From Candidatus Sericytochromatia bacterium (GTDB lineage Bacteria > Cyanobacteriota > Sericytochromatia > S15B-MN24 > UBA4093), in the NCBI GenBank assembly GCA_036676455.1, contig JAKFCW010000011.1:128268-192267 (forward strand): 64,000 bases of DNA, given 5' to 3'. Below the pieces are notes generated by a model that saw only the letters and a program-made list of their open reading frames with translations, was not told the origin of the DNA and did not search any database. Both the position numbers and the translations under genes were made by a program. Shown here one piece after another: positions 1-64,000 of the stretch. Positions within the stretch are counted from its first letter, which is position 1. Each line of letters opens with the position of its first letter.

Positions 1-102
1 TTTCTCCTTGATGGCCGTTGGGGTCATGCGTTTACCTCCTCTGAATCGCGACAGGATGACAAAGCCCGCCAGGGCAACTAGGGCCAAGGTCCAGATACTC
101 AT
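1..102 (-). CDS. hypothetical protein, N-terminal fragment (gene continues beyond window start)
   Basis: Minus-strand ATG at 100-102 overlaps the TGA (99-101) of the upstream CoADR-rhodanese gene (ATGA coupling). Hand translation MSIWTLALVALAGFVILSRFRGGKRMTPTAIKEK begins with a hydrophobic helix. Too short to name. Confidence 0.3.
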   Translation of the reverse strand, partial: MSIWTLALVALAGFVILSRFRGGKRMTPTAIKEK

Positions 103-1748
103 GCTTCCTCCACCTCGAATCCACCCTCATCGAGGATGCTGACAAAACCACCGGTGACGTTGAAAACCTGCTCGAAGCCCCGCTCCTTGAGGATGCGGAC
201 GGCTAGGTGGGCGCGGAATCCGGACCGGCAATGAACGAAGATCCGCCCCGCCCTCGGAAGCTCGTCAAGGCGCGCGCGCAGGTCGTCCACCGGGATGTTC
301 GTGGCGCCCTTCAAGTGGGACTTCGCGAACTCGGCCGGTTTGCGGACATCCAACACGTAAGCCTCCCCGCCGGCCATCGCGGCCTTGAGAGCTGCGGGGG
401 TGACTAGCGGGCTGAAGCCCGAGCAATCGTTGAGCCCGATGAAGGCCGCCAGGTTGATGGGATCGTTGGCCGAGGAATAGGGCGGAGCGTAGGCGAGATC
501 CAGCTCGGCGAGATCCGAGAGTGTGAACTGGCCGTGCAGGGCGGCCGCCAGGACGTCGATGCGCTTTTCGACGCCAGCGCGACCGAACGCCTGGGCGCCC
601 AGCAAGCGGGTCGATTGGCGATCGTAGACCAGTTTCAGCGCGATCTCCTCGGCCCCGGGGTAGTAGCCGGCATGGTGATCCTTGTGGAGGATGGCCACGC
701 CCACCTCGAAGCCTGCCTCGCGGGCGGCCTTCTCGGTGAGCCCGGTCATGGCCGCGGTCGCCTCGAAGATTTTGACGACGCTGGTTCCGAGGGCCCCGGA
801 GTAGCGCATTGAATGTCCCAGGGCGTTCGAGGCCGCGATGCGCCCCTGGCGATTCGCGGGGCCGGCGAGCGGCACCCGGACCCGGCGTCCCGAAACGCGC
901 TGCACGACCTCCACCATGTCTCCGGCCGCGAAGATGTCGGGATCAGAAGTCTGCAGGTGCCCGTCCACCTGCAAGCCACCCGAGGGGCCGATTTCGAGGC
1001 CGGCCTCCTTGGCCAGCAGCAGCTCGGGGCGCACTCCGACCGAAAAGAGCACGATATCCGCCGGGATCAGCCGGCCGTCGGAAAGCTCCACCGCCCGCTC
1101 GCGCACGGCCTGGACTCCGGCCCCCGTGACGACGGAGACTCCGTTCTCTTCGAGCTCGCTGGCGATCCGGCGGCCGTACTCGGCATCCATCACCGCCATG
1201 ACGGTGGGTTGCAGCTCGACGACGGTGGTGGCGAGGCCGCGCTTCTGGAACGCCTCGGCCATCTCGAGCCCGATGAAGCCTCCGCCGACCACGACGGCGG
1301 ACTGGGGAGCGCCGCTCGCGAGGGTCTCATGGATCCGATCCATGTCCGGCACCGTCCAGAGCTTGAACACGTTCGGCCGGTCCATTCCCGGGATCGGCGG
1401 CATCAGAGGCTGTCCGCCCTGCGCCATGATGAGCTTGTCGTAGGAAACCCAGGAGTCGCCCTGAGGCCCGCGGGCCAGGACGCGCTTCTGATCACGATCG
1501 ATCCTCACGATCTCGGTGTCGACATGGACCTCGACACCGTAGCGTGCACGGAAGCCCTCGGGAGTCTGGAGCAGGAGATCGGAGCGATCGGGGATGTCGC
1601 CGGAGATGAAGTAGGGAAGCCCGCAGTTGGCGTACGAGACATAAGGGCCACGCTCGAAGAGCGTGATCTCGGCGTCCTCGCTGATTCGCCGCGCGCGTGC
1701 AGCGGCGGTGGCTCCGGCGGCGACCCCGCCGATGATGACCAGTTTCAT
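99..1748 (-). CDS. CoA-disulfide/persulfide reductase-like flavoprotein with C-terminal rhodanese domain (CoADR-RHD)
   Basis: ORF 99..1847, with the start moved to the ATG at 1746-1748 (MKLVIIGGVAAGATAAARARR, FAD dinucleotide fold). Redox Cys in SYANCGLPYFISG. Second GGGFIGLE NAD(P)H fold. C-terminal rhodanese active-site loop FVHCRSGFRA. Confidence 0.85.
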   Translation of the reverse strand: MKLVIIGGVAAGATAAARARRISEDAEITLFERGPYVSYANCGLPYFISGDIPDRSDLLLQTPEGFRARYGVEVHVDTEIVRIDRDQKRVLARGPQGDSWVSYDKLIMAQGGQPLMPPIPGMDRPNVFKLWTVPDMDRIHETLASGAPQSAVVVGGGFIGLEMAEAFQKRGLATTVVELQPTVMAVMDAEYGRRIASELEENGVSVVTGAGVQAVRERAVELSDGRLIPADIVLFSVGVRPELLLAKEAGLEIGPSGGLQVDGHLQTSDPDIFAAGDMVEVVQRVSGRRVRVPLAGPANRQGRIAASNALGHSMRYSGALGTSVVKIFEATAAMTGLTEKAAREAGFEVGVAILHKDHHAGYYPGAEEIALKLVYDRQSTRLLGAQAFGRAGVEKRIDVLAAALHGQFTLSDLAELDLAYAPPYSSANDPINLAAFIGLNDCSGFSPLVTPAALKAAMAGGEAYVLDVRKPAEFAKSHLKGATNIPVDDLRARLDELPRAGRIFVHCRSGFRAHLAVRILKERGFEQVFNVTGGFVSILDEGGFEVEEA

Positions 1749-1851
1749 GGCATTGACTCCTTCCAAACCGGAGCACCGCTCCGGCAAGCCGGCTTTCGTC
1801 CACGGGATTCGGCGGAGTCCTGACGAAGACTGCTGCTCGATCCGCATCTTG

Positions 1852-1868
1852 GTACCCCCCTGGGGTAC
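1852..1868. promoter_or_regulatory. CsoR/CstR-type operator A (GTACCC-CCCTG-GGGTAC)
   Basis: Perfect 6-N5-6 inverted repeat with a central C/G tract, immediately downstream of the predicted -10 of the minus-strand promoter. Confidence 0.55.
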
Positions 1869-1872
1869 ACGA

Positions 1873-1901
1873 ATAATACCCTAGGGGGGTATGTTTGACA
1901 A
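1873..1901 (-). promoter_or_regulatory. sigma70-like promoter of the CoADR-rhodanese operon
   Basis: On the minus strand: TTGTCA (1901..1896), 17-nt spacer, TATTAT (1878..1873). Lies about 125 nt upstream of the ATG at 1748. Confidence 0.5.
1876..1892. promoter_or_regulatory. CsoR/CstR-type operator B (ATACCC-TAGGG-GGGTAT)
   Basis: Perfect 6-N5-6 inverted repeat with the same architecture as operator A. It occupies the -35/-10 spacer of the predicted promoter. Confidence 0.55.
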
Positions 1902-2051
1902 CCCCTCCAGCGCGACCTTTTTCCCGCCGAGCAGTTTCTGCTCACGGCCCGAACGTCGTACGGGAGTCTCTTGCGATGCGGGGCAAGACGTACCGTTACT
2001 CTCCCCGGCAACGGACAGCAAAAGCGAGCTAAAGAAGTACGCTTGAACCCC

Positions 2052-2080
2052 TTGCATTTGAAAACGGCCTTTGCTATACT
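2052..2080 (+). promoter_or_regulatory. sigma70-like promoter upstream of tRNA-Pro
   Basis: TTGCAT (2052-2057), 17-nt spacer, TATACT (2075-2080), about 70 nt upstream of the mature tRNA 5' end. Confidence 0.4.
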
Positions 2081-2099
2081 TCAATTCTGGCTCGGGGGT

Positions 2100-3887
2100 T
2101 CACCTCGGGTTAACGTTTCCTTCCCCAAAAGGAAAATGAAACGAATGTCGGGGCGTAGCGCAGCTTGGTAGCGCACCACTTTGGGGTAGTGGGGGTCGTG
2201 GGTTCGAATCCCGCCGCTCCGACCTAGACCCCCCTAACGAAAACGATTCGTCGTGATTAGTTAGGGGGGTCATTTTTTCTCCTGCCTGGCTACTCAGGTC
2301 TTTTTTTTTGCGCCTCGCAATCTGGCCTCCCTTTTTGACCGTCTCGGCTAGCGGATTGCCGCATACCGTAGCCTCAAGCGTTTCGCCTTCAAGCTCGAAA
2401 CCAAGCGGAACATATGTGCGAATGATTTCCCGTTGAAGCTCCATGGGCAGCCTTGGCCAAACCCAATCGATGTGATTGATAATTCGCTCAAGATCGTCCA
2501 GCTTTGCTTGGGTAGTATCTTGCCGAACCTCCTTTTCTAGGCGTCCAAGCTCATTCTTCAAGGGCACAATCAGCCGCTCATATTCGAACTCGTCAATGTA
2601 GCCTTTGCGAAACTGGAAGTTGACCTTATCTCTCTCTCGTGACAGCTCGGCAATTTTTGCAGACAGGTCACGAGAGTCAGGCTCCTGGAGGGCAATCAGT
2701 ATCCGGTTGTCTAGAAGCTCGGACTGTCGCTTCCGCATCCCTCGAACCAACAGGCTGAAGGCCGCATCATCGACCGCAACGGCGTTGTATCGCTTGGCAT
2801 CGCAATACTTCTGCTTGCTATTCTTGCTGAGGTTGCAGACATACTTCCGCTGGTACTCGTTTTTCTCATGCCGGGTCATTCGCCTGCCGCACTTCTTACA
2901 AATCAAGTAGCCTGTTAAAAGTACGTCCTCACGCTTCCGGGGCTGCCGCTTGATCGCCCGGCTGTTCAATATGACCTGTACGTCATTGAACACGGACTCA
3001 TCGAGCAGAGGTTCATGAAGTCCTGGATACCACTGTCCTTTGTAAAGAACCTGACCGAGGTAAGCCTTGGACCGTAGCATATCGCTCAAGACACTCGCAT
3101 CCCAAATTGGTGAGGGTGGATAGGGCATGGTCTTCTTCCCTGACGTGACCCGCTTTTTATGGGTTTCTTGGCGTTTCTCACGCTCTACATCGCTCAGGCG
3201 AAGCCAGGGGACAAGGCTAGGGGTCGGCACCTTCAAGTCCGTCAGGTGCCTCGCAATTTCACTGGCGTTTCCGTGCCTGCGAAATTCGGAAATAATCCAT
3301 TTGTACCAGTCTGCAAGACTTCTTCCGCTGTAAACAGTCTCATCTGGCACCCAGCCTGCATAAAGCGCTCGCCCGATCCGATGGTGCCCCTTTTCGCTCT
3401 TGTAGCCAAAGGGCGGATCACCACCAGCAGGCAATCCATTTTTCACTCGAAATGCCTGCTTATCCCGGATCATTTGACCTGTCATTTTCCGCTGGTTTTC
3501 GGCCACAAGGGTCAACATGGTTAGGAGGAAATCACTGTTTGCTGAGCCATCATCCTGTACCGGGTCATCCACGCCAATTAATTTGCAATCCAACTTATTT
3601 AGAACGGATGTAACAATGGCCTTCACTTCTACGGATCGAAACGCTCGATCAATCCGCAATACTATGACTTTTGAGATTCGTTCGTCCCTTACTCGATTTA
3701 TCAACTTAGTAAGCTGAGGGCGCTTCCCAAGTTCCGTTCCTCCCGAGAGGTAGTCCACATACTGGCCTACAAGATCCAAGCCGTTTTTCTCGCAATAGAA
3801 GCGAATCTTATCAATCTGAACATCAGGACTTGCGTCTTGTTTATCATCAGTAGAAGTCCGAATGTATGCAACTACCTTATTGCTCAT
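2100..3887 (-). CDS. large serine recombinase (resolvase/invertase N-domain, recombinase domain, zinc ribbon, coiled coil)
   Basis: ORF 2100..3896 starts at a GTG; the ATG at 3887 gives MSNKVVAYIRTSTDDKQ with the catalytic Ser motif. VIVLRIDRAFRS is present. Zinc-ribbon Cys pattern is CKKCGRRM...VCNL...YC. The frame has no stop until 2100, so it runs antisense through the tRNA; the true C-terminus is uncertain. Confidence 0.85.
   Translation of the reverse strand: MSNKVVAYIRTSTDDKQDASPDVQIDKIRFYCEKNGLDLVGQYVDYLSGGTELGKRPQLTKLINRVRDERISKVIVLRIDRAFRSVEVKAIVTSVLNKLDCKLIGVDDPVQDDGSANSDFLLTMLTLVAENQRKMTGQMIRDKQAFRVKNGLPAGGDPPFGYKSEKGHHRIGRALYAGWVPDETVYSGRSLADWYKWIISEFRRHGNASEIARHLTDLKVPTPSLVPWLRLSDVEREKRQETHKKRVTSGKKTMPYPPSPIWDASVLSDMLRSKAYLGQVLYKGQWYPGLHEPLLDESVFNDVQVILNSRAIKRQPRKREDVLLTGYLICKKCGRRMTRHEKNEYQRKYVCNLSKNSKQKYCDAKRYNAVAVDDAAFSLLVRGMRKRQSELLDNRILIALQEPDSRDLSAKIAELSRERDKVNFQFRKGYIDEFEYERLIVPLKNELGRLEKEVRQDTTQAKLDDLERIINHIDWVWPRLPMELQREIIRTYVPLGFELEGETLEATVCGNPLAETVKKGGQIARRKKKDLSSQAGEKMTPLTNHDESFSLGGSRSERRDSNPRPPLPQSGALPSCATPRHSFHFPFGEGNVNPR
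2149..2222 (+). tRNA. tRNA-Pro (anticodon GGG)
   Basis: Hand-folded cloverleaf. Acceptor CGGGGCG/CGCTCCG (one G-U pair). D arm GCGC-AGCTTGGTA-GCGC. Anticodon arm CCACT-TTGGGGT-AGTGG (anticodon GGG, G37). Variable loop GGGTC. T arm GTGGG-TTCGAAT-CCCGC. Discriminator A. CCA is not encoded. Confidence 0.9.
2206..2225 (+). repeat. att core at the tRNA-Pro 3' end (left junction of island)
   Basis: GAATCCCGCCGCTCCGACCT is repeated exactly at 11213-11232. Its last 18 nt recur at 12764-12781, and a degenerate copy lies at 10381-10404. Confidence 0.8.
2227..2279 (+). terminator. rho-independent terminator after tRNA-Pro (island-encoded)
   Basis: 12-bp stem GACCCCCCTAAC / GTTAGGGGGGTC followed by ATTTTTTCT. 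Confidence 0.7.
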
Positions 3888-4284
3888 TGTCGCCACCGTC
3901 CTTCTTAATACCGATGCGTTCCCACTCAGCCCGATAATTTGCCTTAATATGTTGCTCTGCTATCTGTAAAACCCGAACACAAGCCCGCCGATCATACGAT
4001 TGCAAATTCTCTTCATTTTCCCCCAATGCCTCCTGTTCCTCTAAATGGCATCACTCATTATCGCTTTCCTGAGTGTTGCAACAAACATGCCTAGCTGCAT
4101 CAACCGCCCTGCGTTAATGAGCCGTAACCAAGCTACCAGACAGCCAATACACTATCAACTAAATTTTGGTTAAACTTAACTTCTTCTTTACTCTATAAAT
4201 AGATACTTATGATCTTCTTTCGAGGCTTCGGCCAGATAGATCGAAAAAATGGCGATCCTAAGCCATTTTGCTTTCGGGAAATCG

Positions 4285-4441
4285 GAAAATTTTAACCACA
4301 CCGATTAGGTCCCCATTTCATGCGGGTTCTCGGAAACATTCCCGATAGCGGAGATCCGCCCTGTCAGCGGCTCAGACAGTAGGTACTTCGCCTCAACATG
4401 CAGAGGAGGCGAAGATTCGCCCCGCAAGTGGTTAATTTTGG
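4285..4441. repeat. imperfect inverted repeat pair enclosing a strong hairpin (non-coding, upstream of the HNH gene)
   Basis: GAAAATTTTAACCAC (4285-4299) faces GTGGTTAATTTTGG (4428-4441): TTAACCAC/GTGGTTAA is perfect, then a 1-nt bulge. Inside lies a 9-bp hairpin CTTCGCCTC (4386-4394) / GAGGCGAAG (4406-4414). A separate 8-bp hairpin AAAATGGC/GCCATTTT lies at 4246-4269. Confidence 0.4.
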
Positions 4442-4506
4442 ATAAATAATTAATTAACAGCCGGGTGTTGTCATTTTAAAAGTTCTTTTGTAAGCTAAGC
4501 TCCCGC

Positions 4507-5649
4507 TTGCTCGTTCCTGCTCTAGGAGGCTGTTTATGGCGCTATAAATCACGAAAGGAAGGTAACTATGCCTTGGATATCTATCAACGGAAGGAAGCCC
4601 CTCTAACCCCTCACGAGAAGCCCTGGAAGGCTAAGAGGGATGCGGAGAGGGTTTATTTTCATGAGCTTGGCAAACTTGCCAACACGAAATCGCTTGGTCG
4701 TAGCCAGGACGGAAGAGTAGAGGTCTTCGAACACGTTCTATTTCTTCCTCGGAAGGGCCAATGGCCAAAGAGGTATGCCCGCCTTAAATGGTCAGAGGTC
4801 TGGGCTAACCTGAGCCAGTATTTGGCGATCTTCGAAGAGGTGTACACGAAAATCGAACTGGAATTCCGCTTCTACGATGGGGAGGGGAACACCAGCTTTA
4901 GCGAATCGCTCTTTCCACGTGTTGATCCGGGGGATGAGCAGCGATACAAGACCCTGTACCATGTGACCCAGAAGCACATCCTTAGGCAGGACCTACCTAC
5001 TGTCTATGCCCTTGTTGAGGGCATCTTGTGGTTTATGGGCCAGGAGGGTAGTCACCCGAACTCTACTATTCAGGTCCATCGGGTCATCAACGCAGTCCTC
5101 AACAGAGAGGATCTCCAAGCTCGGGAGATCCATCATAAAGAGAACCCTTTGGGACTAGACAACCGAATCGAGAATCATGAAGCCCTACCTCAGGATGAAC
5201 ATGGTAGGAAGCATCATTACACCTACTCCATGAGGGTTCATGATCAGAGAAGAAACCTTGCGACCTTGAACGAGGCTGCCGATCGGACCTACGATCCCTT
5301 TGAAGACCCTATCTGGATTAGCTACATCGAGAACGATTACCACCTGGAGGAACGACCTGCCCCCCTCGTAACCCAGACGAATAATCCCGATGATGGTGAA
5401 ACGCCAATCCATTTAAGGGTTTCGAAAATGGCCCCGCAACAAGATGAAGAGTATTGGCGCAACCTCCCTCGGGACGAGAACGGCCAGCTATCGCTTTTCC
5501 GAAAAGAGCAACTCCTACCCCGACCTTTAACGTTCGGCGCATACTGGAGCGACATGGGGTGGAACTTTGTTGATACTATGCCCTCATTGCCCGTGACGGC
5601 CATTCCGTCACCCAAGCGCAACTCAGGGAATCAGCAGGCGGCTGCATAG
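4507..5649 (+). CDS. HNH endonuclease domain-containing protein (otherwise uncharacterised)
   Basis: ORF 4507..5649 with a TTG start and no in-frame ATG near the 5' end. A TTG at about 4573 preceded by AAGGAAGG is an alternative start. Central motif VHRVINAVLN...EIHHKENPLGLDNRIENHEALPQDEHGRKHH resembles HNH_3-type nucleases. The flanking regions are unrecognisable. Confidence 0.55.
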   Translation: MLVPALGGCLWRYKSRKEGNYALDIYQRKEAPLTPHEKPWKAKRDAERVYFHELGKLANTKSLGRSQDGRVEVFEHVLFLPRKGQWPKRYARLKWSEVWANLSQYLAIFEEVYTKIELEFRFYDGEGNTSFSESLFPRVDPGDEQRYKTLYHVTQKHILRQDLPTVYALVEGILWFMGQEGSHPNSTIQVHRVINAVLNREDLQAREIHHKENPLGLDNRIENHEALPQDEHGRKHHYTYSMRVHDQRRNLATLNEAADRTYDPFEDPIWISYIENDYHLEERPAPLVTQTNNPDDGETPIHLRVSKMAPQQDEEYWRNLPRDENGQLSLFRKEQLLPRPLTFGAYWSDMGWNFVDTMPSLPVTAIPSPKRNSGNQQAAA

Positions 5650-5743
5650 TTGGCGTACGATTCCGCACGCGTCAACTGGCTCAAGCTAGGCCCGGCAACC
5701 TTGCCAATCTCTGACACCGAATGGCTCCAAGCAGAATTGGTAC

Positions 5744-5771
5744 GGTTGGCAAAGAATGGCAATTGCCAACC
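5744..5771. terminator. stem-loop between convergent genes (possible terminator)
   Basis: Perfect 9-bp stem GGTTGGCAA / TTGCCAACC with a 10-nt loop, 16 nt beyond the stop of the minus-strand gene 5787..6089. No clear U-tract. Confidence 0.3.
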
Positions 5772-5786
5772 ACGTAGGCAACCTTG

Positions 5787-6089
5787 CTAATCCTCCTGCC
5801 CACCGCCATTCCCGTAGTGATGATGGACATGGAAGTGGATAGATTGGCGACGGGCATCAATCATCATCCCGTTTCGCTCTAGAACAGGCTGCCCATCATG
5901 GGCCTGCTCATGTTCCTGGTCAAACGCATAGACTAGACCATCAGCATCGGCGTAACGGATGCCATACTTATTATGGAGGGCCACAAGGGCTGCTCGACTC
6001 TCGGACGAGGCTCCAGATTCTTCCATCTTCCGCTTTGCCCACCTCGCAAAGAACCACAGGCAAAGCCCCAAGCTGATCGGCTCGATCAC
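5787..6089 (-). CDS. hypothetical small membrane-anchored protein
   Basis: 100-aa ORF with an N-terminal hydrophobic helix (EPISLGLCLWFFARWA) and a His-rich C-terminus (HFHVHHHYGNGGG). No recognisable family. Confidence 0.4.
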   Translation of the reverse strand: MIEPISLGLCLWFFARWAKRKMEESGASSESRAALVALHNKYGIRYADADGLVYAFDQEHEQAHDGQPVLERNGMMIDARRQSIHFHVHHHYGNGGGQED

Positions 6090-6214
6090 GTGTGCCTCCT
6101 TCTTTCGGGGGTCGGCAACCCCCTCCGGGGCTGATCAAAAATTACATGTTCTGCCCTGCGCCCAAAAATGCTACCAGGGCTAGGCTCGTTGAAGTGCTTT
6201 ACCGCCCCCCTTGC

Positions 6215-6538
6215 TCACTCCCGTTCGCTCTGGTCTACGACCTTGCCCTCGAATCGGCTAGCCAATAGCTCTACGATGTCCGACTCCTCTTGCCTCCGCC
6301 TTTTTACAGGCGGTTTCAGGTCCTGTTGTGGCCCTGGAAGATAGGTTAGAAGGTCACCAGGACTGCAATTGAGAGCTTCACAGAGCTTGCTCAAGGTATC
6401 GAGGTCGATACGCTGACACAGGTTCCGATCTAGCCGACTGAGATTGGCAACGGTAATCCCGGTCTTCCCTGAGAGGTCCGAAAGACTCAAGCGCCCGGCC
6501 CGCGCCCGCAGTTCTGGTAAGTTGATCTTGATGGCCAT
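6215..6538 (-). CDS. XRE/Cro-CI family helix-turn-helix transcriptional regulator
   Basis: LSLSDLSGKTGITVANLSRLDRNLCQRIDLDTLSKLCEALNCSPGDLL is a typical HTH_XRE pattern. The gene is divergent from a small ORF across an AT-rich region that contains a palindrome. Confidence 0.8.
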   Translation of the reverse strand: MAIKINLPELRARAGRLSLSDLSGKTGITVANLSRLDRNLCQRIDLDTLSKLCEALNCSPGDLLTYLPGPQQDLKPPVKRRRQEESDIVELLASRFEGKVVDQSERE

Positions 6539-6610
6539 GATTTATCTCCGCATGACTGACGCCGATACGTATTTATTCCCAGAAATAAAATAATTCAATT
6601 AATTAATAGA

Positions 6611-6667
6611 ATTTTATCGCTAGTAGATCAATGGCTTTATGTTCTCGATTACCGCTAGCGATAAAAT
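6611..6667. promoter_or_regulatory. 13-bp perfect inverted repeat in the XRE divergent promoter region (candidate operator pair)
   Basis: ATTTTATCGCTAG (6611-6623) and CTAGCGATAAAAT (6655-6667) are separated by 31 bp, inside the 164-bp AT-rich intergenic region. Confidence 0.4.
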
Positions 6668-6702
6668 ACTCGTATCGGCAGTGAGCAAGTGGAGGGCGAG
6701 CA

Positions 6703-6957
6703 ATGAAGAAGACGATTACCCGGACTTCAACGAAATTCCCTGGCCTGATCATGGAGCTTGTCATCAACTCCCAGGAAGCATGGGTGACGTTCAAAAGAGG
6801 TGCGGCGTTCGAAAGCTTTCGCCTCGTCGCAGGCCAAGCGCTTAATGTTGATTGCTCAGACCGTGATTCCCTCTCGTCGCTGGAGATGCGCCACTGCCTG
6901 CGAACGGCGATCCTCTACGCGGAAAAGCTCAACAGGACTCAGACTCGGGCCGCCTAG
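6703..6957 (+). CDS. hypothetical protein (divergent from the XRE regulator)
   Basis: 84-aa ORF with an ATG start and island-like composition. No recognisable motif. Confidence 0.4.
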   Translation: MKKTITRTSTKFPGLIMELVINSQEAWVTFKRGAAFESFRLVAGQALNVDCSDRDSLSSLEMRHCLRTAILYAEKLNRTQTRAA

Positions 6958-7061
6958 CGGCCCCTTTCTTTTGATGGGCATCGGTTAATTGCAGTAAATC
7001 CGATCCTACCGTCATATGTTCGGGTATACAGCAAGCAGGCGTAGCAACAATTTGAGGGCCT

Positions 7062-8033
7062 ATGAGACACGCTCGTTATTTCCTCCCACTAGTCGTACTC
7101 CTCGCCGCTGCATGCGAGCCAGAGGATTATTTCACCAGAGCCTACGAGCCGGGATACATTGGCTTACCAACCAGCCAGAGAACAGGCTCCCAAACTCCCG
7201 TCTCAGATTCTGGAAACAAAACGAACCTTCCACCTGGTAGCGGCGGCTCAGGTTCTACGCCAAAACCAATAGCATCCGCAACTCCGTCTAGTGGCTCTTC
7301 AAGCCCTTCAAGCTCACCGACTCCCGATCCCTCAAAGATGGCGGGGGCTGGCGGCATCTACGTTGACTTCACCTACCCGAACCAGCCGTTGATCGGCGTC
7401 CAAGCTGAAATGAAGATTACGGATGCACCTGATCCCTCCCCTACGGCTGGGGTTATATTTTGGTCGCATCAGTTCAACCTCCAGAACCACGGCGGATACA
7501 TCGGCTTGCAGATTGTCGGGGACAAGCGCAAGGCCATCTTCTCCATGTGGGAGGCCCTTAGCTCGGATACGGGGAACACGTTTGGCGGCGAGGGCGTTGG
7601 CTTTCAAAAAATCATCGACTACGACTGGAGGCCGAATATGACTTATCAAGTCAATGTAACACGGACAAAGACTGATTCAACTGGCGCTTATTGGAGAGGC
7701 TCGGTCACAGACCTTACCACCGGAGCCGAGACGTATTTGGCAACCCACAAAGTGCCCTTGACCCATGGCACGATCCGAAATGCCTCCGTATGGACGGAAT
7801 ACGCAACGCATCGATACTGCGAGGTGCCGTACACGCGAGCCGAGTTTTCCAACCCCAAGGCCCTTTCTGATAACACCTGGCTCCCGGCAAGCAGTGCCAA
7901 GGGAACTTACTTATTCAATGTGTATAGTTCCTGCCCGCTTTCCAACTTCATCAAGCTTCCTGGCCCCGCTGCCGCTCTTGAAGTCGGAGTAGGGGTAGAG
8001 CGAGTTACTCCAGAGAACACAAGGTTATGGTGA
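7062..8033 (+). CDS. secreted lipoprotein with Ser/Pro-rich linker and beta-sandwich-like C-terminal domain (DUF3472-like by eye)
   Basis: Signal peptide plus lipobox MRHARYFLPLVVLLAAAC. Low-complexity linker SGSSSPSSSPTPDPS. C-terminal block VIFWSHQFNLQNHGGYIGLQIVGDKRKAIFSMWEA. Confidence 0.6.
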   Translation: MRHARYFLPLVVLLAAACEPEDYFTRAYEPGYIGLPTSQRTGSQTPVSDSGNKTNLPPGSGGSGSTPKPIASATPSSGSSSPSSSPTPDPSKMAGAGGIYVDFTYPNQPLIGVQAEMKITDAPDPSPTAGVIFWSHQFNLQNHGGYIGLQIVGDKRKAIFSMWEALSSDTGNTFGGEGVGFQKIIDYDWRPNMTYQVNVTRTKTDSTGAYWRGSVTDLTTGAETYLATHKVPLTHGTIRNASVWTEYATHRYCEVPYTRAEFSNPKALSDNTWLPASSAKGTYLFNVYSSCPLSNFIKLPGPAAALEVGVGVERVTPENTRLW

Positions 8034-8061
8034 GGGGGGCATGCAGCCCCCCGCCTTTGCG

Positions 8062-8973
8062 TCATCGGAGATTTTCTAGCGTCCTCTTGACCGTCTGATC
8101 CGAAACTTTTGCATACCTCATGGTCGTTTGCAGGTTCTTGTGACCGAGGATCTTCCCCACCACCTCCACCGGAGCGCCCTTGTTGATGAGGTCGGTAGCG
8201 TGGGAATGGCGTAGAGAGTGAATCGTGCAATCGATTCCAGCCTCCTGGCTGTAGCGCTTCCAGGCTTTGGCGATCACCGAATACTCCACAGGCTTACCAG
8301 TGAGGCCATACCGCTGCTTCGCCTCGTTGGGCCGGAAGATCAGCCCGTCTATGATCTGGTGCTTCCTCATGTACCACTTAAGCAAGCGGAGGCTCTCGGT
8401 CTTCACAAGATGGATCGTCCTCTCCTTCTGCCCCTTGCCCCGGACGGTGAACTCCTGGGCATCAAGGCGAAGGTCCTCCACCCGGAGCGCAAGAGCCTCA
8501 GATATCCGCAAGCCCGTCTCGCTGATGAGCGTAAATAGAACCTTGTCTCGGTCATTCGTGATCACGGACAGAATCTTGTTGACCTGAGCCATGGGAAGGA
8601 ATCGGGGTTGCGAATCGGGCAACCGGATCGCCCCGATTTTATCCATGGGATTGGCGGGGATGAGGTCATGGCGGAAGGCCCACCGGAGGAAGCTCTTTAG
8701 GCTGGCTTGCTTCCGGGAGAGGCTTGCAGGGCTGAGCGTGTCCACCAACGAGCCGAAGTATTCCCGGAGGATGGCGGGCGACAGATCGGAGAGACTCCCC
8801 TTGTAGAAGCGCAGGAAGGCCATGAGATCGGCCTGGTAGTTCTTGATTGTGTGCTGACTCTTGTTCTCGGTCTTGAGATCGATAAAGAACTCGTCCACAA
8901 GTTGGACGAGGGAAGGAGTGCGCTCCATGGCCTTGCGAAAAGCGGTGACTTCTCCCATTGAACTGCCCTCCAT
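8062..8973 (-). CDS. tyrosine recombinase/integrase (XerC/XerD-like)
   Basis: ETGLRISEALALRVEDL (Arg I), HSLRHSHATDL (H-x-x-R) and LGHKNLQTTMRYAKV (Tyr nucleophile). The ORF track starts at a TTG at 8985; the first ATG is at 8973. Confidence 0.85.
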   Translation of the reverse strand: MEGSSMGEVTAFRKAMERTPSLVQLVDEFFIDLKTENKSQHTIKNYQADLMAFLRFYKGSLSDLSPAILREYFGSLVDTLSPASLSRKQASLKSFLRWAFRHDLIPANPMDKIGAIRLPDSQPRFLPMAQVNKILSVITNDRDKVLFTLISETGLRISEALALRVEDLRLDAQEFTVRGKGQKERTIHLVKTESLRLLKWYMRKHQIIDGLIFRPNEAKQRYGLTGKPVEYSVIAKAWKRYSQEAGIDCTIHSLRHSHATDLINKGAPVEVVGKILGHKNLQTTMRYAKVSDQTVKRTLENLR

Positions 8974-9169
8974 CTCACTGTGCAATATAAAGATGAAATT
9001 GACCGAAAATTGAGCGGCCCGAAAGCCGCTCGTTCTGGATTAATTATCCCCGCTTGTGCCACATAATAATCATTATATAACACTGCGAACAATTTAAGTT
9101 TGATCGTAAGTTGAGCAGGGTAAGCAAGCAATGGTAAGCGAATAATATCCATTGTTGGCGAGGCATGGC

Positions 9170-9784
9170 ATGAAGCACCGAAACATTTACAGCATTATTC
9201 TTTTCGTATTGTTTCTTGGAATATCTTCCCCCCCACCAGTATGGTCCGCAAGTCTTCAACGGTATGCCGTTGTAACGAAGGATCAAAATACTGGGATTCT
9301 GGATGTTAGCGACAAAAGCTTTTACCCACTTGGAATGCCTATTTCTGATTTTGTCTCCAAATTCGGTTCTCCAGACAATGTGAGAAGAGAGCCAGAGTAC
9401 GATAGCAAAGGCGATGACAACCCGAGAGCTAACTATTCCTACTACAGTTATTATGCTGAAGGAATAGAGGTTATTGCAGATCCAAAGAACAGACTATCAT
9501 CATTTTACTTGTATACGCAGTCATATGCGAATTCCAGAGGCACTGAATATCGTTCTACGTCAGCAATTGCTTGGAATAATGGACGAGAGCTAGATCTGAC
9601 CCTGACAACTGCAGTGACTCCTAGGCAAATTTCTAGGATATACGGACCGCACTCAGACCACAGATCGTATCACTCCGATTCACTTTACTTTGATTCATAC
9701 ATATATGATGCAGGAAACAGCAGCATAACATTCAACTTCAACAGAATCGGGCTACAGTATATTTTCGTTGCAGGAAAGAATTAA
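9170..9784 (+). CDS. hypothetical secreted protein
   Basis: ORF 9152..9784; the ATG at 9170 gives MKHRNIYSIILFVLFLGISSPPPVWSA, a signal peptide. AT-rich codon usage. No family recognised. Confidence 0.5.
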   Translation: MKHRNIYSIILFVLFLGISSPPPVWSASLQRYAVVTKDQNTGILDVSDKSFYPLGMPISDFVSKFGSPDNVRREPEYDSKGDDNPRANYSYYSYYAEGIEVIADPKNRLSSFYLYTQSYANSRGTEYRSTSAIAWNNGRELDLTLTTAVTPRQISRIYGPHSDHRSYHSDSLYFDSYIYDAGNSSITFNFNRIGLQYIFVAGKN

Positions 9785-9797
9785 CAAGGAGGAAATC

Positions 9798-10262
9798 GTG
9801 CTACCTATGGCAAAGAAGGCTGTATTTACTGTTTTGTCGTTGACCATGCTAACGTCATGCGCAGCGTTTCTACGTTCCGTACCAGAGGGAGCGCATGTAA
9901 TGCCAAAAGACGGATTTTGGACTGTTTCTAGCATCGGGCCAAGAGACAGATACTGGGAAATCATGACAAATGAATCAAATGAAAAGATTATGAGGCTATA
10001 TTTTGATGACAAAGGTCAAGTCTTGATTAAGAAAGGAGACGGGACCTTATTATCCAATTACCTTGGAAAATGGTCGAATGGCCGTGTGAGCTTCAGTACC
10101 TTTGAGCAGAAATCTGCAGACTTAATGGAAATGGTAAAGTATGAATTTTCCATTGATAATGAGAACCAGCTTACGGGTCAGGCCGAGCTTTCAATAGACT
10201 ATGCAGGCGACTTTAAGGTAAGAAAGCAACAAGTTCGAGCGACCCTAAAACGAGCGCTCTAA
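9798..10262 (+). CDS. hypothetical lipoprotein
   Basis: AAGGAGG at 9786-9792, then a GTG at 9798 (or an ATG at 9807). MAKKAVFTVLSLTMLTSC contains a lipobox. No family recognised. Confidence 0.5.
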   Translation: MLPMAKKAVFTVLSLTMLTSCAAFLRSVPEGAHVMPKDGFWTVSSIGPRDRYWEIMTNESNEKIMRLYFDDKGQVLIKKGDGTLLSNYLGKWSNGRVSFSTFEQKSADLMEMVKYEFSIDNENQLTGQAELSIDYAGDFKVRKQQVRATLKRAL

Positions 10263-10347
10263 GAATTTCGGTAGAGGGAGTCGTGACCATCCCCCCAGAA
10301 TAATCGTAAATGCTTCCTGCTTAAGGCAGCTACTCGGCAGGAGCAAC

Positions 10348-10404
10348 GGATGGAATCACTGGGAGGGCCTTCTGCGAGCAGGAATCCCGCCGATCCAACC
10401 TGAA
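10348..10404 (+). repeat. degenerate copy of the att region / tRNA 3'-like fragment
   Basis: GGATGGAATCACTGGGAGGGCCTTCTGCGAGCAGGAATCCCGCCGATCCAACCTGAA aligns with 11180-11236 (GGATGGAACCACTGGGGGTCCTTTTGCGAGTAGGAATCCCGCCGCTCCGACCTGAA). The core has two mismatches. Confidence 0.6.
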
Positions 10405-10456
10405 GACCTCCATTCCAGTAGGCACGCCTATTGGAATGGAGGTCTTAACTTTTCTC
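10403..10456 (+). terminator. rho-independent terminator following the degenerate att copy
   Basis: 15-bp stem AAGACCTCCATTCCA / TGGAATGGAGGTCTT followed by AACTTTTCTC. Confidence 0.6.
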
Positions 10457-10517
10457 GCGACATGGATTGCACCCGAGCGGATTGTACTTTGGACTCTTTC
10501 ATGGTAATCTATGGATG

Positions 10518-10557
10518 ACGGCTTGCAGGGCTTCTAACTGCGGGCCGTTTTTCTTTT
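10518..10557 (+). terminator. variant copy of the tRNA-Pro-associated terminator hairpin
   Basis: ACGGCTTGCAG-GGCTTCTAA-CTGCGGGCCGT-TTTTCTTTT. The loop and tail match the hairpins at 11257-11298 and 12806-12847. The stem is kept through G-U wobble pairs. Confidence 0.5.
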
Positions 10558-10611
10558 GCCTTTATCCTTTGCTTGAACCAAAGCCCAGGCGATCACAAGA
10601 GGTGGCAAGAG

Positions 10612-11091
10612 ATGCGGATTGTTGATTCGGTTACCGTTTCATTCAAGATCACGGGCCTAGGATGGCTCGACACCGCCATCTCTGATGGCCACCAAACTTT
10701 TCACGAAGAGATATCCGATGTCCATGGCGGTGGTCTGCCAGAGATCGTAGATACGCTCGTCAACTTCTGTGAGTCAAAGAGTAGCCAATCTGTAGCGTTT
10801 GAACTTGAGCCAGGAAACCCAGTCCTTAGGCTTGATCACCAAGGCACTCTGATGCGAGTTCGGATTGGAGGCTCTGGCCTACTTCAAGATGAAGAAGACT
10901 GGGCTGACTATGGACTCCGAATCGACTTCTTCTGCGCTCCCAGTGTCTTCATTAAGGCTGTTTACGAGGCAGTGAATGCACTTATTGCCCAGCATGGTTA
11001 CGATGGAATTAACAACCAATGGGACGGTACGGCCCTCACCGAAGCCCAAGTCAATCGCCTTCAAGATGTAGTCTCAAAAGCGGCCTGTTAA
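10612..11091 (+). CDS. hypothetical protein
   Basis: ORF 10573..11091 (TTG start); the first ATG at 10612 gives MRIVDSVTVSFKITGLGW. No recognisable family. It sits between two att-like copies. Confidence 0.45.
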   Translation: MRIVDSVTVSFKITGLGWLDTAISDGHQTFHEEISDVHGGGLPEIVDTLVNFCESKSSQSVAFELEPGNPVLRLDHQGTLMRVRIGGSGLLQDEEDWADYGLRIDFFCAPSVFIKAVYEAVNALIAQHGYDGINNQWDGTALTEAQVNRLQDVVSKAAC

Positions 11092-11214
11092 TCGCCCGAC
11101 CCAGTGGCATTAGGCTCAACGCCTTTCTACGGTACCCTTATGCTCCCCATGACGGTCGGCCTTTTGAGGGACCAAGAGGGGATGGAACCACTGGGGGTCC
11201 TTTTGCGAGTAGGA

Positions 11215-11298
11215 ATCCCGCCGCTCCGACCTGAATCCCGCAAGGGAATCGAGAATAGACCGCCAGCAGGGCTTCTAACTGCTGGCGGTCTTTCTTTT
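11215..11298 (+). repeat. 84-bp direct repeat copy A (tRNA-Pro 3' end plus downstream terminator)
   Basis: Matches 12764-12847 with two mismatches by my reading (CAAGGGAATCGAG vs CAAGGAAATCAAG). Contains the terminator AGACCGCCAGCAG-GGCTTCTAA-CTGCTGGCGGTCT-TTCTTTT (11257-11298). Confidence 0.85.
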
Positions 11299-11477
11299 GC
11301 TGCTGTCCCCCAACTACCGCAAAAACCAAGCTTATTGGGTTAAAAGCTAATGACCGAGTACGAGTCTGCCTCTACAACAAAGAAACGTCACTAGGTCGGA
11401 CGCCGTACGAATCTCGGAGGTCACCTCCCAAGGGGCGCGCTCTTAATTGCCCGACGGCCGGTTGGGATTTGAAGTGC

Positions 11478-11506
11478 TTGACAGCAATATTGCCTCAACA
11501 CATCAT
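11478..11506 (+). promoter_or_regulatory. candidate sigma70 promoter of the arsR-family operon
   Basis: TTGACA (11478-11483), 17-nt spacer, CATCAT (11501-11506). Confidence 0.35.
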
Positions 11507-11517
11507 GTAATCATGAT
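11502..11517. promoter_or_regulatory. candidate ArsR/SmtB operator palindrome
   Basis: ATCATG-TAAT-CATGAT, a perfect 6-N4-6 inverted repeat that overlaps the putative -10 and lies 14 nt upstream of the start codon. Confidence 0.4.
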
Positions 11518-11530
11518 ATGAGGAGAAAAC

Positions 11531-11923
11531 GTGATGGCTGATGCCCCCCCGTTAAGCCCAAGAACTGAATGCGTTGCCCCCTGCTCCTACCTTCCTCGGA
11601 TGGAACACGGTCAAAGGCACCTTCTACAGCCGGAAATGCTTACTGAAATGAGCATCATCTTTCGGCTCCTGGGCGACCCAGTCCGTCTCCAAATCGTTCA
11701 CCTTTTAAGCAAATCTGAGCTCTGCGTCTGCGACCTTTCCGAATTGCTTCATGCCGGTCAATCCACCATCTCCAACCATCTCCGAATTCTAAGAGACAAT
11801 CGGCTTGTGCGGACACGGCGGGAGGGAAAGCTCATCTTTTACAGCCTCAACGCCCCGCACCTTACGGCCGTGATCAACGAAACTGCCGCCCAAGTCGCAG
11901 AAGAGAAAGAGGTCGCACTTTGA
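11531..11923 (+). CDS. ArsR/SmtB family metalloregulator (CadC-like Cys pattern)
   Basis: LGDPVRLQIVHLLSKSELCVCDLSELLHAGQSTISNHLRILRDNRLV contains the ELCVCDL alpha-3 metal site and the wHTH. N-terminal Cys pair ECVAPC. GAGGAG precedes the GTG at 11531 and the ATG at 11534. Confidence 0.85.
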   Translation: MMADAPPLSPRTECVAPCSYLPRMEHGQRHLLQPEMLTEMSIIFRLLGDPVRLQIVHLLSKSELCVCDLSELLHAGQSTISNHLRILRDNRLVRTRREGKLIFYSLNAPHLTAVINETAAQVAEEKEVAL

Positions 11924-12582
11924 TCACCCAGCCCAACCTCGACCAGCATCAACGCAAGAACCTCGCCCTAGGGCTGGGGCTCGTTCTCATCACGATGGCC
12001 TACAACGCGGTCGAGATGTTCCTTGCACTCTGGGCGGGCTTTCATGACCGCAGTATCTCGCTCGAAGCCTTTGGTCTCGACAGCATCATCGAGTTTGTCC
12101 TGGGAGCGGTCCTGGTCTGGCGCCTCGTAGTTGAAGCTCGTGGTGCCAATGAGGAACGCATCGAGCAGGTGGAGCGCCGAGCCAACTGGTGGGCTGGCGC
12201 CGTCTTCTACGCCTTGGCTGCGGTCATCGCCCTCGGTTCGGCAGTCACGCTCTGGACCCGCACCGAATCCGAGCCAGGTCCGCTTGGCATCGGTTTGGCC
12301 TTGGCGTCGGTCATTGTCATGCCCATCATCGCGACCGCCAAGAAGCGTGTCGGTACGGCCATCGGAAGTGCGGCGTTGAAAGCCGAAGCCAACTGCACCT
12401 GGGTCTGCGCCTACATGTCCGCGACTCTTTTGCTCGGCTTGCTGCTTACCAAGTACCTGGGCTGGTGGTGGGCTGACCCGCTGGCCGCCCTGGGCATCCT
12501 CTACTGGATCGTCGGTGAGGGGCGCGAGAGCTTCGAGCGAGCTGCTGGACGGGACACCTGCTGTAGTTGTTCGCACGACTGA
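11920..12582 (+). CDS. cation transporter, CDF-like membrane domain only
   Basis: TTG start overlaps the arsR-family stop (TTGA). Six predicted hydrophobic segments. AYNAVEMFLALWAGFHDRSISLEAFGLDSIIEF resembles CDF TM1-2. Cys-rich tail DTCCSCSHD. Confidence 0.6.
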   Translation: MITQPNLDQHQRKNLALGLGLVLITMAYNAVEMFLALWAGFHDRSISLEAFGLDSIIEFVLGAVLVWRLVVEARGANEERIEQVERRANWWAGAVFYALAAVIALGSAVTLWTRTESEPGPLGIGLALASVIVMPIIATAKKRVGTAIGSAALKAEANCTWVCAYMSATLLLGLLLTKYLGWWWADPLAALGILYWIVGEGRESFERAAGRDTCCSCSHD

Positions 12583-12763
12583 CCCCAGGTGGCCGAGGAC
12601 GTCTCGGTCTCGCGCGAGACGGCCCGAACCTCAGAGCCCAGTCCTATCATCCTGGATACAGCCCGCTTTGATCGGCACGTGAAACTCGGTGCCTTATGCC
12701 AAAAGCAGCGAGTGAACAAGGTTCTGGACCTTTGTGGCATGGGGTGCCTCAACCGAAGTAACC

Positions 12764-12847
12764 ATCCCGCCGCTCCGACCTGAATCCCGCAAGGAAATCA
12801 AGAATAGACCGCCAGCAGGGCTTCTAACTGCTGGCGGTCTTTCTTTT
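12764..12847 (+). repeat. 84-bp direct repeat copy B (outermost att copy plus presumed original tRNA-Pro terminator)
   Basis: See copy A. The terminator hairpin is at 12806-12847. GC-rich host-like sequence resumes to the right. Confidence 0.85.
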
Positions 12848-12874
12848 CTCCGCACGTTCGGTAGAAGGAGAGCT

Positions 12875-13780
12875 ATGATGCAAGTCCCACCGAGAAATGG
12901 AGAGCCTTGCGTGACCAACCTCGAATCGACCCAGTCCCCCCTCATCCGTGATATCTCAGACACCGCCCGATGGGCGGCATGGTGTCGGGCCGTCGAGAGC
13001 GAACGCCCTGACGCGCTCTTCAATGATTACCTTGCCAAGCGCCTCGCTGGTGAGAGGGGGCCAGCCATCGAGCAGGCCATGAGCAAGCAACGGGGGTCCA
13101 CCGTATCCTCCCTGGTCGTTCGGACGGTCGCGTTCGATACGATGATCCTGGACCGCATCTCGGAGGGAGGGATCGACACCGTCGTCAACCTGGCCGCCGG
13201 GCTTGACACCCGCCCCCATCGGCTTGCCTTGCCCCGGGACCTTCGGTGGATCGAGGTCGACCTTCCGAACCTGGTCGCTTACAAGGAGGCATACCTTGCA
13301 AACGAGCCCGGCGCATGCAGGATTGAGCGGGTCGGCCTCGACTTGTCGGCGGTGGAAACCAGGCGAAAACTACTGGCTTCGATAGGCGAAACCTCGAATG
13401 CCGTCCTGGTGCTGACCGAGGGGCTGATCCTGTACCTGGAACCCACGGTGGTCAAGGAGCTTGCCATCGACTTGGCGGGCGTACCGGCGTTTCGCACCTG
13501 GTTGATGGACTTGCTTCACCCGGCGATGCTTCCCTTCGTCACCCGCAGCTGGAACACCCAGGAGGCGGGCTCGGCGAACGTACCTCAGTTCGCTCCCGAG
13601 GGAGGTGCCGAGTTCTTCCACCCCTTCGGGTGGACCTTGCACCACTGGGTCAGTGCCTTTGACGAGGCGGAACGCCTCAACCGGGCAATCACCCCGGCTG
13701 GGGTAATCCTAACGGATGCCCAGCGGGAGGCCTCCCGAACCATGAACACGTACGTCCGTCTCGATCGGGCCATGACGTAG
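12875..13780 (+). CDS. class I SAM-dependent methyltransferase (leucine carboxyl / O-methyltransferase-like family)
   Basis: ORF 12734..13780 trimmed to the ATG at 12875, which follows GAAGGAG; the upstream part is a translation of the att/terminator repeat. Motifs: DTARWAAWCRAVESERPDALFNDYLA and VVNLAAGLDTRPHRL. Confidence 0.75.
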   Translation: MMQVPPRNGEPCVTNLESTQSPLIRDISDTARWAAWCRAVESERPDALFNDYLAKRLAGERGPAIEQAMSKQRGSTVSSLVVRTVAFDTMILDRISEGGIDTVVNLAAGLDTRPHRLALPRDLRWIEVDLPNLVAYKEAYLANEPGACRIERVGLDLSAVETRRKLLASIGETSNAVLVLTEGLILYLEPTVVKELAIDLAGVPAFRTWLMDLLHPAMLPFVTRSWNTQEAGSANVPQFAPEGGAEFFHPFGWTLHHWVSAFDEAERLNRAITPAGVILTDAQREASRTMNTYVRLDRAMT

Positions 13781-13892
13781 TCTCGTCACCCCGACCTTCG
13801 ACCGCAGGAGAAGTCGGTACGCGACTCCGCCACGAGCAGCGTGCTGTCCAGGTCTTGGAAGGTTGGGATTGATACGGTTGCTCGAAAATCGG

Positions 13893-13933
13893 CGGCCAGC
13901 AGGGCATCTCGCTGCTGGCCGTCTATCGTTTTC
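13893..13933 (+). terminator. terminator-like hairpin after the methyltransferase gene
   Basis: 10-bp stem CGGCCAGCAG / CTGCTGGCCG with a 9-nt loop, followed by TCTATCGTTTTC. Confidence 0.45.
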
Positions 13934-14082
13934 ACTGAGTTCGGGACAGTGATCGGGTGGGGTACGTCGCCCCGCACTTCAATTATACGTCCAACAAGGG
14001 GGCTTGCTTCAAGCCCCGGGTCGTGCCGCACAATCATTAGCCTCTGGTGAGCAATCCTATGGGGCAGGAGAGAGGAGCGAAC

Positions 14083-16677
14083 ATGGGCCGCTACGTGCTG
14101 GAATTCCAGGAGATCGACCAAACGAAGATCGCGGCCGTCGGCGGCAAGGGCGCGAACCTTGGGGTGCTTTCCCGGATCGAGGGCATCCGCGTGCCGGCTG
14201 GCTTTTGCGTGACGACGGACGCTTTCAGGCGGATCATGGCAGAGGCGTCGTCGCTCGACGATAGGCTCGATCGGTTGTCGTGCCTGAAGCCGGACGACCG
14301 GGAGGCGATCCGCACGCTCAGCGCGGAGATCCGCCAGAGGCTCGAAGCGATCGCCATCCCCGACGATCTGGCGACGGCCATCATCCGCTCCCTCGCCCGA
14401 CTTGGCGAGCATGCGGCCTACGCCGTGCGCTCAAGCGCGACGGCGGAAGACCTGCAGGAGGCCTCTTTTGCGGGCCAGCAGGACACGTATCTGAACGTCG
14501 TCGGGTCGGCGGCAATCCTCCAGCACATCAGCCGCTGCTGGGCCTCGCTCTTCACCGAGCGGGCCGTGACCTACCGTCTGCACAATCATATCGACCACCG
14601 GACGGTCGACATGGCCGTGGTCGTGCAGCGGATGGTGTTCCCGCAGGCCGCGGGCATCCTGTTCACCGCTGACCCCGTCACCTCCAACCGGAAAGTCGCA
14701 TCCGTGGAGGCCTGCTTCGGCCTCGGCGAAACCCTGGTCTCCGGCCGGGTGAACGGAGATAGCTTCCAGGTACGGGACGGTGAGATCATCGCCATGGCGG
14801 TCGCCAAGAAGCAGCTCGCCAGCCTCGCGTCGCCGGCGGGCGGGACGCAGGAAGTGGCGATTGAACCCGATCGGCAGAAGCAGCCGGCGCTGAACACTGC
14901 GCAAGTCCTTCAGCTCGTGCAGCTTGGCCGGCGGATCGAAGCGCACTTCGGATGCCCCCAGGACATCGAATGGTGCCTGGTCGACGACGACTTCCAGATC
15001 GTCCAGAGCCGGCCGATCACCACGCTGTTCTCCGTCCCGGCGGCCGCCGACCAAGAGAATCACGTCTACGTCTCCGTCGGACATCAGCAAATGATGACCG
15101 ACCCCTTGAAACCGCTGGGGATCTCCCTGTGGCAACTGACGGCCTTCCGGCCCATGTTCGAGGCTGGCGGGAGGCTGTTCGTCGACGTCACCCAGGACCT
15201 CGCTTCGCCAGCAAGGCGCGCGGGCCTCCTGGCGGTCACGGGGAAATCCGATCCGCTGATCCGGGACGCGCTGCAGACCATCCTCGACCGTGGCGACTTC
15301 ATCCGGTTGCTCCCGGAGGAGGGTTCCGGCAAATCGCCGGCAGGCAGCGCGCCAGCCCCGATCGAGACGGATCCGGCCATCGTCGCCGAGCTGATCGGTC
15401 GCACCCAGGCCTCCATCTCCGCCTTGAAGCGCGACATCCGGACGAAGTCCGGATCGGCGCTCCTCGACTTCATCTTGGCGGACATCCAGGAGCTGAGGCG
15501 GATCTTGTTCGATCCGCAAAGCCATCGAGCCCTCATGGCGGGGATGGAGGCCACCTGGTGGCTCAACGAGCACCTGCATGCGTGGCTGGGCGAGAAGAAC
15601 GCGGCCGACACGCTCACGCTGTCTGCCCCCAACAACGTCACCTCGGAGATGGGGTTGGCACTCCTGGACGTCGCGGACACCATCCGCCCGTATCCGGATG
15701 TGGTCGCCTTTCTGCAGCATGTCGAGGACGAGGGATTCCTGGAAGAGCTTGTCGAGCTAGCAGGCGGGCGGGAAGCGCGCGACGCCATCCGGGCCTACCT
15801 CGACACGTACGGGATGCGCTGCGTCGGCGAGATCGACATCACGCGGCCGCGCTGGAGCGAATGCCCCACGACGCTCGTCCCCATGATTCTCGGCAACATC
15901 CGGAACTTCGAGCCGGGCGCCGGCGAGCGGCGCTTCGAGCAAGGGCGGCAGGAGGCCTGGAAGAAGGAACAGGAGCTGCTGGATCGCTTGCGGGCTTTGC
16001 CCGACGGGGAGCTGAAGGCCGAAGAGGCCAAGAGGATGATCGATCGGCTCCGGACCTTCATCGGGTACCGGGAGTATCCAAAGTACGGCATGGTTTGCCG
16101 CTACTTCGTTTACAAGGAGGCCTTGCTAGAGGAAGCCAAGCGCCTTGTGCAAGCCAACGTGCTGCGGGAGCAAGAAGACATCTTCTACCTCACGTTCGAG
16201 GAGCTTCACGACGTCGTACGCAATCATCCAGTGGACGACCCGCTCATCCGTCGGCGCAAGGACGCGTTCAGGGCATTTCAAGCCCTCACGCCGCCCCGGG
16301 TGCTCACATCCGATGGCGAGGCGCTCGCCGGGGCATATCGACGCGACGATTTGCCGGCCGGCGCGCTAGTCGGCTTACCGGTTTCCGCCGGGACCATCGA
16401 GGGGCGCGCCCGCGTCATCCTGGGCATGGAGGAGGCCAACCTCGAAGCGGGCGACATCCTGGTCACCGCCTACACGGATCCCAGCTGGACGCCTCTGTTC
16501 GTCGCGATCAAAGGTCTGGTAACGGAGGTGGGGGGCCTGATGACCCATGGGGCGGTGATCGCCCGGGAGTACGGCTTACCGGCCGTTGTGGGGGTGGAGC
16601 GCGCCACCCGGCTGATCCGGGATGGGCAGCGGATTCGCGTGCATGGAACGGACGGGTACGTCGAGATCCTTTCCTAG
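14083..16677 (+). CDS. rph: rifampin phosphotransferase family protein (PEP synthase-like: ATP-grasp, central domain, swivel His domain)
   Basis: ORF 14047..16677, start at the ATG at 14083 after GGAGAGAGGAG. MGRYVLEFQEIDQTKIAAVGGKGANLGVLSRIEGIRVPAGFCVTT; AVRSSATAEDLQEASFAGQQDTYLNV; C-terminal DILVTAYTDPSWTPLFVAIKGLVTEVGGLMTHGAVIAREYGLPAVVG. Length and motifs match RPH enzymes as I recall them. Confidence 0.8.
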   Translation: MGRYVLEFQEIDQTKIAAVGGKGANLGVLSRIEGIRVPAGFCVTTDAFRRIMAEASSLDDRLDRLSCLKPDDREAIRTLSAEIRQRLEAIAIPDDLATAIIRSLARLGEHAAYAVRSSATAEDLQEASFAGQQDTYLNVVGSAAILQHISRCWASLFTERAVTYRLHNHIDHRTVDMAVVVQRMVFPQAAGILFTADPVTSNRKVASVEACFGLGETLVSGRVNGDSFQVRDGEIIAMAVAKKQLASLASPAGGTQEVAIEPDRQKQPALNTAQVLQLVQLGRRIEAHFGCPQDIEWCLVDDDFQIVQSRPITTLFSVPAAADQENHVYVSVGHQQMMTDPLKPLGISLWQLTAFRPMFEAGGRLFVDVTQDLASPARRAGLLAVTGKSDPLIRDALQTILDRGDFIRLLPEEGSGKSPAGSAPAPIETDPAIVAELIGRTQASISALKRDIRTKSGSALLDFILADIQELRRILFDPQSHRALMAGMEATWWLNEHLHAWLGEKNAADTLTLSAPNNVTSEMGLALLDVADTIRPYPDVVAFLQHVEDEGFLEELVELAGGREARDAIRAYLDTYGMRCVGEIDITRPRWSECPTTLVPMILGNIRNFEPGAGERRFEQGRQEAWKKEQELLDRLRALPDGELKAEEAKRMIDRLRTFIGYREYPKYGMVCRYFVYKEALLEEAKRLVQANVLREQEDIFYLTFEELHDVVRNHPVDDPLIRRRKDAFRAFQALTPPRVLTSDGEALAGAYRRDDLPAGALVGLPVSAGTIEGRARVILGMEEANLEAGDILVTAYTDPSWTPLFVAIKGLVTEVGGLMTHGAVIAREYGLPAVVGVERATRLIRDGQRIRVHGTDGYVEILS

Positions 16678-16978
16678 CGAGGGCAGTCCGACAGGTACAC
16701 GGGCATTACGCGGTCAGGCAGCAATCGACGCTTCAGGGAGCGGATGCAACGCCCCCGCAGTTGCTCACGATCGAACGCGACTGAGGGGGCCACCGGTAGG
16801 GAAAGAGAGCCGGTTCCTAGGGCATTCCGTTCCTCAGGCCCCCTGCGCCAACTCGTCGAGCGCATGAAGCAGCACGCTTGCCCAGAGACCGAGCGAGGTC
16901 CGTCGCGTTCCCGCTCAGCCGAAGGGAATGACAGCCTAGAAGCCGGCAGCAGGTGAATGTCCTGCATGCCGGCTGTGC

Positions 16979-17377
16979 TCAGAACGGACCGGTCCCGAAG
17001 TAGATGCTGACGAACATCACAAGGCCAATCAAGGCCAGCACCAGGGCGATCGTCAGCGACATGGTGGTTTGAGCCTGCGCCACCCCCAGCCCCATGCGCT
17101 GCAAGGCTCGTCGATGCTGGAACACAGCGGCCACCAGGGTGAGGGTACCCAGCGCGATCAGGGTTAAGCCCAGGTTTCGCGCCGCATGGGGCCGGGCCAG
17201 ACCCTCAGACGCCCGCAGGTACTCGAAGAACTTGTAAATGGAGAAGCCGAAGCCGATCATCGAGATCGCACTCCGGATCCATGCCAGCAGGGTTCGTTCC
17301 GTCGCGAGGATGGTCCGTTGCAACGCGAGCTGGTTGGCGTCCGAGGTCACGGACGATCGGGGTTCGTTCATCGGCAT
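16979..17377 (-). CDS. DUF202 (YidH-like) membrane protein
   Basis: LALQRTILATERTLLAWIRSAISMIGFGFSIYKF followed by two more hydrophobic helices. It lies 30 nt downstream of the sulfatase gene on the same strand. Confidence 0.65.
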   Translation of the reverse strand: MPMNEPRSSVTSDANQLALQRTILATERTLLAWIRSAISMIGFGFSIYKFFEYLRASEGLARPHAARNLGLTLIALGTLTLVAAVFQHRRALQRMGLGVAQAQTTMSLTIALVLALIGLVMFVSIYFGTGPF

Positions 17378-17406
17378 TGCCTCTTCACCGAAACCGGGCG
17401 ATGGGC

Positions 17407-19746
17407 TCAGTCCTGCAGCAGCATGGCCGCAAGTTCGCGCTCCAGGTCACGATAGCGTTCGCCACTGACATCCACCAGCACCCGCTTGATCGAGCCGCCC
17501 GCGAACGCGTAGGGGGGCTGGTAATCGGTCGTCACGGCGGGAGTGCCACTCCTCCCCACCGTCAGCATGGAGTCGATGCCGAACAGGCTGGCCTGGGTGA
17601 TGAGGCGGGCTTCTCCGACCGGTTGATCGTCGATGTACAAGGCCGCCTGACCGACGGGGCTGGCGCCTTCTTGCCCATCCACGCGGTAGCGAACGCCCAA
17701 GAGGTGATGCCCCGCCGGAACCACCCGGCTTGAGCTCACCCGCTGGATCTTCTCCCCGAGCCAGTTGTAGACATAGTGCAGCCGACCGTCCTGCACGAAG
17801 AGCGCATGGCCTCCGATGCGCCGTCCCTGTGAGAACAAGACGCCTTGCGCATGTTCGCCCTCGAGGTAGACCTCGGCGACGATGTTGAACGATCGGCCAA
17901 AGAGGGGCGCTGCCACGCCATCCGGGACTCCGGCAGCCCCAGGGAAGTAGACGTATTGCGCGCGCGGCGCGGTCGGTCGGGGTCGGGGAGTCTGAAAGAG
18001 CTCGACGGCCGATCGGTCATCGAGCGGCAGCCCATGGTACTTACCCGCCAACACGTACCACATGGCCTTCATCTGCTCGAGCCGCTCCGGGTACTGCTCG
18101 GCCACGTTGCGGAGCTGGTTGCGATCCTGCTCCAGATGGAAAAGCTCCCACGTATCCTTGGCGAAGTGCCCCCAACCCGAGGGCATGGCGGGATGGATCG
18201 TGTTGGCCTGCCAGCCCTGGTACCAGATGCCTCGCGTGCCGAGCATCGTGTAGAACTGGGCCTCCTTCGCGGTGGGGGCGTTTCCGTCAGCGAACGTGTG
18301 CTTGAAGCTGACCCCTTCCAGGGGCGTTTGCACGTAGCCCTTCACGACTTCCGGCGGCGTCACGCCCAAGCAGTCATATAGCGTGGGGACGACGTCAATG
18401 GCATGGATGTACTGGTTACGGACCACGCCCTGGTCCTTGATGCCTCTCGGCCAAGAGATGATCAAGGGGTCGGCGGTGCCTCCCTCGTGGCTGACAAAGC
18501 GCTTCCAGAGCTTGAAGGGCGTGTTGAAGGCCATCGCCCATCCGGTCGGGTAGTGGTTGTAGGTTTGTTCGGACCCCAGCACGTCGAGGTACTTCATGTT
18601 CGTTTCGATGGTATCCGGCACGCCGTTGAAGAACTTCATCTCGTTGACCGAGCCGTTTGGGCTGCCCTCGGCGCTAGCTCCGTTGTCGGAAAGGGCCACG
18701 ATCAGCGTATTATCGAGTTGCCCCGTCTCCTCCAAAAAGTCGAGGATCCGCCCGATCTGGGCATCCGTGTAACTGAGGAAGCCCGCGTACACCTCGGCCA
18801 TGCGCGCGAACAGGCGCTTCTCGTCGGGCGAGAGGGTATCCCAGGGGCGCACGGTTTCCGCGATGGGCCATGGCTCGCCATCAGGGCCACGCATGTCCGC
18901 ATAGGGATTGAGAGGGGGCAACTGCGTCTCCTCTGGAACCAGTCCAAGCTTCTTCTGATTGGCGAGGACCTGTTCGCGGTAGCGGTCGTAGCCCATGTCG
19001 AACTTGCCTTTATACTTGTCCGCCCATTCGGGCCAGACATGATGCGGGGCATGCCCGGCGCCCGGGCAGAAGTACATCAGCCAGGGTTTATCCGGAGCGA
19101 TCGCCCGGGCGTCGGCGATGAACTCGATGGCCTTGTCAGCCAGGTCCTTGCTGAGGTGGTAGCCCTCGTTGGGCGTCGCGGGTGGTTCGACGGGATGGTT
19201 GTCGTAGACGAGATTGGGGTACCACTGATCCGTCTCACCGCCCAGGTAGCCATAAAAGCGCTCGAAGCCGCGGCCCAGAGGCCAGCGGATCTTGGTGCTG
19301 GAGAGGTTTTCCTCTTCCTGCGGGGTGAGGTGCCACTTGCCGAGGCAGAAGGTACTCCAGCCGTGTTCCACGAGCACTTCCGAAATCAGGGCATTCTCGA
19401 AGGGGATCCGCGCATTGCTTCCCGGGAAGCCCGTCGCCCCTTCCGTGATACATGCCATCCCGTTGCTGGTCGCATTCCGGCCGTTCAGCAGGCACGAGCG
19501 AGTGGGCGAACAGAGCGCCGTCGTGTGGAACTGCGAGTAGCGCAGACCCCGCTCTGCGATGCGCCTCATGGCGGGAACCTCAATGAGCCCCCCGTAGAGG
19601 TCGAATGCTCCGTAGCCCACGTCGTCCCAGACGATATAAAGCACGTTGGGCGCGCCTTCAGGGGGGCGGGGCGCCTCGTAGGGGGACCAGTCCGGGATCG
19701 CGTCGCGCGCATCAAGGGTGATCTTTCCACGAAAACGCTTACTCAT
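17407..19746 (-). CDS. arylsulfatase (formylglycine-type sulfatase with C-terminal lectin-like domain)
   Basis: ORF 17407..19869 trimmed to the ATG at 19746, which follows AAGGAGG. LYIVWDDVGYG; the C-x-P-x-R signature in TTALCSPTRSCLLNGRN; GKWHL. About 250 aa of extra C-terminal domain. Confidence 0.9.
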   Translation of the reverse strand: MSKRFRGKITLDARDAIPDWSPYEAPRPPEGAPNVLYIVWDDVGYGAFDLYGGLIEVPAMRRIAERGLRYSQFHTTALCSPTRSCLLNGRNATSNGMACITEGATGFPGSNARIPFENALISEVLVEHGWSTFCLGKWHLTPQEEENLSSTKIRWPLGRGFERFYGYLGGETDQWYPNLVYDNHPVEPPATPNEGYHLSKDLADKAIEFIADARAIAPDKPWLMYFCPGAGHAPHHVWPEWADKYKGKFDMGYDRYREQVLANQKKLGLVPEETQLPPLNPYADMRGPDGEPWPIAETVRPWDTLSPDEKRLFARMAEVYAGFLSYTDAQIGRILDFLEETGQLDNTLIVALSDNGASAEGSPNGSVNEMKFFNGVPDTIETNMKYLDVLGSEQTYNHYPTGWAMAFNTPFKLWKRFVSHEGGTADPLIISWPRGIKDQGVVRNQYIHAIDVVPTLYDCLGVTPPEVVKGYVQTPLEGVSFKHTFADGNAPTAKEAQFYTMLGTRGIWYQGWQANTIHPAMPSGWGHFAKDTWELFHLEQDRNQLRNVAEQYPERLEQMKAMWYVLAGKYHGLPLDDRSAVELFQTPRPRPTAPRAQYVYFPGAAGVPDGVAAPLFGRSFNIVAEVYLEGEHAQGVLFSQGRRIGGHALFVQDGRLHYVYNWLGEKIQRVSSSRVVPAGHHLLGVRYRVDGQEGASPVGQAALYIDDQPVGEARLITQASLFGIDSMLTVGRSGTPAVTTDYQPPYAFAGGSIKRVLVDVSGERYRDLERELAAMLLQD

Positions 19747-19874
19747 CCATCCTCCTTGAGCCTGTCCTGGCTCCGTGAAATCAAGATAGCCCTTCGGTCC
19801 TCGGGTGTCAGACGAGAACCCTCTACCGTCCAGTTCATGCAGGTCCAGCAGGGCTGCCCGTTTCCTCACTTGCC

Positions 19875-20135
19875 CTAGCCAGCTGCACGGGTCAGCATGA
19901 ACACGCCGAGCGCCAGGATGATCGTCGAGACCCGCCGGTCGACATGCGCGCGCAAGAGCCAGAACCGGTAGGCGGTCGCCACGACGTGTGGGACGGCGAC
20001 GGCGGAGACCACCAGCTTCGTTCCCACCCGGACGGCGAGAAGTGGGGTCAACAGGCTACCGATGCCGAAACCCGAGATGGCCGCGATCGCCCCCGCCAGG
20101 AACGCAACCAAGGCGACCAGCAGCTCCGGGATCAT
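19875..20135 (-). pseudogene. TauE/SafE-family permease remnant (86 codons)
   Basis: MIPELLVALVAFLAGAIAAISGFGIGSLLTPLLAVRVGTKL... matches the first two helices of TauE-type anion exporters, then ends after a single further helix. Full-length members are roughly three times longer. Confidence 0.4.
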
Positions 20136-20484
20136 CGCGGCGTGAACTGGCTCAGTTCGTAGAGGCCTAGCGCCTTCTCGAGATCCGAGACGGGAGCCGT
20201 GACGTGATCCATGCGCACCTCCCCGGGATGACCCTTGCACGCTTGCCCTGATTGAGACCGAGACCCTGAAGCGCACCCTAGAGGGAAGGATGCGACGGAC
20301 CATCCAACGGAACCGCCACATTTTCTTTCCGAACTCCGCAAGGCCAGGAAAGCGGGGATGGTCATAGCGTGAATCGTTGCATACGTCCCGTAGAAATTCC
20401 CAATGGCCCCCTCCCATCCTTGTGCAAGACTGAAGCGACAATTACCCAGCTTGCAAGGCCAGGTCTCTTGCGAAAGGAGTCTCC

Positions 20485-21255
20485 ATGAATCGCGTACTCG
20501 AGGGAAAGGTTGCCATCGTGACGGGTGCCGCCATGGGCATGGGCGAGGCGACGGCCAAGCTGTTTGCCGCCTCCGGCGCCAAGGTGGTCGTGGCGGACTT
20601 CAACGAGGCGAAGGGCCGAGCCGTCGTCGAGGCGATCACGCAATCCGGCGGTATCGCTCACTTCGTGAAGGTGGACATCTCCAAGTCCGATCAGGTGGCG
20701 GCCATGGTCAAGGAAACCGTGGACACGTTCGGACGCCTTGACGTCGCCGTGAACAACGCCGCGCTCACCCCTGACGACAAGCCGGTCGCGGAGTTCGACG
20801 AGGACTACTGGGATCGCCTCATGGCGGTCGACCTCAAGGGCACGGCGCTTTGCCTGAAGTACGAGCTGCGCCAGATGATTGCCCAGGGGCATGGGGGCTC
20901 GATCATCAACATCTCGTCGGTGAGCGGCTTCCGTCCCCAGCCCAGCACCGTGGCTTACGTGGCGGCCAAGCATGGCGTCAATGGCCTCACCAAGGTCGCG
21001 GCGATGGAGAATGGCCCTCACAACATCCGCGTCAACTCCGTGGCCCCCGGAGCCATCGATACGCCGATGCTGCGCGGAGCGCTGGAGCAGTTCGGCCTCG
21101 ACCCGGTGACCTACGCTCCGCAGTTGAGCCTGCTCAATCGCTTCGCCCAGCCCGACGAGGTCGCCCAGGCAAGCCTCTGGCTCGCTTCGGACCAGTCGTC
21201 GTACGTGACCGGCACCACCCTGCACGTGGACGCCGGCTACGTAAACGCTCGCTAA
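20485..21255 (+). CDS. SDR family oxidoreductase (FabG-like)
   Basis: LEGKVAIVTGAAMGMGEA (TGxxxGxG), NNAA, and the catalytic S...YVAAKHG (YxxxK). Confidence 0.9.
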   Translation: MNRVLEGKVAIVTGAAMGMGEATAKLFAASGAKVVVADFNEAKGRAVVEAITQSGGIAHFVKVDISKSDQVAAMVKETVDTFGRLDVAVNNAALTPDDKPVAEFDEDYWDRLMAVDLKGTALCLKYELRQMIAQGHGGSIINISSVSGFRPQPSTVAYVAAKHGVNGLTKVAAMENGPHNIRVNSVAPGAIDTPMLRGALEQFGLDPVTYAPQLSLLNRFAQPDEVAQASLWLASDQSSYVTGTTLHVDAGYVNAR

Positions 21256-21271
21256 CCCCCCTCCTCACGGA

Positions 21272-21300
21272 GCTCCGCCTTCGCGGCGGAGCCCTTTTTT
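21272..21300 (+). terminator. rho-independent terminator after the SDR gene
   Basis: GCTCCGCC-TTCGC-GGCGGAGC followed by CCTTTTTT. Confidence 0.7.
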
Positions 21301-21440
21301 GCGTGAAATGGGCCGGAGGGCGTGAAAAGCAAACGTGAGAATCCTCACACCTGCGCCGCAAAGATGCTCACTTGCTCTTTATGCCGTTCGCGACGACAAT
21401 GGGCGAAGTCACGTCACGATACCCAGACCCGGAGGATGTC

Positions 21441-21725
21441 ATGTCGCAGGAAAAAACGTTCGAGCAGTTGCAGGTCGAGCTGGTGGAGGCGCTGACGAAG
21501 GACGAGGCCCTCAAGGCCGCGTTCATCGCCAACCCCAACGAGGTCGCCTCGCGCGTGCTCGGCGTCCAGATCCCCTCGTTCATCAAGCTGATGCCCGTCG
21601 AGGTGCCTGCCAATACCCTCCTCTTCCCTTTGCCTGCCCGGCGGGAAGAAGGCGAGCTCACGGATCTCGACCTCGAACGGGTCGCCGGCGGCAAGTCCAT
21701 CAAGGGTAAGAGCATGCTCTCTTAG
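21441..21725 (+). CDS. NHLP-family leader peptide precursor 1 (84-aa leader, 10-aa core KSIKGKSMLS)
   Basis: ATG at 21441 follows GGAGG. MSQEKTFEQLQVELVEALTKDEALKAAFIANPNEVASRVLGVQIPSFIKLMPVEVPANTLLFPLPARREEGELTDLDLERVAGG fits the nitrile-hydratase-like leader pattern and ends in a double glycine. Confidence 0.8.
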   Translation: MSQEKTFEQLQVELVEALTKDEALKAAFIANPNEVASRVLGVQIPSFIKLMPVEVPANTLLFPLPARREEGELTDLDLERVAGGKSIKGKSMLS

Positions 21726-21821
21726 GGAGCCCAGCCCTCTCGTCGAGCCCCTCATGCTCCCCTGGATCGAAACGCCCCCCGAGACGGGGCCACCTCAGAA
21801 CCCACGAAGGAGAACACAGCC

Positions 21822-22229
21822 ATGTCGCAGGAAAAGACGATCGAGCAGTATCAGGCCGAGCTGATGGAAGCCCTGATACAGGATGAAGCCCTCAAGGCCG
21901 AATTCATCGCCAACCCCAACGAGGTCGCCTCGCGCGTGCTCGGCATCCAGATCCCGTCGTTCATCAAGCTGATGCCCGTCGAGGTGCCTGCCAACGCCAT
22001 CCTCATCCCCCTTCCCGCCCAGATGGACGAGGACGAGCTCTCGGATATGGATCTCGAGCTGGTCGCCGGCGGCAAGACCCAGGTCGGCAGAACCATCAAG
22101 ATGATGGGCTTGGCGCTAGGAACCGGCCTCACCTACATGTTCACCGGCAAAAACAGCAAGCAGACCGCCAACATGGTGGCGAAGTTCAGTGATGCGTATG
22201 GGGACGTCAGGCAACACGAGTACGATTAA
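21822..22229 (+). CDS. NHLP-family leader peptide precursor 2 (84-aa leader, 51-aa Cys-free core)
   Basis: ATG follows GAAGGAG. The leader is nearly identical to precursor 1 at both DNA and protein level and ends in LELVAGG. Core: KTQVGRTIKMMGLALGTGLTYMFTGKNSKQTANMVAKFSDAYGDVRQHEYD. Confidence 0.85.
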   Translation: MSQEKTIEQYQAELMEALIQDEALKAEFIANPNEVASRVLGIQIPSFIKLMPVEVPANAILIPLPAQMDEDELSDMDLELVAGGKTQVGRTIKMMGLALGTGLTYMFTGKNSKQTANMVAKFSDAYGDVRQHEYD

Positions 22230-22254
22230 GCTCCGGAAAAATCCCAGAAAAAAC

Positions 22255-22285
22255 CGAGGCGCCGGACGGATTGTCCGGCGCCTCG
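22255..22285 (-). terminator. terminator between the convergent precursor genes and export operon
   Basis: 13-bp stem CGAGGCGCCGGAC / GTCCGGCGCCTCG with a 5-nt loop. On the minus strand it is followed by GTTTTTTCT, giving a U-tract for the TolC-end transcript. It may also stop plus-strand transcription. Confidence 0.65.
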
Positions 22286-22290
22286 ACGCC

Positions 22291-23610
22291 TCATGGAAGC
22301 AAGTCCTCGAGTTCCAGGCCGAGCGCCTGAGCGAGCTTGAGCTGGTAGGTCGAGACCGCGTACGAGCCTTGGATGAAGGCGCTCTGAGCCTGGCTCAATG
22401 ACGAGAGCGCGCTGATCACCTCGAGGCCCGTCCCCACTCCCGCGTTGAAACGCACCTTGGCGAGCTTGAGGCCTTCAATCGCCGCCTGAAGCCCCTGCTG
22501 GGTCACGGCCACGCGCTCCTTGGCCGTCTCGAGCGCCTGAGACGTCGTCTGGATCTCGAGCGCCGCCGCGCGCCGGGTGGCCGCGAGCGACGCCTCCGCG
22601 CGCTCGATCCCCAGGCGGGCCTGCTCCACCTGGACGCTCGTCCGACCGCTGTCGAAGACGTTCCAGGCCAGCGAGGCCGCGATCGTCTGCTGGGTCCCGC
22701 CGCCGGGCCCCGCCGCCACGTCTCCCACCGCGCTGACGGTGGGCCAGGTCGCGCGAGAGCGCTGGAAAGCCGTTTCTGCCTGCGCCTCGCGCGCGAGAAT
22801 CGCCTGCGCCACTTCCGGGCGCCCGTCCAAGGCCCCGGCAATCTGCTCGGGCGCCATCTCCAGCCGCTTGAGCCGGGTCAACGCATCCACGCTCAATCCC
22901 GACATGCTCCGGCCGAGGTGGCTCTCCAGGACCTGGCGCGCCTGGACCAGCTGGCTGATCGCCTCGACGTATCCCTCCTGGGCGATCGCCACCGACGTCT
23001 CCGCCTGCAGGACTTCAAGGCGCGTGCCCACTTGCCCCGCGTCACGCAGCTCGGCGATCGCCAGCTGCTCCTTGGCCTGCTCGACGTTGATCCGCGCCGC
23101 ATCCCGCATGCTCTCCGCCTGCAGCAAGGCGAAGTACGCCATGGCCGTCTCGTAGGCCAAGCGGCGGCGCGCACCGATGCGCTCCACCTCCGCGAGCCGC
23201 TCGGCGAGCTCGCCCAGGCGCACCGCCGACTCCGTGCGCTGTGCGTCGTAAAGGGGCTGGACCGCGCTGAGCTGGACCTGAAACCCGTAAGGCCCGGTGG
23301 CCAGCACGGGGCGCGGCAGGATGCCCGCGGCGTCCGCGCGGTTCAGGCCGCCCGAGAGCGAAAACGACGGAAGCAGGCCCTTCCGCGCCTCGCGCGTCCC
23401 CGCTCGCGCCTGGTCGATCCCGAGGCGAGCCGCCTCGAGCGACGGATGCGTCCGGGTCGCGAGCTCCACCGCCTCTCGCAAGGTCAGGACCGGTGCCGGT
23501 GCCGCTGCCGTAGCCGGTGACGCCGCCGGCAGCTGGGCCTGGGCGCTCGGGGCCAGCAGAAAGGCGCCCAGAATCAGGGCCCAGGCTTGCGTGATGGGGC
23601 GGCGGCTCAT
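22291..23610 (-). CDS. TolC-family outer membrane efflux protein
   Basis: Signal peptide (LILGAFLLAPSAQA). Two tandem OEP-type coiled repeats rich in A/Q/L/E. The start overlaps the upstream stop by 4 nt. Confidence 0.8.
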   Translation of the reverse strand: MSRRPITQAWALILGAFLLAPSAQAQLPAASPATAAAPAPVLTLREAVELATRTHPSLEAARLGIDQARAGTREARKGLLPSFSLSGGLNRADAAGILPRPVLATGPYGFQVQLSAVQPLYDAQRTESAVRLGELAERLAEVERIGARRRLAYETAMAYFALLQAESMRDAARINVEQAKEQLAIAELRDAGQVGTRLEVLQAETSVAIAQEGYVEAISQLVQARQVLESHLGRSMSGLSVDALTRLKRLEMAPEQIAGALDGRPEVAQAILAREAQAETAFQRSRATWPTVSAVGDVAAGPGGGTQQTIAASLAWNVFDSGRTSVQVEQARLGIERAEASLAATRRAAALEIQTTSQALETAKERVAVTQQGLQAAIEGLKLAKVRFNAGVGTGLEVISALSSLSQAQSAFIQGSYAVSTYQLKLAQALGLELEDLLP

Positions 23611-24602
23611 GGCTGCTGTCGCTCCGGGCGGAAGGTGACGCCCAGCGAGAGCTCATCGCGGGTCAGGGCGAGGTCCCCGCCCCCGCTCTGATGGCGATAG
23701 CGCAGGTCCAGGCGCAGCTTCGGGGCGAACGCGTAGCCGAGGCCCAGGCCCGCTTCCCAGAGGCTGGTGCCTGAAACCGGGTACGGGGCTCGCGTCGCGC
23801 TGAACGAGAGCGCGGGGAAATAGGCGGCAGTGGCCAGGAGGTCGAGGCGATCGCCCAGGACCCAGGTGAATGGGAGTTCGAGGCCTAGCCCACGGCGCTC
23901 ATGCGCGTAGTCATAGGGAGTCCCGCTCAGGGGAAGGTTGGCTGCCGCCACGTGCGTGCTCATGAAGGCGAGGCTGGGGGCGACCTCCCAGGTCGCGCCG
24001 CCCAGCGGGTAACCGACGCGAAGGCGCGTGCTGCTCTCCTCGGGGGCCGCGGCGTCCGTGCTCGGCAGCGACGGCAAGGCCATGCTCGCCTTGAAGCGCT
24101 CGAAGGACGCTCCGAGGAGCCAGGCATCGAGCCGGAGCTGTCCCGAGAGTGCGAGCTGGTTGTCCAGGGTCGCGGAGAGGCGATTCCCCGCGAAGCGCGC
24201 ATCGAAAGCACCTGCCTGGTAGGCCAGCAGCAGCTGGCTATCGAGCGGAGGCGAGGCGGGCGCGGGGGCCAGCGTCGAGAGCAGGGGGCGGTACTGGGGC
24301 AGGTAGGTCTCGACCGGCTTCAGCGAGACCTTGGTGGCAGCGGCAACCGGCAAACGGTCGATCTGGTAGCCCTCGGCCGAGAAGACCAGGACCGGGGAGG
24401 CTCCCGGGGCGAGCACGAGGCTATAGCGGCCGTTCGCGTCCGTGAAGCCGGCGACGATGGCGCCCTCCTGGCGGACGAAGACGTTCGCCAGCGGGCGGCC
24501 TTGCGGGTCGAGGACCTGACCGCTGACGGTCTGCTCGGCATGCGCCGGTCGCGCGAGCGCCGGGACGAGCAGGAGGACGGCGAGGAGATGGCGTGACGTC
24601 AT
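23607..24602 (-). CDS. outer-membrane protein: carboxypeptidase-regulatory-like N-domain plus putative beta-barrel
   Basis: Signal peptide LLLVPALARPAHA. VSGQVLDPQGRPLANVFVRQEG...TDANGRYSL is a CarboxypepD_reg-like motif. The C-terminal part has alternating hydrophobic strands ending in LSLGVTFRP. Confidence 0.5.
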   Translation of the reverse strand: MTSRHLLAVLLLVPALARPAHAEQTVSGQVLDPQGRPLANVFVRQEGAIVAGFTDANGRYSLVLAPGASPVLVFSAEGYQIDRLPVAAATKVSLKPVETYLPQYRPLLSTLAPAPASPPLDSQLLLAYQAGAFDARFAGNRLSATLDNQLALSGQLRLDAWLLGASFERFKASMALPSLPSTDAAAPEESSTRLRVGYPLGGATWEVAPSLAFMSTHVAAANLPLSGTPYDYAHERRGLGLELPFTWVLGDRLDLLATAAYFPALSFSATRAPYPVSGTSLWEAGLGLGYAFAPKLRLDLRYRHQSGGGDLALTRDELSLGVTFRPERQQP

Positions 24603-24620
24603 GGCAAGGGCTCTTTCGGG

Positions 24621-25037
24621 CTAGGGGCGGATCAGGGTGATCTCGGCAAGGCGGACGGTCCGGCCGTCCGCGCTCAGGACTCCGCGCAGCTTGGCGCTCG
24701 CATCGGGCGTGGGGAAGGCCCCCGGGTACGTGAAGTCCATGACCGTTTCTCGGCGCATGCCGCTCGCCTCGACGCCGCCGGCGAGCAGCAGGAGGGACTT
24801 GGCGTCGCGCAACGGCGCCGGCAGGTCGGCAACGGCGAAAGAGAGCTGGGCGGGTGCTCCGAGCGACTGGCTCATGGTCGCGCTGAGGGTCAACCAGCCG
24901 GAGTCGGCCGGGGTCGCCTGCAGGGGAGCGCTCGACTGGCAGCCCGATAGGAGCAGGCCCAGCAGGAGGAGGGCCGGCCCCCCGAGGCTGGGACGAAGTC
25001 GCCTTTGCATCGGCACCGCGTGCCTCCTTTCGATCAT
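24621..25037 (-). CDS. small lipoprotein of the export operon
   Basis: ATG overlaps the stop of the upstream ABC gene (ATGA at 25034-25037). Lipobox LLLLGLLLSGC. No recognisable family. Confidence 0.55.
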   Translation of the reverse strand: MIERRHAVPMQRRLRPSLGGPALLLLGLLLSGCQSSAPLQATPADSGWLTLSATMSQSLGAPAQLSFAVADLPAPLRDAKSLLLLAGGVEASGMRRETVMDFTYPGAFPTPDASAKLRGVLSADGRTVRLAEITLIRP

Positions 25038-27292
25038 GTCGTTTGCCTCGTCATGAGGCGCGCGAAGAGGCCGCCTTCGGCCATGAGCGTCTCGAAATTC
25101 CCTTGCTGGACCACCTGGCCGGCGTCGAGGACGTAGATGCGATCGGCCTGCCGGATGGTGCTGAGGCGATGGGCGATGACCAGGCGGGTCACGTTCATGC
25201 GCTCCAAGCTCTCGCTGACGATGGCCTGCGTGCGGCTATCCAGGGCGCTGGTGGCCTCGTCGAACAGCAGGATCCGCGGCTTGAGCGCGAGCGCCCGGGC
25301 GATGAGCAGGCGCTGGCGCTGGCCACCGGAAAGGTTGTCGCCGCCCTCGCTGACCACCGTGTGCATGCCCATGGGCATGGCCGTGACGTCGTCGGCGAAG
25401 CCCGCGTTCCGGGCCGCCTCCCAGGCCTCGTCCTGGGTGATCAGAGCGCCGTTGGCGATGTTCTCGAAGATCGAGGCCGCCATCAAGCGGCCGTGCTGGA
25501 GGACCACTCCCATCTGCCGGCGCACGGCAGGCAGGTCGAGGCCCCCGAGGTCCTGGCCGTCGAGCGTGATCGTGCCGGACTCGTGCTCCTCGAAACCGAG
25601 CAAGAGCCGAAACAGCGAGGACTTGCCTCCGCCGGACGGCCCGACCAGCGCGACGAACTCGCCCGGGTTGACGGCGAGGCTGACGTCGCGCAGCACGTGC
25701 GGGGCATCGGGCGCGTAGCGGAAGCTGACGTGCGAGAAGGCGATCCGGCCCGTGAGGCGGCCGGGATCGACCTTGCCGGCATCCACCTCGGGCTCGGCCT
25801 CCAGGATGGGCTTGGCCCGTTCCCACAAGGAGACGACCTGCATCAGGGCCGTGATCGAGGCGCCGACGCCCGTCAGGCCCGCGACGAAGGCCCCGAAGGC
25901 CGCATTGAAGGCAAGGAATGCGCCCGGCGTGACCCCCGCGTCCGCCCCGGCGGCGGCCTTGGCCAGGCCGCCGAAGCCGTGGAAGAGCACGAGCATGCTC
26001 ACTATCGGCAGCAGCTCGTCGAAGAGGCTGAGGCGATCCTGGAGCCGCTGGGCATGGAAGCCGAGCCGCGAGAAGTCTGCGTAGCGCCTGGCCCACTGAG
26101 CGAAGGCCCTAGACTCCGCACCGGCGGTCCGGATCTTGGCCACTCCGCCGATCAGACCCACGACCAGGCCCAGGATCTTGCCGTCTTCTTGCATGAGCGC
26201 GCGGGTCGCGCGCAGCACCAGCACGGCCGAGACGGTGGTGAAGCCGACCGAGAGCAGGGCGACTCCGAGGGCCACCAGGGCCATGCGCGAGTTGAAGGCG
26301 AAGAGCTGGATCAGGTTGACCAGGGAGAAGACGCCCGCGAGCAGGGCCTGGATGGTGGAGCCCGACAGCAGCTGGCGGATCTGGTCGATGGCCGACAGGC
26401 GCGAGGCCAGTTCGCCAGCGGGGTAGCGCCGGAAGAAGGTCAGTTTCAGGTTGAGCAAGCGCGCCCAGACCGCGGACTCGGTGGTCGATTCGGCCCGGGA
26501 CTCGGCCCGCAACAGAGCGACGTTCTGGACCCACTGGAAGAGCGCCTGGGTCACGGCCAGCATCACCAAGCCCACACCCACCTGAGAAATGAGGCTGCGC
26601 TGGGCGTCAGGGATGGCGTGGTCGATCAAGAAGGCCGTTGCATGCGGGCTTACTAGGCCCAGGAGAGCCACGGAGGCCGCCATGAGGACGACCACTGGCA
26701 TGTCGTGCCGCGAGGCCTTCATCCCCAGCCGCAGGAGGTCGATGGCCTTGACGGCGGACTCAGGCAGCGGGCGGTAGAACATGGTGGCATGCGCTTGAAG
26801 GCCGCTCGCCAGCTCGGGCGTGACGGGCTGCCACGTGTTCTCGGTCGGATCGAAGCAGTCGTAGGCGCGCGCGCCGCGCGGCACGAGGGCGACGGGGAGG
26901 TTGCCCTCGGCGGTATGGGCGAGCAGGGGGCCGTTGTCACGCCTCCACCAGTCGCCGCGCAACAGGACGCGGCGGGTGCGGAAGCGCGAGGCGCGGGCGA
27001 TCGCCTCGATCGGGTCCTTGAGCCGGTCGAGGCTTTCCCAGGCTGCCGGCGGCTTGACGGCGATCCCCATGGCGGCGCCCACGGCGTGGGCCGCGCGATA
27101 AAGGGGGCTGCCCTCCATGGGGACGCCCTCCGAGCGCGGCTCGATGATCGCCGCGAGCTGGGCGATCGCCTTCTCCATCACGTCTCGGTCGTGACGCTGC
27201 CGGCTCACGAAGCGCGCGTAGGCCTCCTCGCGATCGGACTCGCCACTGGCAGGCACCACCCGCTCGGTATCCATGGGGCGCTCGTCGCTCAT
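25034..27292 (-). CDS. ABC exporter permease/ATPase with Cys-less N-terminal extension (second NHLP-type export ABC)
   Basis: Walker A GPSGGGKSS, signature LSGGQRQRL, Walker B ILLFDEATSALD, six-helix TMD. The roughly 170-aa N-terminal domain lacks the ECG catalytic motif of its neighbour. Confidence 0.85.
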   Translation of the reverse strand: MSDERPMDTERVVPASGESDREEAYARFVSRQRHDRDVMEKAIAQLAAIIEPRSEGVPMEGSPLYRAAHAVGAAMGIAVKPPAAWESLDRLKDPIEAIARASRFRTRRVLLRGDWWRRDNGPLLAHTAEGNLPVALVPRGARAYDCFDPTENTWQPVTPELASGLQAHATMFYRPLPESAVKAIDLLRLGMKASRHDMPVVVLMAASVALLGLVSPHATAFLIDHAIPDAQRSLISQVGVGLVMLAVTQALFQWVQNVALLRAESRAESTTESAVWARLLNLKLTFFRRYPAGELASRLSAIDQIRQLLSGSTIQALLAGVFSLVNLIQLFAFNSRMALVALGVALLSVGFTTVSAVLVLRATRALMQEDGKILGLVVGLIGGVAKIRTAGAESRAFAQWARRYADFSRLGFHAQRLQDRLSLFDELLPIVSMLVLFHGFGGLAKAAAGADAGVTPGAFLAFNAAFGAFVAGLTGVGASITALMQVVSLWERAKPILEAEPEVDAGKVDPGRLTGRIAFSHVSFRYAPDAPHVLRDVSLAVNPGEFVALVGPSGGGKSSLFRLLLGFEEHESGTITLDGQDLGGLDLPAVRRQMGVVLQHGRLMAASIFENIANGALITQDEAWEAARNAGFADDVTAMPMGMHTVVSEGGDNLSGGQRQRLLIARALALKPRILLFDEATSALDSRTQAIVSESLERMNVTRLVIAHRLSTIRQADRIYVLDAGQVVQQGNFETLMAEGGLFARLMTRQTT

Positions 27293-29493
27293 GCGCGACC
27301 CTCCACGGGCTCGCTCTGCTCGCTCTTCACCAGCCGTGCGTAGGCGCCTTGCTTGGCGAGCAACTCGTCATGCGTGCCGCGCTCGGCGATGCGCCCGACT
27401 TCCATCACCACGATCTCGTCGCAATCGCGCACGGTGCTGAGGCGATGCGCGATGATCAGGCAGGTGCAGCCGCGGCGGCGGAGGTTGTCGCCGATGAGGC
27501 GCTCGGTTTCGGCGTCCAGGGCGCTGGTGGCCTCGTCCATCACCAGGATGGCCGGGTCGTTGACCAGGGCGCGGGCGATCTCCAGGCGCTGGCGCTGCCC
27601 CCCCGAAAGGTTGACCCCGCCTTCTAGCAGGGGCGCGTCATAGCCTCCGGGCAACGCGAGGATCACGTCGTGGATCAGCGCGTCCTGACAGGCCTGGCGC
27701 AGCCGCTCGTCGCTCACGGTCGGATCCCAGAGCGTGAGGTTGTCGCGCACGGAGCCCGCGAACAAGGCGATCTCCTGGTCCACCGTGGAGACGGACAGGC
27801 TGAGGACCGCCGGATCCCAGTCCTGGCGCAGGCGTCCGTCGAAGCGAACCTCCCCTTCCCAGGGCTCGTAGAGGCCACTGACCAGCTTGGCAACGGTGGA
27901 CTTGCCCGAGCCCGACCCGCCGACCAGTGCGACCCGGCGACCCGGCTTCACCGAGAGCGAGAAGTCCGCGATGGCGGGCGCCGAAACCCGGCTGTAACCA
28001 AATGACAGCGAGGCGATCGATAGCTCGCCTTCCAGGCGGAAGGCATCAGGACCGGGAAGCGTCCCCTTGCGCTCGGGCACGACGGCCGGATGGTCCAGCA
28101 CGTCATCCAGGCGATTGAGGTCGCTCACCAGGTCCTGGATGGCGCTTCCCAAGGCGACCAGGCTGTTGATCGGGCCGAGGAAGCTGCCGGCCATGCCCTG
28201 GAAGGCCACCAGCATGCCGATGCTGAGGTGGCCCTCGGTGATGCGGAAGCCGCCGACGATGAGGATGGCCGCCGTGGTGAGCGCGGAAAGGAGGGTCGGC
28301 AGCACGCTCAGCACCATGGCCTGGCTGGCGGTTCGCTGGGTCGCCTCGATCACCTTGGCGTCGTAGCCGGCCCAGCGGGTGAAGAAGTCCGCCTCGGAGG
28401 CCGAGGCCTTGAGGGTCTCGATGGACTGGAGACCGGCCATCGAAAGTCCCACCTTCTTGCCGTACTCCTGGGCCAGTCGCTGGTTGGCCTCGACGCGGCG
28501 CGCGCCCATTGCCTGCAAGAGGAGCAGGTTGGCGAGGCCGGAGGCCGCCACCAGCCCCGTCAGCACCGGATCGTAGTGGAACATGAGCGCCCCGTAGAAG
28601 ACGATCATGACCGTGTCGATCAAGCTGCTCGCCAGCCGCCCCGAAAGCAGGCCCGCCACCTCGTCGTTCATGGTGATGCGGTTTGCGACCTCGCCCGCGT
28701 AGCGCTGCGAGTAGAAGGCCATGGGCAGGTGCAGGAGATGGCGCAGGAAGCGGCTGGAATGAACCGCCGCGAGCTTGAGCTTGAGGCGCCGCAGGTAGAC
28801 GATCCGCAGCTGCGAGAGGGCGGCCTTGAAGAGGGCGATCATGACGACGCCAAGCAACAGGGGGCGAAGCCAATCGTGCATCCCCTGGACCAGGATCTGG
28901 TCCACGAAGAGCTGGGTCGCCACCGGCAGGGCCATGCCCGGCACCACCAGCAAGAGGCCGGCGAGCACACAGTAGAGCAGATCCCCGTACGAGCCCTCGA
29001 GGCGGCGGCGCATCGCCTGCAGGACGCTCGGCTTGCGCCCGCCCTTCTCGAAGTCCTCGCGCGGCTCGAACTGCAGCACCACTCCGGTGAAGCCTTCGTC
29101 GAACTCCGAGAGCGTCACCGTGCGGCGGCCGCTCGCCGGGTCGTTGAGAGTGACGCGCCGGTCGTCCATGCCCTCGACGACCACGTAGTGGTTGAAGTTC
29201 CAGAAGACGATGCACGGGAAGGTGACGGCGCGAAACGTCTCCATGGACTTCTTGAAGCCCTTGGCCGTGAGGCCGTACGCGCGAGCCGCCATGAGGATGT
29301 TGCTGGCCTTGCTGCCGTCGCGCGAGACGCCGCAGGCGATCCGCAGCTCGCTGAGGGGCACCTGGCGGCCGTGATAGGCGAGGATCATGGCGAGCGCGGC
29401 CGCGCCACATTCCACGGCCTCCATCTGGATGACGGTCGGGGTTCTCACGCGGCGCGGCCGCATGCGCAGCCGCAAGGACTTAATAGAGACCAC
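27289..29493 (-). CDS. C39 peptidase-domain ABC exporter (double-glycine leader-cleaving transporter)
   Basis: N-terminal VIQMEAVECGAAALAMILAYHGRQVPLSELR carries the C39 catalytic Cys. Walker A GGSGSGKST, LSGGQRQRL, ILVMDEATSALD. The GTG at 29493 follows GAGG; an alternative ATG lies at 29463. Confidence 0.9.
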   Translation of the reverse strand: MVSIKSLRLRMRPRRVRTPTVIQMEAVECGAAALAMILAYHGRQVPLSELRIACGVSRDGSKASNILMAARAYGLTAKGFKKSMETFRAVTFPCIVFWNFNHYVVVEGMDDRRVTLNDPASGRRTVTLSEFDEGFTGVVLQFEPREDFEKGGRKPSVLQAMRRRLEGSYGDLLYCVLAGLLLVVPGMALPVATQLFVDQILVQGMHDWLRPLLLGVVMIALFKAALSQLRIVYLRRLKLKLAAVHSSRFLRHLLHLPMAFYSQRYAGEVANRITMNDEVAGLLSGRLASSLIDTVMIVFYGALMFHYDPVLTGLVAASGLANLLLLQAMGARRVEANQRLAQEYGKKVGLSMAGLQSIETLKASASEADFFTRWAGYDAKVIEATQRTASQAMVLSVLPTLLSALTTAAILIVGGFRITEGHLSIGMLVAFQGMAGSFLGPINSLVALGSAIQDLVSDLNRLDDVLDHPAVVPERKGTLPGPDAFRLEGELSIASLSFGYSRVSAPAIADFSLSVKPGRRVALVGGSGSGKSTVAKLVSGLYEPWEGEVRFDGRLRQDWDPAVLSLSVSTVDQEIALFAGSVRDNLTLWDPTVSDERLRQACQDALIHDVILALPGGYDAPLLEGGVNLSGGQRQRLEIARALVNDPAILVMDEATSALDAETERLIGDNLRRRGCTCLIIAHRLSTVRDCDEIVVMEVGRIAERGTHDELLAKQGAYARLVKSEQSEPVEGRA

Positions 29494-30748
29494 TGCTGGA
29501 CCTCAGGATGGCGAAGGCCAGGACGATGGGTGGCACCTCCTCGACCGTCACGCGGGCCGCCGCCGTGGTGCCGGCGGTCACGTCGAGCGACGGGCCGCGC
29601 GACGAGGACCACTTGAAGCCGCTCGGGTTGGCAGGCTCCCGGTCGAGCTCGGCCAGCACCTCAATCAACGGGCCGGAACTGGCGAAGGCGCGGGCAAGCT
29701 CGGAATTGCCGAGGGTGTTGAGAAGGGCCTGCTCGGTGATGGGAAAGGAGGAGACCGAGACGACCCGCCCGGTGACCCCGCCGAAGCGCTCGCGCTTGAC
29801 CGTGTCGGGGGTCAACTGGAGGCGCATGCCGGGACGAATCTTCTTGCCATCGCTGACCGGGAAGTAGGCCACGCCCATCAGGCTGCCATGACGCTCGCCG
29901 CGCGCCACGCTCGCGATGCGCGTGCCGGGTGCGATCACGTCGCCGACGGCGACCGCCACCTCCAGGATGGTTCCCTCGCGCTGGCTGACGACCCGGCCCT
30001 GCTGCGCGAGCTGCAACTCGAGCAGCGCACCGCTCTCACGCTGCGCGCGCAGCTGGTTGGCACGTTGGGTCTCGGCCTCGAGGCGCTGCTGAAACACCGA
30101 CGTCTTCTTGCTTTCCAGCTCCTTGAGCTGGCCTTCCAGCTCGGCGATTCGGTTGCGGTTCTGAAGGTAGGCCTGCTCAGCGGCAAGCGCGGCGTCCACG
30201 GGCACTGCCCGCAGCTGGTTGAGGCGCCGGTTCTCGGCGAGCCGCCGGTCGAGGACCGGATCCAGGGCCTTGGCCTCGCGGATCAGCTGTAGGACGTTCT
30301 CCTGCTGCTTGTCGATGGCGCGCAGGGTCTGCTCGGAGAAGCTGGCCTGCAACTCGCCAAGGGCCGCCTGCTGGCGCTCCAGCTCGGCCAGGCGCGCGCG
30401 CTGCTGGGAGAGCTGCTCGGCGAGTTCCGGCTGCTCGACGACAGCCAGCACGTCGCCGGCCTTCACCGCGTCGCCCACCCGGACCTTGAGCTCGCGGACG
30501 CGGCCTCCCCCCATGGCTTGCAAGGAAGCGACCTCGTGGGGCCGAGCGAAAACGGCCTTGGCGTTGACCGTCACCGGCAAGCGCCCGACGACGCTCCAGA
30601 GGATCACAAGTAGGATCCCGGTCCCCAGGCAGGCAAGAGCAACCCAGCCCTTGGGGCTGACGACCTGCATCAGGAGATCCAGGCGTTCGGGCGACGAGAG
30701 ACGCTCCAGGGCCTCCTTGCGGAACAGGCGCTGCTGGGGCGAGGACAT
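29480..30748 (-). CDS. HlyD-family secretion adaptor (bacteriocin export accessory protein)
   Basis: ORF 29480..31240 trimmed to the ATG at 30746-30748, which shares a base with the upstream TGA. MSSPQQRLFRKEALERLSSPERLDLLMQVVSPKGW, then a single TM helix, coiled-coil and barrel-sandwich regions. Confidence 0.85.
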   Translation of the reverse strand: MSSPQQRLFRKEALERLSSPERLDLLMQVVSPKGWVALACLGTGILLVILWSVVGRLPVTVNAKAVFARPHEVASLQAMGGGRVRELKVRVGDAVKAGDVLAVVEQPELAEQLSQQRARLAELERQQAALGELQASFSEQTLRAIDKQQENVLQLIREAKALDPVLDRRLAENRRLNQLRAVPVDAALAAEQAYLQNRNRIAELEGQLKELESKKTSVFQQRLEAETQRANQLRAQRESGALLELQLAQQGRVVSQREGTILEVAVAVGDVIAPGTRIASVARGERHGSLMGVAYFPVSDGKKIRPGMRLQLTPDTVKRERFGGVTGRVVSVSSFPITEQALLNTLGNSELARAFASSGPLIEVLAELDREPANPSGFKWSSSRGPSLDVTAGTTAAARVTVEEVPPIVLAFAILRSSSGLY

Positions 30749-31290
30749 CAAGCCCCCTTCATGCGCTTGAGCAGCCAGTCGAAGCGCGCGCCGGCCAGCG
30801 CCGCCTTGTCCAGCACGCTCATGTCGAGCTCGTCCTCGTACTCGGCATCCTGATCCATGGGGCCGCCCTGACCATAGCCGAGCCGGCTTACGGTGCTGCG
30901 AAGGCGATCCGACATGAACACCGCCAGGGCTCGGTAGAAGCGCCCGGCGAAACCCATGTCCTGGGCCAACTTGCGCTCGATCTCGCGCCGGGGCACCGAC
31001 AGCACCAGCCCGGACTCCAGAGCCGTCACCGTGGCGCTCGGAGGACGCTGATCCAACAGCGACATCTCGCCGACGATCTCTCCGCTGCCCAGCTGAGCGA
31101 CTTCCTTGCCTTGCAGGGCGGCGACCGAGACCCCGAAGCGCCCGTCCAGGATCACGTAGACATGGTCGATGGCGCTCGCCTCGCGAATGAGCACGCGGCC
31201 CGCGGAAACGGTTTCGCGCTGGCCGACCTCGACGAGCCAATCCACGTCAGAATCGCTGAGTTCGCCGAGGATGAAGAGAACCTTCTTCAC
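30748..31290 (-). CDS. cyclic nucleotide-binding domain protein (first gene of export operon)
   Basis: VLIREASAIDHVYVILDGRFGV...GSGEIVGEMSLLDQRPPSATVTALE is a CAP/cNMP-binding fold signature. GGAAGGAG lies 5 nt upstream of the GTG at 31290; the ORF-track start at 31296 abuts the RBS. Confidence 0.75.
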   Translation of the reverse strand: MKKVLFILGELSDSDVDWLVEVGQRETVSAGRVLIREASAIDHVYVILDGRFGVSVAALQGKEVAQLGSGEIVGEMSLLDQRPPSATVTALESGLVLSVPRREIERKLAQDMGFAGRFYRALAVFMSDRLRSTVSRLGYGQGGPMDQDAEYEDELDMSVLDKAALAGARFDWLLKRMKGA

Positions 31291-31350
31291 TTGCACTCCT
31301 TCCGAGCATGAAGCAGACGATCAAGCAGACATGATGATGACAGACTCGTC

Positions 31351-32241
31351 CTAGACCGACAAGCCAATCAAACGCTTGCCGGTGCCGCGCGTCTCGTCGC
31401 AAGCCTCGGCATAAGGCGCCATCCAGCGCTGGGCAAAGGCCATCATGGCCGGGTGCTGCACGGGCACGGTCCACATGCCGCGATCGATGCCCATGGCATG
31501 GGCGCGGCGCATGACCTCGGCGTAAAGGGGCAGGATCCGCGCCCGGCGCTGCAGATCCGGATGCACGTAACTGCAGGTGTAACGCAGCACGTCCTCGAAG
31601 AGGTGGGTGATGAGCCAGCCGACCACCTTGCCATGGTGCCGCAGGACCACGCTGGTCGGAGCATGCGCGTCCACCTCGAAATCGAAGGGCAAGAGGTCCG
31701 GCGCGATCCAGGGCGAGGCCTCCTGGCTGCGCTTGAGATCCTCGCGTTCGAGGGGGGTGACCTCGTCCCAGCGGCCGATCTCGAAGCAGTCCCCCAGAGT
31801 GGCCTTCGCCACCCAGCTGGCGCGCGACATCTGGTCGTAGCGGGCCCGCACGACCAGCATCCGTCGCTCGGGGGCGTCCCAGCCGCGAAGCGCGAGCAGG
31901 TGCTCGAGCACCGGTATGGACGGCTTGCCGGTCATGTAGACGCCATGCACCTCCTGCGTTCCCTCGGCCTGCAGGGCTGCCTCGAGGCGCTCCAGCAGGC
32001 CTGCGGCAAGGCCGCGCCGGCGGTAGGCAGGGCGGACGAATAGGGAGCAAAGCTCGGCATGCTCGCCCGTCGCGTCGCGCACGGCCAGGGCGAGCCCGGC
32101 AGGCAAGCCGTCAACCCGTGCGGCGATCGCGAGCACCTCGGGCTCCAGGGAAACCAGCCCCGCGCGAAACGCCGGGAACGTCAGCCCGGCGAACTCCAGC
32201 CCCTCGCTTGCGGCGAGGCGGCCGTACGCCACCGCGCTCAT
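31351..32241 (-). CDS. GNAT family N-acetyltransferase (two-lobed)
   Basis: ORF 31351..32901 trimmed to the ATG at 32241 (MSAVAYGRL). Acetyl-CoA motif LFVRPAYRRRGLAAGLLERLE. A second acyltransferase-like half follows. It ends 60 nt upstream of the export operon on the same strand. Confidence 0.7.
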   Translation of the reverse strand: MSAVAYGRLAASEGLEFAGLTFPAFRAGLVSLEPEVLAIAARVDGLPAGLALAVRDATGEHAELCSLFVRPAYRRRGLAAGLLERLEAALQAEGTQEVHGVYMTGKPSIPVLEHLLALRGWDAPERRMLVVRARYDQMSRASWVAKATLGDCFEIGRWDEVTPLEREDLKRSQEASPWIAPDLLPFDFEVDAHAPTSVVLRHHGKVVGWLITHLFEDVLRYTCSYVHPDLQRRARILPLYAEVMRRAHAMGIDRGMWTVPVQHPAMMAFAQRWMAPYAEACDETRGTGKRLIGLSV

Positions 32242-32547
32242 GCGCGCATGGCCATGCAAAACCCGCTCCCTGCCTGGATGATGAGCATGCTTGCCGCCTC
32301 CATGGTCGTCCTTCCCTCGTCTCGAGCGTCTCTCTCGGGCATCCCCCCACTCTAAGCGCCCATCCGGCATCCAGGCAAGCGGACGCAAGCGACGCCCGAG
32401 CCTCCCCGCGCGGTCTTGGCGAGAGAACTGGAACGTAAGGTTCGGCAGGTGACGCTTGATATGACGTGTTGATACTCGTTTGTAACAACGTTCGCCTATT
32501 AGTAGACCATCCAATGCTTCAGATAAATGATAGGAATGTGATACCCC

Positions 32548-33066
32548 ATGAAGAAATCTGCCTTGATAGCGCTCACCGTGATGCTCGTTGCCGGCTGCGG
32601 CACCTCCCCCTCGCTTTCGACGTCCGCCCCTTCGTCGGCGCTGTCGGCTCGCTCGAAGGCGAGCTTCAATGAACTCGTCGCCTCCTGCCGGACTTACATT
32701 CGGATGAAGTTTGACGAGGCGGACAAGGACAAGAGCGGCTTCCTCACTGTCAACGAGGCCGGCGGCTCGAGCCGCAGCTATGTCCTGGGCCAGGAGATCA
32801 TCGGGACGTTCGCCGAGGTCGATACCAACCGTGACGACAAGCTCTCCTTCGAGGAAGTCGGGTCCAACGCAATCATCCTGCGGATCGCCACTCGCCTGCA
32901 TGGTCAGCTGGTCCAGATGTTCGCCGCCGCGGACCGCGACAGCGACATGGAGCTGCGCGGCCAGGAGATCCCGCCGGGGTTCGATCTGAACAAGGACGGC
33001 AAGGTCACCTTCGACGAGTACGAATCGGCTTACGCGGCCACAGTGGCGAAGGGAGACAGCCTCTAG
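32548..33066 (+). CDS. EF-hand calcium-binding lipoprotein
   Basis: Lipobox LTVMLVAGC. Four canonical 12-residue EF loops: DKDKSGFLTVNE, DTNRDDKLSFEE, DRDSDMELRGQE and DLNKDGKVTFDE. Confidence 0.8.
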   Translation: MKKSALIALTVMLVAGCGTSPSLSTSAPSSALSARSKASFNELVASCRTYIRMKFDEADKDKSGFLTVNEAGGSSRSYVLGQEIIGTFAEVDTNRDDKLSFEEVGSNAIILRIATRLHGQLVQMFAAADRDSDMELRGQEIPPGFDLNKDGKVTFDEYESAYAATVAKGDSL

Positions 33067-33100
33067 GGCTGCTCAAGCGCTCGGTCGTCCGTGAAATCGA

Positions 33101-33139
33101 CCGCCAGCAGGTAATTGCCCTGCTGGCGGCTTTTCTTTT
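33101..33139 (+). terminator. rho-independent terminator after the EF-hand gene
   Basis: CCGCCAGCAGG-TAATTGC-CCTGCTGGCGG followed by CTTTTCTTTT. The stem arms and tail resemble the tRNA-Pro-associated terminators. Confidence 0.7.
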
Positions 33140-33191
33140 GCCCTGAGCGAGCGGCACGGCAACGCGCCCGGGGTTGACACCCGCCAGATAT

Positions 33192-33208
33192 GTAGCTAGC
33201 ATAGTTAC
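33192..33208. promoter_or_regulatory. candidate Rrf2 operator 1 (GTAGCT-N5-AGTTAC)
   Basis: 17-bp palindrome between TTGACA (33174-33179) and the rrf2-family start at 33226. Confidence 0.45.
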
Positions 33209-33225
33209 ACACTCAAGGAGGCGTC

Positions 33226-33669
33226 ATGGCCATCAGCAGCCGGTTCATCGTGAGCGTCCACATCTTGACCTTGCTCGCCCAGAGCCAGGGCAAGCCCGTG
33301 ACGTCGGAGTGGCTTGCCGGCAGCGCCAGCACCAACCCTGCCGTCATCCGCAAGCTCTTGGGCATGCTGGCGAAGGCGGGCCTCACCACCTCCCAGCTGG
33401 GCGTGGGCGGGGGAGCGCTCCTGGCGCGTCCGGCCTCGGAGATCACCCTGCTGGACGTCTATCGCGCCGTCGACGAAGGGGAACTCTTCGCCATGCACCA
33501 TGAATCGCCTAACCCGGCATGCCCGGTCGGACGAAACATCCAGGCGGCCATGATCGGCACGCTGGAGCAAGCCCAGCGGGCGCTCGAAGGCGAGCTCGCC
33601 GCCAGGACGCTCGCAGACGTCCTGGACGACGTCCTCGCCGGAGGCCACCCGCAACTCCAAGAGGCTTGA
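33226..33669 (+). CDS. Rrf2 family transcriptional regulator
   Basis: MAISSRFIVSVHILTLLAQSQGKPVTSEWLAGSASTNPAVIRKLLGMLAKAGLTTS is a typical Rrf2 wHTH. AAGGAGG RBS. Confidence 0.85.
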   Translation: MAISSRFIVSVHILTLLAQSQGKPVTSEWLAGSASTNPAVIRKLLGMLAKAGLTTSQLGVGGGALLARPASEITLLDVYRAVDEGELFAMHHESPNPACPVGRNIQAAMIGTLEQAQRALEGELAARTLADVLDDVLAGGHPQLQEA

Positions 33670-33692
33670 GGGCCTCTCTTTTTCCTCAAATC

Positions 33693-33709
33693 GTAACTGT
33701 GTAAGTTAC
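33693..33709. promoter_or_regulatory. candidate Rrf2 operator 2 (GTAACT-N5-AGTTAC)
   Basis: 17-bp palindrome with the same half-sites and spacing as operator 1, located between the rrf2-family stop and the NmrA-like gene start. Confidence 0.45.
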
Positions 33710-33756
33710 ACGACACCACACCCAGGCTCGCCTGGATCGCCCGAAAGGAAACCCTG

Positions 33757-34632
33757 ATGACTTCCACTTCCGCTCGCATTGCCGTCACCGGCGCCACCGG
33801 CCAGCTGGGCCAGCTCGTCGTCGAGGCGCTGCTCCGGACGGTTCCCGCCGCGCAGATCGTCGCGGCCGTGCGCAACCCCGAGAAGGCGAAAGGCCTGGCC
33901 GCCAAGGGCATCGAGGTCCGCGAGGCCGACTATGATCGGCCCGAAACGCTTGAGCGCGCCTTCGCCGGCGTGGACAAGCTGCTGCTGATCTCCGCCAGCG
34001 AGATCGGCAAGCGCGTGCCTCAGCACCAGGCGGTGATCGACGCGGCGCAGCGCGCCAACGTGAAGCTGCTGGTGTACACCAGCCTGCTGCATGCCGACAG
34101 CTCGCCTCTCAGCCTGGCGGTCGAGCACCGCGAGACCGAAGCCGCGCTCAAGGCGTCGGGCCTGCCCACCGTGATCCTCCGAAATGGCTGGTACACCGAG
34201 AACTACGCCATGGGCGCGCCCACGGCGCTGGAGCATCAGGCCATCATCGGCAGCGCCGGCCAGGGCCGCATCTCCTCGGCCACGCGCGCCGACTTCGCCG
34301 ATGCCGCCGCCGCCGTCCTGACGTCGGAAGCCGACCTTGCCGGCCGGACTTACGAGCTCGCAGGCGACACGTCCTACACCCTCGCCGAGCTCGCCGCCGA
34401 GATCGCCCGCCAGAGCGGCCAGCCGGTCGCCTACAACGACATGCCCGAGGAAGCCTACAAGGGCATCCTGCTGAGCGTCGGGCTTCCCGAGCCCCTCGCC
34501 GCCATGCTGGCCAACTCTGATGCCGGAGCCGCGAAGGGTGCGCTCTTCGACGACAGCCGCCAGCTCAGCGCCCTCACCGGCAAGCCGACGACTCCGCTGG
34601 CGGACGTCGTCGCGCAGTTCCTGAAGGCCTAG
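33757..34632 (+). CDS. NmrA-like SDR family NAD(P)H:quinone oxidoreductase (YtfG/QorB-like)
   Basis: IAVTGATGQLGQLVVEALL Rossmann motif. About 290 aa. LLLISASEIGKR...VKLLVYTSLL is typical of the atypical SDR subgroup. Confidence 0.75.
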   Translation: MTSTSARIAVTGATGQLGQLVVEALLRTVPAAQIVAAVRNPEKAKGLAAKGIEVREADYDRPETLERAFAGVDKLLLISASEIGKRVPQHQAVIDAAQRANVKLLVYTSLLHADSSPLSLAVEHRETEAALKASGLPTVILRNGWYTENYAMGAPTALEHQAIIGSAGQGRISSATRADFADAAAAVLTSEADLAGRTYELAGDTSYTLAELAAEIARQSGQPVAYNDMPEEAYKGILLSVGLPEPLAAMLANSDAGAAKGALFDDSRQLSALTGKPTTPLADVVAQFLKA

Positions 34633-34640
34633 GCCTCCGA

Positions 34641-34676
34641 GCCCCCGGCCTCCCTGACGTCAGAGAGGCCGGGGGC
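34641..34676 (+). terminator. GC-rich hairpin after the NmrA-like gene
   Basis: 12-bp stem GCCCCCGGCCTC / GAGGCCGGGGGC with a 12-nt loop. No U-tract. Confidence 0.4.
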
Positions 34677-34746
34677 ACTGGGCGATTCAGCTGAAGCGTG
34701 TTCGGCAGATTGTGCCCGCATGATCGCCATGAGATAATCGAGCTCG

Positions 34747-36006
34747 ATGGCAACTCATGATGAATCTTCTTTAACTGCCCAACTGAATCAGGCGATCGCC
34801 GAGCGCGACGCCGCCCTGCGCGAGCTCGCCGAGCTACGCCGGCAACTCGCCGCCTCGGGCTCCGCGCCCTCCCGGCCGGCCGGCGGCAGCGCTCAGCCAT
34901 TCGACCAGGTCTTCCGCGTCATGGTGGAATCGCTCTCCGACTACGCGTTCTACATGCTGGACACCGAGGGCCGCGTGGTGACCTGGAACCGCGGCGCCGA
35001 GCGCATCAAGGGCTACTCTGAAGCCGAGGTCATCGGCCAATCCAACGAGATCTTCTTCACCGCCGAGGACCGCGCAGCCGACAAGCCCCGCAGGCTGCTG
35101 GCCGAGGCGCGAGAGCACGGCCGGGTCGAGGATCTCGGCTGGCGCCTCCGCAAGGATGGCTCGCGCTACTGGGCCGACGCGATCATCACCGCGCTTCACG
35201 ACTCGCAAGGCCGCTTGACGGGCTACGCCAAGGTGACCCGCGACCTCACCGAGCTCGAACACCTCGAGCGCGAGAAGATCGAGGCCCTCGAACAGGCGGA
35301 CGTCCTCAAGGACCAGTTCATCTCGATCCTCTCCCACGAGCTGAGGACTCCCATCAACGCCATCACCGGCTTCGGCAGCATCCTCGACGACGAGGTGGCG
35401 GGGCCGCTCAGCGCGCAACAGCACCTTTACCTCGGCAAGATTCTCGACGGCGCGGAGACCCTGCTCGCCCTCGTGAACGACCTGCTCGACCTGAGCCGCA
35501 TCCAGGCGGGACGTTTCCAGCTCAATCCCCTGCCTTTCGACTTCCCCCAGCTAGTGACGGAGAAGCTGGAAGCGCTCGAGCCGATTGCCGAGCAACGCAA
35601 GCTGCGGCTCGTCAACGAGGTTCCCCGGGACCTGCCCTTGCTTGCGGGCGATGCCCAGCGGATCGGCCAGGTCCTGATCAACCTCGTCAACAATGCCATC
35701 AAGTTCACGAGCGCCGGCGGAAGCATCCGCGTCCGCGCCTGCCTCGACGGCGCCCAGTTGCGCTGCGAGGTCATCGACACGGGGATCGGCATCGCCCATG
35801 AAGACTACGAGAAGCTCTTCAAGCCCTTCACGCAAGTCGACATGACCTCCACCCGCCAGGCGGGAGGAACGGGCCTCGGGCTGGCCATCAGCAAATCCCT
35901 CGTCGAAGCCCACCATGGCCAGATCGGCGTGGAAAGCGAGCCGGGCAAGGGCAGCACGTTCTGGTTCACGCTGCCCCTCTCGCCAGATGCGGCGCCGCCC
36001 CCGTGA
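34747..36006 (+). CDS. PAS domain sensor histidine kinase (soluble)
   Basis: PAS segment [33 protein letters not shown]-box [15 protein letters not shown]-box [10 protein letters not shown]-boxes DTGIGI and [11 protein letters not shown]. Confidence 0.85.
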
Positions 36007-36104
36007 GCCCCCGTCAGCTGCGCTTGCAGGCTTAGCAACACGTTCACCAGACGATAAGAATGTCGCGGTCTGCCCCCTCCGACAAGAGAGCCAGGAGGAC
36101 CGCC

Positions 36105-37196
36105 ATGGTGAATCTCTACGCGACGACCGTGACCCCCAGCCCCTACGCACCGGCGTCCCCCCTCGGGGTAGCCGTCCCGGTTGCGGCGGCCGCGCCGGCG
36201 CCTTTGCCGTCGCCCGGCTACCAAGGCCTGCTCGATCGGCTTCACGTGGCCAGCCAAACGGCCGCTCCCGTCGTCGCCTCCCCGCCACCGGCCGTGCCCG
36301 TCACCCAAAGCTTCCCGCCGATTCCCGTGCTGGGCGGACTTTACGAGCAGCTCAAGCAGCTCCTCGACCAGCTCCTTTCCGGTCCATCGACCCCACCCCC
36401 TCCGGTGACGCACCCCACGACGCCGACGTCCCCGAAGCAGACCTCCTTCGTCATCAGCTCGTTCAACGTGCTGGGAAGCAGCCATACCAAGGGACCGGGC
36501 AGCGATCGGCCCGGCATGGCGCCCGGCACCACCCGCATCCGCTCGGCGGTCGACTTGCTCGAACGCCATGACGTCGACGTCGTGGGCTTCCAGGAGTTCC
36601 AGCGCGACCAGTTCACAGAGTTCCAGAAGGTCGCAGGTGACACGTTCGTCGTCTACCCCGGCTTCAAGCTCGGCAAGCCGGAGGTCGTGAACTCCATCGC
36701 CTGGCGAAAGGACACCTGGGACCTGGTCAAGGCTGACCACATCGACATCCCCTACTTCGACGGCAAGCCGCGAAAGATGCCCGTCATTCGCCTGCGCCAC
36801 AAGCAGACGGGGCAAGAGGCTTACTTCGCCAACTTCCACAACCCCGCGAGCACCCGCAAGCACGGCGACCATGAAAAATGGCGCGACGTCGCCACCCTCA
36901 AGGAAATCGATCTCGTCAACCGGCTGCGCAAGGAGACCGGCCTCCCGGTCTTCGTCACGGGGGACATGAACGAGCGCGACGAGTACTACCGGATGATGAC
37001 CCAGAAGACGGACATGGTTTCGGCCGATACCCGCGCCAACGGCAAGGCCCCGGCGAAGATGGCCATCGACTGGATCTTCGGCACGGAGTCCCAGGTCACC
37101 TTCAGCGACTACACGCGAGACCGCAGCCCGCTCGTCCAGAAGACGACGGACCACCCGGTGGTCGTGAGCACGGCCACCATCACGCGCAAGCCGTAA
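36105..37196 (+). CDS. endonuclease/exonuclease/phosphatase (EEP) family protein with Pro-rich N-terminus
   Basis: ORF 36060..37196; the ATG at 36105 follows [29 protein letters not shown], and the C-terminal DHPVVVS catalytic His motif. Confidence 0.7.
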
Positions 37197-37210
37197 GGCC
37201 AGACGAGCAA

Positions 37211-37242
37211 GACCCCCCTCGCGCGTGAGGCCGAGGGGGGTC
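37211..37242. terminator. hairpin between the convergent EEP and M20 genes
   Basis: 11-bp stem GACCCCCCTCG / CGAGGGGGGTC with a 10-nt loop. No U-tract on either side. Confidence 0.4.
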
Positions 37243-37284
37243 GGGTCAGAGGGTTTGCGGTGCCTTACGCAACAGCCGCGGGCG

Positions 37285-38649
37285 CTAGAGCGCCGCCACC
37301 TGCTCGAAGTAGCGCATGAAGGCCTTCATGCCGCCCTCGGCCATGCTCCAGTCGAAGTTCTCGTTGGGAGCGTGGTAGCCATGCTCGGGAAGCGAGAGCC
37401 CGATGAACATGATGGGGCAGCCCAGGTGCTTCTGCATGCTGACCACGGCGCCGATGGAGCCGCCCTCGCGGATGAAGGCGGGGTTGGCACCGAAGCCGAA
37501 GCGCAGGGCCGTCCGGATGGCGTCGGAGTAGGGGCCGTCCATCGCGCCCTGGTAGGGCTCCAGGGATCCTTCCGGATCCAGGACGACATCGGGGTTCTTC
37601 TCCTTGACGAAGTCACGGACCATGGCGAGCACGTCGGCGGGTTTCATGTCGGGAACCAGGCGCATGCTGACCTTGGCCTCGGCCCGCGGGGGAACGATGG
37701 CCTTGACGCCGGGGCCCGTGTAGCCGCCCACCATGCCGTGGACCTCGAAGGTCGGGCGGGCCCAGATGCGCTTCATCACCTCGAGGGGATCGGTGACCCG
37801 CAGGCACTTGAGGCCGTGGGCGCGCTGGAACTCGGCCGTCTCGAAGCCGGAGGCGAGGAAGCTCAGCTCCTCCTCGGGCGAGACGGGGTTGACGTGATCG
37901 TAGAAGCCGGGGATCTTCACGTTGCCCGTGCGGGCGTCGTAGATCTCGCTGATGAGCTGGCAAAGCTCGCCGATGGGGTTGCGCGCGGCGCCGCCGGTCA
38001 GGCCCGAGTGGACGTCCTTGGTGCCGGTCTCGAGCAAGAGGCGGAAGCCGACCATGCCCCGCAGGCCCAGGGGCGCGGCGGGCTTGTCGCGGCTGATCCA
38101 GATGGTGTCCGAGACCAGCACGGAATCCGTCTTCAGCGCGTCGGCGTGGGCCTCGAGGAAGGCCTCGAAGTGGGGGCTGCCGATCTCCTCCTCGAACTCC
38201 CAGACGAAGCGGATGTTGAGCGCGATGCCATGCTTGCGGGCGAGCATGGCCGCGAAGAAGGCCGCCAGGGCAGGACCCTTGTCATCCGTGGTGCCGCGCC
38301 CGCGATAGGTGTCGCCGTCCTGGGTGAACTTGAAGGGCTCGGACGTCCACTCGGGCTCGTTGGCGGGCTGGACGTCGAGGTGGTTGTAGATCGTGAGGGT
38401 GCGCGTCGCCTCGGGATGGCGGAAGTCGCCGACCACGACGGGGAAGCCGTTGGTCTCGTAGATCTTCGCATCAGCGCCGTGCGACTCGAGCAAGCTCAAG
38501 GCCCACTCGGCTCCGCGGCGGATGTCCGGGCGGTACGCGGGGTCCATGCTGACGGTCGGGATCTCCACGATCTCGGCGAGTTTGCGCTCGTACTCGGCGC
38601 GCAGGGCGGTGATTTCGTTTTGCAAGTGATCCGGCTGAAGCTCGATCAT
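37285..38649 (-). CDS. M20 family metallopeptidase (dipeptidase-like)
   Basis: [40 protein letters not shown] is the M20 metal-binding/catalytic block. About 450 aa. Confidence 0.8.
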
Positions 38650-38805
38650 GGGGAATCCTTTCTAGGGTGCCGCTGTCCCCCCGATCATACCACTCCAAGC
38701 GGCTCATGGAGCCAAACAAGCCCCCATTCTCCGCTGATGCCCGCTCCTCCGCTATACTGGAGGCTTGGATGCAGTCGCACGATGACTCACGGGAAGGAGT
38801 GCCCC

Positions 38806-39627
38806 ATGGCCATGGTTCCCATGCTCACCCTCAATGACGGCCGTCAGATGCCGCAGCTGGGCCTCGGCGTCTGGCAGGTGGGCGACGACGAGGCCTACCG
38901 GGTCGTCTCGGAAGCCCTCGAGACGGGTTATCGTGCGGTCGACACGGCGGTCATCTACGGCAACGAGGTCGGGGTCGGCAAAGGCATCCGGGCTTCGGGG
39001 CTGCCGCGCGCCGAGGTCTACGTCACGACCAAGGTATGGAACTCGGAGCATGGCTACGATGCGACGCTGCGGTCGATGGACGAGAGCCTCCAGCGCTTGA
39101 ACATGGATTACGTGGACCTGTACCTGATTCACTGGCCGGCCCCCAGCCAGGATCGCTATGTCGAGACCTGGCGGGCCCTGGTTCGGCTCAAGGAAGAAGG
39201 GATCGCCCGCTCGATCGGCGTCTCCAACTTCAAGATTCCGCACCTCCAGCGGATTCTCGCAGAGACCGACGTCTTGCCTGCCGTCAACCAGGTCGAGTTA
39301 CATCCGTACTTTCAGCAACATGAGATCCGCGCCTTCAACGCCGCCCACGGCATCGCGACCGAGTCGTGGAGCCCGCTGGCGCGCGGCCAGATCGTCGGGG
39401 ACCCGGTGTTCCAGGCGATCGCCGACAAGCACGGCAAGACTCCCGCCCAGGTCGTCATCCGCTGGCACCTCGACAGCGGCTTGATCGTCATCCCCAAGTC
39501 GGTCACCCCCTCGCGCATCCGTGAGAACTTCGACGTCCTGGACTTCCACCTGGACGCCGATGATCTGGCCGCCATCACCGCGTGCGATCAGGACCGGCGG
39601 ATCGGACGCGATCCAGATACCCTCTAG
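38806..39627 (+). CDS. aldo/keto reductase (2,5-diketo-D-gluconate reductase-like)
   Basis: The C-terminal 273 codons of ORF 37225..39627; the ATG at 38806 follows GGAAGGAG. LGLGVWQV, GYRAVDTAVIYGNE, VDLYLIHWP and VIPKSVTPSRIRENF. Confidence 0.85.
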   Translation: MAMVPMLTLNDGRQMPQLGLGVWQVGDDEAYRVVSEALETGYRAVDTAVIYGNEVGVGKGIRASGLPRAEVYVTTKVWNSEHGYDATLRSMDESLQRLNMDYVDLYLIHWPAPSQDRYVETWRALVRLKEEGIARSIGVSNFKIPHLQRILAETDVLPAVNQVELHPYFQQHEIRAFNAAHGIATESWSPLARGQIVGDPVFQAIADKHGKTPAQVVIRWHLDSGLIVIPKSVTPSRIRENFDVLDFHLDADDLAAITACDQDRRIGRDPDTL

Positions 39628-39648
39628 CTCCGCAGAGGGGTTTCTGGC

Positions 39649-40089
39649 CTAGCGTGTCGACCTCGAGAGCATGTGCGCCTCGAGGCGGATCTCCGTGCCC
39701 GTCAGGGCCTTCGAGACCGGGCAGGCCTTCTTGGTCTCCTCGGCGATCGCCTTGAAGGTCGCCTCGTCCAGCCCCGAGACCTCGACCTCGGTCAGCAGGT
39801 CGATGCTCGAGATGGCCCAGCCGCCGTCCTGCTTCTCAAAGTGAACCTTGGCGTCGGTCTTGATGCGCTCGGGCGCCTGAGCCGCCTTCGTCAGGCCGCT
39901 CGACAGGGCCATGGAGAAACAACCGGCCAAGGCCGCTCCGATCAGCTCCTCGGGGTTGGTGCCGGGGGCTTCTCCCATGCGGGTCTGGAAGGAATAGGCC
40001 CCCTCGTATGCTCCGCTGCCGAGGCTCATCTTGCCCTGGCCCGTCTGCAAGTCGCCTTCCCAGACCGCGTTCGCCTTCCGATATGGCAT
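39649..40089 (-). CDS. osmC: OsmC family peroxiredoxin
   Basis: ORF trimmed to the ATG at 40089 (MPYRKANAVWEGDL). The Cys pair lies in AALAGCFSMAL and KKACPVSKAL. Confidence 0.8.
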   Translation of the reverse strand: MPYRKANAVWEGDLQTGQGKMSLGSGAYEGAYSFQTRMGEAPGTNPEELIGAALAGCFSMALSSGLTKAAQAPERIKTDAKVHFEKQDGGWAISSIDLLTEVEVSGLDEATFKAIAEETKKACPVSKALTGTEIRLEAHMLSRSTR

Positions 40090-40315
40090 CTCTCGCCCTC
40101 CTCGCGTGCGCCTTCCGCTCCGGTACGCGGGAGGATACCAGCCCCGGGGGGCGGACACAGCAACGAAGCAGGGATCTGAAGGGCAAATCGAGCGGCAATG
40201 CGGCACATGTTCCGTAATTTTTACCGTGCCGAGGCTCGTCAAAGCTGACTAGCATGGGAATAGACCTATCTAGAACTATTTTTCCAGGGGTTCTTCAATT
40301 AGAAAGGCACGCGCC

Positions 40316-42106
40316 ATGGCCAAGCTGGCTGACAAGTACCGCATCACCGATCGCAACCTCGCCCTGCGGAAGGGCTTCCTGCGGTTCGGCGAGGAGGATA
40401 TCCGGATCCTCGCCCAGCTCGCCGACTGGGCGGAGCGCAAGGCCGACGCGATCTCGCGGGAGTTCTACGACCACCAGTTCTCTTATCCGCCGACCGTCGC
40501 CTACTTCGAGGGGCAGGCTCGCCGCCGCGGCACGAGCATGGAGGAGCTGCGGCGCCGCCTGGAGCGTTCCCAGGCCGGCTACTTCCGGCAGATCTTCCAG
40601 GAGGCCGCAAACGGAGGGGCTTATGGCGCCGATTACTTCGCCACCCGCCTCCATGTCGGCGGCCTCCACAACGAGATCAACCTCCCCCTGAAATGGTACA
40701 TGGGCGCCTATCTGAGCTACTTCGACCTCGTCCGCAAGTACCTCAAGGCCAGCTTCCCGCTGCGCCGCGGCTTCCGCGAGAAGGCCGAGCGCGCGCTTTC
40801 CGCCGTCTTCAACTACGACATGCAGGCCGTCACCGACTCGTTCTTCTACGACTACCTGGAGTCGATCGGCCTGGATCTCGCGCGGATCACCGTGCCAAAC
40901 CCCGACCATGACCTCTCCGAGCACTACGCCGAGATGAAGGCCGTCGTGCGCGGCACCATCAGCGAGACCGTCGAGACCACGCGCGTGCTGGAAAGCAGCA
41001 TCGCCCGTCTGATCAGCGAGCTGGGTCAGGTCCAGCAGGCGATCACGGCCATCGCGACCGCCTGCGAGCAGGTGGAAGGGCGCACCCGGACCCTCACCGA
41101 CAACGTGGACACGACTTCCAGCAACCTCGCCGAGATGGCCGGCAGCATCCAGCAAGTGGCTAGCAACTCGGAGACCCTTTCCGCCTCGGTGAGCCAGACC
41201 TCGGCCAGCATCGAAGAGATGGCCGCATCGGTCCAGCAGGTGGCCCTCAACGTCGAGGACGCCAACCGCGAGGCGGAGCGCTCCGCCGCCGTCGCCCAGG
41301 AGGGGCGCTCCTCGGTGGAGCAGACGATCTCCGGCATGACCCAGATCAACCGCGCCATGAACGAGGTCCTGACGGTCATCTCCGGCCTGGGCAAGTCCTC
41401 CGAGGAGATCGGAGCCATCATCTCGGTGATCGACGACATCGCCGAGCAGACCAACCTGCTGGCCCTGAACGCGGCCATCGAGGCGGCGCGCGCCGGCGAG
41501 CACGGCAGGGGCTTCGCGGTCGTCGCCGACGAGGTGCGCAAGCTCGCAGAGCGCTCGGCCAAGGCCACCGGCGAGATTGCCGCCCTCATCAAGGGCATCC
41601 AGAAGGAAACCGAGCAGGCCGTATCGAGCACCCAGCAGGGGGCTGCCGCCATCAACGAGGGGACCGGCCTCGCCCAGAAGGCCGGCGAGTCCCTTCGCGA
41701 CATCGTCACCTCGGTTTCGCAGGTCTCGACGCTCATGGGCCAGATTCGTCAGGCCACCCAGGAGCAGAGCCGCGCGGCCGCTCAGATCGCCGATGCCGTG
41801 ACCTCCATGAACCAGCTCACCCACTCGGTCATGGGAGCCACCCAGGAGCAATCCAGGGGCTCCGAGCAGATCGTCCGGGCGGTCGATTCCGTTTCGGCGA
41901 TCGCCCAGGAAGTCGCCTCTGCCACGCACGAGCAGCGCGACGCCGGAGCCCGGGCGCTCACGGCCGTCGAGAGCATCAGCCGCCTGGCGCGCGACGTCGA
42001 CCGGAAGTCCCAGGACCTCGCAGAGGCCGTCGCCTACTTCAAGGTCGACCCACACGCGCTGAGCCTGACCGTCCCGACCGCCGGAAAGGCCGGCGCCCGA
42101 CCCTGA
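40316..42106 (+). CDS. globin-coupled sensor methyl-accepting chemotaxis protein (soluble, HemAT-like)
   Basis: N-terminal protoglobin-type domain ([24 protein letters not shown]). No TM helix. C-terminal MCP signalling domain with the hairpin core [43 protein letters not shown]. Confidence 0.8.
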
Positions 42107-42121
42107 CGCCAGGTCCGTCAA

Positions 42122-42164
42122 TGGAACCCGGGGCCGAATCATCGGCCCCGGGTTCCGTGTTGCT
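42122..42164 (+). terminator. terminator after the MCP gene
   Basis: 14-bp stem GGAACCCGGGGCCG / CGGCCCCGGGTTCC with a 6-nt loop, followed by GTGTTGCTT. Confidence 0.55.
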
Positions 42165-42230
42165 TACGGATGCCCTTCGGCTGGAAGCTGGTAGGCTGAA
42201 GCGTAGAGCCTTCGCCCTTCGGAGCCTGCC

Positions 42231-44387
42231 ATGCCGACACCCGCCCCTCCGCAGCAGCGCACGCCGCCCAAAGCTCGGTACAGCTTGGAACCCGGACACT
42301 TCAGTCCCCTGGGAGCCACGCCGGACGCCGAGGGCGTCAACTTCTCCATCTTCTCCCAGAACGCCACGGCCGTGACCTTCCTGCTCTTCGACGCTCCCGA
42401 GAGCACGCAGCCGATCCTGGAGATCCCGCTCGACCCGCTCCACCACAAGACGTTCTACTTCTGGCACCTCTACCTGCGCGGTTTACGTCCCGGCATGCTT
42501 TACGCGTACCGGGTGGACGGCCCCCATGAGCCCGAAGTAGGCCACCGCTTCGATCCCCGCCGGTTGCTGATCGATCCCTACGCCCGAGGCGTCGATACGA
42601 CGCTCTGGAGCCGCGAGCGGACCATGGCCGGCGAGGACGGGCTGACATGCGGCATGCGCTCGGTCGTGGCGGAGACCTCCGGCTACGACTGGGAGGGCGA
42701 TCGCCCCCTCGCCCACCCCATGCGCGAGACCGTCATCTACGAGCTCCACGTCGGGGGCTTCACCCGCTCTCCGTCTTCCGGCGTCCAGCATCCCGGCACC
42801 TTCCTCGGCGTCCTATCGAAGATCCCGTACTTGAAGTCCCTCGGCGTGACCGCCGTCGAGCTGCTGCCGGTCTTCGCCTTCGATCCCAACGAGGTCTCGC
42901 GCCGCGATCCCTTCACCGGCGAGCCGCTCACCAACTACTGGGGCTACAGCACCGTCAGCTACTTCGCCCCGCATGGCGGCTACGCCGTCTCGGAGCCCGT
43001 CCGCGAGTTCCGCGACATGGTCAAGGCCCTCCACCGAGCCGGCATCGAGGTGATCCTCGACGTGGTCTTCAACCACACGACCGAAGGAGACCAGCGGGGG
43101 CCGACCCTCAGCTTCAAGGGCTTCGACAATGCCGTCTACTACCACCTCCAGCCCGAGGACCGTCGCTACTACCGGGACTACTCCGGCTGCGGCAACACGC
43201 TCAACTGCAACCACCCCATCGTGAACAAGTTCATCATGGACTGCCTGACCTTCTGGGTGGAGGAGATGCACGTGGACGGCTTCCGCTTCGACGAAGGCGC
43301 GATCCTGACGCGCGGGGAAGACGGCAATCCGCTCGTCAACCCGCCGGTGGTCTGGAACATCGAGCTCTCCGACGCCTTCTCGCGCACGAAGATCATCACC
43401 GAGGCATGGGACGCCGCGGGACTCTACCAGGTCGGCTACTTCCCCGGCAAGCGCTGGGCCGAATGGAACGGCCGCTACCGGGACGACATCCGCCGCTTCG
43501 TCAGGGGCGACCGCGGACTCATCGGCAAGGTCGCCTCCCGGATCTCGGGAAGCGCCGATATCTACCAGGCGAGCAAGCGGTTCCCCATCAACAGCATCAA
43601 CTTCGTCACCTGTCATGACGGCTTCACCCTCAACGACCTGGTCACGTACTCCGAGAAGCACAACCTCGCCAACGGCGAAGGAAACCGGGACGGCGCCAAC
43701 GACAACGACAGCTCCAACTACGGCTGGGAAGGACCGACCTTCGATGCCGAGCTGTCCGAGTTGCGCAACCGCCAGGTCAAGAACTTCCTGGCCATCCTCA
43801 TGCTCAGCCAGGGCGTGCCGATGCTGCTCTGCGGCGACGAGGTCCGGCGCAGCCAGCAAGGCAACAACAACGCCTACTGCCAGGACTCGCCCATGAACTG
43901 GCTCGACTGGACCTTGATGGATCGCCATGCCGACGTGCTGCGCTTCACCCGCCGGCTCATCGCCTTTCGCAAGCATCACGGGGCCTTCACCCGGAGGCGT
44001 TTCTTCACCGGCGAGCTGAACGAGCGGGGCATCCCGGACATCGCCTGGCACGGCTGCAAGCTTGGCGCGCCCGGCATGGACGACCCCGCCTCAGGGGTCC
44101 TGGCCTTCACCTTGGGCGACGCGCACGACGATCTGCACGTCATGCTCAACATGGAGGACCAAGCGCTCGACTTCGAGCTGCCCGAGATTCCCGGCTGGGG
44201 CTGGTTCCGGGGCGTGGACACCTCGCTTTCGAGCCCCGATGACGTCTCCGAGCGCGGACAGGAAATCCGGGTCAGCACGCCGACCTACCGTGTGAACGGG
44301 CATACGGTCGTCGTCCTGCACTCCAGGCCGCTCGACGAGGGGGCGGCATGGAGCCTCCGGAGCATCCCGCTCTCGATCGCGACCTAG
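42231..44387 (+). CDS. glgX: glycogen debranching enzyme
   Basis: N-terminal CBM48-like region. GH13 blocks YELHVGGFT, VILDVVFNHT, GFRFDEGAIL, ITEAWD and FVTCHDGFTLND. Confidence 0.85.
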   Translation: MPTPAPPQQRTPPKARYSLEPGHFSPLGATPDAEGVNFSIFSQNATAVTFLLFDAPESTQPILEIPLDPLHHKTFYFWHLYLRGLRPGMLYAYRVDGPHEPEVGHRFDPRRLLIDPYARGVDTTLWSRERTMAGEDGLTCGMRSVVAETSGYDWEGDRPLAHPMRETVIYELHVGGFTRSPSSGVQHPGTFLGVLSKIPYLKSLGVTAVELLPVFAFDPNEVSRRDPFTGEPLTNYWGYSTVSYFAPHGGYAVSEPVREFRDMVKALHRAGIEVILDVVFNHTTEGDQRGPTLSFKGFDNAVYYHLQPEDRRYYRDYSGCGNTLNCNHPIVNKFIMDCLTFWVEEMHVDGFRFDEGAILTRGEDGNPLVNPPVVWNIELSDAFSRTKIITEAWDAAGLYQVGYFPGKRWAEWNGRYRDDIRRFVRGDRGLIGKVASRISGSADIYQASKRFPINSINFVTCHDGFTLNDLVTYSEKHNLANGEGNRDGANDNDSSNYGWEGPTFDAELSELRNRQVKNFLAILMLSQGVPMLLCGDEVRRSQQGNNNAYCQDSPMNWLDWTLMDRHADVLRFTRRLIAFRKHHGAFTRRRFFTGELNERGIPDIAWHGCKLGAPGMDDPASGVLAFTLGDAHDDLHVMLNMEDQALDFELPEIPGWGWFRGVDTSLSSPDDVSERGQEIRVSTPTYRVNGHTVVVLHSRPLDEGAAWSLRSIPLSIAT

Positions 44388-44403
44388 CGCCTGCGTACGA
44401 CAA

Positions 44404-44425
44404 AGGGGGCTCCGAAGAGCCCCCT
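44404..44425. terminator. hairpin between convergent glgX and the DUF5069-like gene
   Basis: 9-bp stem AGGGGGCTC / GAGCCCCCT with loop CGAA. On the minus strand it is followed by TTTGTCG. Confidence 0.45.
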
Positions 44426-44443
44426 CGCCGATTGCGGCTTCGA

Positions 44444-44884
44444 CTACGCCAGGTTGGCGGGGAAGGGGTGGTTCTCCTCGAAGCAGATGAGCTGCGTCCA
44501 GCTCGTGAAGTTCTTGCCGGGCGCGGAGGCCTTCAGCGCCTCGGCGAAGTAGCCGGCCAACTCGGGGGCCACGGGGGCGGCCATGGCCTTGTAGTACTCG
44601 GCGACTTCCTCGGGAGTGCGCTTGGTCGCGTGCTCCATGACCCAGGCGGCGATCGCCTCGTCCTCGGCGCCGGACTTGATCAGCTCGCCCAGCGCCTCGG
44701 TGTCGAGGCCATAGAAGGCGATGAAGCGCTGATCCGAGCCACAGGGATACGGCGAGTACTCACCGCGGGTACCCGCGAAGTGGGCGCGGGTCTTGTCGAT
44801 CAGTCGGGGAAGCCAGAAGTAGCCCGCGATCGCATCGAAGGGGCTACGGGGAAACTCGCGGGTCAAATCCAAAGCTTGCGGCAT
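44444..44884 (-). CDS. DUF5069-like conserved protein
   Basis: ORF trimmed to the ATG at 44884. MPQALDLTREFPRSPFDAIAGYFWLPRLIDKTRAHFAGTRGEYSPYPCGSD matches my memory of the DUF5069 pattern. Confidence 0.5.
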   Translation of the reverse strand: MPQALDLTREFPRSPFDAIAGYFWLPRLIDKTRAHFAGTRGEYSPYPCGSDQRFIAFYGLDTEALGELIKSGAEDEAIAAWVMEHATKRTPEEVAEYYKAMAAPVAPELAGYFAEALKASAPGKNFTSWTQLICFEENHPFPANLA

Positions 44885-44972
44885 GGGGTATCCTTTCTGG
44901 AGTGAAGTAACGGGACAGGCATGGAACTCCCTCGTTGAGCGTTTCGCGGCCTGCGTTCGGCAAAAACAACGG

Positions 44973-44991
44973 ATCGACATGCCGTGTCGAT
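44973..44991. promoter_or_regulatory. 7-N5-7 palindrome in the divergent hxlR-family / DUF5069-like intergenic region
   Basis: ATCGACA-TGCCG-TGTCGAT, a perfect inverted repeat. Confidence 0.3.
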
Positions 44992-45076
44992 ACCTGATAC
45001 TCTAAACCACTAGGCGGTAAAGTAAAGTAGGTACCATTTAGTAACCACCCTACCCCGCTGGCCAAGGAGACGCGCC

Positions 45077-45538
45077 ATGACGAAACGAGCCATCGAGGCC
45101 CTTTGCCCGATGAGCCAGCTGATGCAGCTGCTTTCGGGGCCCTGGACCATCTACATTCTCTGGGTGCTCGGCAAGAACGGGCCGACGCGCTACGGCGCTC
45201 TCAAGCGGCAGATCACCGGGGTCTCGAGCAAGGTCCTGACCGAGCGCCTGCGCATGCTCGAGGAGACGGGCCTGATCAGCCGCGCGTACGAGGCGACCAT
45301 CCCCCCGCAGGTGACCTACGCCATCACCGAGCGCACGCTCGAGCTGACCCCGGTCCTCGACGAGCTGGCGGAGATCGCCCGCCACTGGTACGGCGAGGAT
45401 CCCTGCCTGCCCTCGCTGAGCGACCTGAAGGCCAGCGCTGCGGCTAAGGGCGATGCTGCGGCTAAGCCCCCCCGAGCTCGGGACTCCCGGGCTCGGGCCA
45501 CGGATGCTTCGGGTAGCGCCGCTTCAGTTCCTTCCTGA
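45077..45538 (+). CDS. HxlR family transcriptional regulator
   Basis: CPMSQLMQLLSGPWTIYILWVLGKNGPTRYGALKRQITGVSSKVLTERLRMLEETGLISR. The Ala/Ser-rich C-terminal tail overlaps the hrpB 3' end by 77 nt, so its true stop and length are less certain. Confidence 0.8.
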   Translation: MTKRAIEALCPMSQLMQLLSGPWTIYILWVLGKNGPTRYGALKRQITGVSSKVLTERLRMLEETGLISRAYEATIPPQVTYAITERTLELTPVLDELAEIARHWYGEDPCLPSLSDLKASAAAKGDAAAKPPRARDSRARATDASGSAASVPS

Positions 45539-47933
45539 CCTCGGGGTAAGTGTTCCGCCAGAAGCCCGTCATGTCGAACGTCTTCTGGACCGTCCGATAG
45601 TTGGGCGCCAGGATGTCGAACAAGACCTGGACCCGCCCCTCGTAAAGCTTCAGCGTGCCTTGCATGCCCAACATGTCGCCGAGACGGGCGGAAAGCTCGG
45701 GCGGCGCACCGTCGAAGTAGGTGATGCGGGCCTTTCGGCCGTTCGGCAGCGCCATGCTGCGGGGGGCCGCGCGGTCGATCCGGGCCATGGCCTCCCAGCC
45801 CACGAACTCGTGAAGCACGTTCACCAAGGCTTGCTCGGTGATCTCGGCAGCGGCGGCCTTGCCGTCGGCCAGCTCGTGGTAAATGATCTCCCAGTCTTCC
45901 GCGTCGAGCGCCGGGATGCCGGCCTCCGGCCAGGCCGCCGAGGCCAGGCGAATCCGAAGGATCAGCTGTTCGACGTCCTCGCTTCGCGCCTCCAGGGGGA
46001 CTTCCTCGGCCAGCAGCTTCGAGACCAGCATCGCCTCCGCCTGGGCGCGGTCCCACTCGGCCGGCGGCAGCGGTTCGCGGCGTACCACCAGGCCACCGAC
46101 CTTCCACTGGCGTTCCTGGACGACCCGCTGCCTGGCCGTCTCCCAGCTGCACACGACCTCGGGCTCGCCGCGTTCGCCGACCCAGTCCGGCAAGCACGGC
46201 AGGTAGAGGGGAATGGAGACTTGGCGGCTCTGGCCGGCTCCGCCCACCTCGTGCAGCTCCAGCGCGAGGATCAGGTCGCCGGGCTGTCCGCCGGAGGTCA
46301 CCATGCCCTTGCGGCCGTCGGCCAGCAGATACGCCTTGTCTTGCTTGGCCGCGAGGCGGCTGTCGAAGGCTAGCAGCCAGGCCTTGGTGACGGCCCGGCG
46401 CCGGTCTCGATCACCTGGCGAATCCGGCGCGAGCGCCTCCTCGGACCCGCCGCGATCCGCCTCGGAAGGCCTGGCCAGCTCAGTCAGCTGGCGGTAGGTC
46501 TCACCCACCTCGCGCCCCCAGGTGCGGGCCCGCGGATCCTGAACGAGCGCGACTCCGAGCCGGTAGAGATCCCCCTCGTCGGCGACGGACTTGCGGTCGG
46601 CGGCTTCCAAGAGGGCAATCATGGCCGCAGCCAGGGTCGCGCAGTTCGCCTCGCGCGCCGCCATGAGCACGCGCGCCAGCGCCGGAGGCAACGGGAAGCG
46701 CAGCAGGCGCTTGCCCAGGGGAGTGAGCCGGCCTTGCGCGTCGAGGGCGTCGAGGTCGCGCAGGCGCTCTTGCGTGCGCGACCAGCGATCGGCGGGCGGC
46801 GGGTCCAGGAAGATCAAGGGCTCAGGCAGGGCGGCGCTGGACAAGGCCAGCCGCGACAGGTCCAGGCGCGAGATCTCAGGAGCCATGGCCTCGGGCATGG
46901 CGGTCTCGTGGGTCTTCGGCCAGAGCCTGAGGCAGCGTCCGGGCCCGAGGCGGCCGGCGCGGCCCGCGCGCTGGATCGCGTTCTGCCGGCTGATCAGGCC
47001 CAGGTGCAGGGTGTCGAGATCGCGGTGGGGATCGTAGGCGGCGTGGCGCGCCAGCCCGGAGTCGATCACGGCCACCACCCCGGGGATGGTCAGGGAGGTC
47101 TCGGCGACGTTGGTCGCGACGATCACGCAGGGCTCCGTGCCCGGCAACTCCAGCGCCCGCTGCTGAGCGTCGGGCGATTGCGAGCCGCTGAGCTCGAGCA
47201 CGCGGAAGCCGCGATCGCGGCAAAGGGGCTCCAGGGCGTCCACCGTGCGGCGGATCTCGCCGACTCCCGGCATGAAGATCAGCACCGAGCCGTCGAGGCC
47301 CTCCGAGAGCAGATGCCGGAAGCCCCGGACGGCCTGGCTCCAGAGCGGCTCATGCGGCTGCGGGGACTGGTAGGCGATCGCCACCTCATGCGTCCGGGCG
47401 TCGACCTCCAGGAACGGCGGCCGGTCCAGGTACTCCGACAGGGCCTCGCCTTCGAGGGTGGCAGACATGACGACCAGCGAGAGGTCGGGGCGCGAGCCCT
47501 CCTGCAGCTGCTTCAGCCAGGCGAGACAGGCGTCCGCCTCCAGGGTTCGCTCGTGGAACTCGTCGAGGATGACCAGCGAGATGCCTGACAGCATGGGATC
47601 CTGCTGGATCCGCTGCCAGAAGACGCCGTAGGTCGCGAAGATCACGCGGGTGCTCGCCGAGACGCTGCGCTCGAAGCGCACCTGGTAGCCGACGGTCTGG
47701 CCGAGGGCCTCGCCGCGCTCCGCGGCGACCCGGGCGGCCAGGGAGCGCGCAGCGATCCGGCGCGGTTGCAGCACCATCGCGGTGGAGGCCTCGCTGAGCA
47801 GGAACTGCGGCACCTGGGTCGATTTTCCGGTGCCCGGCGGAGCCGAGAGGATCAGGCGCTTTTGCGCGGACAGCGCGTTGCGGATCGCGTCGGCGTATGG
47901 GTGAATGGGTAGTCGCATCATGGCGAGCGGCAT
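45462..47933 (-). CDS. hrpB: ATP-dependent RNA helicase HrpB (DEAH-box)
   Basis: The C-terminal 823 codons of the 1551-aa ORF; the ATG at 47933 gives MPLAMMRLPIHPYADAIRNAL. Walker A SAPPGTGKSTQVP, motif II LDEFHERTLEAD, ATNVAETSLTIPGV and QRAGRAGR. Confidence 0.85.
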   Translation of the reverse strand: MPLAMMRLPIHPYADAIRNALSAQKRLILSAPPGTGKSTQVPQFLLSEASTAMVLQPRRIAARSLAARVAAERGEALGQTVGYQVRFERSVSASTRVIFATYGVFWQRIQQDPMLSGISLVILDEFHERTLEADACLAWLKQLQEGSRPDLSLVVMSATLEGEALSEYLDRPPFLEVDARTHEVAIAYQSPQPHEPLWSQAVRGFRHLLSEGLDGSVLIFMPGVGEIRRTVDALEPLCRDRGFRVLELSGSQSPDAQQRALELPGTEPCVIVATNVAETSLTIPGVVAVIDSGLARHAAYDPHRDLDTLHLGLISRQNAIQRAGRAGRLGPGRCLRLWPKTHETAMPEAMAPEISRLDLSRLALSSAALPEPLIFLDPPPADRWSRTQERLRDLDALDAQGRLTPLGKRLLRFPLPPALARVLMAAREANCATLAAAMIALLEAADRKSVADEGDLYRLGVALVQDPRARTWGREVGETYRQLTELARPSEADRGGSEEALAPDSPGDRDRRRAVTKAWLLAFDSRLAAKQDKAYLLADGRKGMVTSGGQPGDLILALELHEVGGAGQSRQVSIPLYLPCLPDWVGERGEPEVVCSWETARQRVVQERQWKVGGLVVRREPLPPAEWDRAQAEAMLVSKLLAEEVPLEARSEDVEQLILRIRLASAAWPEAGIPALDAEDWEIIYHELADGKAAAAEITEQALVNVLHEFVGWEAMARIDRAAPRSMALPNGRKARITYFDGAPPELSARLGDMLGMQGTLKLYEGRVQVLFDILAPNYRTVQKTFDMTGFWRNTYPEVRKELKRRYPKHPWPEPGSPELGGA

Positions 47934-48017
47934 GGTACCACGACGGGACGGGGCTTTCACAGCGGGCGTTCGCGCGCTAGACTCGAAAGTCGACGTGAGA
48001 AAGCGCGAGGCATCAGC

Positions 48018-48398
48018 ATGAAGGATATCCTGCTCGTCGGGATCGGGGGGGGACTGGGGGCGATCGCCCGCTTCGGGATGGGGATCGCCATCGTCCGCTG
48101 GCTCGGCACGGGCTTCCCCTGGGCGACCCTGGCCATCAACGTCATCGGCTGCCTGCTGATCGGCATGGCCCTGGGAGGCGATCCCGGCCCGGCGGGCTTC
48201 CTGTCGCGCGAGCTGCGCCTGCTGGGCGTGATCGGCTTTCTCGGGGCCTTCACCACCTTCTCCACCTTCGGCTACGAGACCCTCTCGCTGCTGCAGGGCG
48301 GCAAGCCGATGCTGGCCGCGAGCTACGTCCTCGCCAGCCTGGTTCTGGGGCTCGGAGCGGTCGGCCTCGGGATCTGGGCCATGCGCGCATGGGCGTGA
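48018..48398 (+). CDS. crcB: fluoride ion channel CrcB/FluC
   Basis: 126 aa with four TM helices. LLVGIGGGLGAIARF...FPWATLAINVIGCLLIG...FLGAFTTFSTF. Confidence 0.85.
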   Translation: MKDILLVGIGGGLGAIARFGMGIAIVRWLGTGFPWATLAINVIGCLLIGMALGGDPGPAGFLSRELRLLGVIGFLGAFTTFSTFGYETLSLLQGGKPMLAASYVLASLVLGLGAVGLGIWAMRAWA

Positions 48399-48443
48399 GG
48401 TATAATGCGGATTGCCGAATCGGCACGACGACCTGGAGCTGAC

Positions 48444-50093
48444 ATGCAGAATCACTCGGTCCCGTTTCCCCGCCATGATGCCTGTCTCCGGGTTTTCGCG
48501 GCCTTCCTTCGCTCGAAGCATCTCGACGCCTTGGCATGCGAGAACCTTCGCCTCGTGCGCGCCTACGACGTGAAGCTGCTCTCGCTCTTCACGCACCTCG
48601 ATGACGCGCAACTCCAGGCCCTCACCCGCGACGGCATGGATCGCTTCCTGAGCGCGGTCGAGGAAGGAAACGCCCTGACGGTCGCATCCGAGGGGCTGCG
48701 CCGCTGGGAAGCCGGAGAGGTGCCCGAGATCCCGGCCGAGAAGGTCGATCCCCGCGACCTCGTGCTGATCTACGCGGCCCAACGCCGGGCCATGCTGGCC
48801 TTCGTAAAGGACTTCACCGAGGACATCGCCACGGTCATGGACGTCGTCGACGCGCTCGACGATTACTACCGGCAGGTCCAGGAAGCGGTCTTCGAGGCGA
48901 TGTCCCGGGTTCGCGAGGAGGCCGTCCGCCTCCGCATCGAGGGCAACCGCGAGTTGAAGAAGACGGAACACCTGCTCACCCAGGCGCAACGGCTCGCTGA
49001 GCTCGGCTCCTGGGAATGGAGCCCCGCCACCGGGAGCCTCGAATGGACCGACACGCTCTACCAGATCTATGGCCGCTCGCCTGATACCTTCACGCCGACG
49101 TTCGAGAGCTTCCTCGACTGCGTCGTGGAGGACGATCGCCCCGGGGTGGTCACGGCAATCGAGCATGCGCTGGGCGTGGGCAGCACGTTCAGCTACGGCG
49201 AGCGCATCATGCGTCCAGACGGCACCGTTCGCCACCTCCAGACCCGCGGCGAGGTAATCCGCGACGAGCTCGGCCATCCGCTTCACGTCTTCGGGGCCTG
49301 CCTCGACGTCACCGAGGCCAAGCTCGCCGAGGCCGAGATCCTTCGCCAATCGGCCGAGCTCTCGAAAGCCAACGAAGCCTTGCGGATGGCCGATCGCTAC
49401 AAGGACGAGTTCCTCTCGGTGATCAGCCACGAGCTGCGCACCCCGCTCAACTTCATCACGGGCTTCGCCAGCATCCTCGACGACGAGGTCCCGGGTCCCC
49501 TGAACGCCACCCAGCATGAGTACCTCGACAAGATCCTCATCGGCTCGGATCGCATGCTGTCGCTGGTCAATAACCTGCTCGACATGAGCCGCCTTCAGGC
49601 GGGCAAACTCAATCTCGTTTGCATGGAGACCGCGTTCGAGCCGCTGGTTTGCGAAGTCATCGGTTCCCTGAAACCGCTGGCAGACGATCTGCAAGTCCGC
49701 TTGATCCCCGAGTTCGAGGCATTGCCCCAGCTCCATGCGGATCCGCAGCGCATCATCCAGGTCCTCACCAACCTGGTCGATAACGCCATCAAGTTCTCCC
49801 CGCAAGGCGGAACCGTGCGCGTCACCTCCTTCGTCCGCGGCACCACGGATCCGGAGCTCGTGACGGAAGTCAGCGACACGGGCGAGGGAATCGCCCCCGA
49901 GGACCTCGGCAAGCTCTTCCAGCGCTTCCAGCAAGCGGACATGAGCTCGACGCGCAAGGCCAGCGGCACGGGGCTGGGCCTCTCGATCGCCAAGGCCCTG
50001 GTCGAGGCCCACGGGGGCACGATCGGGGTTCGCAGCGAGCTCGGCAAAGGCAGCACCTTCTGGTTCACCTTGCCGCTGCCAGCCGGCGACTGA
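48444..50093 (+). CDS. PAS domain sensor histidine kinase
   Basis: ORF 48405..50093; the ATG at 48444 follows GGAG. PAS block [24 protein letters not shown]-box [27 protein letters not shown] and [10 protein letters not shown]. Confidence 0.85.
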
Positions 50094-50098
50094 GCGCC

Positions 50099-51349
50099 TT
50101 GCGCCCCGGTTGCGCATCGCGCAGACGCCGCGCGCCGGCCTTGCTCGCCATCTGCCTCGCCCTGGCAGCCGGCCCGGCGACAGCTCACCAGGCCCCGGTC
50201 CCTCGCCTCCAACGCCTGCTCTCCGAGGCCTTGGCGAGCCAGAGCCACCTCGGCTTCGAAGCGCGAAGGCTCTCCGGCGAGGTCCTCTACGCGGTGAATT
50301 CCAGCAAGCTGTTCAGCCCGGCCTCCGTGCTCAAGCTTGCGACCACCTACGCCGCGCTACGTCAGCTAGGCCCCGAGACCCGCTTCAAGACCGAGCTGGT
50401 CACGACCGGCTCGGTCACGAACGGCGAGCTTACCGGCGACCTCTGGCTAAAGGGCTACGGGGATCCCACCCTGCGCAGCGAGGATCTCGGCGCGTTCGTC
50501 GCAGCCCTCCAGGAGCAAGGTCTGGCGCGAATTTCCGGCGACCTGATCGCTGACGCCGGCCTCTACACGGGGCCGCGCCATCCGGCCGGCTGGATGTGGG
50601 ACGACCTGGGATACGGCTTCGCGGCGCCACTGAGCGCTTTAAGCCTCGACTCCAACGCGGGCCTGGCCGATCCCATGAGCGAGCCTCCCGAGCTGCGGGC
50701 AGCCCAGCGCCTGAGCGAACGCCTGGCGCGAGCCGGGATCGTCCTGGCCGGTACGGTGCGCGTGGGGCGCTCGCCGGCGGACGCCACGGTCCGCTACCGG
50801 CATGACTCGCCTCCGCTCTCGGAGATCGTCCAGCGGACCAACAAGGACTCCAACAACTTCTACGCCGAGACCCTCGTCCGCCAGCTGGGCCTCGCCCAGG
50901 CCACGGGTTCGCTTGCTCCCGGCACGCATGCCGCCGGCATGGAGGCCCTGCAATCGACGTTGGCGACTTTGGGCTGGGAGCCCGGCCGCTACCGCGTGAG
51001 CGATGGGTCGGGGCTCTCGCGCTACGACGCCGTGACTCCCTCTCAGATGACGGGTCTGCTGGTGGCGGCAGCCCGCATGCCGCAAGCCTCCCACTTCCTC
51101 GCCTCGCTGCCGGTGGCGGGCGTCGACGGCACGCTGGCCACGCGCATGCGCGGCACGCGCGCGCAGGGGGTCGTGCTGGCCAAGACCGGCACCATGAGCG
51201 GCGTGAGCAGTCTCTGTGGGTACGTCCTGCCGCCCGGCAAGGAGCCTGTGGCCTTCAGCCTGATGATCAATGGCTTCGTGGGATCGGCCAAGCCCGTGCA
51301 GGACCTGCAGGACGCCGTGATGGACGCCCTGGTCGAGGCCCTGGATTAG
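50099..51349 (+). CDS. dacB: D-alanyl-D-alanine carboxypeptidase/endopeptidase (PBP4, S13 family)
   Basis: TTG start. Signal peptide ALLAICLALAAGPATA. SxxK in PASVLKLAT, SNN-like DSNNFYAE, and KTGT in LAKTGTMSGVSSL. Confidence 0.75.
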   Translation: MRPGCASRRRRAPALLAICLALAAGPATAHQAPVPRLQRLLSEALASQSHLGFEARRLSGEVLYAVNSSKLFSPASVLKLATTYAALRQLGPETRFKTELVTTGSVTNGELTGDLWLKGYGDPTLRSEDLGAFVAALQEQGLARISGDLIADAGLYTGPRHPAGWMWDDLGYGFAAPLSALSLDSNAGLADPMSEPPELRAAQRLSERLARAGIVLAGTVRVGRSPADATVRYRHDSPPLSEIVQRTNKDSNNFYAETLVRQLGLAQATGSLAPGTHAAGMEALQSTLATLGWEPGRYRVSDGSGLSRYDAVTPSQMTGLLVAAARMPQASHFLASLPVAGVDGTLATRMRGTRAQGVVLAKTGTMSGVSSLCGYVLPPGKEPVAFSLMINGFVGSAKPVQDLQDAVMDALVEALD

Positions 51350-51359
51350 CGCGGATCGC

Positions 51360-52313
51360 TTAGCGCTGTAGGTAGTTCTCGAAGCCCCCGCAGAAGAACT
51401 CGACGCCCCCGGGGAAGAGCCGCTCGTAGCGCCCCATGATGGGGGAGGCGGGGTCGCTGGGCGGCTCCTTGAGCACGACCGTGACCTTGGGAACGAAGCC
51501 GAAGAAGCCTCGGAAGAGCAGGTAACGGATGTTGGCGTCCGACTCGCTCAAAGAGTAGCCGATGAAGACGACTTCCTTGGCCTGCGCCAGCTCCCACTCG
51601 GCCTTCTTCCAGAGGGCGGAGAGGAACGGTGATGGCGGGATCTTCAGCGGGGTCGGCGGGATGATGAGCACGCGCATCGGCCCCTCGCAGGTGGGGCAGA
51701 CCTCGTCCGCGCGCAGGCGGCGCTCGTGGGTGAGCACGGTCGAGAAGCATGACGGGCAATAGCCCCAGTTGAGGGAGCCATGGAGCTTGTAGAGCTTGAG
51801 GGCCCCGCGCGACGGCTGGGGAGGGTGGCCTTCGAAGAAGTCGAGGGCGTAATCCGGCTGCATGCCCAGCTGGAAGAGCGCATGATCCAGCAGGAGGTCG
51901 TAGTTGAGCGAGATCAGGCACGTCTCCTCGGCAGGAGCGCGCGAGAGCAGGGTCCGGTAGAGGCTATGCTCCTTGGAGCCGTTGGTCTGGACGTCCAGGG
52001 TGTCGCCGATGAAGTCGTAGATGCAGCTGACGAGTTCCTCGCGGCACTTGGCCAGCTCGGACAGGCTCCATGACTGGCCGATGGGCTCTCCCTTGGACAG
52101 GCAGTTGTCCAGGATGGAGAGCAGCTCTTCGATGTAGGGAAGGTGAATGCCGTCTGTGAAGCCCCAGCCCGCGAGGAAGCTGCGCAGGGTCTGGTACTGA
52201 TCCGCGCGACGCGACAGGCCGCCGCGCAGGAGATCGATGCTGGTGGGCGCGGCGGGCTCCTCGGCTGCGCTGGCTCCGGCCCCGAAGAAGTAGATGGTCT
52301 TGAATCGTCTCAT
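51360..52313 (-). CDS. SIR2-like domain protein (stand-alone, with Cys4 zinc-ribbon insert)
   Basis: IYFFGAGASAAE (GAGxS), LISLNYDLLLDHAL (N-x-D), LYKLHGSLNW (catalytic His context), CPSC...CPTC. Confidence 0.65.
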   Translation of the reverse strand: MRRFKTIYFFGAGASAAEEPAAPTSIDLLRGGLSRRADQYQTLRSFLAGWGFTDGIHLPYIEELLSILDNCLSKGEPIGQSWSLSELAKCREELVSCIYDFIGDTLDVQTNGSKEHSLYRTLLSRAPAEETCLISLNYDLLLDHALFQLGMQPDYALDFFEGHPPQPSRGALKLYKLHGSLNWGYCPSCFSTVLTHERRLRADEVCPTCEGPMRVLIIPPTPLKIPPSPFLSALWKKAEWELAQAKEVVFIGYSLSESDANIRYLLFRGFFGFVPKVTVVLKEPPSDPASPIMGRYERLFPGGVEFFCGGFENYLQR

Positions 52314-52329
52314 GCGGCACCAGGAGGGG

Positions 52330-53103
52330 TCAGGAGGCCTTCTTGGGGGCCGGGGCGTGGCGGTTCAGCAGGATCCGGGCCTGCTCCGCCTCCTTGGAGC
52401 GCGGAGCGCGCTCGACGATCGAGCGCAGGGTGGCGAGGCCCTTCTGGTAGTGGCCTTCGTGGCTGGGGCGGCCCCACATGATGCCCGAGGCGTAGAGGTA
52501 GTCCCAGCCGATGGCCAGCTTCGCCGCGAGCAGGTGGCTGGACTGGGGGTACTGCTTGATGAAGGCCTCGTAGCGGCGCGCATCCGTCAGGGCGAGGCCG
52601 GTATCGGGGTCCCACTCGTTGGGGGCAATCTCGTCGGAGGCGATCAGGCGCCATGCGGCTTCATGGGCGAGGGCATGGGACGGGTACTGCCTGAGGAAGA
52701 CGCGGTAGGCGTCGCCCATGTAGCGATAGCGGCCGCCCGGCTCGTAGTAGGCGAAGGTGGCCATGTGCTTGCCGGCCCAGCGCTGGCGGGGGCGGAGGTA
52801 CTCCAGCCATTCGGGGTTCTTGGGGTCCAGGCGGCGGCGCTGGCGCCAGCGGGAATTGATCTGCTCGACGTAGGCCTCGGCGGATTCGCCGACCATGAGG
52901 AGCACGCGCGGGCCGCGCTCGCTCTGGAGCACGTTCGCGTTGCGAGCCAGAGGGGCCAGGGCCGTCAAGGCTTCCTGGTAGTTCTTCCGGGCGATCGCCT
53001 TCTCCGCCGGCTTCAGCGAAACGGGCGCCACATCGGCCCATGCCGGGCTGATCATCCCGGCTGCAAGCAGGACGGCCCAGGCCATTCGGGAGAAAAAGCG
53101 CAT
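52330..53103 (-). CDS. hypothetical secreted protein (helical-repeat-like)
   Basis: ORF trimmed to the ATG at 53103, which follows AAAGGAG. Signal peptide MRFFSRMAWAVLLAAGMISPAWA. It ends 17 nt upstream of the SIR2-like gene. Confidence 0.5.
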   Translation of the reverse strand: MRFFSRMAWAVLLAAGMISPAWADVAPVSLKPAEKAIARKNYQEALTALAPLARNANVLQSERGPRVLLMVGESAEAYVEQINSRWRQRRRLDPKNPEWLEYLRPRQRWAGKHMATFAYYEPGGRYRYMGDAYRVFLRQYPSHALAHEAAWRLIASDEIAPNEWDPDTGLALTDARRYEAFIKQYPQSSHLLAAKLAIGWDYLYASGIMWGRPSHEGHYQKGLATLRSIVERAPRSKEAEQARILLNRHAPAPKKAS

Positions 53104-53427
53104 GTTCCGCTCCTTTGAACCCCAGGGTAGGCCCATGCTCATGTAAGAGTCACCCCCGCATCTCATGCTAGCAAACTAAGATGAAGAGCGTATTAAGAAA
53201 GCATGTCTCCGGCGTGAAGCGCTCCACGACCCGCCGGTCGTGGTATGTTAGGGTAGACAGCCCCCCGACGCAAGATGTTCCTGGGATTGCGGCCAGATTA
53301 CAGTTCGTGTGCCAGGGTTTCGGCGGCTGGGAATCCGGGTAGTTTAACCCTTGTATGCTAGCTAGGACCCTCATGGACGAGGAGCTGGCATGGCGGAGAC
53401 AACGTGGAACCTTCGAGCGTCGATGAC

Positions 53428-55164
53428 ATGATGGACCAGCCGATGCCCCTGGATGGGGCGGAACGACTCGCGGAACTGATCCGCCTGCTCATGGCGCATG
53501 CGCCCGCGGCGATCGCGATGTTCGATCGCGACATGCGCTACATGATGGCGACTCCGCGCTGGCGAGAGGACTTCCGGCTCGACGATCAGGAGATCATCGG
53601 GCGCTGCCACTACGACGTCTTCCCCGAGATCCCCGATCACTGGAAAGCCATGCACCAGCGCTGCCTGCAGGGCGCCTCCGAGCGCAACGAGGAAGAGCCC
53701 TTCCTTCGCTCGGACGGCCGCATCGAGTGGGTGCGCGGCGAGGTCATTCCATGGCGGGACGGCAACGGCGAGATCGGCGGAGTGATCATGTTCTCCGAGG
53801 TCATCACCCAGACCCGGCGTGCCGAGGAAACCATCAAGCGGATGGCCCATTCGGATCCGCTGACGGATCTCCCCAACAAACAGCTCTTCATGGACCGGCT
53901 CAACCAGGCCATCGAGCATGCCGCCGTCACGCAGCGGCAGGTCGCCGTGATGTTCCTCGACCTCGACCGGTTCAAGCTCATCAACGACACCCTGGGCCAC
54001 GACATCGGCGACCTCCTGCTGATGGCGATCGCCGAGCGGCTCGCCGACGTCATCAGCTCCTCGGACACGGTGGCCCGCCTCGGGGGCGACGAGTTCACCA
54101 TCGTCCTGGGAGACGTCACCGACGCCGCCCATGTCGCCCAGATCGCCAAGATCATCCTCGATGCGCTCGCCAAGCCCATCCGCGTCCGCGATCAGGAGCT
54201 CTTCGTCAGCACCAGCATCGGCATCAGCATGTACCCGGGCGACGGCGAGCACTCCGTCCACCTGCTCAAGAACGCCGACGCCGCCCTGTACCAGGCCAAG
54301 GAGCACGGCAACGGCTACGAGTTCTACGTCTCGGAGATGAACGCCTCGGCCACCGAACGGCTAGCGCTCGAGAACAGCCTGCGCCGGGCCCTGGAACGCG
54401 GCGAGCTGACCCTTCACTACCAGCCCCAGCTGGACCTCTCCACCGGACGCATCGTGGGTGCGGAAGCCCTGGCCCGCTGGCAGCACCCCGACTGGGGCAT
54501 GGTGCCTCCGGCCACCTTCATCCCCCTCGCCGAGGAGACCGGCCTCATCCTGCCCATCACCGAGTGGGTGCTCCGGACCGCCTGCCTCCAGAACAAGGCC
54601 TGGCAGAACGCGGGATTGCCGCCGATCCGCATCTCGGTAAACCTCTCCGGGCGCTCCTTCAAGCAGCGCGACCTGGCCTCCATGGTGGACCGGGTCTTCA
54701 GCGAGACCGGCCTGCTGCCGCATCACCTCGACCTCGAGCTCACCGAGAGCAGCCTCATGGAAGACGTCGAGGCGACCACCGCCACGCTGAACCGCCTCAA
54801 CGCCATGGGCATCCAGCTCTCGATCGACGACTTCGGGACCGGCTACTCCTCGCTGAGCTACCTGAAGCGCTTCCCGCTCTCCACCCTCAAGATCGATCGC
54901 TCCTTCGTGAGGGACCTCGCCAACGACCAGGACGACGCGGCCATCGTCAAGGCCATCATCGCGCTGGCCCACAGCCTCGGCCTGCGGGTCGTCGCCGAAG
55001 GCGTCGAAACCGAGGCTCAGCTCGATTTCCTGCGGGCCGAGAACTGCGACGAGATCCAGGGCTACTACCTCAGCCGCCCGCTGCCGGCAGACGCCTTCGC
55101 CCAGTTCCTCGCCAAGCAGCCGTCCATCCTCTCCAACGCGTCCATCAAGGCCAGCGCCTCCTAG
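53428..55164 (+). CDS. PAS-GGDEF-EAL signalling protein (c-di-GMP turnover)
   Basis: ORF 53404..55164 (GTG); first ATG at 53428. PAS block. GGDEF in ARLGGDEFTIV with upstream RxxD-like context. EAL in GAEALARWQHP. DDFGTGYSSLSYLKRFP. Confidence 0.85.
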   Translation: MMDQPMPLDGAERLAELIRLLMAHAPAAIAMFDRDMRYMMATPRWREDFRLDDQEIIGRCHYDVFPEIPDHWKAMHQRCLQGASERNEEEPFLRSDGRIEWVRGEVIPWRDGNGEIGGVIMFSEVITQTRRAEETIKRMAHSDPLTDLPNKQLFMDRLNQAIEHAAVTQRQVAVMFLDLDRFKLINDTLGHDIGDLLLMAIAERLADVISSSDTVARLGGDEFTIVLGDVTDAAHVAQIAKIILDALAKPIRVRDQELFVSTSIGISMYPGDGEHSVHLLKNADAALYQAKEHGNGYEFYVSEMNASATERLALENSLRRALERGELTLHYQPQLDLSTGRIVGAEALARWQHPDWGMVPPATFIPLAEETGLILPITEWVLRTACLQNKAWQNAGLPPIRISVNLSGRSFKQRDLASMVDRVFSETGLLPHHLDLELTESSLMEDVEATTATLNRLNAMGIQLSIDDFGTGYSSLSYLKRFPLSTLKIDRSFVRDLANDQDDAAIVKAIIALAHSLGLRVVAEGVETEAQLDFLRAENCDEIQGYYLSRPLPADAFAQFLAKQPSILSNASIKASAS

Positions 55165-55234
55165 TCTGGCGCTTGCAACCCAGGGAATGAGTCGAGGGCT
55201 CCGGCGATGCCGGAGCCCTCGAGCGTTACGGGGA

Positions 55235-55762
55235 TCAATCCAGGAGCTGGTAGCTGGCGAGCGCCATGTGTCCCAAGGGCTGCTCGGCTCCGAAACCGGC
55301 CACCTGGGAGTCGAAGCTCCAGGCCTCCAGCCCGGGCTGCGACACCACCTTCACCTTGCCGCCAGCGCCCCGGTAGGCGTCGTAGCCGGAGTAGAAGTGG
55401 AACAGGGTCGGGATCACCATGTAGAGCCGATCCACAGGGCTGGGCATGGGGACGAACGATGGAATCGCCCAGAGCACCACCGCCCCGACGAAGTGCATGA
55501 CCCCCTTGGTCGGCTCCTGGTTGAATACCCACTGCCCGAGGCCCGGGATCACGAGCGAGGAGACGCCTGACAAGACCGCGCGAAGCTCGCCGACGTCCTC
55601 GTCCGAGGCCTCCTGCGTCTTGACCGTCTGTTTGCGCGCCTGAGTCACCTGGAACGTTTCGTCCGCGCCTCCAGCCACGGGCGCGTCCGCGGCGAACGCG
55701 GGGAGGGCCGACCCCACCATCAGGGTCGCGGTGAGCAGGCCAGCGAAGCATTTCCGTTGCAT
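55235..55762 (-). CDS. hypothetical exported/membrane protein
   Basis: ORF 55235..56215 trimmed to the ATG at 55762. Signal peptide MQRKCFAGLLTATLMVGSALPAFA. Two further hydrophobic segments follow. Confidence 0.5.
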   Translation of the reverse strand: MQRKCFAGLLTATLMVGSALPAFAADAPVAGGADETFQVTQARKQTVKTQEASDEDVGELRAVLSGVSSLVIPGLGQWVFNQEPTKGVMHFVGAVVLWAIPSFVPMPSPVDRLYMVIPTLFHFYSGYDAYRGAGGKVKVVSQPGLEAWSFDSQVAGFGAEQPLGHMALASYQLLD

Positions 55763-55916
55763 CCCATTCTCCTTCGTCGTCTCGATGATCGTGACTGCCT
55801 CCTGACGAGCGATCGCTCGTGAGTCCAGTTTACCGTGTTTCCGCCAGGAGGAGGGGGGCTCGTCCGGAATGCCGGATCCCCGCGCAGAGAGGCGATCAGG
55901 GCGTTCGAAAGCATGG

Positions 55917-55962
55917 AAAAACCCGGCTCCGCACGCTTCCGCAGGGAAGCATCGAAGCCGGG
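55917..55962 (-). terminator. rho-independent terminator of the coiled-coil protein gene
   Basis: Minus strand: CCCGGCT...AGCCGGG outer stem enclosing the GCTTCC-CTGC-GGAAGC inner hairpin, followed by TTTTT. Confidence 0.6.
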
Positions 55963-55998
55963 CTCGCGTGCCGTCGGCGATGAGGGGAGTCGGAGGAT

Positions 55999-56763
55999 CT
56001 AAGAATTCTCGGTGAAGGAGAAGCCCTTGCCCGCTGCCGCCCGCTGGATCGCCCGCAGCAGCTTGTCGGAGAAGTCCTTGATCATCTGGTTGAAGTTCCA
56101 CTGGCCGTAGCGCATGAAGCTCGCGAGGGCGTCCTTGCCGGTCACCGTCTCGCCCTGGACGTCCTCGCCCATCTCGTTGCGGCGGCCCATGCCGGTGTTG
56201 ACCACCTTGGCCCACTCTTCGAGCGCATTGGTCGGGCGGAAGTTCGCCCAGTCCTGCGAGGCCCGGATGTCGAGCTGGGTGGTGAGACGGGAGGAATCGA
56301 GCCCCAGGCGATCCATGAGCTGCCGCTGGAAGCCGAGCTTGCCGCCTTCGAGCTGGCTGAGCTTGGACTCGGCGCTGGAGAGGCGGCTCCTGGCGGAGGA
56401 GACCTGGCTCTCGGCGCTAGACAACGCGGAGCGCGCGCTGGAGAGCGAAGCCGTCAGGGACTTGGCCTTGGAGCCATCGGGGTCGTTCGTGGAGTTGAGA
56501 GAGGCCAGCTGCGCCTCGAGCGAGGCCACGCGCGAGCGCGCGCCGCTGAGGTTGCCCTGTGCCGAGCTCAAGGCGCTCTTCGCCTGGGAGACCTCGGTCT
56601 TGGCCTTGTCGATTTCCTTCTCGTAGGATTCGAGCTTGTCCCAGGCCTGGAGGGTGGTGTTCACCAGCTCATCGGCGCCCTGCTTGTCGCTGAGGAAGAC
56701 GAAGCCTCGGTTATCGACCCCGGTGCGGCGGGAATACGCCTGGACGTCTGAAAGATCAACCAT
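55999..56763 (-). CDS. hypothetical coiled-coil protein with Ser/Ala-rich heptad-like repeats
   Basis: 254 aa. Repeated SALSSAQGNLSGARSRVASLEAQL / SLSSARSALSSAESQVSSARSRLSSAESKLSQLE. No signal peptide and no recognisable family. Confidence 0.5.
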   Translation of the reverse strand: MVDLSDVQAYSRRTGVDNRGFVFLSDKQGADELVNTTLQAWDKLESYEKEIDKAKTEVSQAKSALSSAQGNLSGARSRVASLEAQLASLNSTNDPDGSKAKSLTASLSSARSALSSAESQVSSARSRLSSAESKLSQLEGGKLGFQRQLMDRLGLDSSRLTTQLDIRASQDWANFRPTNALEEWAKVVNTGMGRRNEMGEDVQGETVTGKDALASFMRYGQWNFNQMIKDFSDKLLRAIQRAAAGKGFSFTENS

Positions 56764-56882
56764 TTCAAGCCTCCCTGGGCCGCAGTTCCATCACGGCGTT
56801 CCTACTCTTATTTATCCCGCGATCCCGGAGAACCTTTCATTAAATGCTCGTTGGGCGCAATAAATCTTCGTTGCGCCCCGCG

Positions 56883-57506
56883 TCATCCGCGCAGGGAGTC
56901 GCCTTGCGCGAGCATGGCGAGGGCCTCGAGTGCGCTCTCGCGGACCTCGGATCCCTGCACCGCGCGGGTCAGGTAGGCGAAGGCCGCGTCGCCGCCGAGG
57001 CGTCCCAGGGCCAGCAAGGCCTGGGTGCAAGGATAGAACCATTCCCCGTGGCGCTCGTCCGCCAGGGTGATGAGATGCGGCACGGCCCGGCGATCGCCCA
57101 GCTCGCCCAGGGCGGTCGCCGCGGCTCCGGCCACGAAGCCGCTGGCATGCGCCAGGAGGTCGATCAGCAGGTCGAAGGTCTGCGGGTGGCGGATCTTGCC
57201 GAGAGCCGCCCCGATGGACATCAAGAGGCCGTCGGGAAGCGCGTCGGGATCCCGCAGGAAGCCCGCCAGCGTCGACTGGGCCTCGGGAAACGGGAAGTCG
57301 ACCACGGCGGTCAGGGCCTCGAAGAGGCGCTCGTCGCGCTCGAAGGGATCGCCATCCCGGGCCGACTCGGTTACGTACGCCAGCCAAGCCTCCGGCCCGC
57401 GGGGCTCGCCCATGCGCAGTAGCCCCCGCACCCCGGCCAGCTGCACGGCAGGGTCGGGATCCGTCGTGGCGCTTGCCAGGATCTGCCGGATTCGCTCGCG
57501 GTTCAT
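56883..57506 (-). CDS. HEAT-repeat protein
   Basis: ORF trimmed to the ATG at 57506, which follows GAGAGGAGG. PBS-lyase/HEAT-like repeats such as AATALGELGDRRAVPHLITLA. Its start overlaps the panE-like stop (ATGA). Confidence 0.6.
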   Translation of the reverse strand: MNRERIRQILASATTDPDPAVQLAGVRGLLRMGEPRGPEAWLAYVTESARDGDPFERDERLFEALTAVVDFPFPEAQSTLAGFLRDPDALPDGLLMSIGAALGKIRHPQTFDLLIDLLAHASGFVAGAAATALGELGDRRAVPHLITLADERHGEWFYPCTQALLALGRLGGDAAFAYLTRAVQGSEVRESALEALAMLAQGDSLRG

Positions 57507-58414
57507 CGCGCCCTCCTCTCGGGGACCAGCTGCCTCACGGCCTCCACGACCGCCCGGTTGGTCGAGACATTCACGCCCAGGCGCTCTCCCAGGGCGACGA
57601 TGCGCCCGTTGAGGGGCTCGATCTCGGTGGGCCTTCCGAGCTTGACGTCCTCCCACATCGATCCGCGGTGGTTGCCGGTCTTGGCCAGCAAGGCGAGGGC
57701 CTGCTCCTCGAAGTCAGGGCTCAGCTCCACTCCGTCGGCAGCGGCCACGGCCATCGCCTCGTGCAACATCGGCATGAAGCGAGGATCCGCCATCACCTCC
57801 GCGATGGTGCGGCCGCCCAGGGCGCAGAGGGGGTTGGTGATGGCGTTGAGGATGACCTTCTCCCAGGCGAACTTGCGGATATCAGGCGTGTAGGCGGTCC
57901 GGTGGCCCGCGTGGTCGAGCAGCCCGGCGATCGCCGTCGCCTTGGCCGCGTCGCCAGGGCCTCCGATCAAGGTCGGGCGGCTCCAGAAGGAGACCATGAT
58001 GCGGGCGGGCGCCACGCGCGTGGCCCCCAGGTAGAAGATGGCGCGATGGACCCGCTCGGCGCCCAGCGCCTCCGCGAAGTCGCGCTCGGGGTCGAGCCCG
58101 TTCTGGCAGACCAGCACCCGGCTCTGAGGCGGGATCTCGCGGGCCATGCGGGCGATTAGTTCCGGGTTGTAAGGGGCCTTGGTGGCCACCAGGTAGAGGT
58201 CGGCCCGGGGCAGCGCCCCCGAGCCGGTCTCCACGGGCAGGGAGAGGGCGATGGCCCCCTCGATGGTGAGGCCCTCGGAGGCGATCGCCGAGATGCCGGG
58301 CTCGCGTCCCCAGAGGACGACTCGCTCACCGGCATGCGCCAGCTGGGCCGCCAATAGCCCCCCGATGGCTCCGGAGCCCAGAACGGCAAGTTTCGTCTCG
58401 ATGCTGACAGTCAT
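57503..58414 (-). CDS. panE: 2-dehydropantoate 2-reductase (ketopantoate reductase, ApbA/PanE family)
   Basis: KLAVLGSGAIGGLLAAQL Rossmann motif. About 300 aa. C-terminal helical domain containing GSMWEDVKLGRPTEIE. Confidence 0.75.
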   Translation of the reverse strand: MTVSIETKLAVLGSGAIGGLLAAQLAHAGERVVLWGREPGISAIASEGLTIEGAIALSLPVETGSGALPRADLYLVATKAPYNPELIARMAREIPPQSRVLVCQNGLDPERDFAEALGAERVHRAIFYLGATRVAPARIMVSFWSRPTLIGGPGDAAKATAIAGLLDHAGHRTAYTPDIRKFAWEKVILNAITNPLCALGGRTIAEVMADPRFMPMLHEAMAVAAADGVELSPDFEEQALALLAKTGNHRGSMWEDVKLGRPTEIEPLNGRIVALGERLGVNVSTNRAVVEAVRQLVPERRAR

Positions 58415-58437
58415 CCCCCCATCCTATCAGAACCCAT

Positions 58438-58463
58438 GATTAAAGCCATGGATTAAAGCCATG
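58438..58463 (+). repeat. perfect tandem duplication (2 x 13 bp, GATTAAAGCCATG)
   Basis: Read directly. Lies in the divergent intergenic region between panE and the S8 protease gene. Confidence 0.8.
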
Positions 58464-58499
58464 GCGGGCGCGGAGGCCCGCCCTACAAGCACCCGGGAC

Positions 58500-58537
58500 T
58501 TGCCTGTCCCAGAAGCATCCTGGAATTGCCTGTCCCA
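58500..58537 (+). repeat. 12-bp direct repeat TTGCCTGTCCCA x2 (26-bp periodicity)
   Basis: Copies at 58500-58511 and 58526-58537, about 100 bp upstream of the S8 protease start. Possible regulator binding sites. Confidence 0.5.
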
Positions 58538-58638
58538 ATTGCACCATGCCTTAGGGGAAACTTAGCCTTGCCTTAACGTCAGCGCGAGCCAAGCAGCCGG
58601 ATAAGAGAGAAAGCCCCCTCTCTCGAAAGGAGCAAGAG

Positions 58639-59892
58639 ATGTCCCGTAAACGGATCACGACGCTAGGAGCCGTCCTGGTTGCAGCAAGCCTGACGGTCGC
58701 GTGCGGGACGTCCCCCACCCAGGTCGGCCAGCTCAACGGCCAGAACGCCAGCTCGATCAAGCGCTTCGCAGCCAAGAAGGTCGATCGCCAGAGCGAGGCC
58801 TCGCTCGGTGAGGTGGTCCTGCGCGTGCCTCGCGGCACCTCCCTTGACGTCGGCAGCAGCGAGCTCGATCGCTTCACCTTCGGCGACAAGGAGTACGTGC
58901 TGCTCGAGGGCGGCAAGCAGGTCAACGCTCTGATCGCCAAGTACGGCGCCTCCCAGGGCGTGCTGGGGGCCCAGCGGAACTTCAAGCGCTTCGCGCTGGA
59001 GGACGCGCCGCGGACGGCCGTCGAGCCCAACGACGAGTTCTATCACCTGCAATACAGCCTGAGCCAGCAGAACATCTCCCGGGTCTGGAACGTCGCGCGC
59101 GGAGCCGACACCCTGGTCGCCGTGGTGGACACCGGCGTTGACCATTCGCACCCCGACCTCAAGGGCACGGTCATCGACAGCCCGGACATGACGTTCACCA
59201 AGAAGTGGTACCAGTTCGGCAAGAAGAACCCCGGCTCGATGGATCGCGATGGGCACGGCACGCACGTGGCCGGCATCATCGGGGCGATCGCCAACAACAA
59301 CATCGGCGTGGCCGGCGTCGCTCCCAGCACCAAGATCCTCGGCGTCAAGGTCCTCGGCGAGAACGCCACCATGTACTCCGTCATGAAGGGCATCGCCTAC
59401 TCCGTCAACCAGGGCGCCAAGGTCATCAACCTCAGCCTCGGCGGCGCGTTGACCGACAGCGTCGAGCGCGCCTTCTACGAGGAGGACCTCGCCCGGCACA
59501 ACGTGCTCATCGTGTCGGCGGCCGGCAACGACGGCATCGCCAACATGGGCTTCCCCGCCTCCTTCAAGAACGTCATGGCCGTCGGCTCCGTCAACCAGAC
59601 CCAGAAGCTCTCGACCTTCTCCTGCTACGGCTACGGCATGAGCGTCGTGGCCCCCGGCGAAGGCATCCTGAGCACCTTCCCCGGCGGCACCTACGCCATG
59701 ATCGACGGCACCTCCATGGCCACCCCCTTCGTCTCGGGCGCCGCCGCCCTCGTCTGGAGCAAGCACCCCCAGTGGACCGCCCAGCAGGTGCGCCAGCGCC
59801 TCGAGCAGACCGCCACGGACCTGGGCGACGCCGGCTTCGACCCCAAGTACGCCAACGGCCTGATCAACCTGGAAAAGGCGCTCGCCGACTAA
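58639..59892 (+). CDS. S8 family (subtilisin-like) serine protease lipoprotein
   Basis: AAGGAG RBS. Lipobox VAASLTVAC. Catalytic triad motifs VAVVDTGVDHSHPDL, HGTHVAGIIGA and GTSMATPFVSGAAAL. Confidence 0.9.
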   Translation: MSRKRITTLGAVLVAASLTVACGTSPTQVGQLNGQNASSIKRFAAKKVDRQSEASLGEVVLRVPRGTSLDVGSSELDRFTFGDKEYVLLEGGKQVNALIAKYGASQGVLGAQRNFKRFALEDAPRTAVEPNDEFYHLQYSLSQQNISRVWNVARGADTLVAVVDTGVDHSHPDLKGTVIDSPDMTFTKKWYQFGKKNPGSMDRDGHGTHVAGIIGAIANNNIGVAGVAPSTKILGVKVLGENATMYSVMKGIAYSVNQGAKVINLSLGGALTDSVERAFYEEDLARHNVLIVSAAGNDGIANMGFPASFKNVMAVGSVNQTQKLSTFSCYGYGMSVVAPGEGILSTFPGGTYAMIDGTSMATPFVSGAAALVWSKHPQWTAQQVRQRLEQTATDLGDAGFDPKYANGLINLEKALAD

Positions 59893-59910
59893 CCATCCAC
59901 CCCATTTCCG

Positions 59911-59940
59911 ACGGCCCCGCGGATCGCTCCGCGGGGCCGT
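59911..59940 (+). terminator. GC-rich hairpin after the S8 protease gene
   Basis: 13-bp stem ACGGCCCCGCGGA / TCCGCGGGGCCGT with loop TCGC. Weak U-tract. Confidence 0.45.
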
Positions 59941-60124
59941 CCTCGTGCTTGACGCGACCGCGGATTGCGCTTATCCGCATCACATAAAAGCCGCATCATC
60001 ACTAGGTTTCAGGCCGTTTTTTTCGGTACTAAGTACGGTTCAGGCCGATTCCGACTGCTGGCATGCTGAATTGGCCCCCTTTCGTCTTCTCTGGCCGATG
60101 GCCAGGCGAGGCGGCGCGCTAGAG

Positions 60125-61993
60125 ATGGAGCCCATGAGCAGCATCGCGATCGAACTCTATCGCTCGGTAGCGGTATCGGCCTGCGAGGCCATCAGCCCCG
60201 AAGCGGCAGTCCTGAACTGCCTCACGCGGATTTGCCGCCTGATGGACTGGCAAGTGGGGCACGTCTACCTCCCCAGCGAGACCATGGACTCCCTGGCCAC
60301 CGGAGGCCTCTGGTACCTTTCCAACCCGATTCGCTTCGGCGCCTTCAAGGCCTACACCGAGACCCTGGTCATCACCCCGGGGACAGGCCTGGTCGGAACG
60401 GCCTACGCCTCCGGAGAGGCCCGCTGGATCTCCGACGCCTCGCATGCCACGGGCTTCCTGCGCGCTGTTCAGGCCCTGGAGGTCGGCCTGCGCTCCGCCT
60501 TCGCCTTCCCGATTCGAACCCACGATGAGACGCTGGGAGTGATGGAGTTCTTCAGCTCGCGTTCCGTCGAGGCCGAGCCCGAGCTCTTCGCGACGATGGA
60601 GGACGTGGCGCACCTGCTCGGCGAGGTCATCAAGCGCAAGCAGATGGAGTCCGCGGTGATGAAGCAATCCGTCAACTCCGACCCGCTGACCCACCTGCCG
60701 AATCGCGCGAACTTCAGCCAGCGCCTGCAACAGGCCATCGCGGCCGCGCGCCGCACAGGCATGCCGGGAGCCGTGCTTTTCCTCGATCTCGACCGCTTCA
60801 AGGTCGTCAACGAGACGCTGGGCCACGAAGCCGGCGATCGCCTCCTGCGCGCGGTCGCCGAGCGCCTCTTGCCCTTCGGCCGACAGTTCGACCACCTGGC
60901 CCGCCTCGGAGGCGACGAGTTCACGCTGCTTCTCCCCGGGCTGGAGCGGCCGGAAGACTGCCGGAAAGCCGCGAACGCGATCATGGAGACCTTCGAGCGC
61001 CCGTTCACGCTGGACGGCCACTCCCTCTACCTCACTGTCAGCATCGGAGGCAGCCTCTTCCCGCAGGACGGCGAAGATGCCGCAACCCTCATGAAGCACG
61101 CCTGCATCGCGCTCGAAGCGGCCAAGAAGCAACAGAGCACGGTGATGTTCTACCACCCCACCATGCACTCGGCCACCTCCGAGCGCCTCATCCTCGAGCA
61201 CCACCTGCGCAAGGCCTTGGACAGCGACGAGCTGGTGCTTCACTACCAGCCCCAGGTCTGCCTCCACAGCGGGGCGATCGTCGGAGCGGAAGTGCTGGTC
61301 CGCTGGCAGCATCCCGAGATGGGCCTGATTTCCCCCGGCAAGTTCATCCCGCTGGCCGAGGAAACCGGCCTCATCATGCCGATGACCGAGCAGATCTTGC
61401 AGAAAGTCTGCCGGCAGGGACGAAAATGGCAGGACGAGGGGCTTCCCCCCGTTCGTCTCGCGGTCAACCTTTCTGGCAACCACTTCAAGCGCACGGGGCT
61501 CGACGAGTCGATCCTGGGAATCATCCGCTCGAGCGGCTTTCCCGCCGATTGCCTCGAGCTCGAGCTGACCGAGGGGATCATGATGGAGAACGTGGAAGGC
61601 ACCATCGCGACCCTGACCCTCCTCAACGCGCATGGCATCCAGTTCGCGGTCGACGACTTCGGCACCGGCTACTCGTCGCTCAGCTACCTCAAGCGCTTCC
61701 CCCTCAGCGTCCTCAAGATCGACCAGTCCTTCGTCCGGGACATCGCGACCGACCCCGAGGATCGCGCGATCGTCAGCGCCATCATCGCCCTGGCCCACCG
61801 CTTGCACCTGGAGGTCATCGCCGAGGGCGTCGAAACCGAGGAGCAGCTCCGCTACCTGCAAGATCAGGGCTGCGACTACGCGCAAGGCTACTTCTTCAGC
61901 CGGCCGCTCGCCGAGTCCTTGTTCAGGGCGCAGCTGGAGGCGGAGCGCCTGCGGCCCATGGGGGCCTCGGCGCTGCAGGCCATCGCCAGCTAG
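60125..61993 (+). CDS. GAF-GGDEF-EAL signalling protein
   Basis: ORF 59945..61993; ATG at 60125. GAF-like N-domain. GGDEF in ARLGGDEFTLL. EVL variant of EAL in GAEVLVRWQHP. DDFGTGYSSLSYLKRFP. Confidence 0.85.
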   Translation: MEPMSSIAIELYRSVAVSACEAISPEAAVLNCLTRICRLMDWQVGHVYLPSETMDSLATGGLWYLSNPIRFGAFKAYTETLVITPGTGLVGTAYASGEARWISDASHATGFLRAVQALEVGLRSAFAFPIRTHDETLGVMEFFSSRSVEAEPELFATMEDVAHLLGEVIKRKQMESAVMKQSVNSDPLTHLPNRANFSQRLQQAIAAARRTGMPGAVLFLDLDRFKVVNETLGHEAGDRLLRAVAERLLPFGRQFDHLARLGGDEFTLLLPGLERPEDCRKAANAIMETFERPFTLDGHSLYLTVSIGGSLFPQDGEDAATLMKHACIALEAAKKQQSTVMFYHPTMHSATSERLILEHHLRKALDSDELVLHYQPQVCLHSGAIVGAEVLVRWQHPEMGLISPGKFIPLAEETGLIMPMTEQILQKVCRQGRKWQDEGLPPVRLAVNLSGNHFKRTGLDESILGIIRSSGFPADCLELELTEGIMMENVEGTIATLTLLNAHGIQFAVDDFGTGYSSLSYLKRFPLSVLKIDQSFVRDIATDPEDRAIVSAIIALAHRLHLEVIAEGVETEEQLRYLQDQGCDYAQGYFFSRPLAESLFRAQLEAERLRPMGASALQAIAS

Positions 61994-61994
61994 C

Positions 61995-64000
61995 TCACGG
62001 TCGATTTCGCGCCGGCTCGGGCGCGGGAACGATAACCTCGTAGATCGAGACAGGCTCGGATTTCCCCTTCACGACCAGGCGATCGATGAAACGGGTCTCG
62101 AACGGGCCCTGGAGGCCCTTGAGGGCGTACTCGCTGATGATGAGCGGGAGGCGGTAGTCCTTGGTCAGGCTCTCGAGCCGCGAGGCCAGGTTGACCGTGT
62201 CGCTGATGACCGTCCCTTCCATGCGGCGCTGCTCGCCCACCGTGCCGAGCATGAGGTCGCCCGAGTTGATGCCGATGCCGATCTCGATGGGCACGTAGCC
62301 CGCCCGCTTGCGGCCCTCGTTGTAGACCTCCAGCTGGCGCAGCATGGCAAGCCCCGCCCTCACCGCGTCATCCGGCCCCCCCTCGAAGAGCGCCATGATG
62401 GCGTCACCCATGTACTTGTCGATGAAGCCGCCGTGCTCCCGGATGATCGGCCCCATCTGCGACAGGTAAGCGTTGATGAACTTGAAGTTGTCCAGCGGTG
62501 TCATCGTCTCGGAAAGCGTCGTGAACGAGCGGATGTCCGAGAAGAGCACGGTCATGGTCTTTTGCACCTGGTCGCCGAGCTGGACGTCCACGATGCTCTC
62601 CTTGTTGAGCATCCGCATCAGCTCATGCGGCACGAAGCGCGAGGTCGCGATGTGGTAGCGCGACAGGTTGAGGTGGGTCTTGATGCGCGACAGCAGTTCC
62701 GGCTTGGAGATGGGCTTGGTGAGGTAGTCGTTGGCCCCCGAGTTGAAGCCGTCCACCAGGTCCGAGAGCTGGTTCTTGGCGGTCAAGAGCAGAATCGGCA
62801 GCTCGTTGGCGGGGTAGCGCTCGCGAATCTTCCGGCAGACCTCATAGCCCGACATCCGGGGCATCATCACGTCGAGCAGGACCACGTCGAAATGGCGTCC
62901 CTCGTCGATCAAGGCGAGGGCCTCCAGGCCGTTCATCGCCTTGGTGACCGTGTAGTTCTGGAGCGAGAGCTGGTTGATCAGGACCTGCAGGTTCACCAGC
63001 TCGTCGTCCACCACCAGGATGTGCACCGGCTCGCCCTCGGGTTTGCCGGCAGCCTGCGGGACCGTCTGGGTGAGCACCAGCTCCCGGGAGGCTTGCGGCG
63101 TCTCCTGGATGCGGCTGAGCGCTAAGGGCTCGGGCCGGCGCTCGGCCTCCGCGGAGGCGAGAGGCAGCGTGAAGTGGAAGCGCGAGCCCTCGCCCATGAC
63201 CGACTCGACCCAGATGCGGCCGCCGTGAAGCTCGACGAGTTGCCTGGTGATGCTGAGGCCCACACCCGTCCCACCGTACTCGCGAGAGACCGAGGCGTCC
63301 ACCTGCTCGAAGGACTTGAAGATGTCCTCGAACTTGTCCTCGGGGATGCCGATGCCCGTGTCGGAGACCGTGACCGTGACGAAGGCGGGCGGAAGGCCCG
63401 AGGCCATATCCGAGAGGGAGGCGGAGACCGTGACCGCACCAGAGTCGGTGAACTTGAGGGCGTTGCCGATCAGGTTGTGGAGGATCTGCATCAGGCGATC
63501 CTCGTCTCCGTCGATGGCCGGGAGCGCGTCGGGGATCGCGTTGTGTATAGTTATCGCCCTCCCGGCGGCCAGCGGCCTCGACAGTGTGAGCACCACCTCG
63601 GCCACCTGGCGCAGGTCAAGCGGCTTGCGCTGCAAGGTGAGGTCATGGTTGCGCAGCTTCGAGAAGTCGAGCATGGAGTTGACCAGGTTGCCCAGACGGC
63701 GGCCGCTGGAGGCGATCATGCCGAGGTTGGCGACGGTGGCCGGAGGCAAAGGCCCGGTCGCACCGTCGATCAGGGACTCCGCCAGCCCGATGATGCCATG
63801 CAGCGGCGTGCGCAGCTCATGCGAGGTGTTGGCCAGGAACTCGTTCTTGAGCGTGTCCAGCGAGAGCAGGCGCTGGGACATGGCCTCGATGGTGGCGAAG
63901 GCCCGCGAGAAGCGCTGCGACAGCAAGAACGACTGCGTGAAGATGAAGACGATCAGGCCGTAGGGCACGATGTAGGCGCCGCCGATCAGGTGCTGGGTGA
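61995..64000 (-). CDS. hybrid sensor histidine kinase - receiver - class III adenylate/guanylate cyclase (CyaC-like), 5' end outside window
   Basis: The frame stays open to the window edge. H-box [14 protein letters not shown], HATPase DTGIGIP/GGTGVGLSI. REC ILVVDDELVNLQVL...VLLDVMMPRMSG. Cyclase TVLFSDIRSFTTLSE...GDAIMALF...GINSGDLMLGTVG. Confidence 0.85.
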   Translation of the reverse strand, partial: TQHLIGGAYIVPYGLIVFIFTQSFLLSQRFSRAFATIEAMSQRLLSLDTLKNEFLANTSHELRTPLHGIIGLAESLIDGATGPLPPATVANLGMIASSGRRLGNLVNSMLDFSKLRNHDLTLQRKPLDLRQVAEVVLTLSRPLAAGRAITIHNAIPDALPAIDGDEDRLMQILHNLIGNALKFTDSGAVTVSASLSDMASGLPPAFVTVTVSDTGIGIPEDKFEDIFKSFEQVDASVSREYGGTGVGLSITRQLVELHGGRIWVESVMGEGSRFHFTLPLASAEAERRPEPLALSRIQETPQASRELVLTQTVPQAAGKPEGEPVHILVVDDELVNLQVLINQLSLQNYTVTKAMNGLEALALIDEGRHFDVVLLDVMMPRMSGYEVCRKIRERYPANELPILLLTAKNQLSDLVDGFNSGANDYLTKPISKPELLSRIKTHLNLSRYHIATSRFVPHELMRMLNKESIVDVQLGDQVQKTMTVLFSDIRSFTTLSETMTPLDNFKFINAYLSQMGPIIREHGGFIDKYMGDAIMALFEGGPDDAVRAGLAMLRQLEVYNEGRKRAGYVPIEIGIGINSGDLMLGTVGEQRRMEGTVISDTVNLASRLESLTKDYRLPLIISEYALKGLQGPFETRFIDRLVVKGKSEPVSIYEVIVPAPEPARNRP

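Follow-up and report, generated by a model that had tools for sequence, protein, structure and literature searches.

The tRNA-Pro(GGG) locus near the left end of the window (the whole stretch of 64,000 nucleotides that was analysed) holds up, judged by its sequence, as a tandem array of foreign segments, apparently one intact 8-kb mobile island together with two decayed cassettes. The array was probably built by site-specific recombination through large serine recombinases (LSRs) that belong to a single clade. If this is true, then tRNA genes are targeted by a recombinase family that has been reported as not using them.

Layout and composition of the locus

ARAGORN and Rfam agree on a single tRNA, tRNA-Pro(GGG) at 2149-2224. 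The 20-mer GAATCCCGCCGCTCCGACCT from its 3' end occurs at four sites, where chance would give 0.02, and four matches were found in 0/100 shuffles. The original prediction had placed the exact 3' end at 2206-2225 and 11213-11232 and 18 nucleotides of it at 12764-12781, and all of these were recovered by search. Its copy with two mismatches is also present, but at 10382-10401 rather than 10381-10404. The array is laid out as follows.

2149-2224, +: tRNA-Pro(GGG), intact (Rfam tRNA, 59.7 bits); B (left) half of attL
2206-2225, +: identity block of attL, exact 20-mer; 2209-2225 is the minimal core common to all relatives
2226-10381: element A, 8.2 kb, putative integrative island
10348-10401, +: junction A/B, P-type arm (GGATGGAATCACTGGGAGGG...) and degenerate core with 2 mismatches in acceptor-stem positions
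10382-10401, +: copy of the 20-mer, 2 mismatches
10402-11212, +: segment B, 0.8 kb, one ORF (10573/10612-11091), without integrase
11180-11232, +: attR of the A(+B) unit, P-type arm and exact 20-nt core
11213-11232, +: copy of the 20-mer, exact
11233-12763: cassette C, 1.5 kb, ArsR-CDF cargo, without integrase
11233-11298, +: module copy 1, 66 nt, small hairpin and hairpin-2
11299-11384, +: conserved continuation, with module copy 1 the left end of C
11531-11923, +: ArsR/SmtB metalloregulator (Pfam HTH_5, 7.5e-18; NCBIfam HTH_metalloreg, 96.5 bits)
11920-12582, +: short CDF transporter (Pfam Cation_efflux, 6.1e-13)
12698-12763, +: right arm of C (P_C), then the 18-nt core, 12764-12781
12762-12781, +: copy of the 20-mer, 2 mismatches at the 5' end leaving 18 nt exact from 12764
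12782-12852, +: module copy 2, leading into a methyltransferase gene (12875-13780)

A search 3' of 12781 found no further att copy. At every internal junction, an element-type arm stands to the left and a copy of the tRNA 3' end to the right, and these arms fit the order proposed beforehand: tRNA, 8-kb element, remnant with one ORF, metal cassette, and then the resumed flank. Identity with the tRNA starts at 2206 in the copies at 10382 and 11213, at 2208 in the copy at 12764, and at 2209 in the attR of the relative L087; in no copy compared does it start to the right of T2209.

The GC fraction climbs away from the tRNA, from 0.506 in A through 0.513 in B and 0.577 in C to 0.616 in 12782-14046 and 0.665 in the host. 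The AT-richer DNA that had been noticed from 2226 to about 11200 is therefore real (0.506-0.513, versus 0.64-0.67 in the flanks). A check of composition had also been proposed, and by GC and tetranucleotide tests A, B, and C are foreign-looking outliers, each lying farther from the host background in tetranucleotide distance than all 300/300 equal-sized host windows. The distance of 12782-14046 is matched or exceeded by only 2.3% of such windows.

Several homologies within the array are absent from the original prediction. The copies at 11213 and 12764 are contained in direct repeats of 91 nt (11208-11298 and 12757-12847, 95% identical), which are far longer than site-specific mechanisms need and which include the hairpin GACCGCCAGCAGGGCTTCTAACTGCTGGCGGTC (hairpin-2). 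A diverged third copy of this hairpin lies at 10500-10559. The stretches directly 5' of the copies at 10382 and 11213 are 86-87% alike over ~54 nt, the arm at 10348-10401 being 87% identical to that at 11180-11232. The host has further terminators like hairpin-2, at 13887-13931 and 33099-33142.

Element A and its relatives

Element A carries two recombinases of different families, as predicted, one a large serine recombinase and the other a tyrosine recombinase. Its features are these.

2100-3896, -: LSR, conserved part ~2330-3890
2226-2285, +: P' arm of A, AGACCCCCCTAAC, then hairpin and T-run; within the LSR ORF tail
4507-5649, +: 380-aa protein with no assigned function; weak HNH-endonuclease-like stretch, residues 179-249
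6215-6538, -: Cro/C1-type HTH regulator (Pfam HTH_26, 1.2e-16; PHROG repressor families)
7062-8033, +: DUF3472 protein (Pfam DUF3472, 1.5e-15)
8062-8985, -: Xer-like tyrosine recombinase (Pfam Phage_integrase, 7.7e-36, and SAM_1)
9152-10262, +: two low-GC ORFs that overlap (210 and 164 aa), distal cargo of A

The LSR has the Pfam domains Resolvase (8.8e-25), Recombinase (2.1e-8), and Zn_ribbon_recom (2.9e-10), and the catalytic residues R13, S15, R84, and R87 are invariant across an alignment of seven LSR sequences. Its gene adjoins attL, and the tail of the ORF runs antisense across P' arm, core, and the entire tRNA. The P' arm contains an inverted repeat, I13 (2227-2241 and 2257-2271), and its hairpin and T-run could serve as a terminator of the tRNA transcript. 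Relative to the center, a C-run at +19 to +25 is kept in the P' arms of L083, L084, L085, L087, and L097; that of L088 has CCCTCC where the other relatives have the C-run.

The 380-aa protein matches phrog_7545 (HNH, E = 9.4e-5), and a Pfam search gave no match; the DUF3472 protein is likely secreted cargo. The tyrosine recombinase scores 180 bits against NCBIfam XerC, under the cut-off of 335. The GC fraction falls to 0.431 in 8986-10381, and the ORFs of 210 and 164 aa had no match in family searches (Pfam, PHROG, NCBIfam). No recombination directionality factor was identified within the window, nor were conjugation or mobilization genes seen here, and element A has no replication module (primase/helicase).

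The relatives compared are metagenomic contigs throughout. In all five integrated cases (the window, L083, L084, L087, and L088), the LSR ORF ends antisense within tRNA-Pro(GGG), even though the LSRs of the four relatives are only 32-36% identical to that of the window (52-65% among themselves). Three other contigs, L082, L085, and L097, have a tRNA-3'-like core within the LSR tail and no tRNA, and their cores look like attP. In L085 the left arm resembles the tRNA instead of a P arm, and in L082 two LSRs converge on a single core. The element in L087 is complete: it spans ~11.1 kb, with an attL and an attR at its ends. The tRNA of L087 is 100% identical to that of the window, and the flank after its attR is an 87.6% match to 11216-11384.

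Empty sites had been suggested as a point of comparison. In L094 and L095, tRNA-Pro is fused directly to the module: the tRNA is 95% identical, including 117 nt upstream, and the sequence after it matches 11213-11298 at 98.8% and, over 89 nt, the core and module at 12764-12852 at 98.9%. This is the B-B' junction predicted to follow removal of 2226-11212, on contigs that stop ~90-100 nt past the tRNA, a length at which an "empty" site and a tRNA with a C-type cassette are indistinguishable.

Segments B and C and the growth of the array

The single ORF foreseen at 10612-11091 is present in segment B, with its start at 10573 or 10612. The segment also has a P'-like hairpin (10403-10446) and the diverged hairpin-2 (10515-10559), the latter 91% identical to the hairpin-2 in the LSR1 tail of L082; tblastn found no LSR remnant in segment B. 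In cassette C, the CDF protein matches only positions 5-187 of the 285 in the NCBIfam model, with 48.9 bits versus a cut-off of 82. The arm left of the core at 12764 has a G-run at -25 to -22, as do other P arms. Over the 150 nt of arm, core, and module (12698-12847), identity to a junction in the Sericytochromatia MAG LC028 is 86.7%, and a second, weaker copy of the junction in this MAG flanks a cassette of ArsM-like methyltransferase, ArsR, and Acr3. Both B and C, att-flanked and with no integrase, resemble CIMEs. Module copy 2 may be the native 3' flank of tRNA-Pro or else belong, as its left end, to one more, older cassette.

How might such an array arise? The dyad formed by the G-run and C-run in the attP arms of the window and of L087 has its center between T2209 and C2210, from which we infer crossover there, with TC as the central dinucleotide. 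An LSR would bring together attP, with its G-run ~20-25 bp to the left (P arm) and its C-run 19-25 bp to the right (P' arm), and the portion of the tRNA that comprises T-arm and acceptor. Strand exchange would take place at or near T2209/C2210, the element supplying the tRNA 3' of that point, and the P' arm would therefore have to encode the exact last 16 nucleotides of the tRNA. It would supply the terminator hairpin as well. A 2-bp identity suffices for canonical LSRs; the rebuilt 3' end of the tRNA would leave an identity block of 17-20 bp with no need of any tyrosine recombinase.

Segment B would then be the decayed remnant of a second LSR-type element, and both B and C may have been mobilized by an enzyme given in trans. 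If the left end of C copies the 66-nt native flank (the module), then tRNA plus C would still resemble an unoccupied attB, and the next LSR element could insert beside the tRNA. A and B (2226-11212) might have come as one composite insertion or in two steps. To our knowledge, attP x attL recombination does not occur with canonical LSRs, and stepwise accretion therefore requires something more, namely that the module passes for attB or that a composite moved whole.

The 20-bp identity block was originally taken to fit tyrosine better than serine recombination, and 17-20 bp of identity up to the 3' end of a tRNA is indeed the usual signature of tyrosine integrases, the sole family known at tRNA genes as of 2015 (PMC4383910). 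Perhaps, then, the junctions were made by the Xer-like enzyme (8062-8985) or by an integrase no longer present, and the LSR is a passenger, resolvase, or invertase. Tyrosine recombinase genes are found in both the window and L083, an ORF of L088 has a weak, below-threshold match to Phage_integrase, and the conserved right arm of C, at least 65 nt long, is nearer to the arm regions of a tyrosine-integrase attP. However, the enzyme of the window is Xer-like and 1.4-2.2 kb away from any att copy. Homologues 62-79% identical to it are found within tRNA-Met and tRNA-Phe islands, and these islands bring their own 372-375-aa integrase and HTH_17 excisionase. Its gene with ~110 nt upstream behaves as a discrete unit, 93% identical in L098 amid unrelated flanks, and it would seem to be an internal accessory gene of A, not the tRNA-Pro integrase. 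In the complete element of L087, no tyrosine recombinase was detected, either as PF00589 in the ORFs scanned or by tblastn with a panel of 102 enzymes, and identity with the tRNA begins at the last T of the T-loop, excluding an overlap region in the T-loop. The LSR, by contrast, keeps its position and orientation at tRNA-Pro(GGG) in 5/5 cases, down to ~34% identity. Because of that linkage, of L087, and of the internal place of the Xer-like enzyme, the question of which enzyme made which junction appears largely answered in favor of the LSR, and a tyrosine origin is improbable.

It is also unlikely that some of the repeats, the 91-nt pair foremost among them, stem from duplication or homologous recombination inside the array and that C is rearranged flank and no element. 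The length of that pair at 95% identity, well beyond a recombinase core, speaks for such an origin, as do the hairpin-2-like terminators elsewhere in the host and the likeness of the L087 flank to 11299-11384, which could thus be native. But core and module, ArsR-regulated transporter, right arm, and core recur in LC028 with other cargo, C outdoes every host window of its size in deviant composition, and a P-arm-like G-run stands left of the core at 12764. Within the preferred reading, integration by LSRs, the chances are a little under even that A and B came as one 9.0-kb composite circle with an unused attP-like junction at 10382. That junction is of P-P' type, and its two core mismatches would break the acceptor stem of a working tRNA 3' end, although decay after insertion would explain them equally well. 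As far as we know, attL is not normally an LSR target, which again favors the composite. In none of the other contigs compared was this A-B pair found. Composite transfer is documented in CIME-ICE tandems (PMC5704250).

Comparison with known systems

The LSRs of phiC31, Bxb1, A118, TP901-1, and Durrant et al. share with that of the window the combination of Resolvase, Recombinase, and Zn ribbon. Phage and ICE LSRs also share an integrase gene beside attP, an imperfect attP dyad, and a non-palindromic central dinucleotide (here a predicted one). They differ in that the target here is a tRNA rather than a protein-coding gene and the ORF tail crosses attP. The identity block, moreover, is long here (17-20 bp), unlike theirs, because the end of a gene would be rebuilt. 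Phage JC1, whose overlap at the rimO 5' end measures 18 bp, is comparable (PMC9144972). The paper of Durrant et al. nowhere mentions tRNA, and a 2026 survey found that serine-integrase proviruses favor coding sequences (PMC13626063).

The tycheposons of Prochlorococcus, as described in the passages matched, are likewise cargo elements stacked in tandem by tRNA genes in a host of cyanobacterial lineage, and 27/937 have a large serine instead of a tyrosine recombinase; in those same passages, neither att sites nor a tRNA target is reported for the LSR-bearing elements (10.1101/2020.12.28.424599). They differ in the anticodon of the tRNA-Pro listed there (TGG, here GGG) and in the replication module (primase/helicase) not visible in the window element.

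The top named NCBIfam family for the window LSR is XisF, the excision recombinase of the Anabaena fdxN element, at 117.7 bits versus an equivalog cut-off of 375, and the candidate was rejected. The two share a cyanobacterial-lineage origin. XisF, however, serves to excise a developmental element, and no tRNA is known as its target, whereas the window LSR is tied to tRNA-Pro(GGG).

SCCmec and other SCC elements (CcrAB, CcrC, rlmH) use serine recombinases and are marked by ~15-18 bp direct repeats at a housekeeping gene's 3' end, and their tandem arrays include recombinase-less pseudo-SCC with resistance cargo. The present array is alike in its serine recombinase, its 3'-end direct repeats, and its recombinase-less members, but the target here is a tRNA and the host a Sericytochromatia-like bacterium. 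The LSR itself was rejected as a Ccr (NCBIfam CcrA, CcrB, and CcrC, 37-58 bits versus cut-offs of 700-900). CIMEs of the ICESt1/ICESt3 type are att-flanked, as are B and C, have no integrase or transfer genes, and adjoin, in tandem, an intact element that has the same site specificity; the three-step scheme of CIME accretion-mobilization matches the layout of B and C (PMC5704250), though it is based on elements with tyrosine integrases that occupy the ends of tRNAs or protein-coding genes.

Islander-type tRNA islands (tyrosine, e.g., the P4 family) have the same plan: an intact tRNA at one end and the displaced 3' copy at the other, a tRNA rebuilt by the element, the integrase gene at the junction, and the newest member of a tandem beside the tRNA. 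The difference is that the enzyme at the junction here would be a large serine recombinase.

Copies of the tRNA-Pro 3' end and the DNA between them

The single tRNA gene in the window, identified by ARAGORN with Rfam in agreement, encodes tRNA-Pro(GGG). A 20-mer taken from its 3' end (GAATCCCGCCGCTCCGACCT) recurs downstream.

tRNA gene and copies of the 20-mer
2149-2224 (+), tRNA-Pro(GGG) (ARAGORN; Rfam score 59.7 bits)
2206-2225, 20-mer, exact
10382-10401, 20-mer with two mismatches
11213-11232, 20-mer, exact
12762-12781, 20-mer, 18 nt exact from 12764

Only 0.02 matches are expected by chance, and four matches appeared in none of 100 shuffled sequences. The original prediction recognized these att-like copies and located three of them correctly; the copy with two mismatches also exists but occupies 10382-10401, not 10381-10404. 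An intact tRNA gene with a displaced direct copy of its 3' end, and foreign DNA between them, is the Islander signature. The copies set off three segments: A (an 8.2-kb island, 2226-10381), B (a remnant, 10402-11212), and C (an ArsR-CDF cassette, 11233-12763).

Genes of the three segments and of the sequence that follows
A, 2100-3896 (-), large serine recombinase (LSR) with Resolvase, Recombinase, and zinc-ribbon domains
A, 380-aa protein with a weak HNH-like stretch
A, Cro/C1-type HTH regulator
A, DUF3472 protein
A, 8062-8985 (-), tyrosine recombinase, 307 aa
A, two low-GC ORFs
B (10402-11212), one ORF without family match
C (11233-12763), ArsR/SmtB regulator and short CDF transporter (membrane domain only, score below the family cut-off)
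After C, 12875-13780, SAM-dependent methyltransferase

The sequence from 2226 to about 11200 had been noted as AT-richer than the flanks, and composition bears this out. The GC fraction is 0.506 in A, 0.513 in B, 0.577 in C, 0.616 in 12782-14046, and 0.64-0.67 in the remainder, and the tetranucleotide distance of A, B, and C from the host background exceeds that of all 300 equal-sized host windows. The steady climb in GC away from the tRNA, toward the 0.665 of the host, is consistent with older insertions lying farther from it. The stretch 12782-14046 is marginally atypical (2.3% of host windows are equally deviant), and no convincing att copy or arm lies downstream of 12781 in the window; a core-like 16-mer at 33843 has three mismatches and is at chance level. 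With moderate confidence, native flank resumes at 12782. The methyltransferase just beyond has a single matching relative, 48% identical, in a Pyrinomonadaceae MAG, and the exact protein is not on record.

The copies at 11213 and 12764 lie within a 91-nt direct repeat (11208-11298 and 12757-12847, 95% identical), whose final 66 nt, called here the module, comprise a small hairpin, a second hairpin (hairpin-2, GACCGCCAGCAGGGCTTCTAACTGCTGGCGGTC), and a T-rich tail. A diverged version of hairpin-2 is found at 10500-10559, and the 54 nt leading up to the 10382 core are 87% like the 54 nt leading up to the 11213 core (GGATGGAAyCACTGGGrG...GCGAGyAG). Since the arms and repeats are alike in this way, every internal junction has an element-type P arm at its left and a P'-type arm or module at its right (P and P' being the element-side arms of attP). 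An Rfam scan found nothing at the repeats; a weak ctRNA_p42d match at 10515-10559, scoring 22.8 bits where the gathering score is 50, corresponds to the hairpin itself. Terminator-like hairpins with the stem (GACCGCCAGCAG/CTGCTGGCGG) and tail (TTTCTTTTGC) of hairpin-2 but other loops lie at 13887-13931 and 33099-33142, which suggests that hairpin-2 is of a host terminator type, one of a host-wide family captured by the elements.

It had been proposed that related genomes be compared for empty tRNA-Pro sites. In two independent assemblies (contigs L094 and L095), a tRNA-Pro(GGG) 95% identical to window 2032-2225 is joined directly to the module, and the sequence after the tRNA is 98.8% identical to window 11213-11298 and 98.9% identical to 12764-12852. 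The same sequence follows the attR of an LSR element in a third contig, L087. Judged by sequence, this is the junction expected with 2226-11212 (or 2226-12763) absent, that is, an existing B-B' junction, the predicted unoccupied target. Both contigs end 90-100 nt past the tRNA and so show the B-B' junction and nothing beyond; repetition of the module in those genomes is the probable cause of the break. Together with the arm-plus-core junctions and the foreign character of A, B, and C, the B-B' junction supports the predicted tandem accretion of mobile DNA at tRNA-Pro. Synteny of the left flank is uninformative regarding an empty site, since the two Sericytochromatia MAGs carrying homologues (83-88%) of the flanking oxidoreductase (Pyr_redox_2 plus rhodanese, 99-1847) have neither tRNA-Pro nor shared neighbors at those loci. 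In related hosts the native order is MetRS, tRNA-Phe, tRNA-Pro(GGG) (L087 11774-14355; L094 3474-14928), with tRNA-Phe receiving tyrosine-integrase defense islands (L094, L095) and tRNA-Pro receiving LSR elements (L087). Upstream of the window's own tRNA, the homology ends at 2032, and a different gene, the oxidoreductase, comes next. That gene (-) also contains, in antisense at 1561-1729 (+), a match to the Vibrio antisense RNA V_AS7 (67.7 bits, gathering score 90), most likely reflecting conservation of the coding sequence and not an RNA gene.

The two recombinases and their relatives

The LSR has a catalytic domain (PF00239, 8.8e-25, residues 8-154), followed by PF07508 (2.1e-8, residues 195-312) and then a PF13408 zinc ribbon (2.9e-10, residues 326-378), as large serine recombinases do, and its residues R13, S15, R84, and R87 are invariant across seven homologues. 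Its ORF finds no stop codon within A and proceeds antisense through the P' arm, the core, and the whole of the tRNA (the protein database likewise lists this ORF, at 595 aa). The C-terminus is predicted to change with integration: the integrated form encodes 598 aa, and circles closed at 10385 and 11216 would give 580 and 595 aa, respectively. No second LSR pseudogene was detected by tblastn (E < 10) in B, in C, or farther downstream.

Relatives of the enzyme are few, 29 matches among 5.8 billion proteins, only six of them more than 30% identical over the full length. The contigs of these six were fetched, along with three more from a metagenome scan. In all five integrated cases (the window, L083, L084, L087, and L088), the LSR ORF ends antisense inside tRNA-Pro(GGG). 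The LSRs of the latter four are 52-65% identical to one another and only 32-36% identical to that of the window, hence the association with tRNA-Pro is old. The tails cross the tRNA in three different reading frames, so they represent read-through, and the notion of a conserved C-terminal peptide was rejected. In three other contigs (L082, L085, and L097) a core resembling the tRNA 3' end lies within the tail of the LSR ORF with no tRNA present; to judge from their sequences, these are attP-like or tandem-junction sites. The clade was not found in viral contigs, and only one member was found among GTDB species representatives. Apart from the LSR, and one distant tyrosine recombinase in L083, no genes are common to A and the related elements.

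The original prediction reasoned that a 20-bp block of identity fits tyrosine better than serine recombination. The tyrosine recombinase of A resembles Xer proteins in its architecture alone (SAM_1 plus catalytic domain). XerC, XerA, and XerD are the families it matches best, all under their equivalog cut-offs, and against the dimer resolvases XerC and XerD it scores below threshold (TIGR02224, 180.5 bits against 335; TIGR02225, 159.4 against 330). The nearest att copy is 1.4-2.2 kb away from its gene. Homologues 62-79% identical to it occupy the interior of other islands, between core genes and variable defense cargo (MmeI, SduA, HamA plus helicase, reverse transcriptase, D12 methylase), and those islands have their own 372-375-aa tyrosine integrase and HTH_17 excisionase. 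One such island ends at tRNA-Met (L090) and two adjoin tRNA-Phe (L094, L095); in L092 and L093, no tRNA lies within the fetched contig. L098 carries the Xer-like gene with about 110 nt upstream at 93% identity to window 8073-9081, and the DNA on either side is unrelated. Because it is interior to islands at other tRNAs and recurs as this unit, the Xer-like recombinase is a portable internal accessory not specific to tRNA-Pro. By the same comparisons, gene and upstream sequence (window 8062-9081) appear to act as a discrete portable unit, which may mediate exchange of cargo.

Islander takes the responsible integrase to be of the tyrosine family, and here the recombinase at the junction is the LSR in five of five integrated cases. 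L087 is tied closely to the window, its tRNA identical and the 117 nt upstream 94% identical, and it carries an element with attL at one end and attR 11.1 kb away. PF00589 is absent from its scanned ORFs, and a tblastn panel of 102 tyrosine recombinases gave no match in it. With the Xer-like gene internal and the LSR at the junctions, the argument for a tyrosine enzyme finds no support, and the LSR, judged by comparison with relatives, is probably the best candidate for the enzyme that made the tRNA-Pro junctions.

The related elements show other features. In L082 (6350-10102), one att core (8345-8363) is shared by two convergent LSR genes: LSR1 (733 aa), with a C-terminal excisionase-like HTH_17, runs antisense through the core, while LSR2 (598 aa), missed by the gene caller and at 39% identity the best match found to the window LSR, reads into it in the sense direction. 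An ORF of 90-120 aa with the motif ...GI(T/R)QVAP(P/S)R.F...C...AL abuts the LSR start codon in six relatives (L083 9636-10001; L084 1210-1491; L097 880-1203; also L085, L087, and L088). It is a candidate accessory or directionality factor, and was not detected in the window. Cargo includes, in L083 (1-9358), an OLD-family ATPase/TOPRIM and UvrD helicase (Gabija-like), RadC, a Rep_trans rolling-circle initiator, and a Xer-like recombinase, and in L087 (842-5469), a fused N6-methylase/specificity protein and an IS200-like Y1 transposase. In L085 (1960-2020), the arm left of the att core, unlike other P arms, is a degenerate 3' half of tRNA-Pro (GGTTAGGGGGTCGTGGGTGCCAC) with no tRNA. Possible explanations are insertion of an LSR element into a displaced piece of a tRNA, or tRNA mimicry by an attP.

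Proposed crossover and rebuilding of the tRNA; segments B and C

When all junctions are aligned on TCCCGC, identity with the tRNA starts at 2206 (two P arms of the window), 2208 (the 12764 copy), or 2209 (attR of L087), never farther right. The P arms have a G-run at -25 to -19 and the P' arms a C-run at +19 to +25, with CCCCCC(AC)TAAC in six elements. This dyad is symmetric about T2209/C2210 in the window and in L087, yet the identity block extends over 17-20 bp and the crossover is something we infer. Sites used by serine integrases have a nonpalindromic central dinucleotide and half-sites of about 25 bp on each side, and they require no extended identity. Strand exchange would occur here at the TC of T2209/C2210, and if so, the final 16 tRNA nucleotides in attL are derived from the element, whose P' arm must then match the acceptor stem of the host. 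It does in every integrated case, each arm pairing with its own 5' strand: CGCTCCG (window, L087, and L088), CTCTCCG (L083), and CGTCCCG (L084). The element would supply a terminator hairpin as well. Since an element crossing over at TC rebuilds the end of the tRNA, a 17-20 bp block of identity can arise without a tyrosine enzyme. A comparable case is phage JC1, whose serine recombinase has an overlap of 18 bp at the rimO 5' end (PMC9144972). We also considered whether the zinc-ribbon-domain motif shifts by 5 bp from attP to attB, by analogy with the model for the Listeria A118-type (LI) serine integrase. The idea was dropped because the comparison is ambiguous: G-runs occur twice in the tRNA arm, at -27 to -24 (the anticodon) and at -19 to -15.

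Segment B begins with a P'-like hairpin and a variant of hairpin-2 that is 91% identical to that in the tail of LSR1 in L082, on which grounds B would be the stump of a second LSR-type element. At 10382 the core differs in two places, which would leave acceptor positions 68 and 72 unpaired. This core has either decayed or never been the end of a tRNA, and the latter would fit A and B arriving as one composite.

The right arm, core, and module of C (12698-12847) are 86.7% identical to a junction in the Sericytochromatia MAG LC028, where a second, more degenerate copy lies 3.8 kb farther on. The genes between the two copies encode an ArsM-like methyltransferase, ArsR, and an Acr3-type transporter. 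This 3.8-kb cassette (contig L096, JAKFCT010000069.1, reverse-complement 3754-7681) has module and right-arm flanks as in C, and upstream of it are a fragment of an IS3-family transposase and a subtilase. Since LC028 shares the layout of module, cargo, right arm, and core, integrase-less ArsR-regulated efflux cassettes constitute a recurrent family. Both B (one ORF) and C (ArsR and CDF only) are bounded by arm-plus-core junctions. With att flanks of the same specificity and no integrase or transfer genes, they are putative CIMEs (cis-mobilizable elements). To our knowledge, serine integrases do not normally use attL. The left end of C, however, copies the native flank, so the tRNA together with C still offers a B-B'-like target, a possible route to repeated insertion by a serine integrase.

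A probable tRNA-directed serine recombinase among known systems

We lean slightly toward the view that this LSR clade (spanning about 34% identity) is specialized on the T-arm/acceptor region of tRNA-Pro(GGG) and rebuilds the 3' end from its P' arm, and that integrase-less metal-resistance cassettes, by mimicking the flank, regenerate the target with each insertion, so that one lineage may build and reshuffle tandem arrays. Rebuilding the 3' end of a tRNA copies a strategy of tyrosine integrases. If confirmed, the strategy of rebuilding the gene end evolved independently in both recombinase families, and the case would warn against assigning a junction to a recombinase family by repeat length alone. 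It would also make available integrases with light cofactor needs that naturally land in a conserved tRNA sequence, of interest for genome engineering. Mobile metal(loid)-resistance cassettes are also documented in the little-studied Sericytochromatia.

Among serine-recombinase systems, the SCC elements offer the nearest analogue to a tandem array at the 3' end of a gene. The window LSR falls outside that group, scoring 58.3 (CcrB), 51.9 (CcrA), and 37.1 bits (CcrC) against NCBIfam cut-offs of 700-900, and the SCC target is the 3' end of rlmH while the target here is a tRNA. The ArsR-regulated cassettes fit the CIME definition and the accretion scheme reviewed in PMC5704250, co-excision in this case being a prediction from sequence. 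In the literature cited here, tRNA targeting belongs to tyrosine integrases and protein-coding genes to serine integrases (PMC4383910; PMC13626063): the Islander paper (2015) states that serine integrases are not known to use tRNA genes (PMC4383910), and according to a 2026 survey, coding sequences are the preferred targets of serine-integrase proviruses (PMC13626063). Durrant et al., in their large survey of LSRs, never mention tRNA. A preprint on tycheposons reports an LSR in 27 of 937 elements in tRNA-linked islands, the passages retrieved by a term search giving neither att sites nor a tRNA target for them (10.1101/2020.12.28.424599). Arrays of islands in tandem at tRNA genes are commonplace; the enzyme is the unusual part of this one.

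What the first reader, a model, noticed from the sequence alone, without database searches (positions are those of the whole stretch)
21441..32241. NHLP-leader peptide locus with Cys-free cores, no visible maturase and an expanded diderm export operon
Seen: two tandem paralogous ORFs share a nearly identical 84-aa leader that ends in VAGG. Convergent with them is a minus-strand operon whose genes are joined by start/stop overlaps at 30748, 29480-29493, 27289-27292, 25034-25037 and 23607-23610. It encodes a cNMP-binding protein, a HlyD adaptor, a C39-peptidase ABC exporter (Cys in VECGAAALAMIL), a second ABC exporter with a Cys-less N-domain, a lipoprotein, an OM barrel-like protein and TolC.

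Established: this leader shape is the nitrile-hydratase-like leader peptide family with a dedicated HlyD/ABC/ABC export set (Haft, Basu and Mitchell 2010). That family usually sits next to a cyclodehydratase, a LanM or a radical-SAM maturase.

Inference: no such enzyme is in the window and neither core has Cys. The products may therefore be unmodified or merely acylated microcin-like peptides, which is a poorly described use of NHLP leaders.
Basis: partly seen in the sequence, partly recalled or inferred. Interest (0 to 1): 0.75.

Follow-up and report, generated by a model that had tools for sequence, protein, structure and literature searches.

The report
Acyltransferase-only ribosomal lipopeptide gene cluster

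Summary
There are two tandem precursors with 84-aa NHLP-type leaders ending in VAGG and Cys-free cores. A convergent, overlap-coupled operon encodes cNMP-binding protein, HlyD, C39-ABC, second ABC, lipoprotein, OM barrel and TolC.

"No visible maturase" is wrong. A 296-aa tandem-GNAT acyltransferase (31354-32241, minus strand) heads that operon, and its start codon is the finding's own end coordinate. It is 41% identical (E 3e-76) to the GNAT of a Nostoc cluster that carries the published NpuA-type nostolysamide precursor. NpuN-type enzymes fatty-acylate Lys1 of the core (selidamides).

Both cores here begin with Lys. So do all 21 precursor homologs, and 64 of 94 distinct cores next to GNAT homologs. 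The GNAT-to-TolC module is syntenic in other Sericytochromatia-like genomes whose flanks differ. No LanM, YcaO or radical-SAM enzyme was found in the 64 kb.

Best reading: linear, Lys1-acylated peptides (a 10-mer and a 51-mer), cleaved and exported by the NHLM system. LanM-less GNAT clusters have been noted in the literature but none has been characterised. This is a new variant of a known kind, of moderate interest. No chemistry was tested.

The parts
21441..21725 (+). Precursor A1: an 84-aa NHLP-type leader (...LERVAGG) followed by the 10-aa core KSIKGKSMLS. Lys is at core position 1 and there is no Cys.
   Evidence: Translation. TIGR03793 E 3.9e-13, 49.1 bits against a cutoff of 50.9. Short cores ending (R)KGKS(M/I)L(S/A) recur in four metagenomic homologs, P0096-P0099. 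Tandem A1-type and A2-type genes also occur in L114.
21822..22229 (+). Precursor A2: an 84-aa leader (...LELVAGG) followed by the 51-aa core KTQVGRTIKMMGLALGTGLTYMFTGKNSKQTANMVAKFSDAYGDVRQHEYD. Lys is at position 1, there is no Cys, and the centre is Gly-rich and hydrophobic.
   Evidence: Translation. TIGR03793 E 4.9e-12, 45.5 bits. Orthologous cores are found in P0084-P0088 and P0091, and in L081.
22253..22287 (-). 15-bp GC-rich hairpin followed by a T-run. It is a terminator-like site after TolC, between the convergent precursor genes and the operon.
   Evidence: A similar hairpin lies after the L081 precursor (alignment).
22291..23610 (-). TolC-family outer-membrane channel, 439 aa, with a signal peptide.
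   Evidence: Pfam OEP 6.8e-49. TIGR01844 E 1.9e-36, below its cutoff. Sequence.
23607..24602 (-). Outer-membrane protein, 331 aa: signal peptide, CarboxypepD_reg domain and a C-terminal beta-barrel.
   Evidence: Pfam. In the AF2 model the barrel part has pLDDT 77-94, but only 1 of 5 models is confident. The top Foldseek matches are 10-stranded barrels, OpcA and the omptins. Only 5 homolog clusters were found.
24621..25037 (-). 138-aa lipoprotein of unknown function, with lipobox LLSGC|QSS.
   Evidence: Sequence. No Pfam or NCBIfam hit. The lipobox and the protein are conserved in L081 and L114.
25034..27292 (-). ABC2: NHLM exporter permease/ATPase without a peptidase domain (752 aa).
   Evidence: TIGR03797 933 bits against a cutoff of 709. 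No C39 Pfam hit.
27289..29493 (-). ABC1: C39 peptidase/permease/ATPase (734 aa). It is predicted to cut after VAGG and to export the peptide.
   Evidence: TIGR03796 1065 bits against a cutoff of 853. Peptidase_C39 1.7e-38. The Cys motif QMEAVECGAAALAMIL and the His in FNHYVVV are present.
29480..30748 (-). HlyD-type periplasmic adaptor (422 aa).
   Evidence: TIGR03794 366 bits against a cutoff of 156. The start at 30748 was fixed by the TGATG overlap and by the 422-aa orthologs.
30748..31296 (-). Single-domain cyclic-nucleotide-binding protein (about 180 aa). It is presumed to be a regulator of the export system.
   Evidence: TIGR03896 182 bits against a cutoff of 161, matching model positions 139-317 only. 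Pfam cNMP_binding 3.9e-18.
31354..32241 (-). Tandem-GNAT N-acyltransferase (296 aa). It is the predicted maturase that acylates Lys1 of both cores. The acyl-CoA P-loop R74-x-x-G77-x-A79 lies in the N-terminal domain.
   Evidence: Pfam Acetyltransf_1 2.3e-17 plus a weak Acetyltransf_6 hit at residues 197-253. 41% identity, E 3e-76, to the GNAT of Nostoc sp. NIES-4103 (L008), whose neighbour is an NpuA-type precursor listed in PMC13060382 Table S5. AF2 pLDDT 93.5, with tandem GNATs as the top PDB matches. Syntenic in L081 and L083.

Best explanation
The locus is a self-contained pathway for two linear, lysine-acylated ribosomal peptides. It is a lanthionine-free variant of the selidamide class.

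Proposed steps:
1. The two precursors are translated with 84-aa NHLP-type leaders (shown).
2. The cytoplasmic tandem-GNAT enzyme, encoded at the head of the export operon, transfers an acyl group to the side-chain amine of Lys1, the residue right after VAGG. The donor is probably a fatty acyl-CoA. The chain length is unknown and acetyl is not excluded. This step is inferred from homology to NpuN-type enzymes and from the conservation of Lys1.
3. The C39 domain of ABC1 cleaves after Gly-Gly, and ABC1/ABC2 with HlyD and TolC carry the products across both membranes (inferred from family membership).
4. The products would be an acyl-KSIKGKSMLS cationic 10-mer and an acylated 51-mer with a hydrophobic Gly-rich centre. 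Both are probably membrane-active.
5. The cNMP-binding protein probably gates or regulates export. The conserved lipoprotein and the 10-stranded OM barrel have no assigned role; immunity or outer-membrane release are guesses.
For: 1. The GNAT is part of the module.
- It lies 57 nt upstream of the cNMP gene on the same strand, with no terminator between them.
- GNAT-cNMP-HlyD-ABC1-ABC2-lipoprotein-OMP-TolC with a convergent A2-type precursor is repeated in L081. GNAT-cNMP-HlyD is repeated in L083, and the precursor/TolC end is repeated in L114. The upstream neighbours differ in each case.
- L117 keeps an orphan A1-type precursor but lacks the module, so the module is gained or lost as a block.

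2. The GNAT belongs to the NpuN-type family.
- The loci fetched as its homologs include L008 (Nostoc sp. NIES-4103) and L017 (Aliinostoc HNIBRCY26).
- Their adjacent precursors are the NpuA-type sequences listed for those strains in PMC13060382 Table S5, apart from single residues garbled in the machine-read table.
- BLASTP against the L008 GNAT gives 41% identity over 288 aa, E 3e-76.
- 38 of 77 homolog loci hold a LanM, and natural LanM-GNAT fusion proteins exist.
- The predicted fold is a tandem GNAT, as reported for NpuN (PMC13060382).

3. The acceptor residue is conserved.
- Both cores start with Lys, as do all 21 precursor homologs.
- 64 of 94 distinct cores beside GNAT homologs start with Lys, against a background Lys frequency of 8.5%. 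83 of 94 have Lys within positions 1-4.
- NpuN acylates Lys1 only (PMC13060382). KspN and PhaN acylate the most N-terminal Orn or Lys (PMC8784127).

4. LanM-less, Cys-free, Lys1 loci with NHLM exporters form coherent clades in a neighbour-joining tree of the GNATs, and the window's GNAT sits in one of them.

5. No other RiPP enzyme was found in the 64 kb.
Against: - No chemistry has been done on this or any LanM-less cluster.
- I could not obtain the sequences of NpuN, KspN or PhaN themselves. The link runs through GNATs of orthologous clusters.
- The function of Lys1 acylation is unclear even for nostolysamide, where it did not change activity (PMC13060382).
- The acyl-chain length cannot be predicted.
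- Only 64 kb of a 214.7-kb contig was seen, so a distal maturase cannot be excluded.
- The Lys1 counts include paralogs and orthologs, so the binomial P value overstates independence.
- The leaders fall just under the curated TIGR03793 cutoff.
Confidence: 0.62

Rival explanations
1. The peptides are exported unmodified, as class II microcin-like bacteriocins. The GNAT would be a neighbour with an unrelated job.
For: The cores have no Cys, and no LanM, YcaO or rSAM enzyme is in the window. The A2 core resembles a Gly-rich hydrophobic bacteriocin. Double-glycine cleavage and a C39-ABC/HlyD/TolC set are sufficient for unmodified microcins (established knowledge). Stand-alone precursors occur far from any GNAT in L116 and L117.
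Against: The GNAT stays with the export genes in three lineages whose flanks differ. It belongs to a family tied to RiPP clusters and is even found fused to LanM. Lys at core position 1 is invariant in 21 of 21 homologs, which cleavage alone does not require. Some LanM-linked clades place the Lys at position 4 instead.
Confidence: 0.15
2. The GNAT is a self-protection enzyme. It would acylate or acetylate the toxic peptide inside the producer, and the exported active form would be unacylated or deacylated.
For: The closest single-domain structural relative reported for NpuN is the tabtoxin resistance acetyltransferase, and acylation did not alter nostolysamide activity (PMC13060382). NpuN accepts acetyl-CoA in vitro (same paper). 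No immunity gene has been identified in the locus.
Against: No deacylase is encoded in the module. For the three characterised systems, heterologous expression gave the acylated species as pathway products, and phaeornamide was detected in the native producer (PMC8784127). Leader-bearing precursors are usually inactive already (established knowledge for RiPPs).
Confidence: 0.08
3. A further maturase encoded outside the window acts on the cores, with or without the GNAT. Examples would be a Ser/Thr-modifying enzyme, an epimerase or a methyltransferase.
For: Only 64 kb of a 214.7-kb contig was seen. The cores contain 3 and 8 Ser/Thr residues. Related GNAT loci sometimes carry extra enzymes: an rSAM in L008 and FAD_binding_4 in L085. 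GNAT fusions to P450 and to a methyltransferase exist.
Against: The module is conserved as a unit with variable flanks, and none of the flanking genes recurs. No candidate is present within 21 kb on one side or 32 kb on the other.
Confidence: 0.12

Closest known systems
Selidamides: kamptornamide (ksp), phaeornamide (pha) and nostolysamides A/B (npu). Sources: Hubrich et al. 2022, PMC8784127; Weir et al. 2026, PMC13060382; Bosch et al. 2026, PMC13647313.
   Same: The precursors have NHLP or Nif11 leaders with a Gly-Gly cleavage site. The maturase is a tandem-GNAT 'N enzyme' of the same sequence family (41% identity to the GNAT of an npu-type cluster). The acceptor Lys is at the N-terminus of the core. 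The cluster is associated with a C39-ABC exporter.
   Different: All characterised members carry (methyl)lanthionine rings made by a LanM, and two also need a peptide arginase. This locus has no LanM, no arginase and no Cys, so the products would be linear. It has two very different cores (10 and 51 aa). It encodes its own TolC, OM barrel and lipoprotein. The host is a Sericytochromatia-like bacterium. Acylation is not demonstrated here.
NHLP/NHLM putative microcin systems (Haft, Basu and Mitchell 2010; TIGR03793/03794/03796/03797/03896).
   Same: The HlyD, ABC1 and ABC2 proteins score above the equivalog cutoffs. The leaders match the whole TIGR03793 model. A cNMP-binding accessory protein is present.
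   Different: The leaders score just under the curated cutoff. The cNMP protein has one domain instead of two. The partner enzyme is a GNAT rather than a cyclodehydratase, LanM or rSAM. The operon is extended by TolC, an OMP and a lipoprotein.
Class II microcins and double-glycine-leader bacteriocins, such as colicin V and microcin L (recalled from general knowledge, not tested here).
   Same: Gly-Gly cleavage by a C39-ABC exporter working with an HlyD adaptor and TolC. The A2 core is Gly-rich and hydrophobic.
   Different: Those leaders are about 15-25 aa, not 84-aa NHLP domains. They use a single ABC protein. No GNAT is involved. They have a dedicated immunity gene, and none has been identified here.
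N-terminally lipidated RiPPs made with GNATs: goadvionins, lipolanthines and lipoavitides (as summarised in PMC13647313).
   Same: A GNAT-superfamily enzyme attaches a lipid to a ribosomal peptide.
   Different: Those enzymes acylate the alpha-amine after leader removal. They use polyketide- or FAS-derived acyl chains made by enzymes encoded in the cluster, and the peptides are avionin- or lanthionine-containing. No such genes are present here.

Membership tests
NHLP leader peptide family (TIGR03793) | The sequence matches the NHLP leader HMM at or above the curated cutoff. | tested here: inconclusive
   A1 scores 49.1 bits (E 3.9e-13) and A2 scores 45.5 bits (E 4.9e-12), against a cutoff of 50.9. 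The match covers model positions 3-77 of 77. There is no Pfam hit for either peptide. A relative in a GNAT locus hits Pfam NHase_alpha.
NHLP leader peptide family (TIGR03793) | The leader ends in a Gly-Gly type cleavage motif and is followed by a variable core. | tested here: met
   Both leaders end in VAGG at residue 84. The cores diverge immediately after Lys1.
NHLM export system (TIGR03794/03796/03797) | All three dedicated transport proteins are present and score above the equivalog cutoffs. | tested here: met
   Scores against cutoffs are 366 and 156, 1065 and 853, and 933 and 709. The genes are overlap-coupled.
NHLM export system | ABC1 has an intact C39 peptidase domain with its catalytic Cys and His. 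| tested here: met
   Peptidase_C39 1.7e-38. The Cys lies in VECGAAALAMIL and the His in FNHYVVV. Activity itself was not tested.
TIGR03896 bacteriocin-type transport-associated cNMP protein | Two cNMP-binding domains, about 317 aa in all. | tested here: not met
   The score of 182 exceeds the cutoff of 161, but only model positions 139-317 are matched. The protein is about 180 aa with one domain, as are its orthologs.
Selidamides | The cluster holds a GNAT 'N enzyme' of the RiPP-associated NpuN/KspN clade. | tested here: met
   41% identity, E 3e-76, to the GNAT of the npu-type cluster of Nostoc sp. NIES-4103. The predicted fold is a tandem GNAT. The family co-occurs with LanM, NHLP/Nif11 precursors and NHLM exporters. 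No direct comparison with the NpuN, KspN or PhaN sequences was possible.
Selidamides | The precursor has an NHLP or Nif11 leader and a Lys or Arg at or near the N-terminus of the core. | tested here: met
   Lys is at core position 1 in both precursors and in all 21 homologs.
Selidamides | A fatty acyl group sits on the side-chain amine of Lys or Orn. This is the class-defining chemistry. | not testable with these tools
   Testing this needs co-expression or native extraction followed by LC-MS/MS.
Selidamides | A (methyl)lanthionine macrocycle made by a LanM. This is present in every characterised member but is not part of the authors' definition. | tested here: not met
   A tblastn search with a LanM query found no hit anywhere in the window, and neither core has Cys.
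Proteusins (NHLP precursor with rSAM epimerase, methyltransferases and similar enzymes) | A radical-SAM epimerase or a related maturase lies next to the NHLP precursor. | tested here: not met
   No Radical_SAM hit in any ORF scanned in the window.

The most novel reading that the evidence does not exclude
A one-enzyme RiPP pathway in a non-photosynthetic cyanobacterial relative (Sericytochromatia) makes linear side-chain lipopeptides with no macrocycle. A conserved pair of precursors would yield an ultrashort cationic lipo-decapeptide (acyl-KSIKGKSMLS) and a 51-residue lipidated bacteriocin-like peptide that act together. The module's own lipoprotein and 10-stranded OM barrel would serve lipopeptide release or self-protection.
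Probability: 0.3. Interest if true: 0.62.

Novelty: new variant of a known kind. Interest (0 to 1): 0.45.

Why it matters
If Lys1 acylation is confirmed, this would be a minimal ribosomal route to linear lipopeptides. It needs only one precursor gene, one GNAT and one exporter, with no lanthionine synthetase or arginase.

That is the simplest chassis so far for gene-encoded lipopeptide engineering, which is the stated aim of the selidamide work. The 10-residue core is close in size to synthetic ultrashort lipopeptides.

It would also show that the many LanM-less, GNAT-linked NHLP/Nif11 clusters are a product class in their own right rather than degraded lanthipeptide clusters. At least two clades of them were seen here, in cyanobacteria, Sericytochromatia-like bacteria and proteobacteria.

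Tried and rejected
- Looking up A2 by exact sequence in public assemblies found nothing. ABC1 was found only on one 8.5-kb Logan contig.
- A genome-contig scan with A2 found no close relative among the species representatives.
- A profile search of the GNAT family against PDB sequences gave only generic single-domain GNAT hits. The fold search was needed to see the tandem-GNAT class.
- The supplement of PMC8784127 is not held. The supplement of PMC13060382 gives only accession numbers for NpuN. No direct alignment to NpuN, KspN or PhaN was therefore possible, and I bridged through the published NpuA-type precursors.
- I considered that A1 might be a decayed duplicate of A2, because DNA similarity stops right after Lys1. 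I rejected this because short cores with the same C-terminal motif recur in four other metagenomes, and the A1/A2 tandem recurs in L114.
- I considered the upstream SDR gene (20485-21255) as a possible supplier of the acyl donor. I rejected it because a terminator separates it from the precursors and it is absent from the syntenic loci.
- The sigma-70 promoter scan found nothing near either transcription unit.
- The Rfam scan found only a tRNA.
- The OM-barrel model is weak. One of five models is confident and the N-terminal domain is unresolved, so the OpcA/omptin resemblance is taken as fold class only.

Full report
**What is at the coordinates**

Two plus-strand ORFs, 21441-21725 (94 aa) and 21822-22229 (135 aa), encode peptides with an 84-residue N-terminal region ending in VAGG. 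These regions are 66/84 identical (79%; DNA 215/252), so they are similar rather than nearly identical. DNA similarity stops a few codons after the Gly-Gly.

The cores are KSIKGKSMLS and KTQVGRTIKMMGLALGTGLTYMFTGKNSKQTANMVAKFSDAYGDVRQHEYD. Neither contains Cys.

The NHLP leader model TIGR03793 matches both over its whole length, with E 3.9e-13 and 4.9e-12. The scores of 49.1 and 45.5 bits are just below the curated cutoff of 50.9.

A terminator-like hairpin at 21272-21292 separates the precursors from the upstream SDR gene. Another at 22253-22287 lies between A2 and the convergent TolC gene.

**The minus-strand operon**

| Gene product | Coordinates | Evidence |
|---|---|---|
| TolC | 22291-23610 | Pfam OEP |
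| CarboxypepD_reg/beta-barrel protein | 23607-24602 | Pfam; AF2 model |
| 138-aa lipoprotein | 24621-25037 | Lipobox LLSGC, conserved in two orthologs |
| ABC2 | 25034-27292 | TIGR03797, 933 bits against a cutoff of 709 |
| ABC1 with an intact C39 domain | 27289-29493 | TIGR03796, 1065 bits against a cutoff of 853 |
| HlyD | 29480-30748 | TIGR03794, 366 bits against a cutoff of 156 |
| One-domain cNMP-binding protein | 30748-31296 | TIGR03896, 182 bits against a cutoff of 161, second half of the model only |

All five start/stop overlaps are present.

A 296-aa GNAT gene lies at 31354-32241, 57 nt upstream of the cNMP gene on the same strand. No terminator-like site lies between them. Its ATG is the finding's end coordinate.

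Pfam finds a strong GNAT domain at residues 34-113 and a weak second one at residues 197-253. An AlphaFold2 model (pLDDT 93.5) matches solved tandem-GNAT proteins best: 2wpw, 7q3a, VipF and MshD.

**Is the GNAT part of the system?**

The evidence says yes.

- Its close homologs (67-83% identity) sit in the same arrangement. L081 is a MAG labelled Pantanalinema. It has GNAT-cNMP-HlyD-ABC1-ABC2-131 aa-CarboxypepD OMP-OEP and a convergent precursor whose core is an ortholog of A2.
- L083, from a compost metagenome, has GNAT-cNMP-HlyD. L114 has tandem A1-type and A2-type precursors convergent with OEP-OMP-136 aa-ABC2.
- The genes upstream of the GNAT differ in each case: an EF-hand protein here, an MFS transporter in L081 and hut genes in L083.
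- L117 keeps an orphan A1-type precursor between the same flanking genes but lacks the whole module.

**What kind of GNAT is it?**

A scan of species-representative genomes with the family alignment returned 79 loci. They come from cyanobacteria, Acidobacteriota, Lysobacteraceae and other groups.

- Clustering their ORFs showed that 38 of 77 loci carry a class II lanthipeptide synthetase. 43 carry ABC exporters, with tblastn scores of 640-860 bits against ABC1 in most of them, and 39 carry a HlyD protein. Most carry NHLP or Nif11 precursors.
- Two of the loci are L008 (Nostoc sp. NIES-4103) and L017 (Aliinostoc HNIBRCY26). They hold the NpuA-type precursors listed for those strains in Table S5 of the nostolysamide paper, apart from single residues garbled in the machine-read table. 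Their GNATs are therefore counterparts of NpuN.
- The window GNAT is 41% identical to the L008 GNAT over 288 residues (E 3e-76).
- NpuN, KspN and PhaN are the enzymes that define the selidamides. They fatty-acylate the side chain of the most N-terminal Lys or Orn of the core, and NpuN acts strictly on Lys1 (PMC8784127, PMC13060382, PMC13647313). NpuN is also described as a tandem GNAT with its P-loop in the N-terminal domain. Here that motif is R74-x-x-G77-x-A79.
- A profile search of 1.84 billion representatives found 979 family members at E <= 1e-30. Some are fused to LanM.

**The acceptor lysine**

Both cores begin with Lys, and all 21 homologs of the precursors have Lys directly after VAGG.

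Among 94 distinct cores next to GNAT homologs, 64 start with Lys and 83 have Lys within the first four residues. The overall Lys frequency in these cores is 8.5%. The counts are not independent, because the set includes paralogs and orthologs. In some LanM-linked clades the Lys sits at position 4, which argues that it is not needed for Gly-Gly cleavage.

**The LanM-less form**

tblastn with a LanM query finds nothing in the 64-kb window. Pfam scans of the large and most plausible ORFs in the window found no YcaO, LanB/C, radical-SAM enzyme or arginase.

In GNAT loci without LanM, 35 of 44 cores start with Lys and only 6 contain Cys. In loci with LanM, 47 of 50 cores contain Cys.

In a neighbour-joining tree of the GNATs, the window enzyme falls in a mostly LanM-less clade with L081, L083, L085, L013, L015, L052 and L074. 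A second LanM-less clade is cyanobacterial. [quoted passage not shown] In the paper library I searched, I found no report of a characterised product from such a cluster.

**Both precursor types are conserved**

- A2-type cores (KTQ.G..IKMMGLA.G.G...FTG.NS.QT) recur in six homologs.
- A1-type short cores ending (R)KGKS(M/I)L(S/A) recur in four homologs.
- A1 is therefore not a decayed copy of A2.

**Host**

The window's GlgX protein is 84% identical to that of a Candidatus Sericytochromatia MAG, and the next best match is 58%.

**Mechanism**

Shown:
- the gene content
- family membership of the exporters
- an intact C39 motif
- GNAT family membership by homology and predicted fold
- conservation of Lys1
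- synteny of the module

Inferred:
- acyl transfer to the epsilon-amine of Lys1 before leader removal
- an acyl-CoA donor
- cleavage after VAGG and export through ABC1/ABC2-HlyD-TolC
- membrane activity of the products

Unknown:
- the acyl-chain length
- the roles of the cNMP protein, the lipoprotein and the OM barrel. The barrel's predicted fold resembles the 10-stranded OpcA and omptin barrels, from a weak model.

**Verdict**

The headline 'no visible maturase' is wrong.

The locus fits the authors' definition of a selidamide cluster, namely a RiPP acylated by a GNAT 'N enzyme'. It lacks the lanthionine ring found in every characterised member. I rate it a new variant of a known kind, with moderate interest.

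Noticed in passing
window 2100-12000 (tRNA-Pro at 2149-2224): A roughly 10-kb island of 49-54% GC sits in a 65-70% GC background and starts at a tRNA-Pro(GGG) gene. It holds a large serine recombinase (2100-3896, minus strand), a tyrosine integrase (8062-8985, minus strand), a DUF3472 protein and several ORFs with no family hit. It looks like an integrated mobile element.
   Followed up: partly
window 14041-16677 (+): An 878-aa protein scores 1574 bits on NCBIfam NF041857, rifamycin-inactivating phosphotransferase, against a cutoff of 999.
   Followed up: no
window 61995-63968 (-); L081 1-173: A hybrid histidine kinase-receiver protein with an adenylate/guanylate cyclase domain lies 30 kb from the operon. 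The syntenic locus L081 also has a Guanylate_cyc gene about 10 kb upstream of its GNAT. Either could be the source of the nucleotide sensed by the operon's cNMP-binding protein.
   Followed up: no
L002, L005, L006, L013, L015, L052, L074, L085 (precursor genes beside GNAT homologs): Many Cys-free, LanM-less cores linked to this GNAT family in other phyla end in Trp, for example ...FFSGW...GSISW...KLGGW...FNW and ...FSSW. The window's cores do not.
   Followed up: no
P0110, P0109, P0125, P0255, P0181, P0193, P0114, P0133 (family representatives): The GNAT family includes natural fusion proteins: LanM-GNAT (1436 aa), DUF4915-GNAT, P450-GNAT, GNAT-methyltransferase and GNAT-FemAB.
   Followed up: partly
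L117 4289-4597, compared with L114 and L083: An orphan A1-type precursor sits between the glycerate kinase and hut genes. Compost relatives carry the whole precursor-to-GNAT module at that position, so the module appears to be gained or lost as a block.
   Followed up: partly
L116 10001-10402 (GCA_017744355.1): Precursors with the same leader but unrelated amphipathic cores, all starting with Lys, occur as stand-alone genes next to suf genes, far from any exporter or GNAT on that stretch.
   Followed up: no
window 51360-53166 (-): Adjacent genes encode a SIR2_2-domain protein and a TPR-containing protein. They could be a defence-type pair. This was not examined.
   Followed up: no
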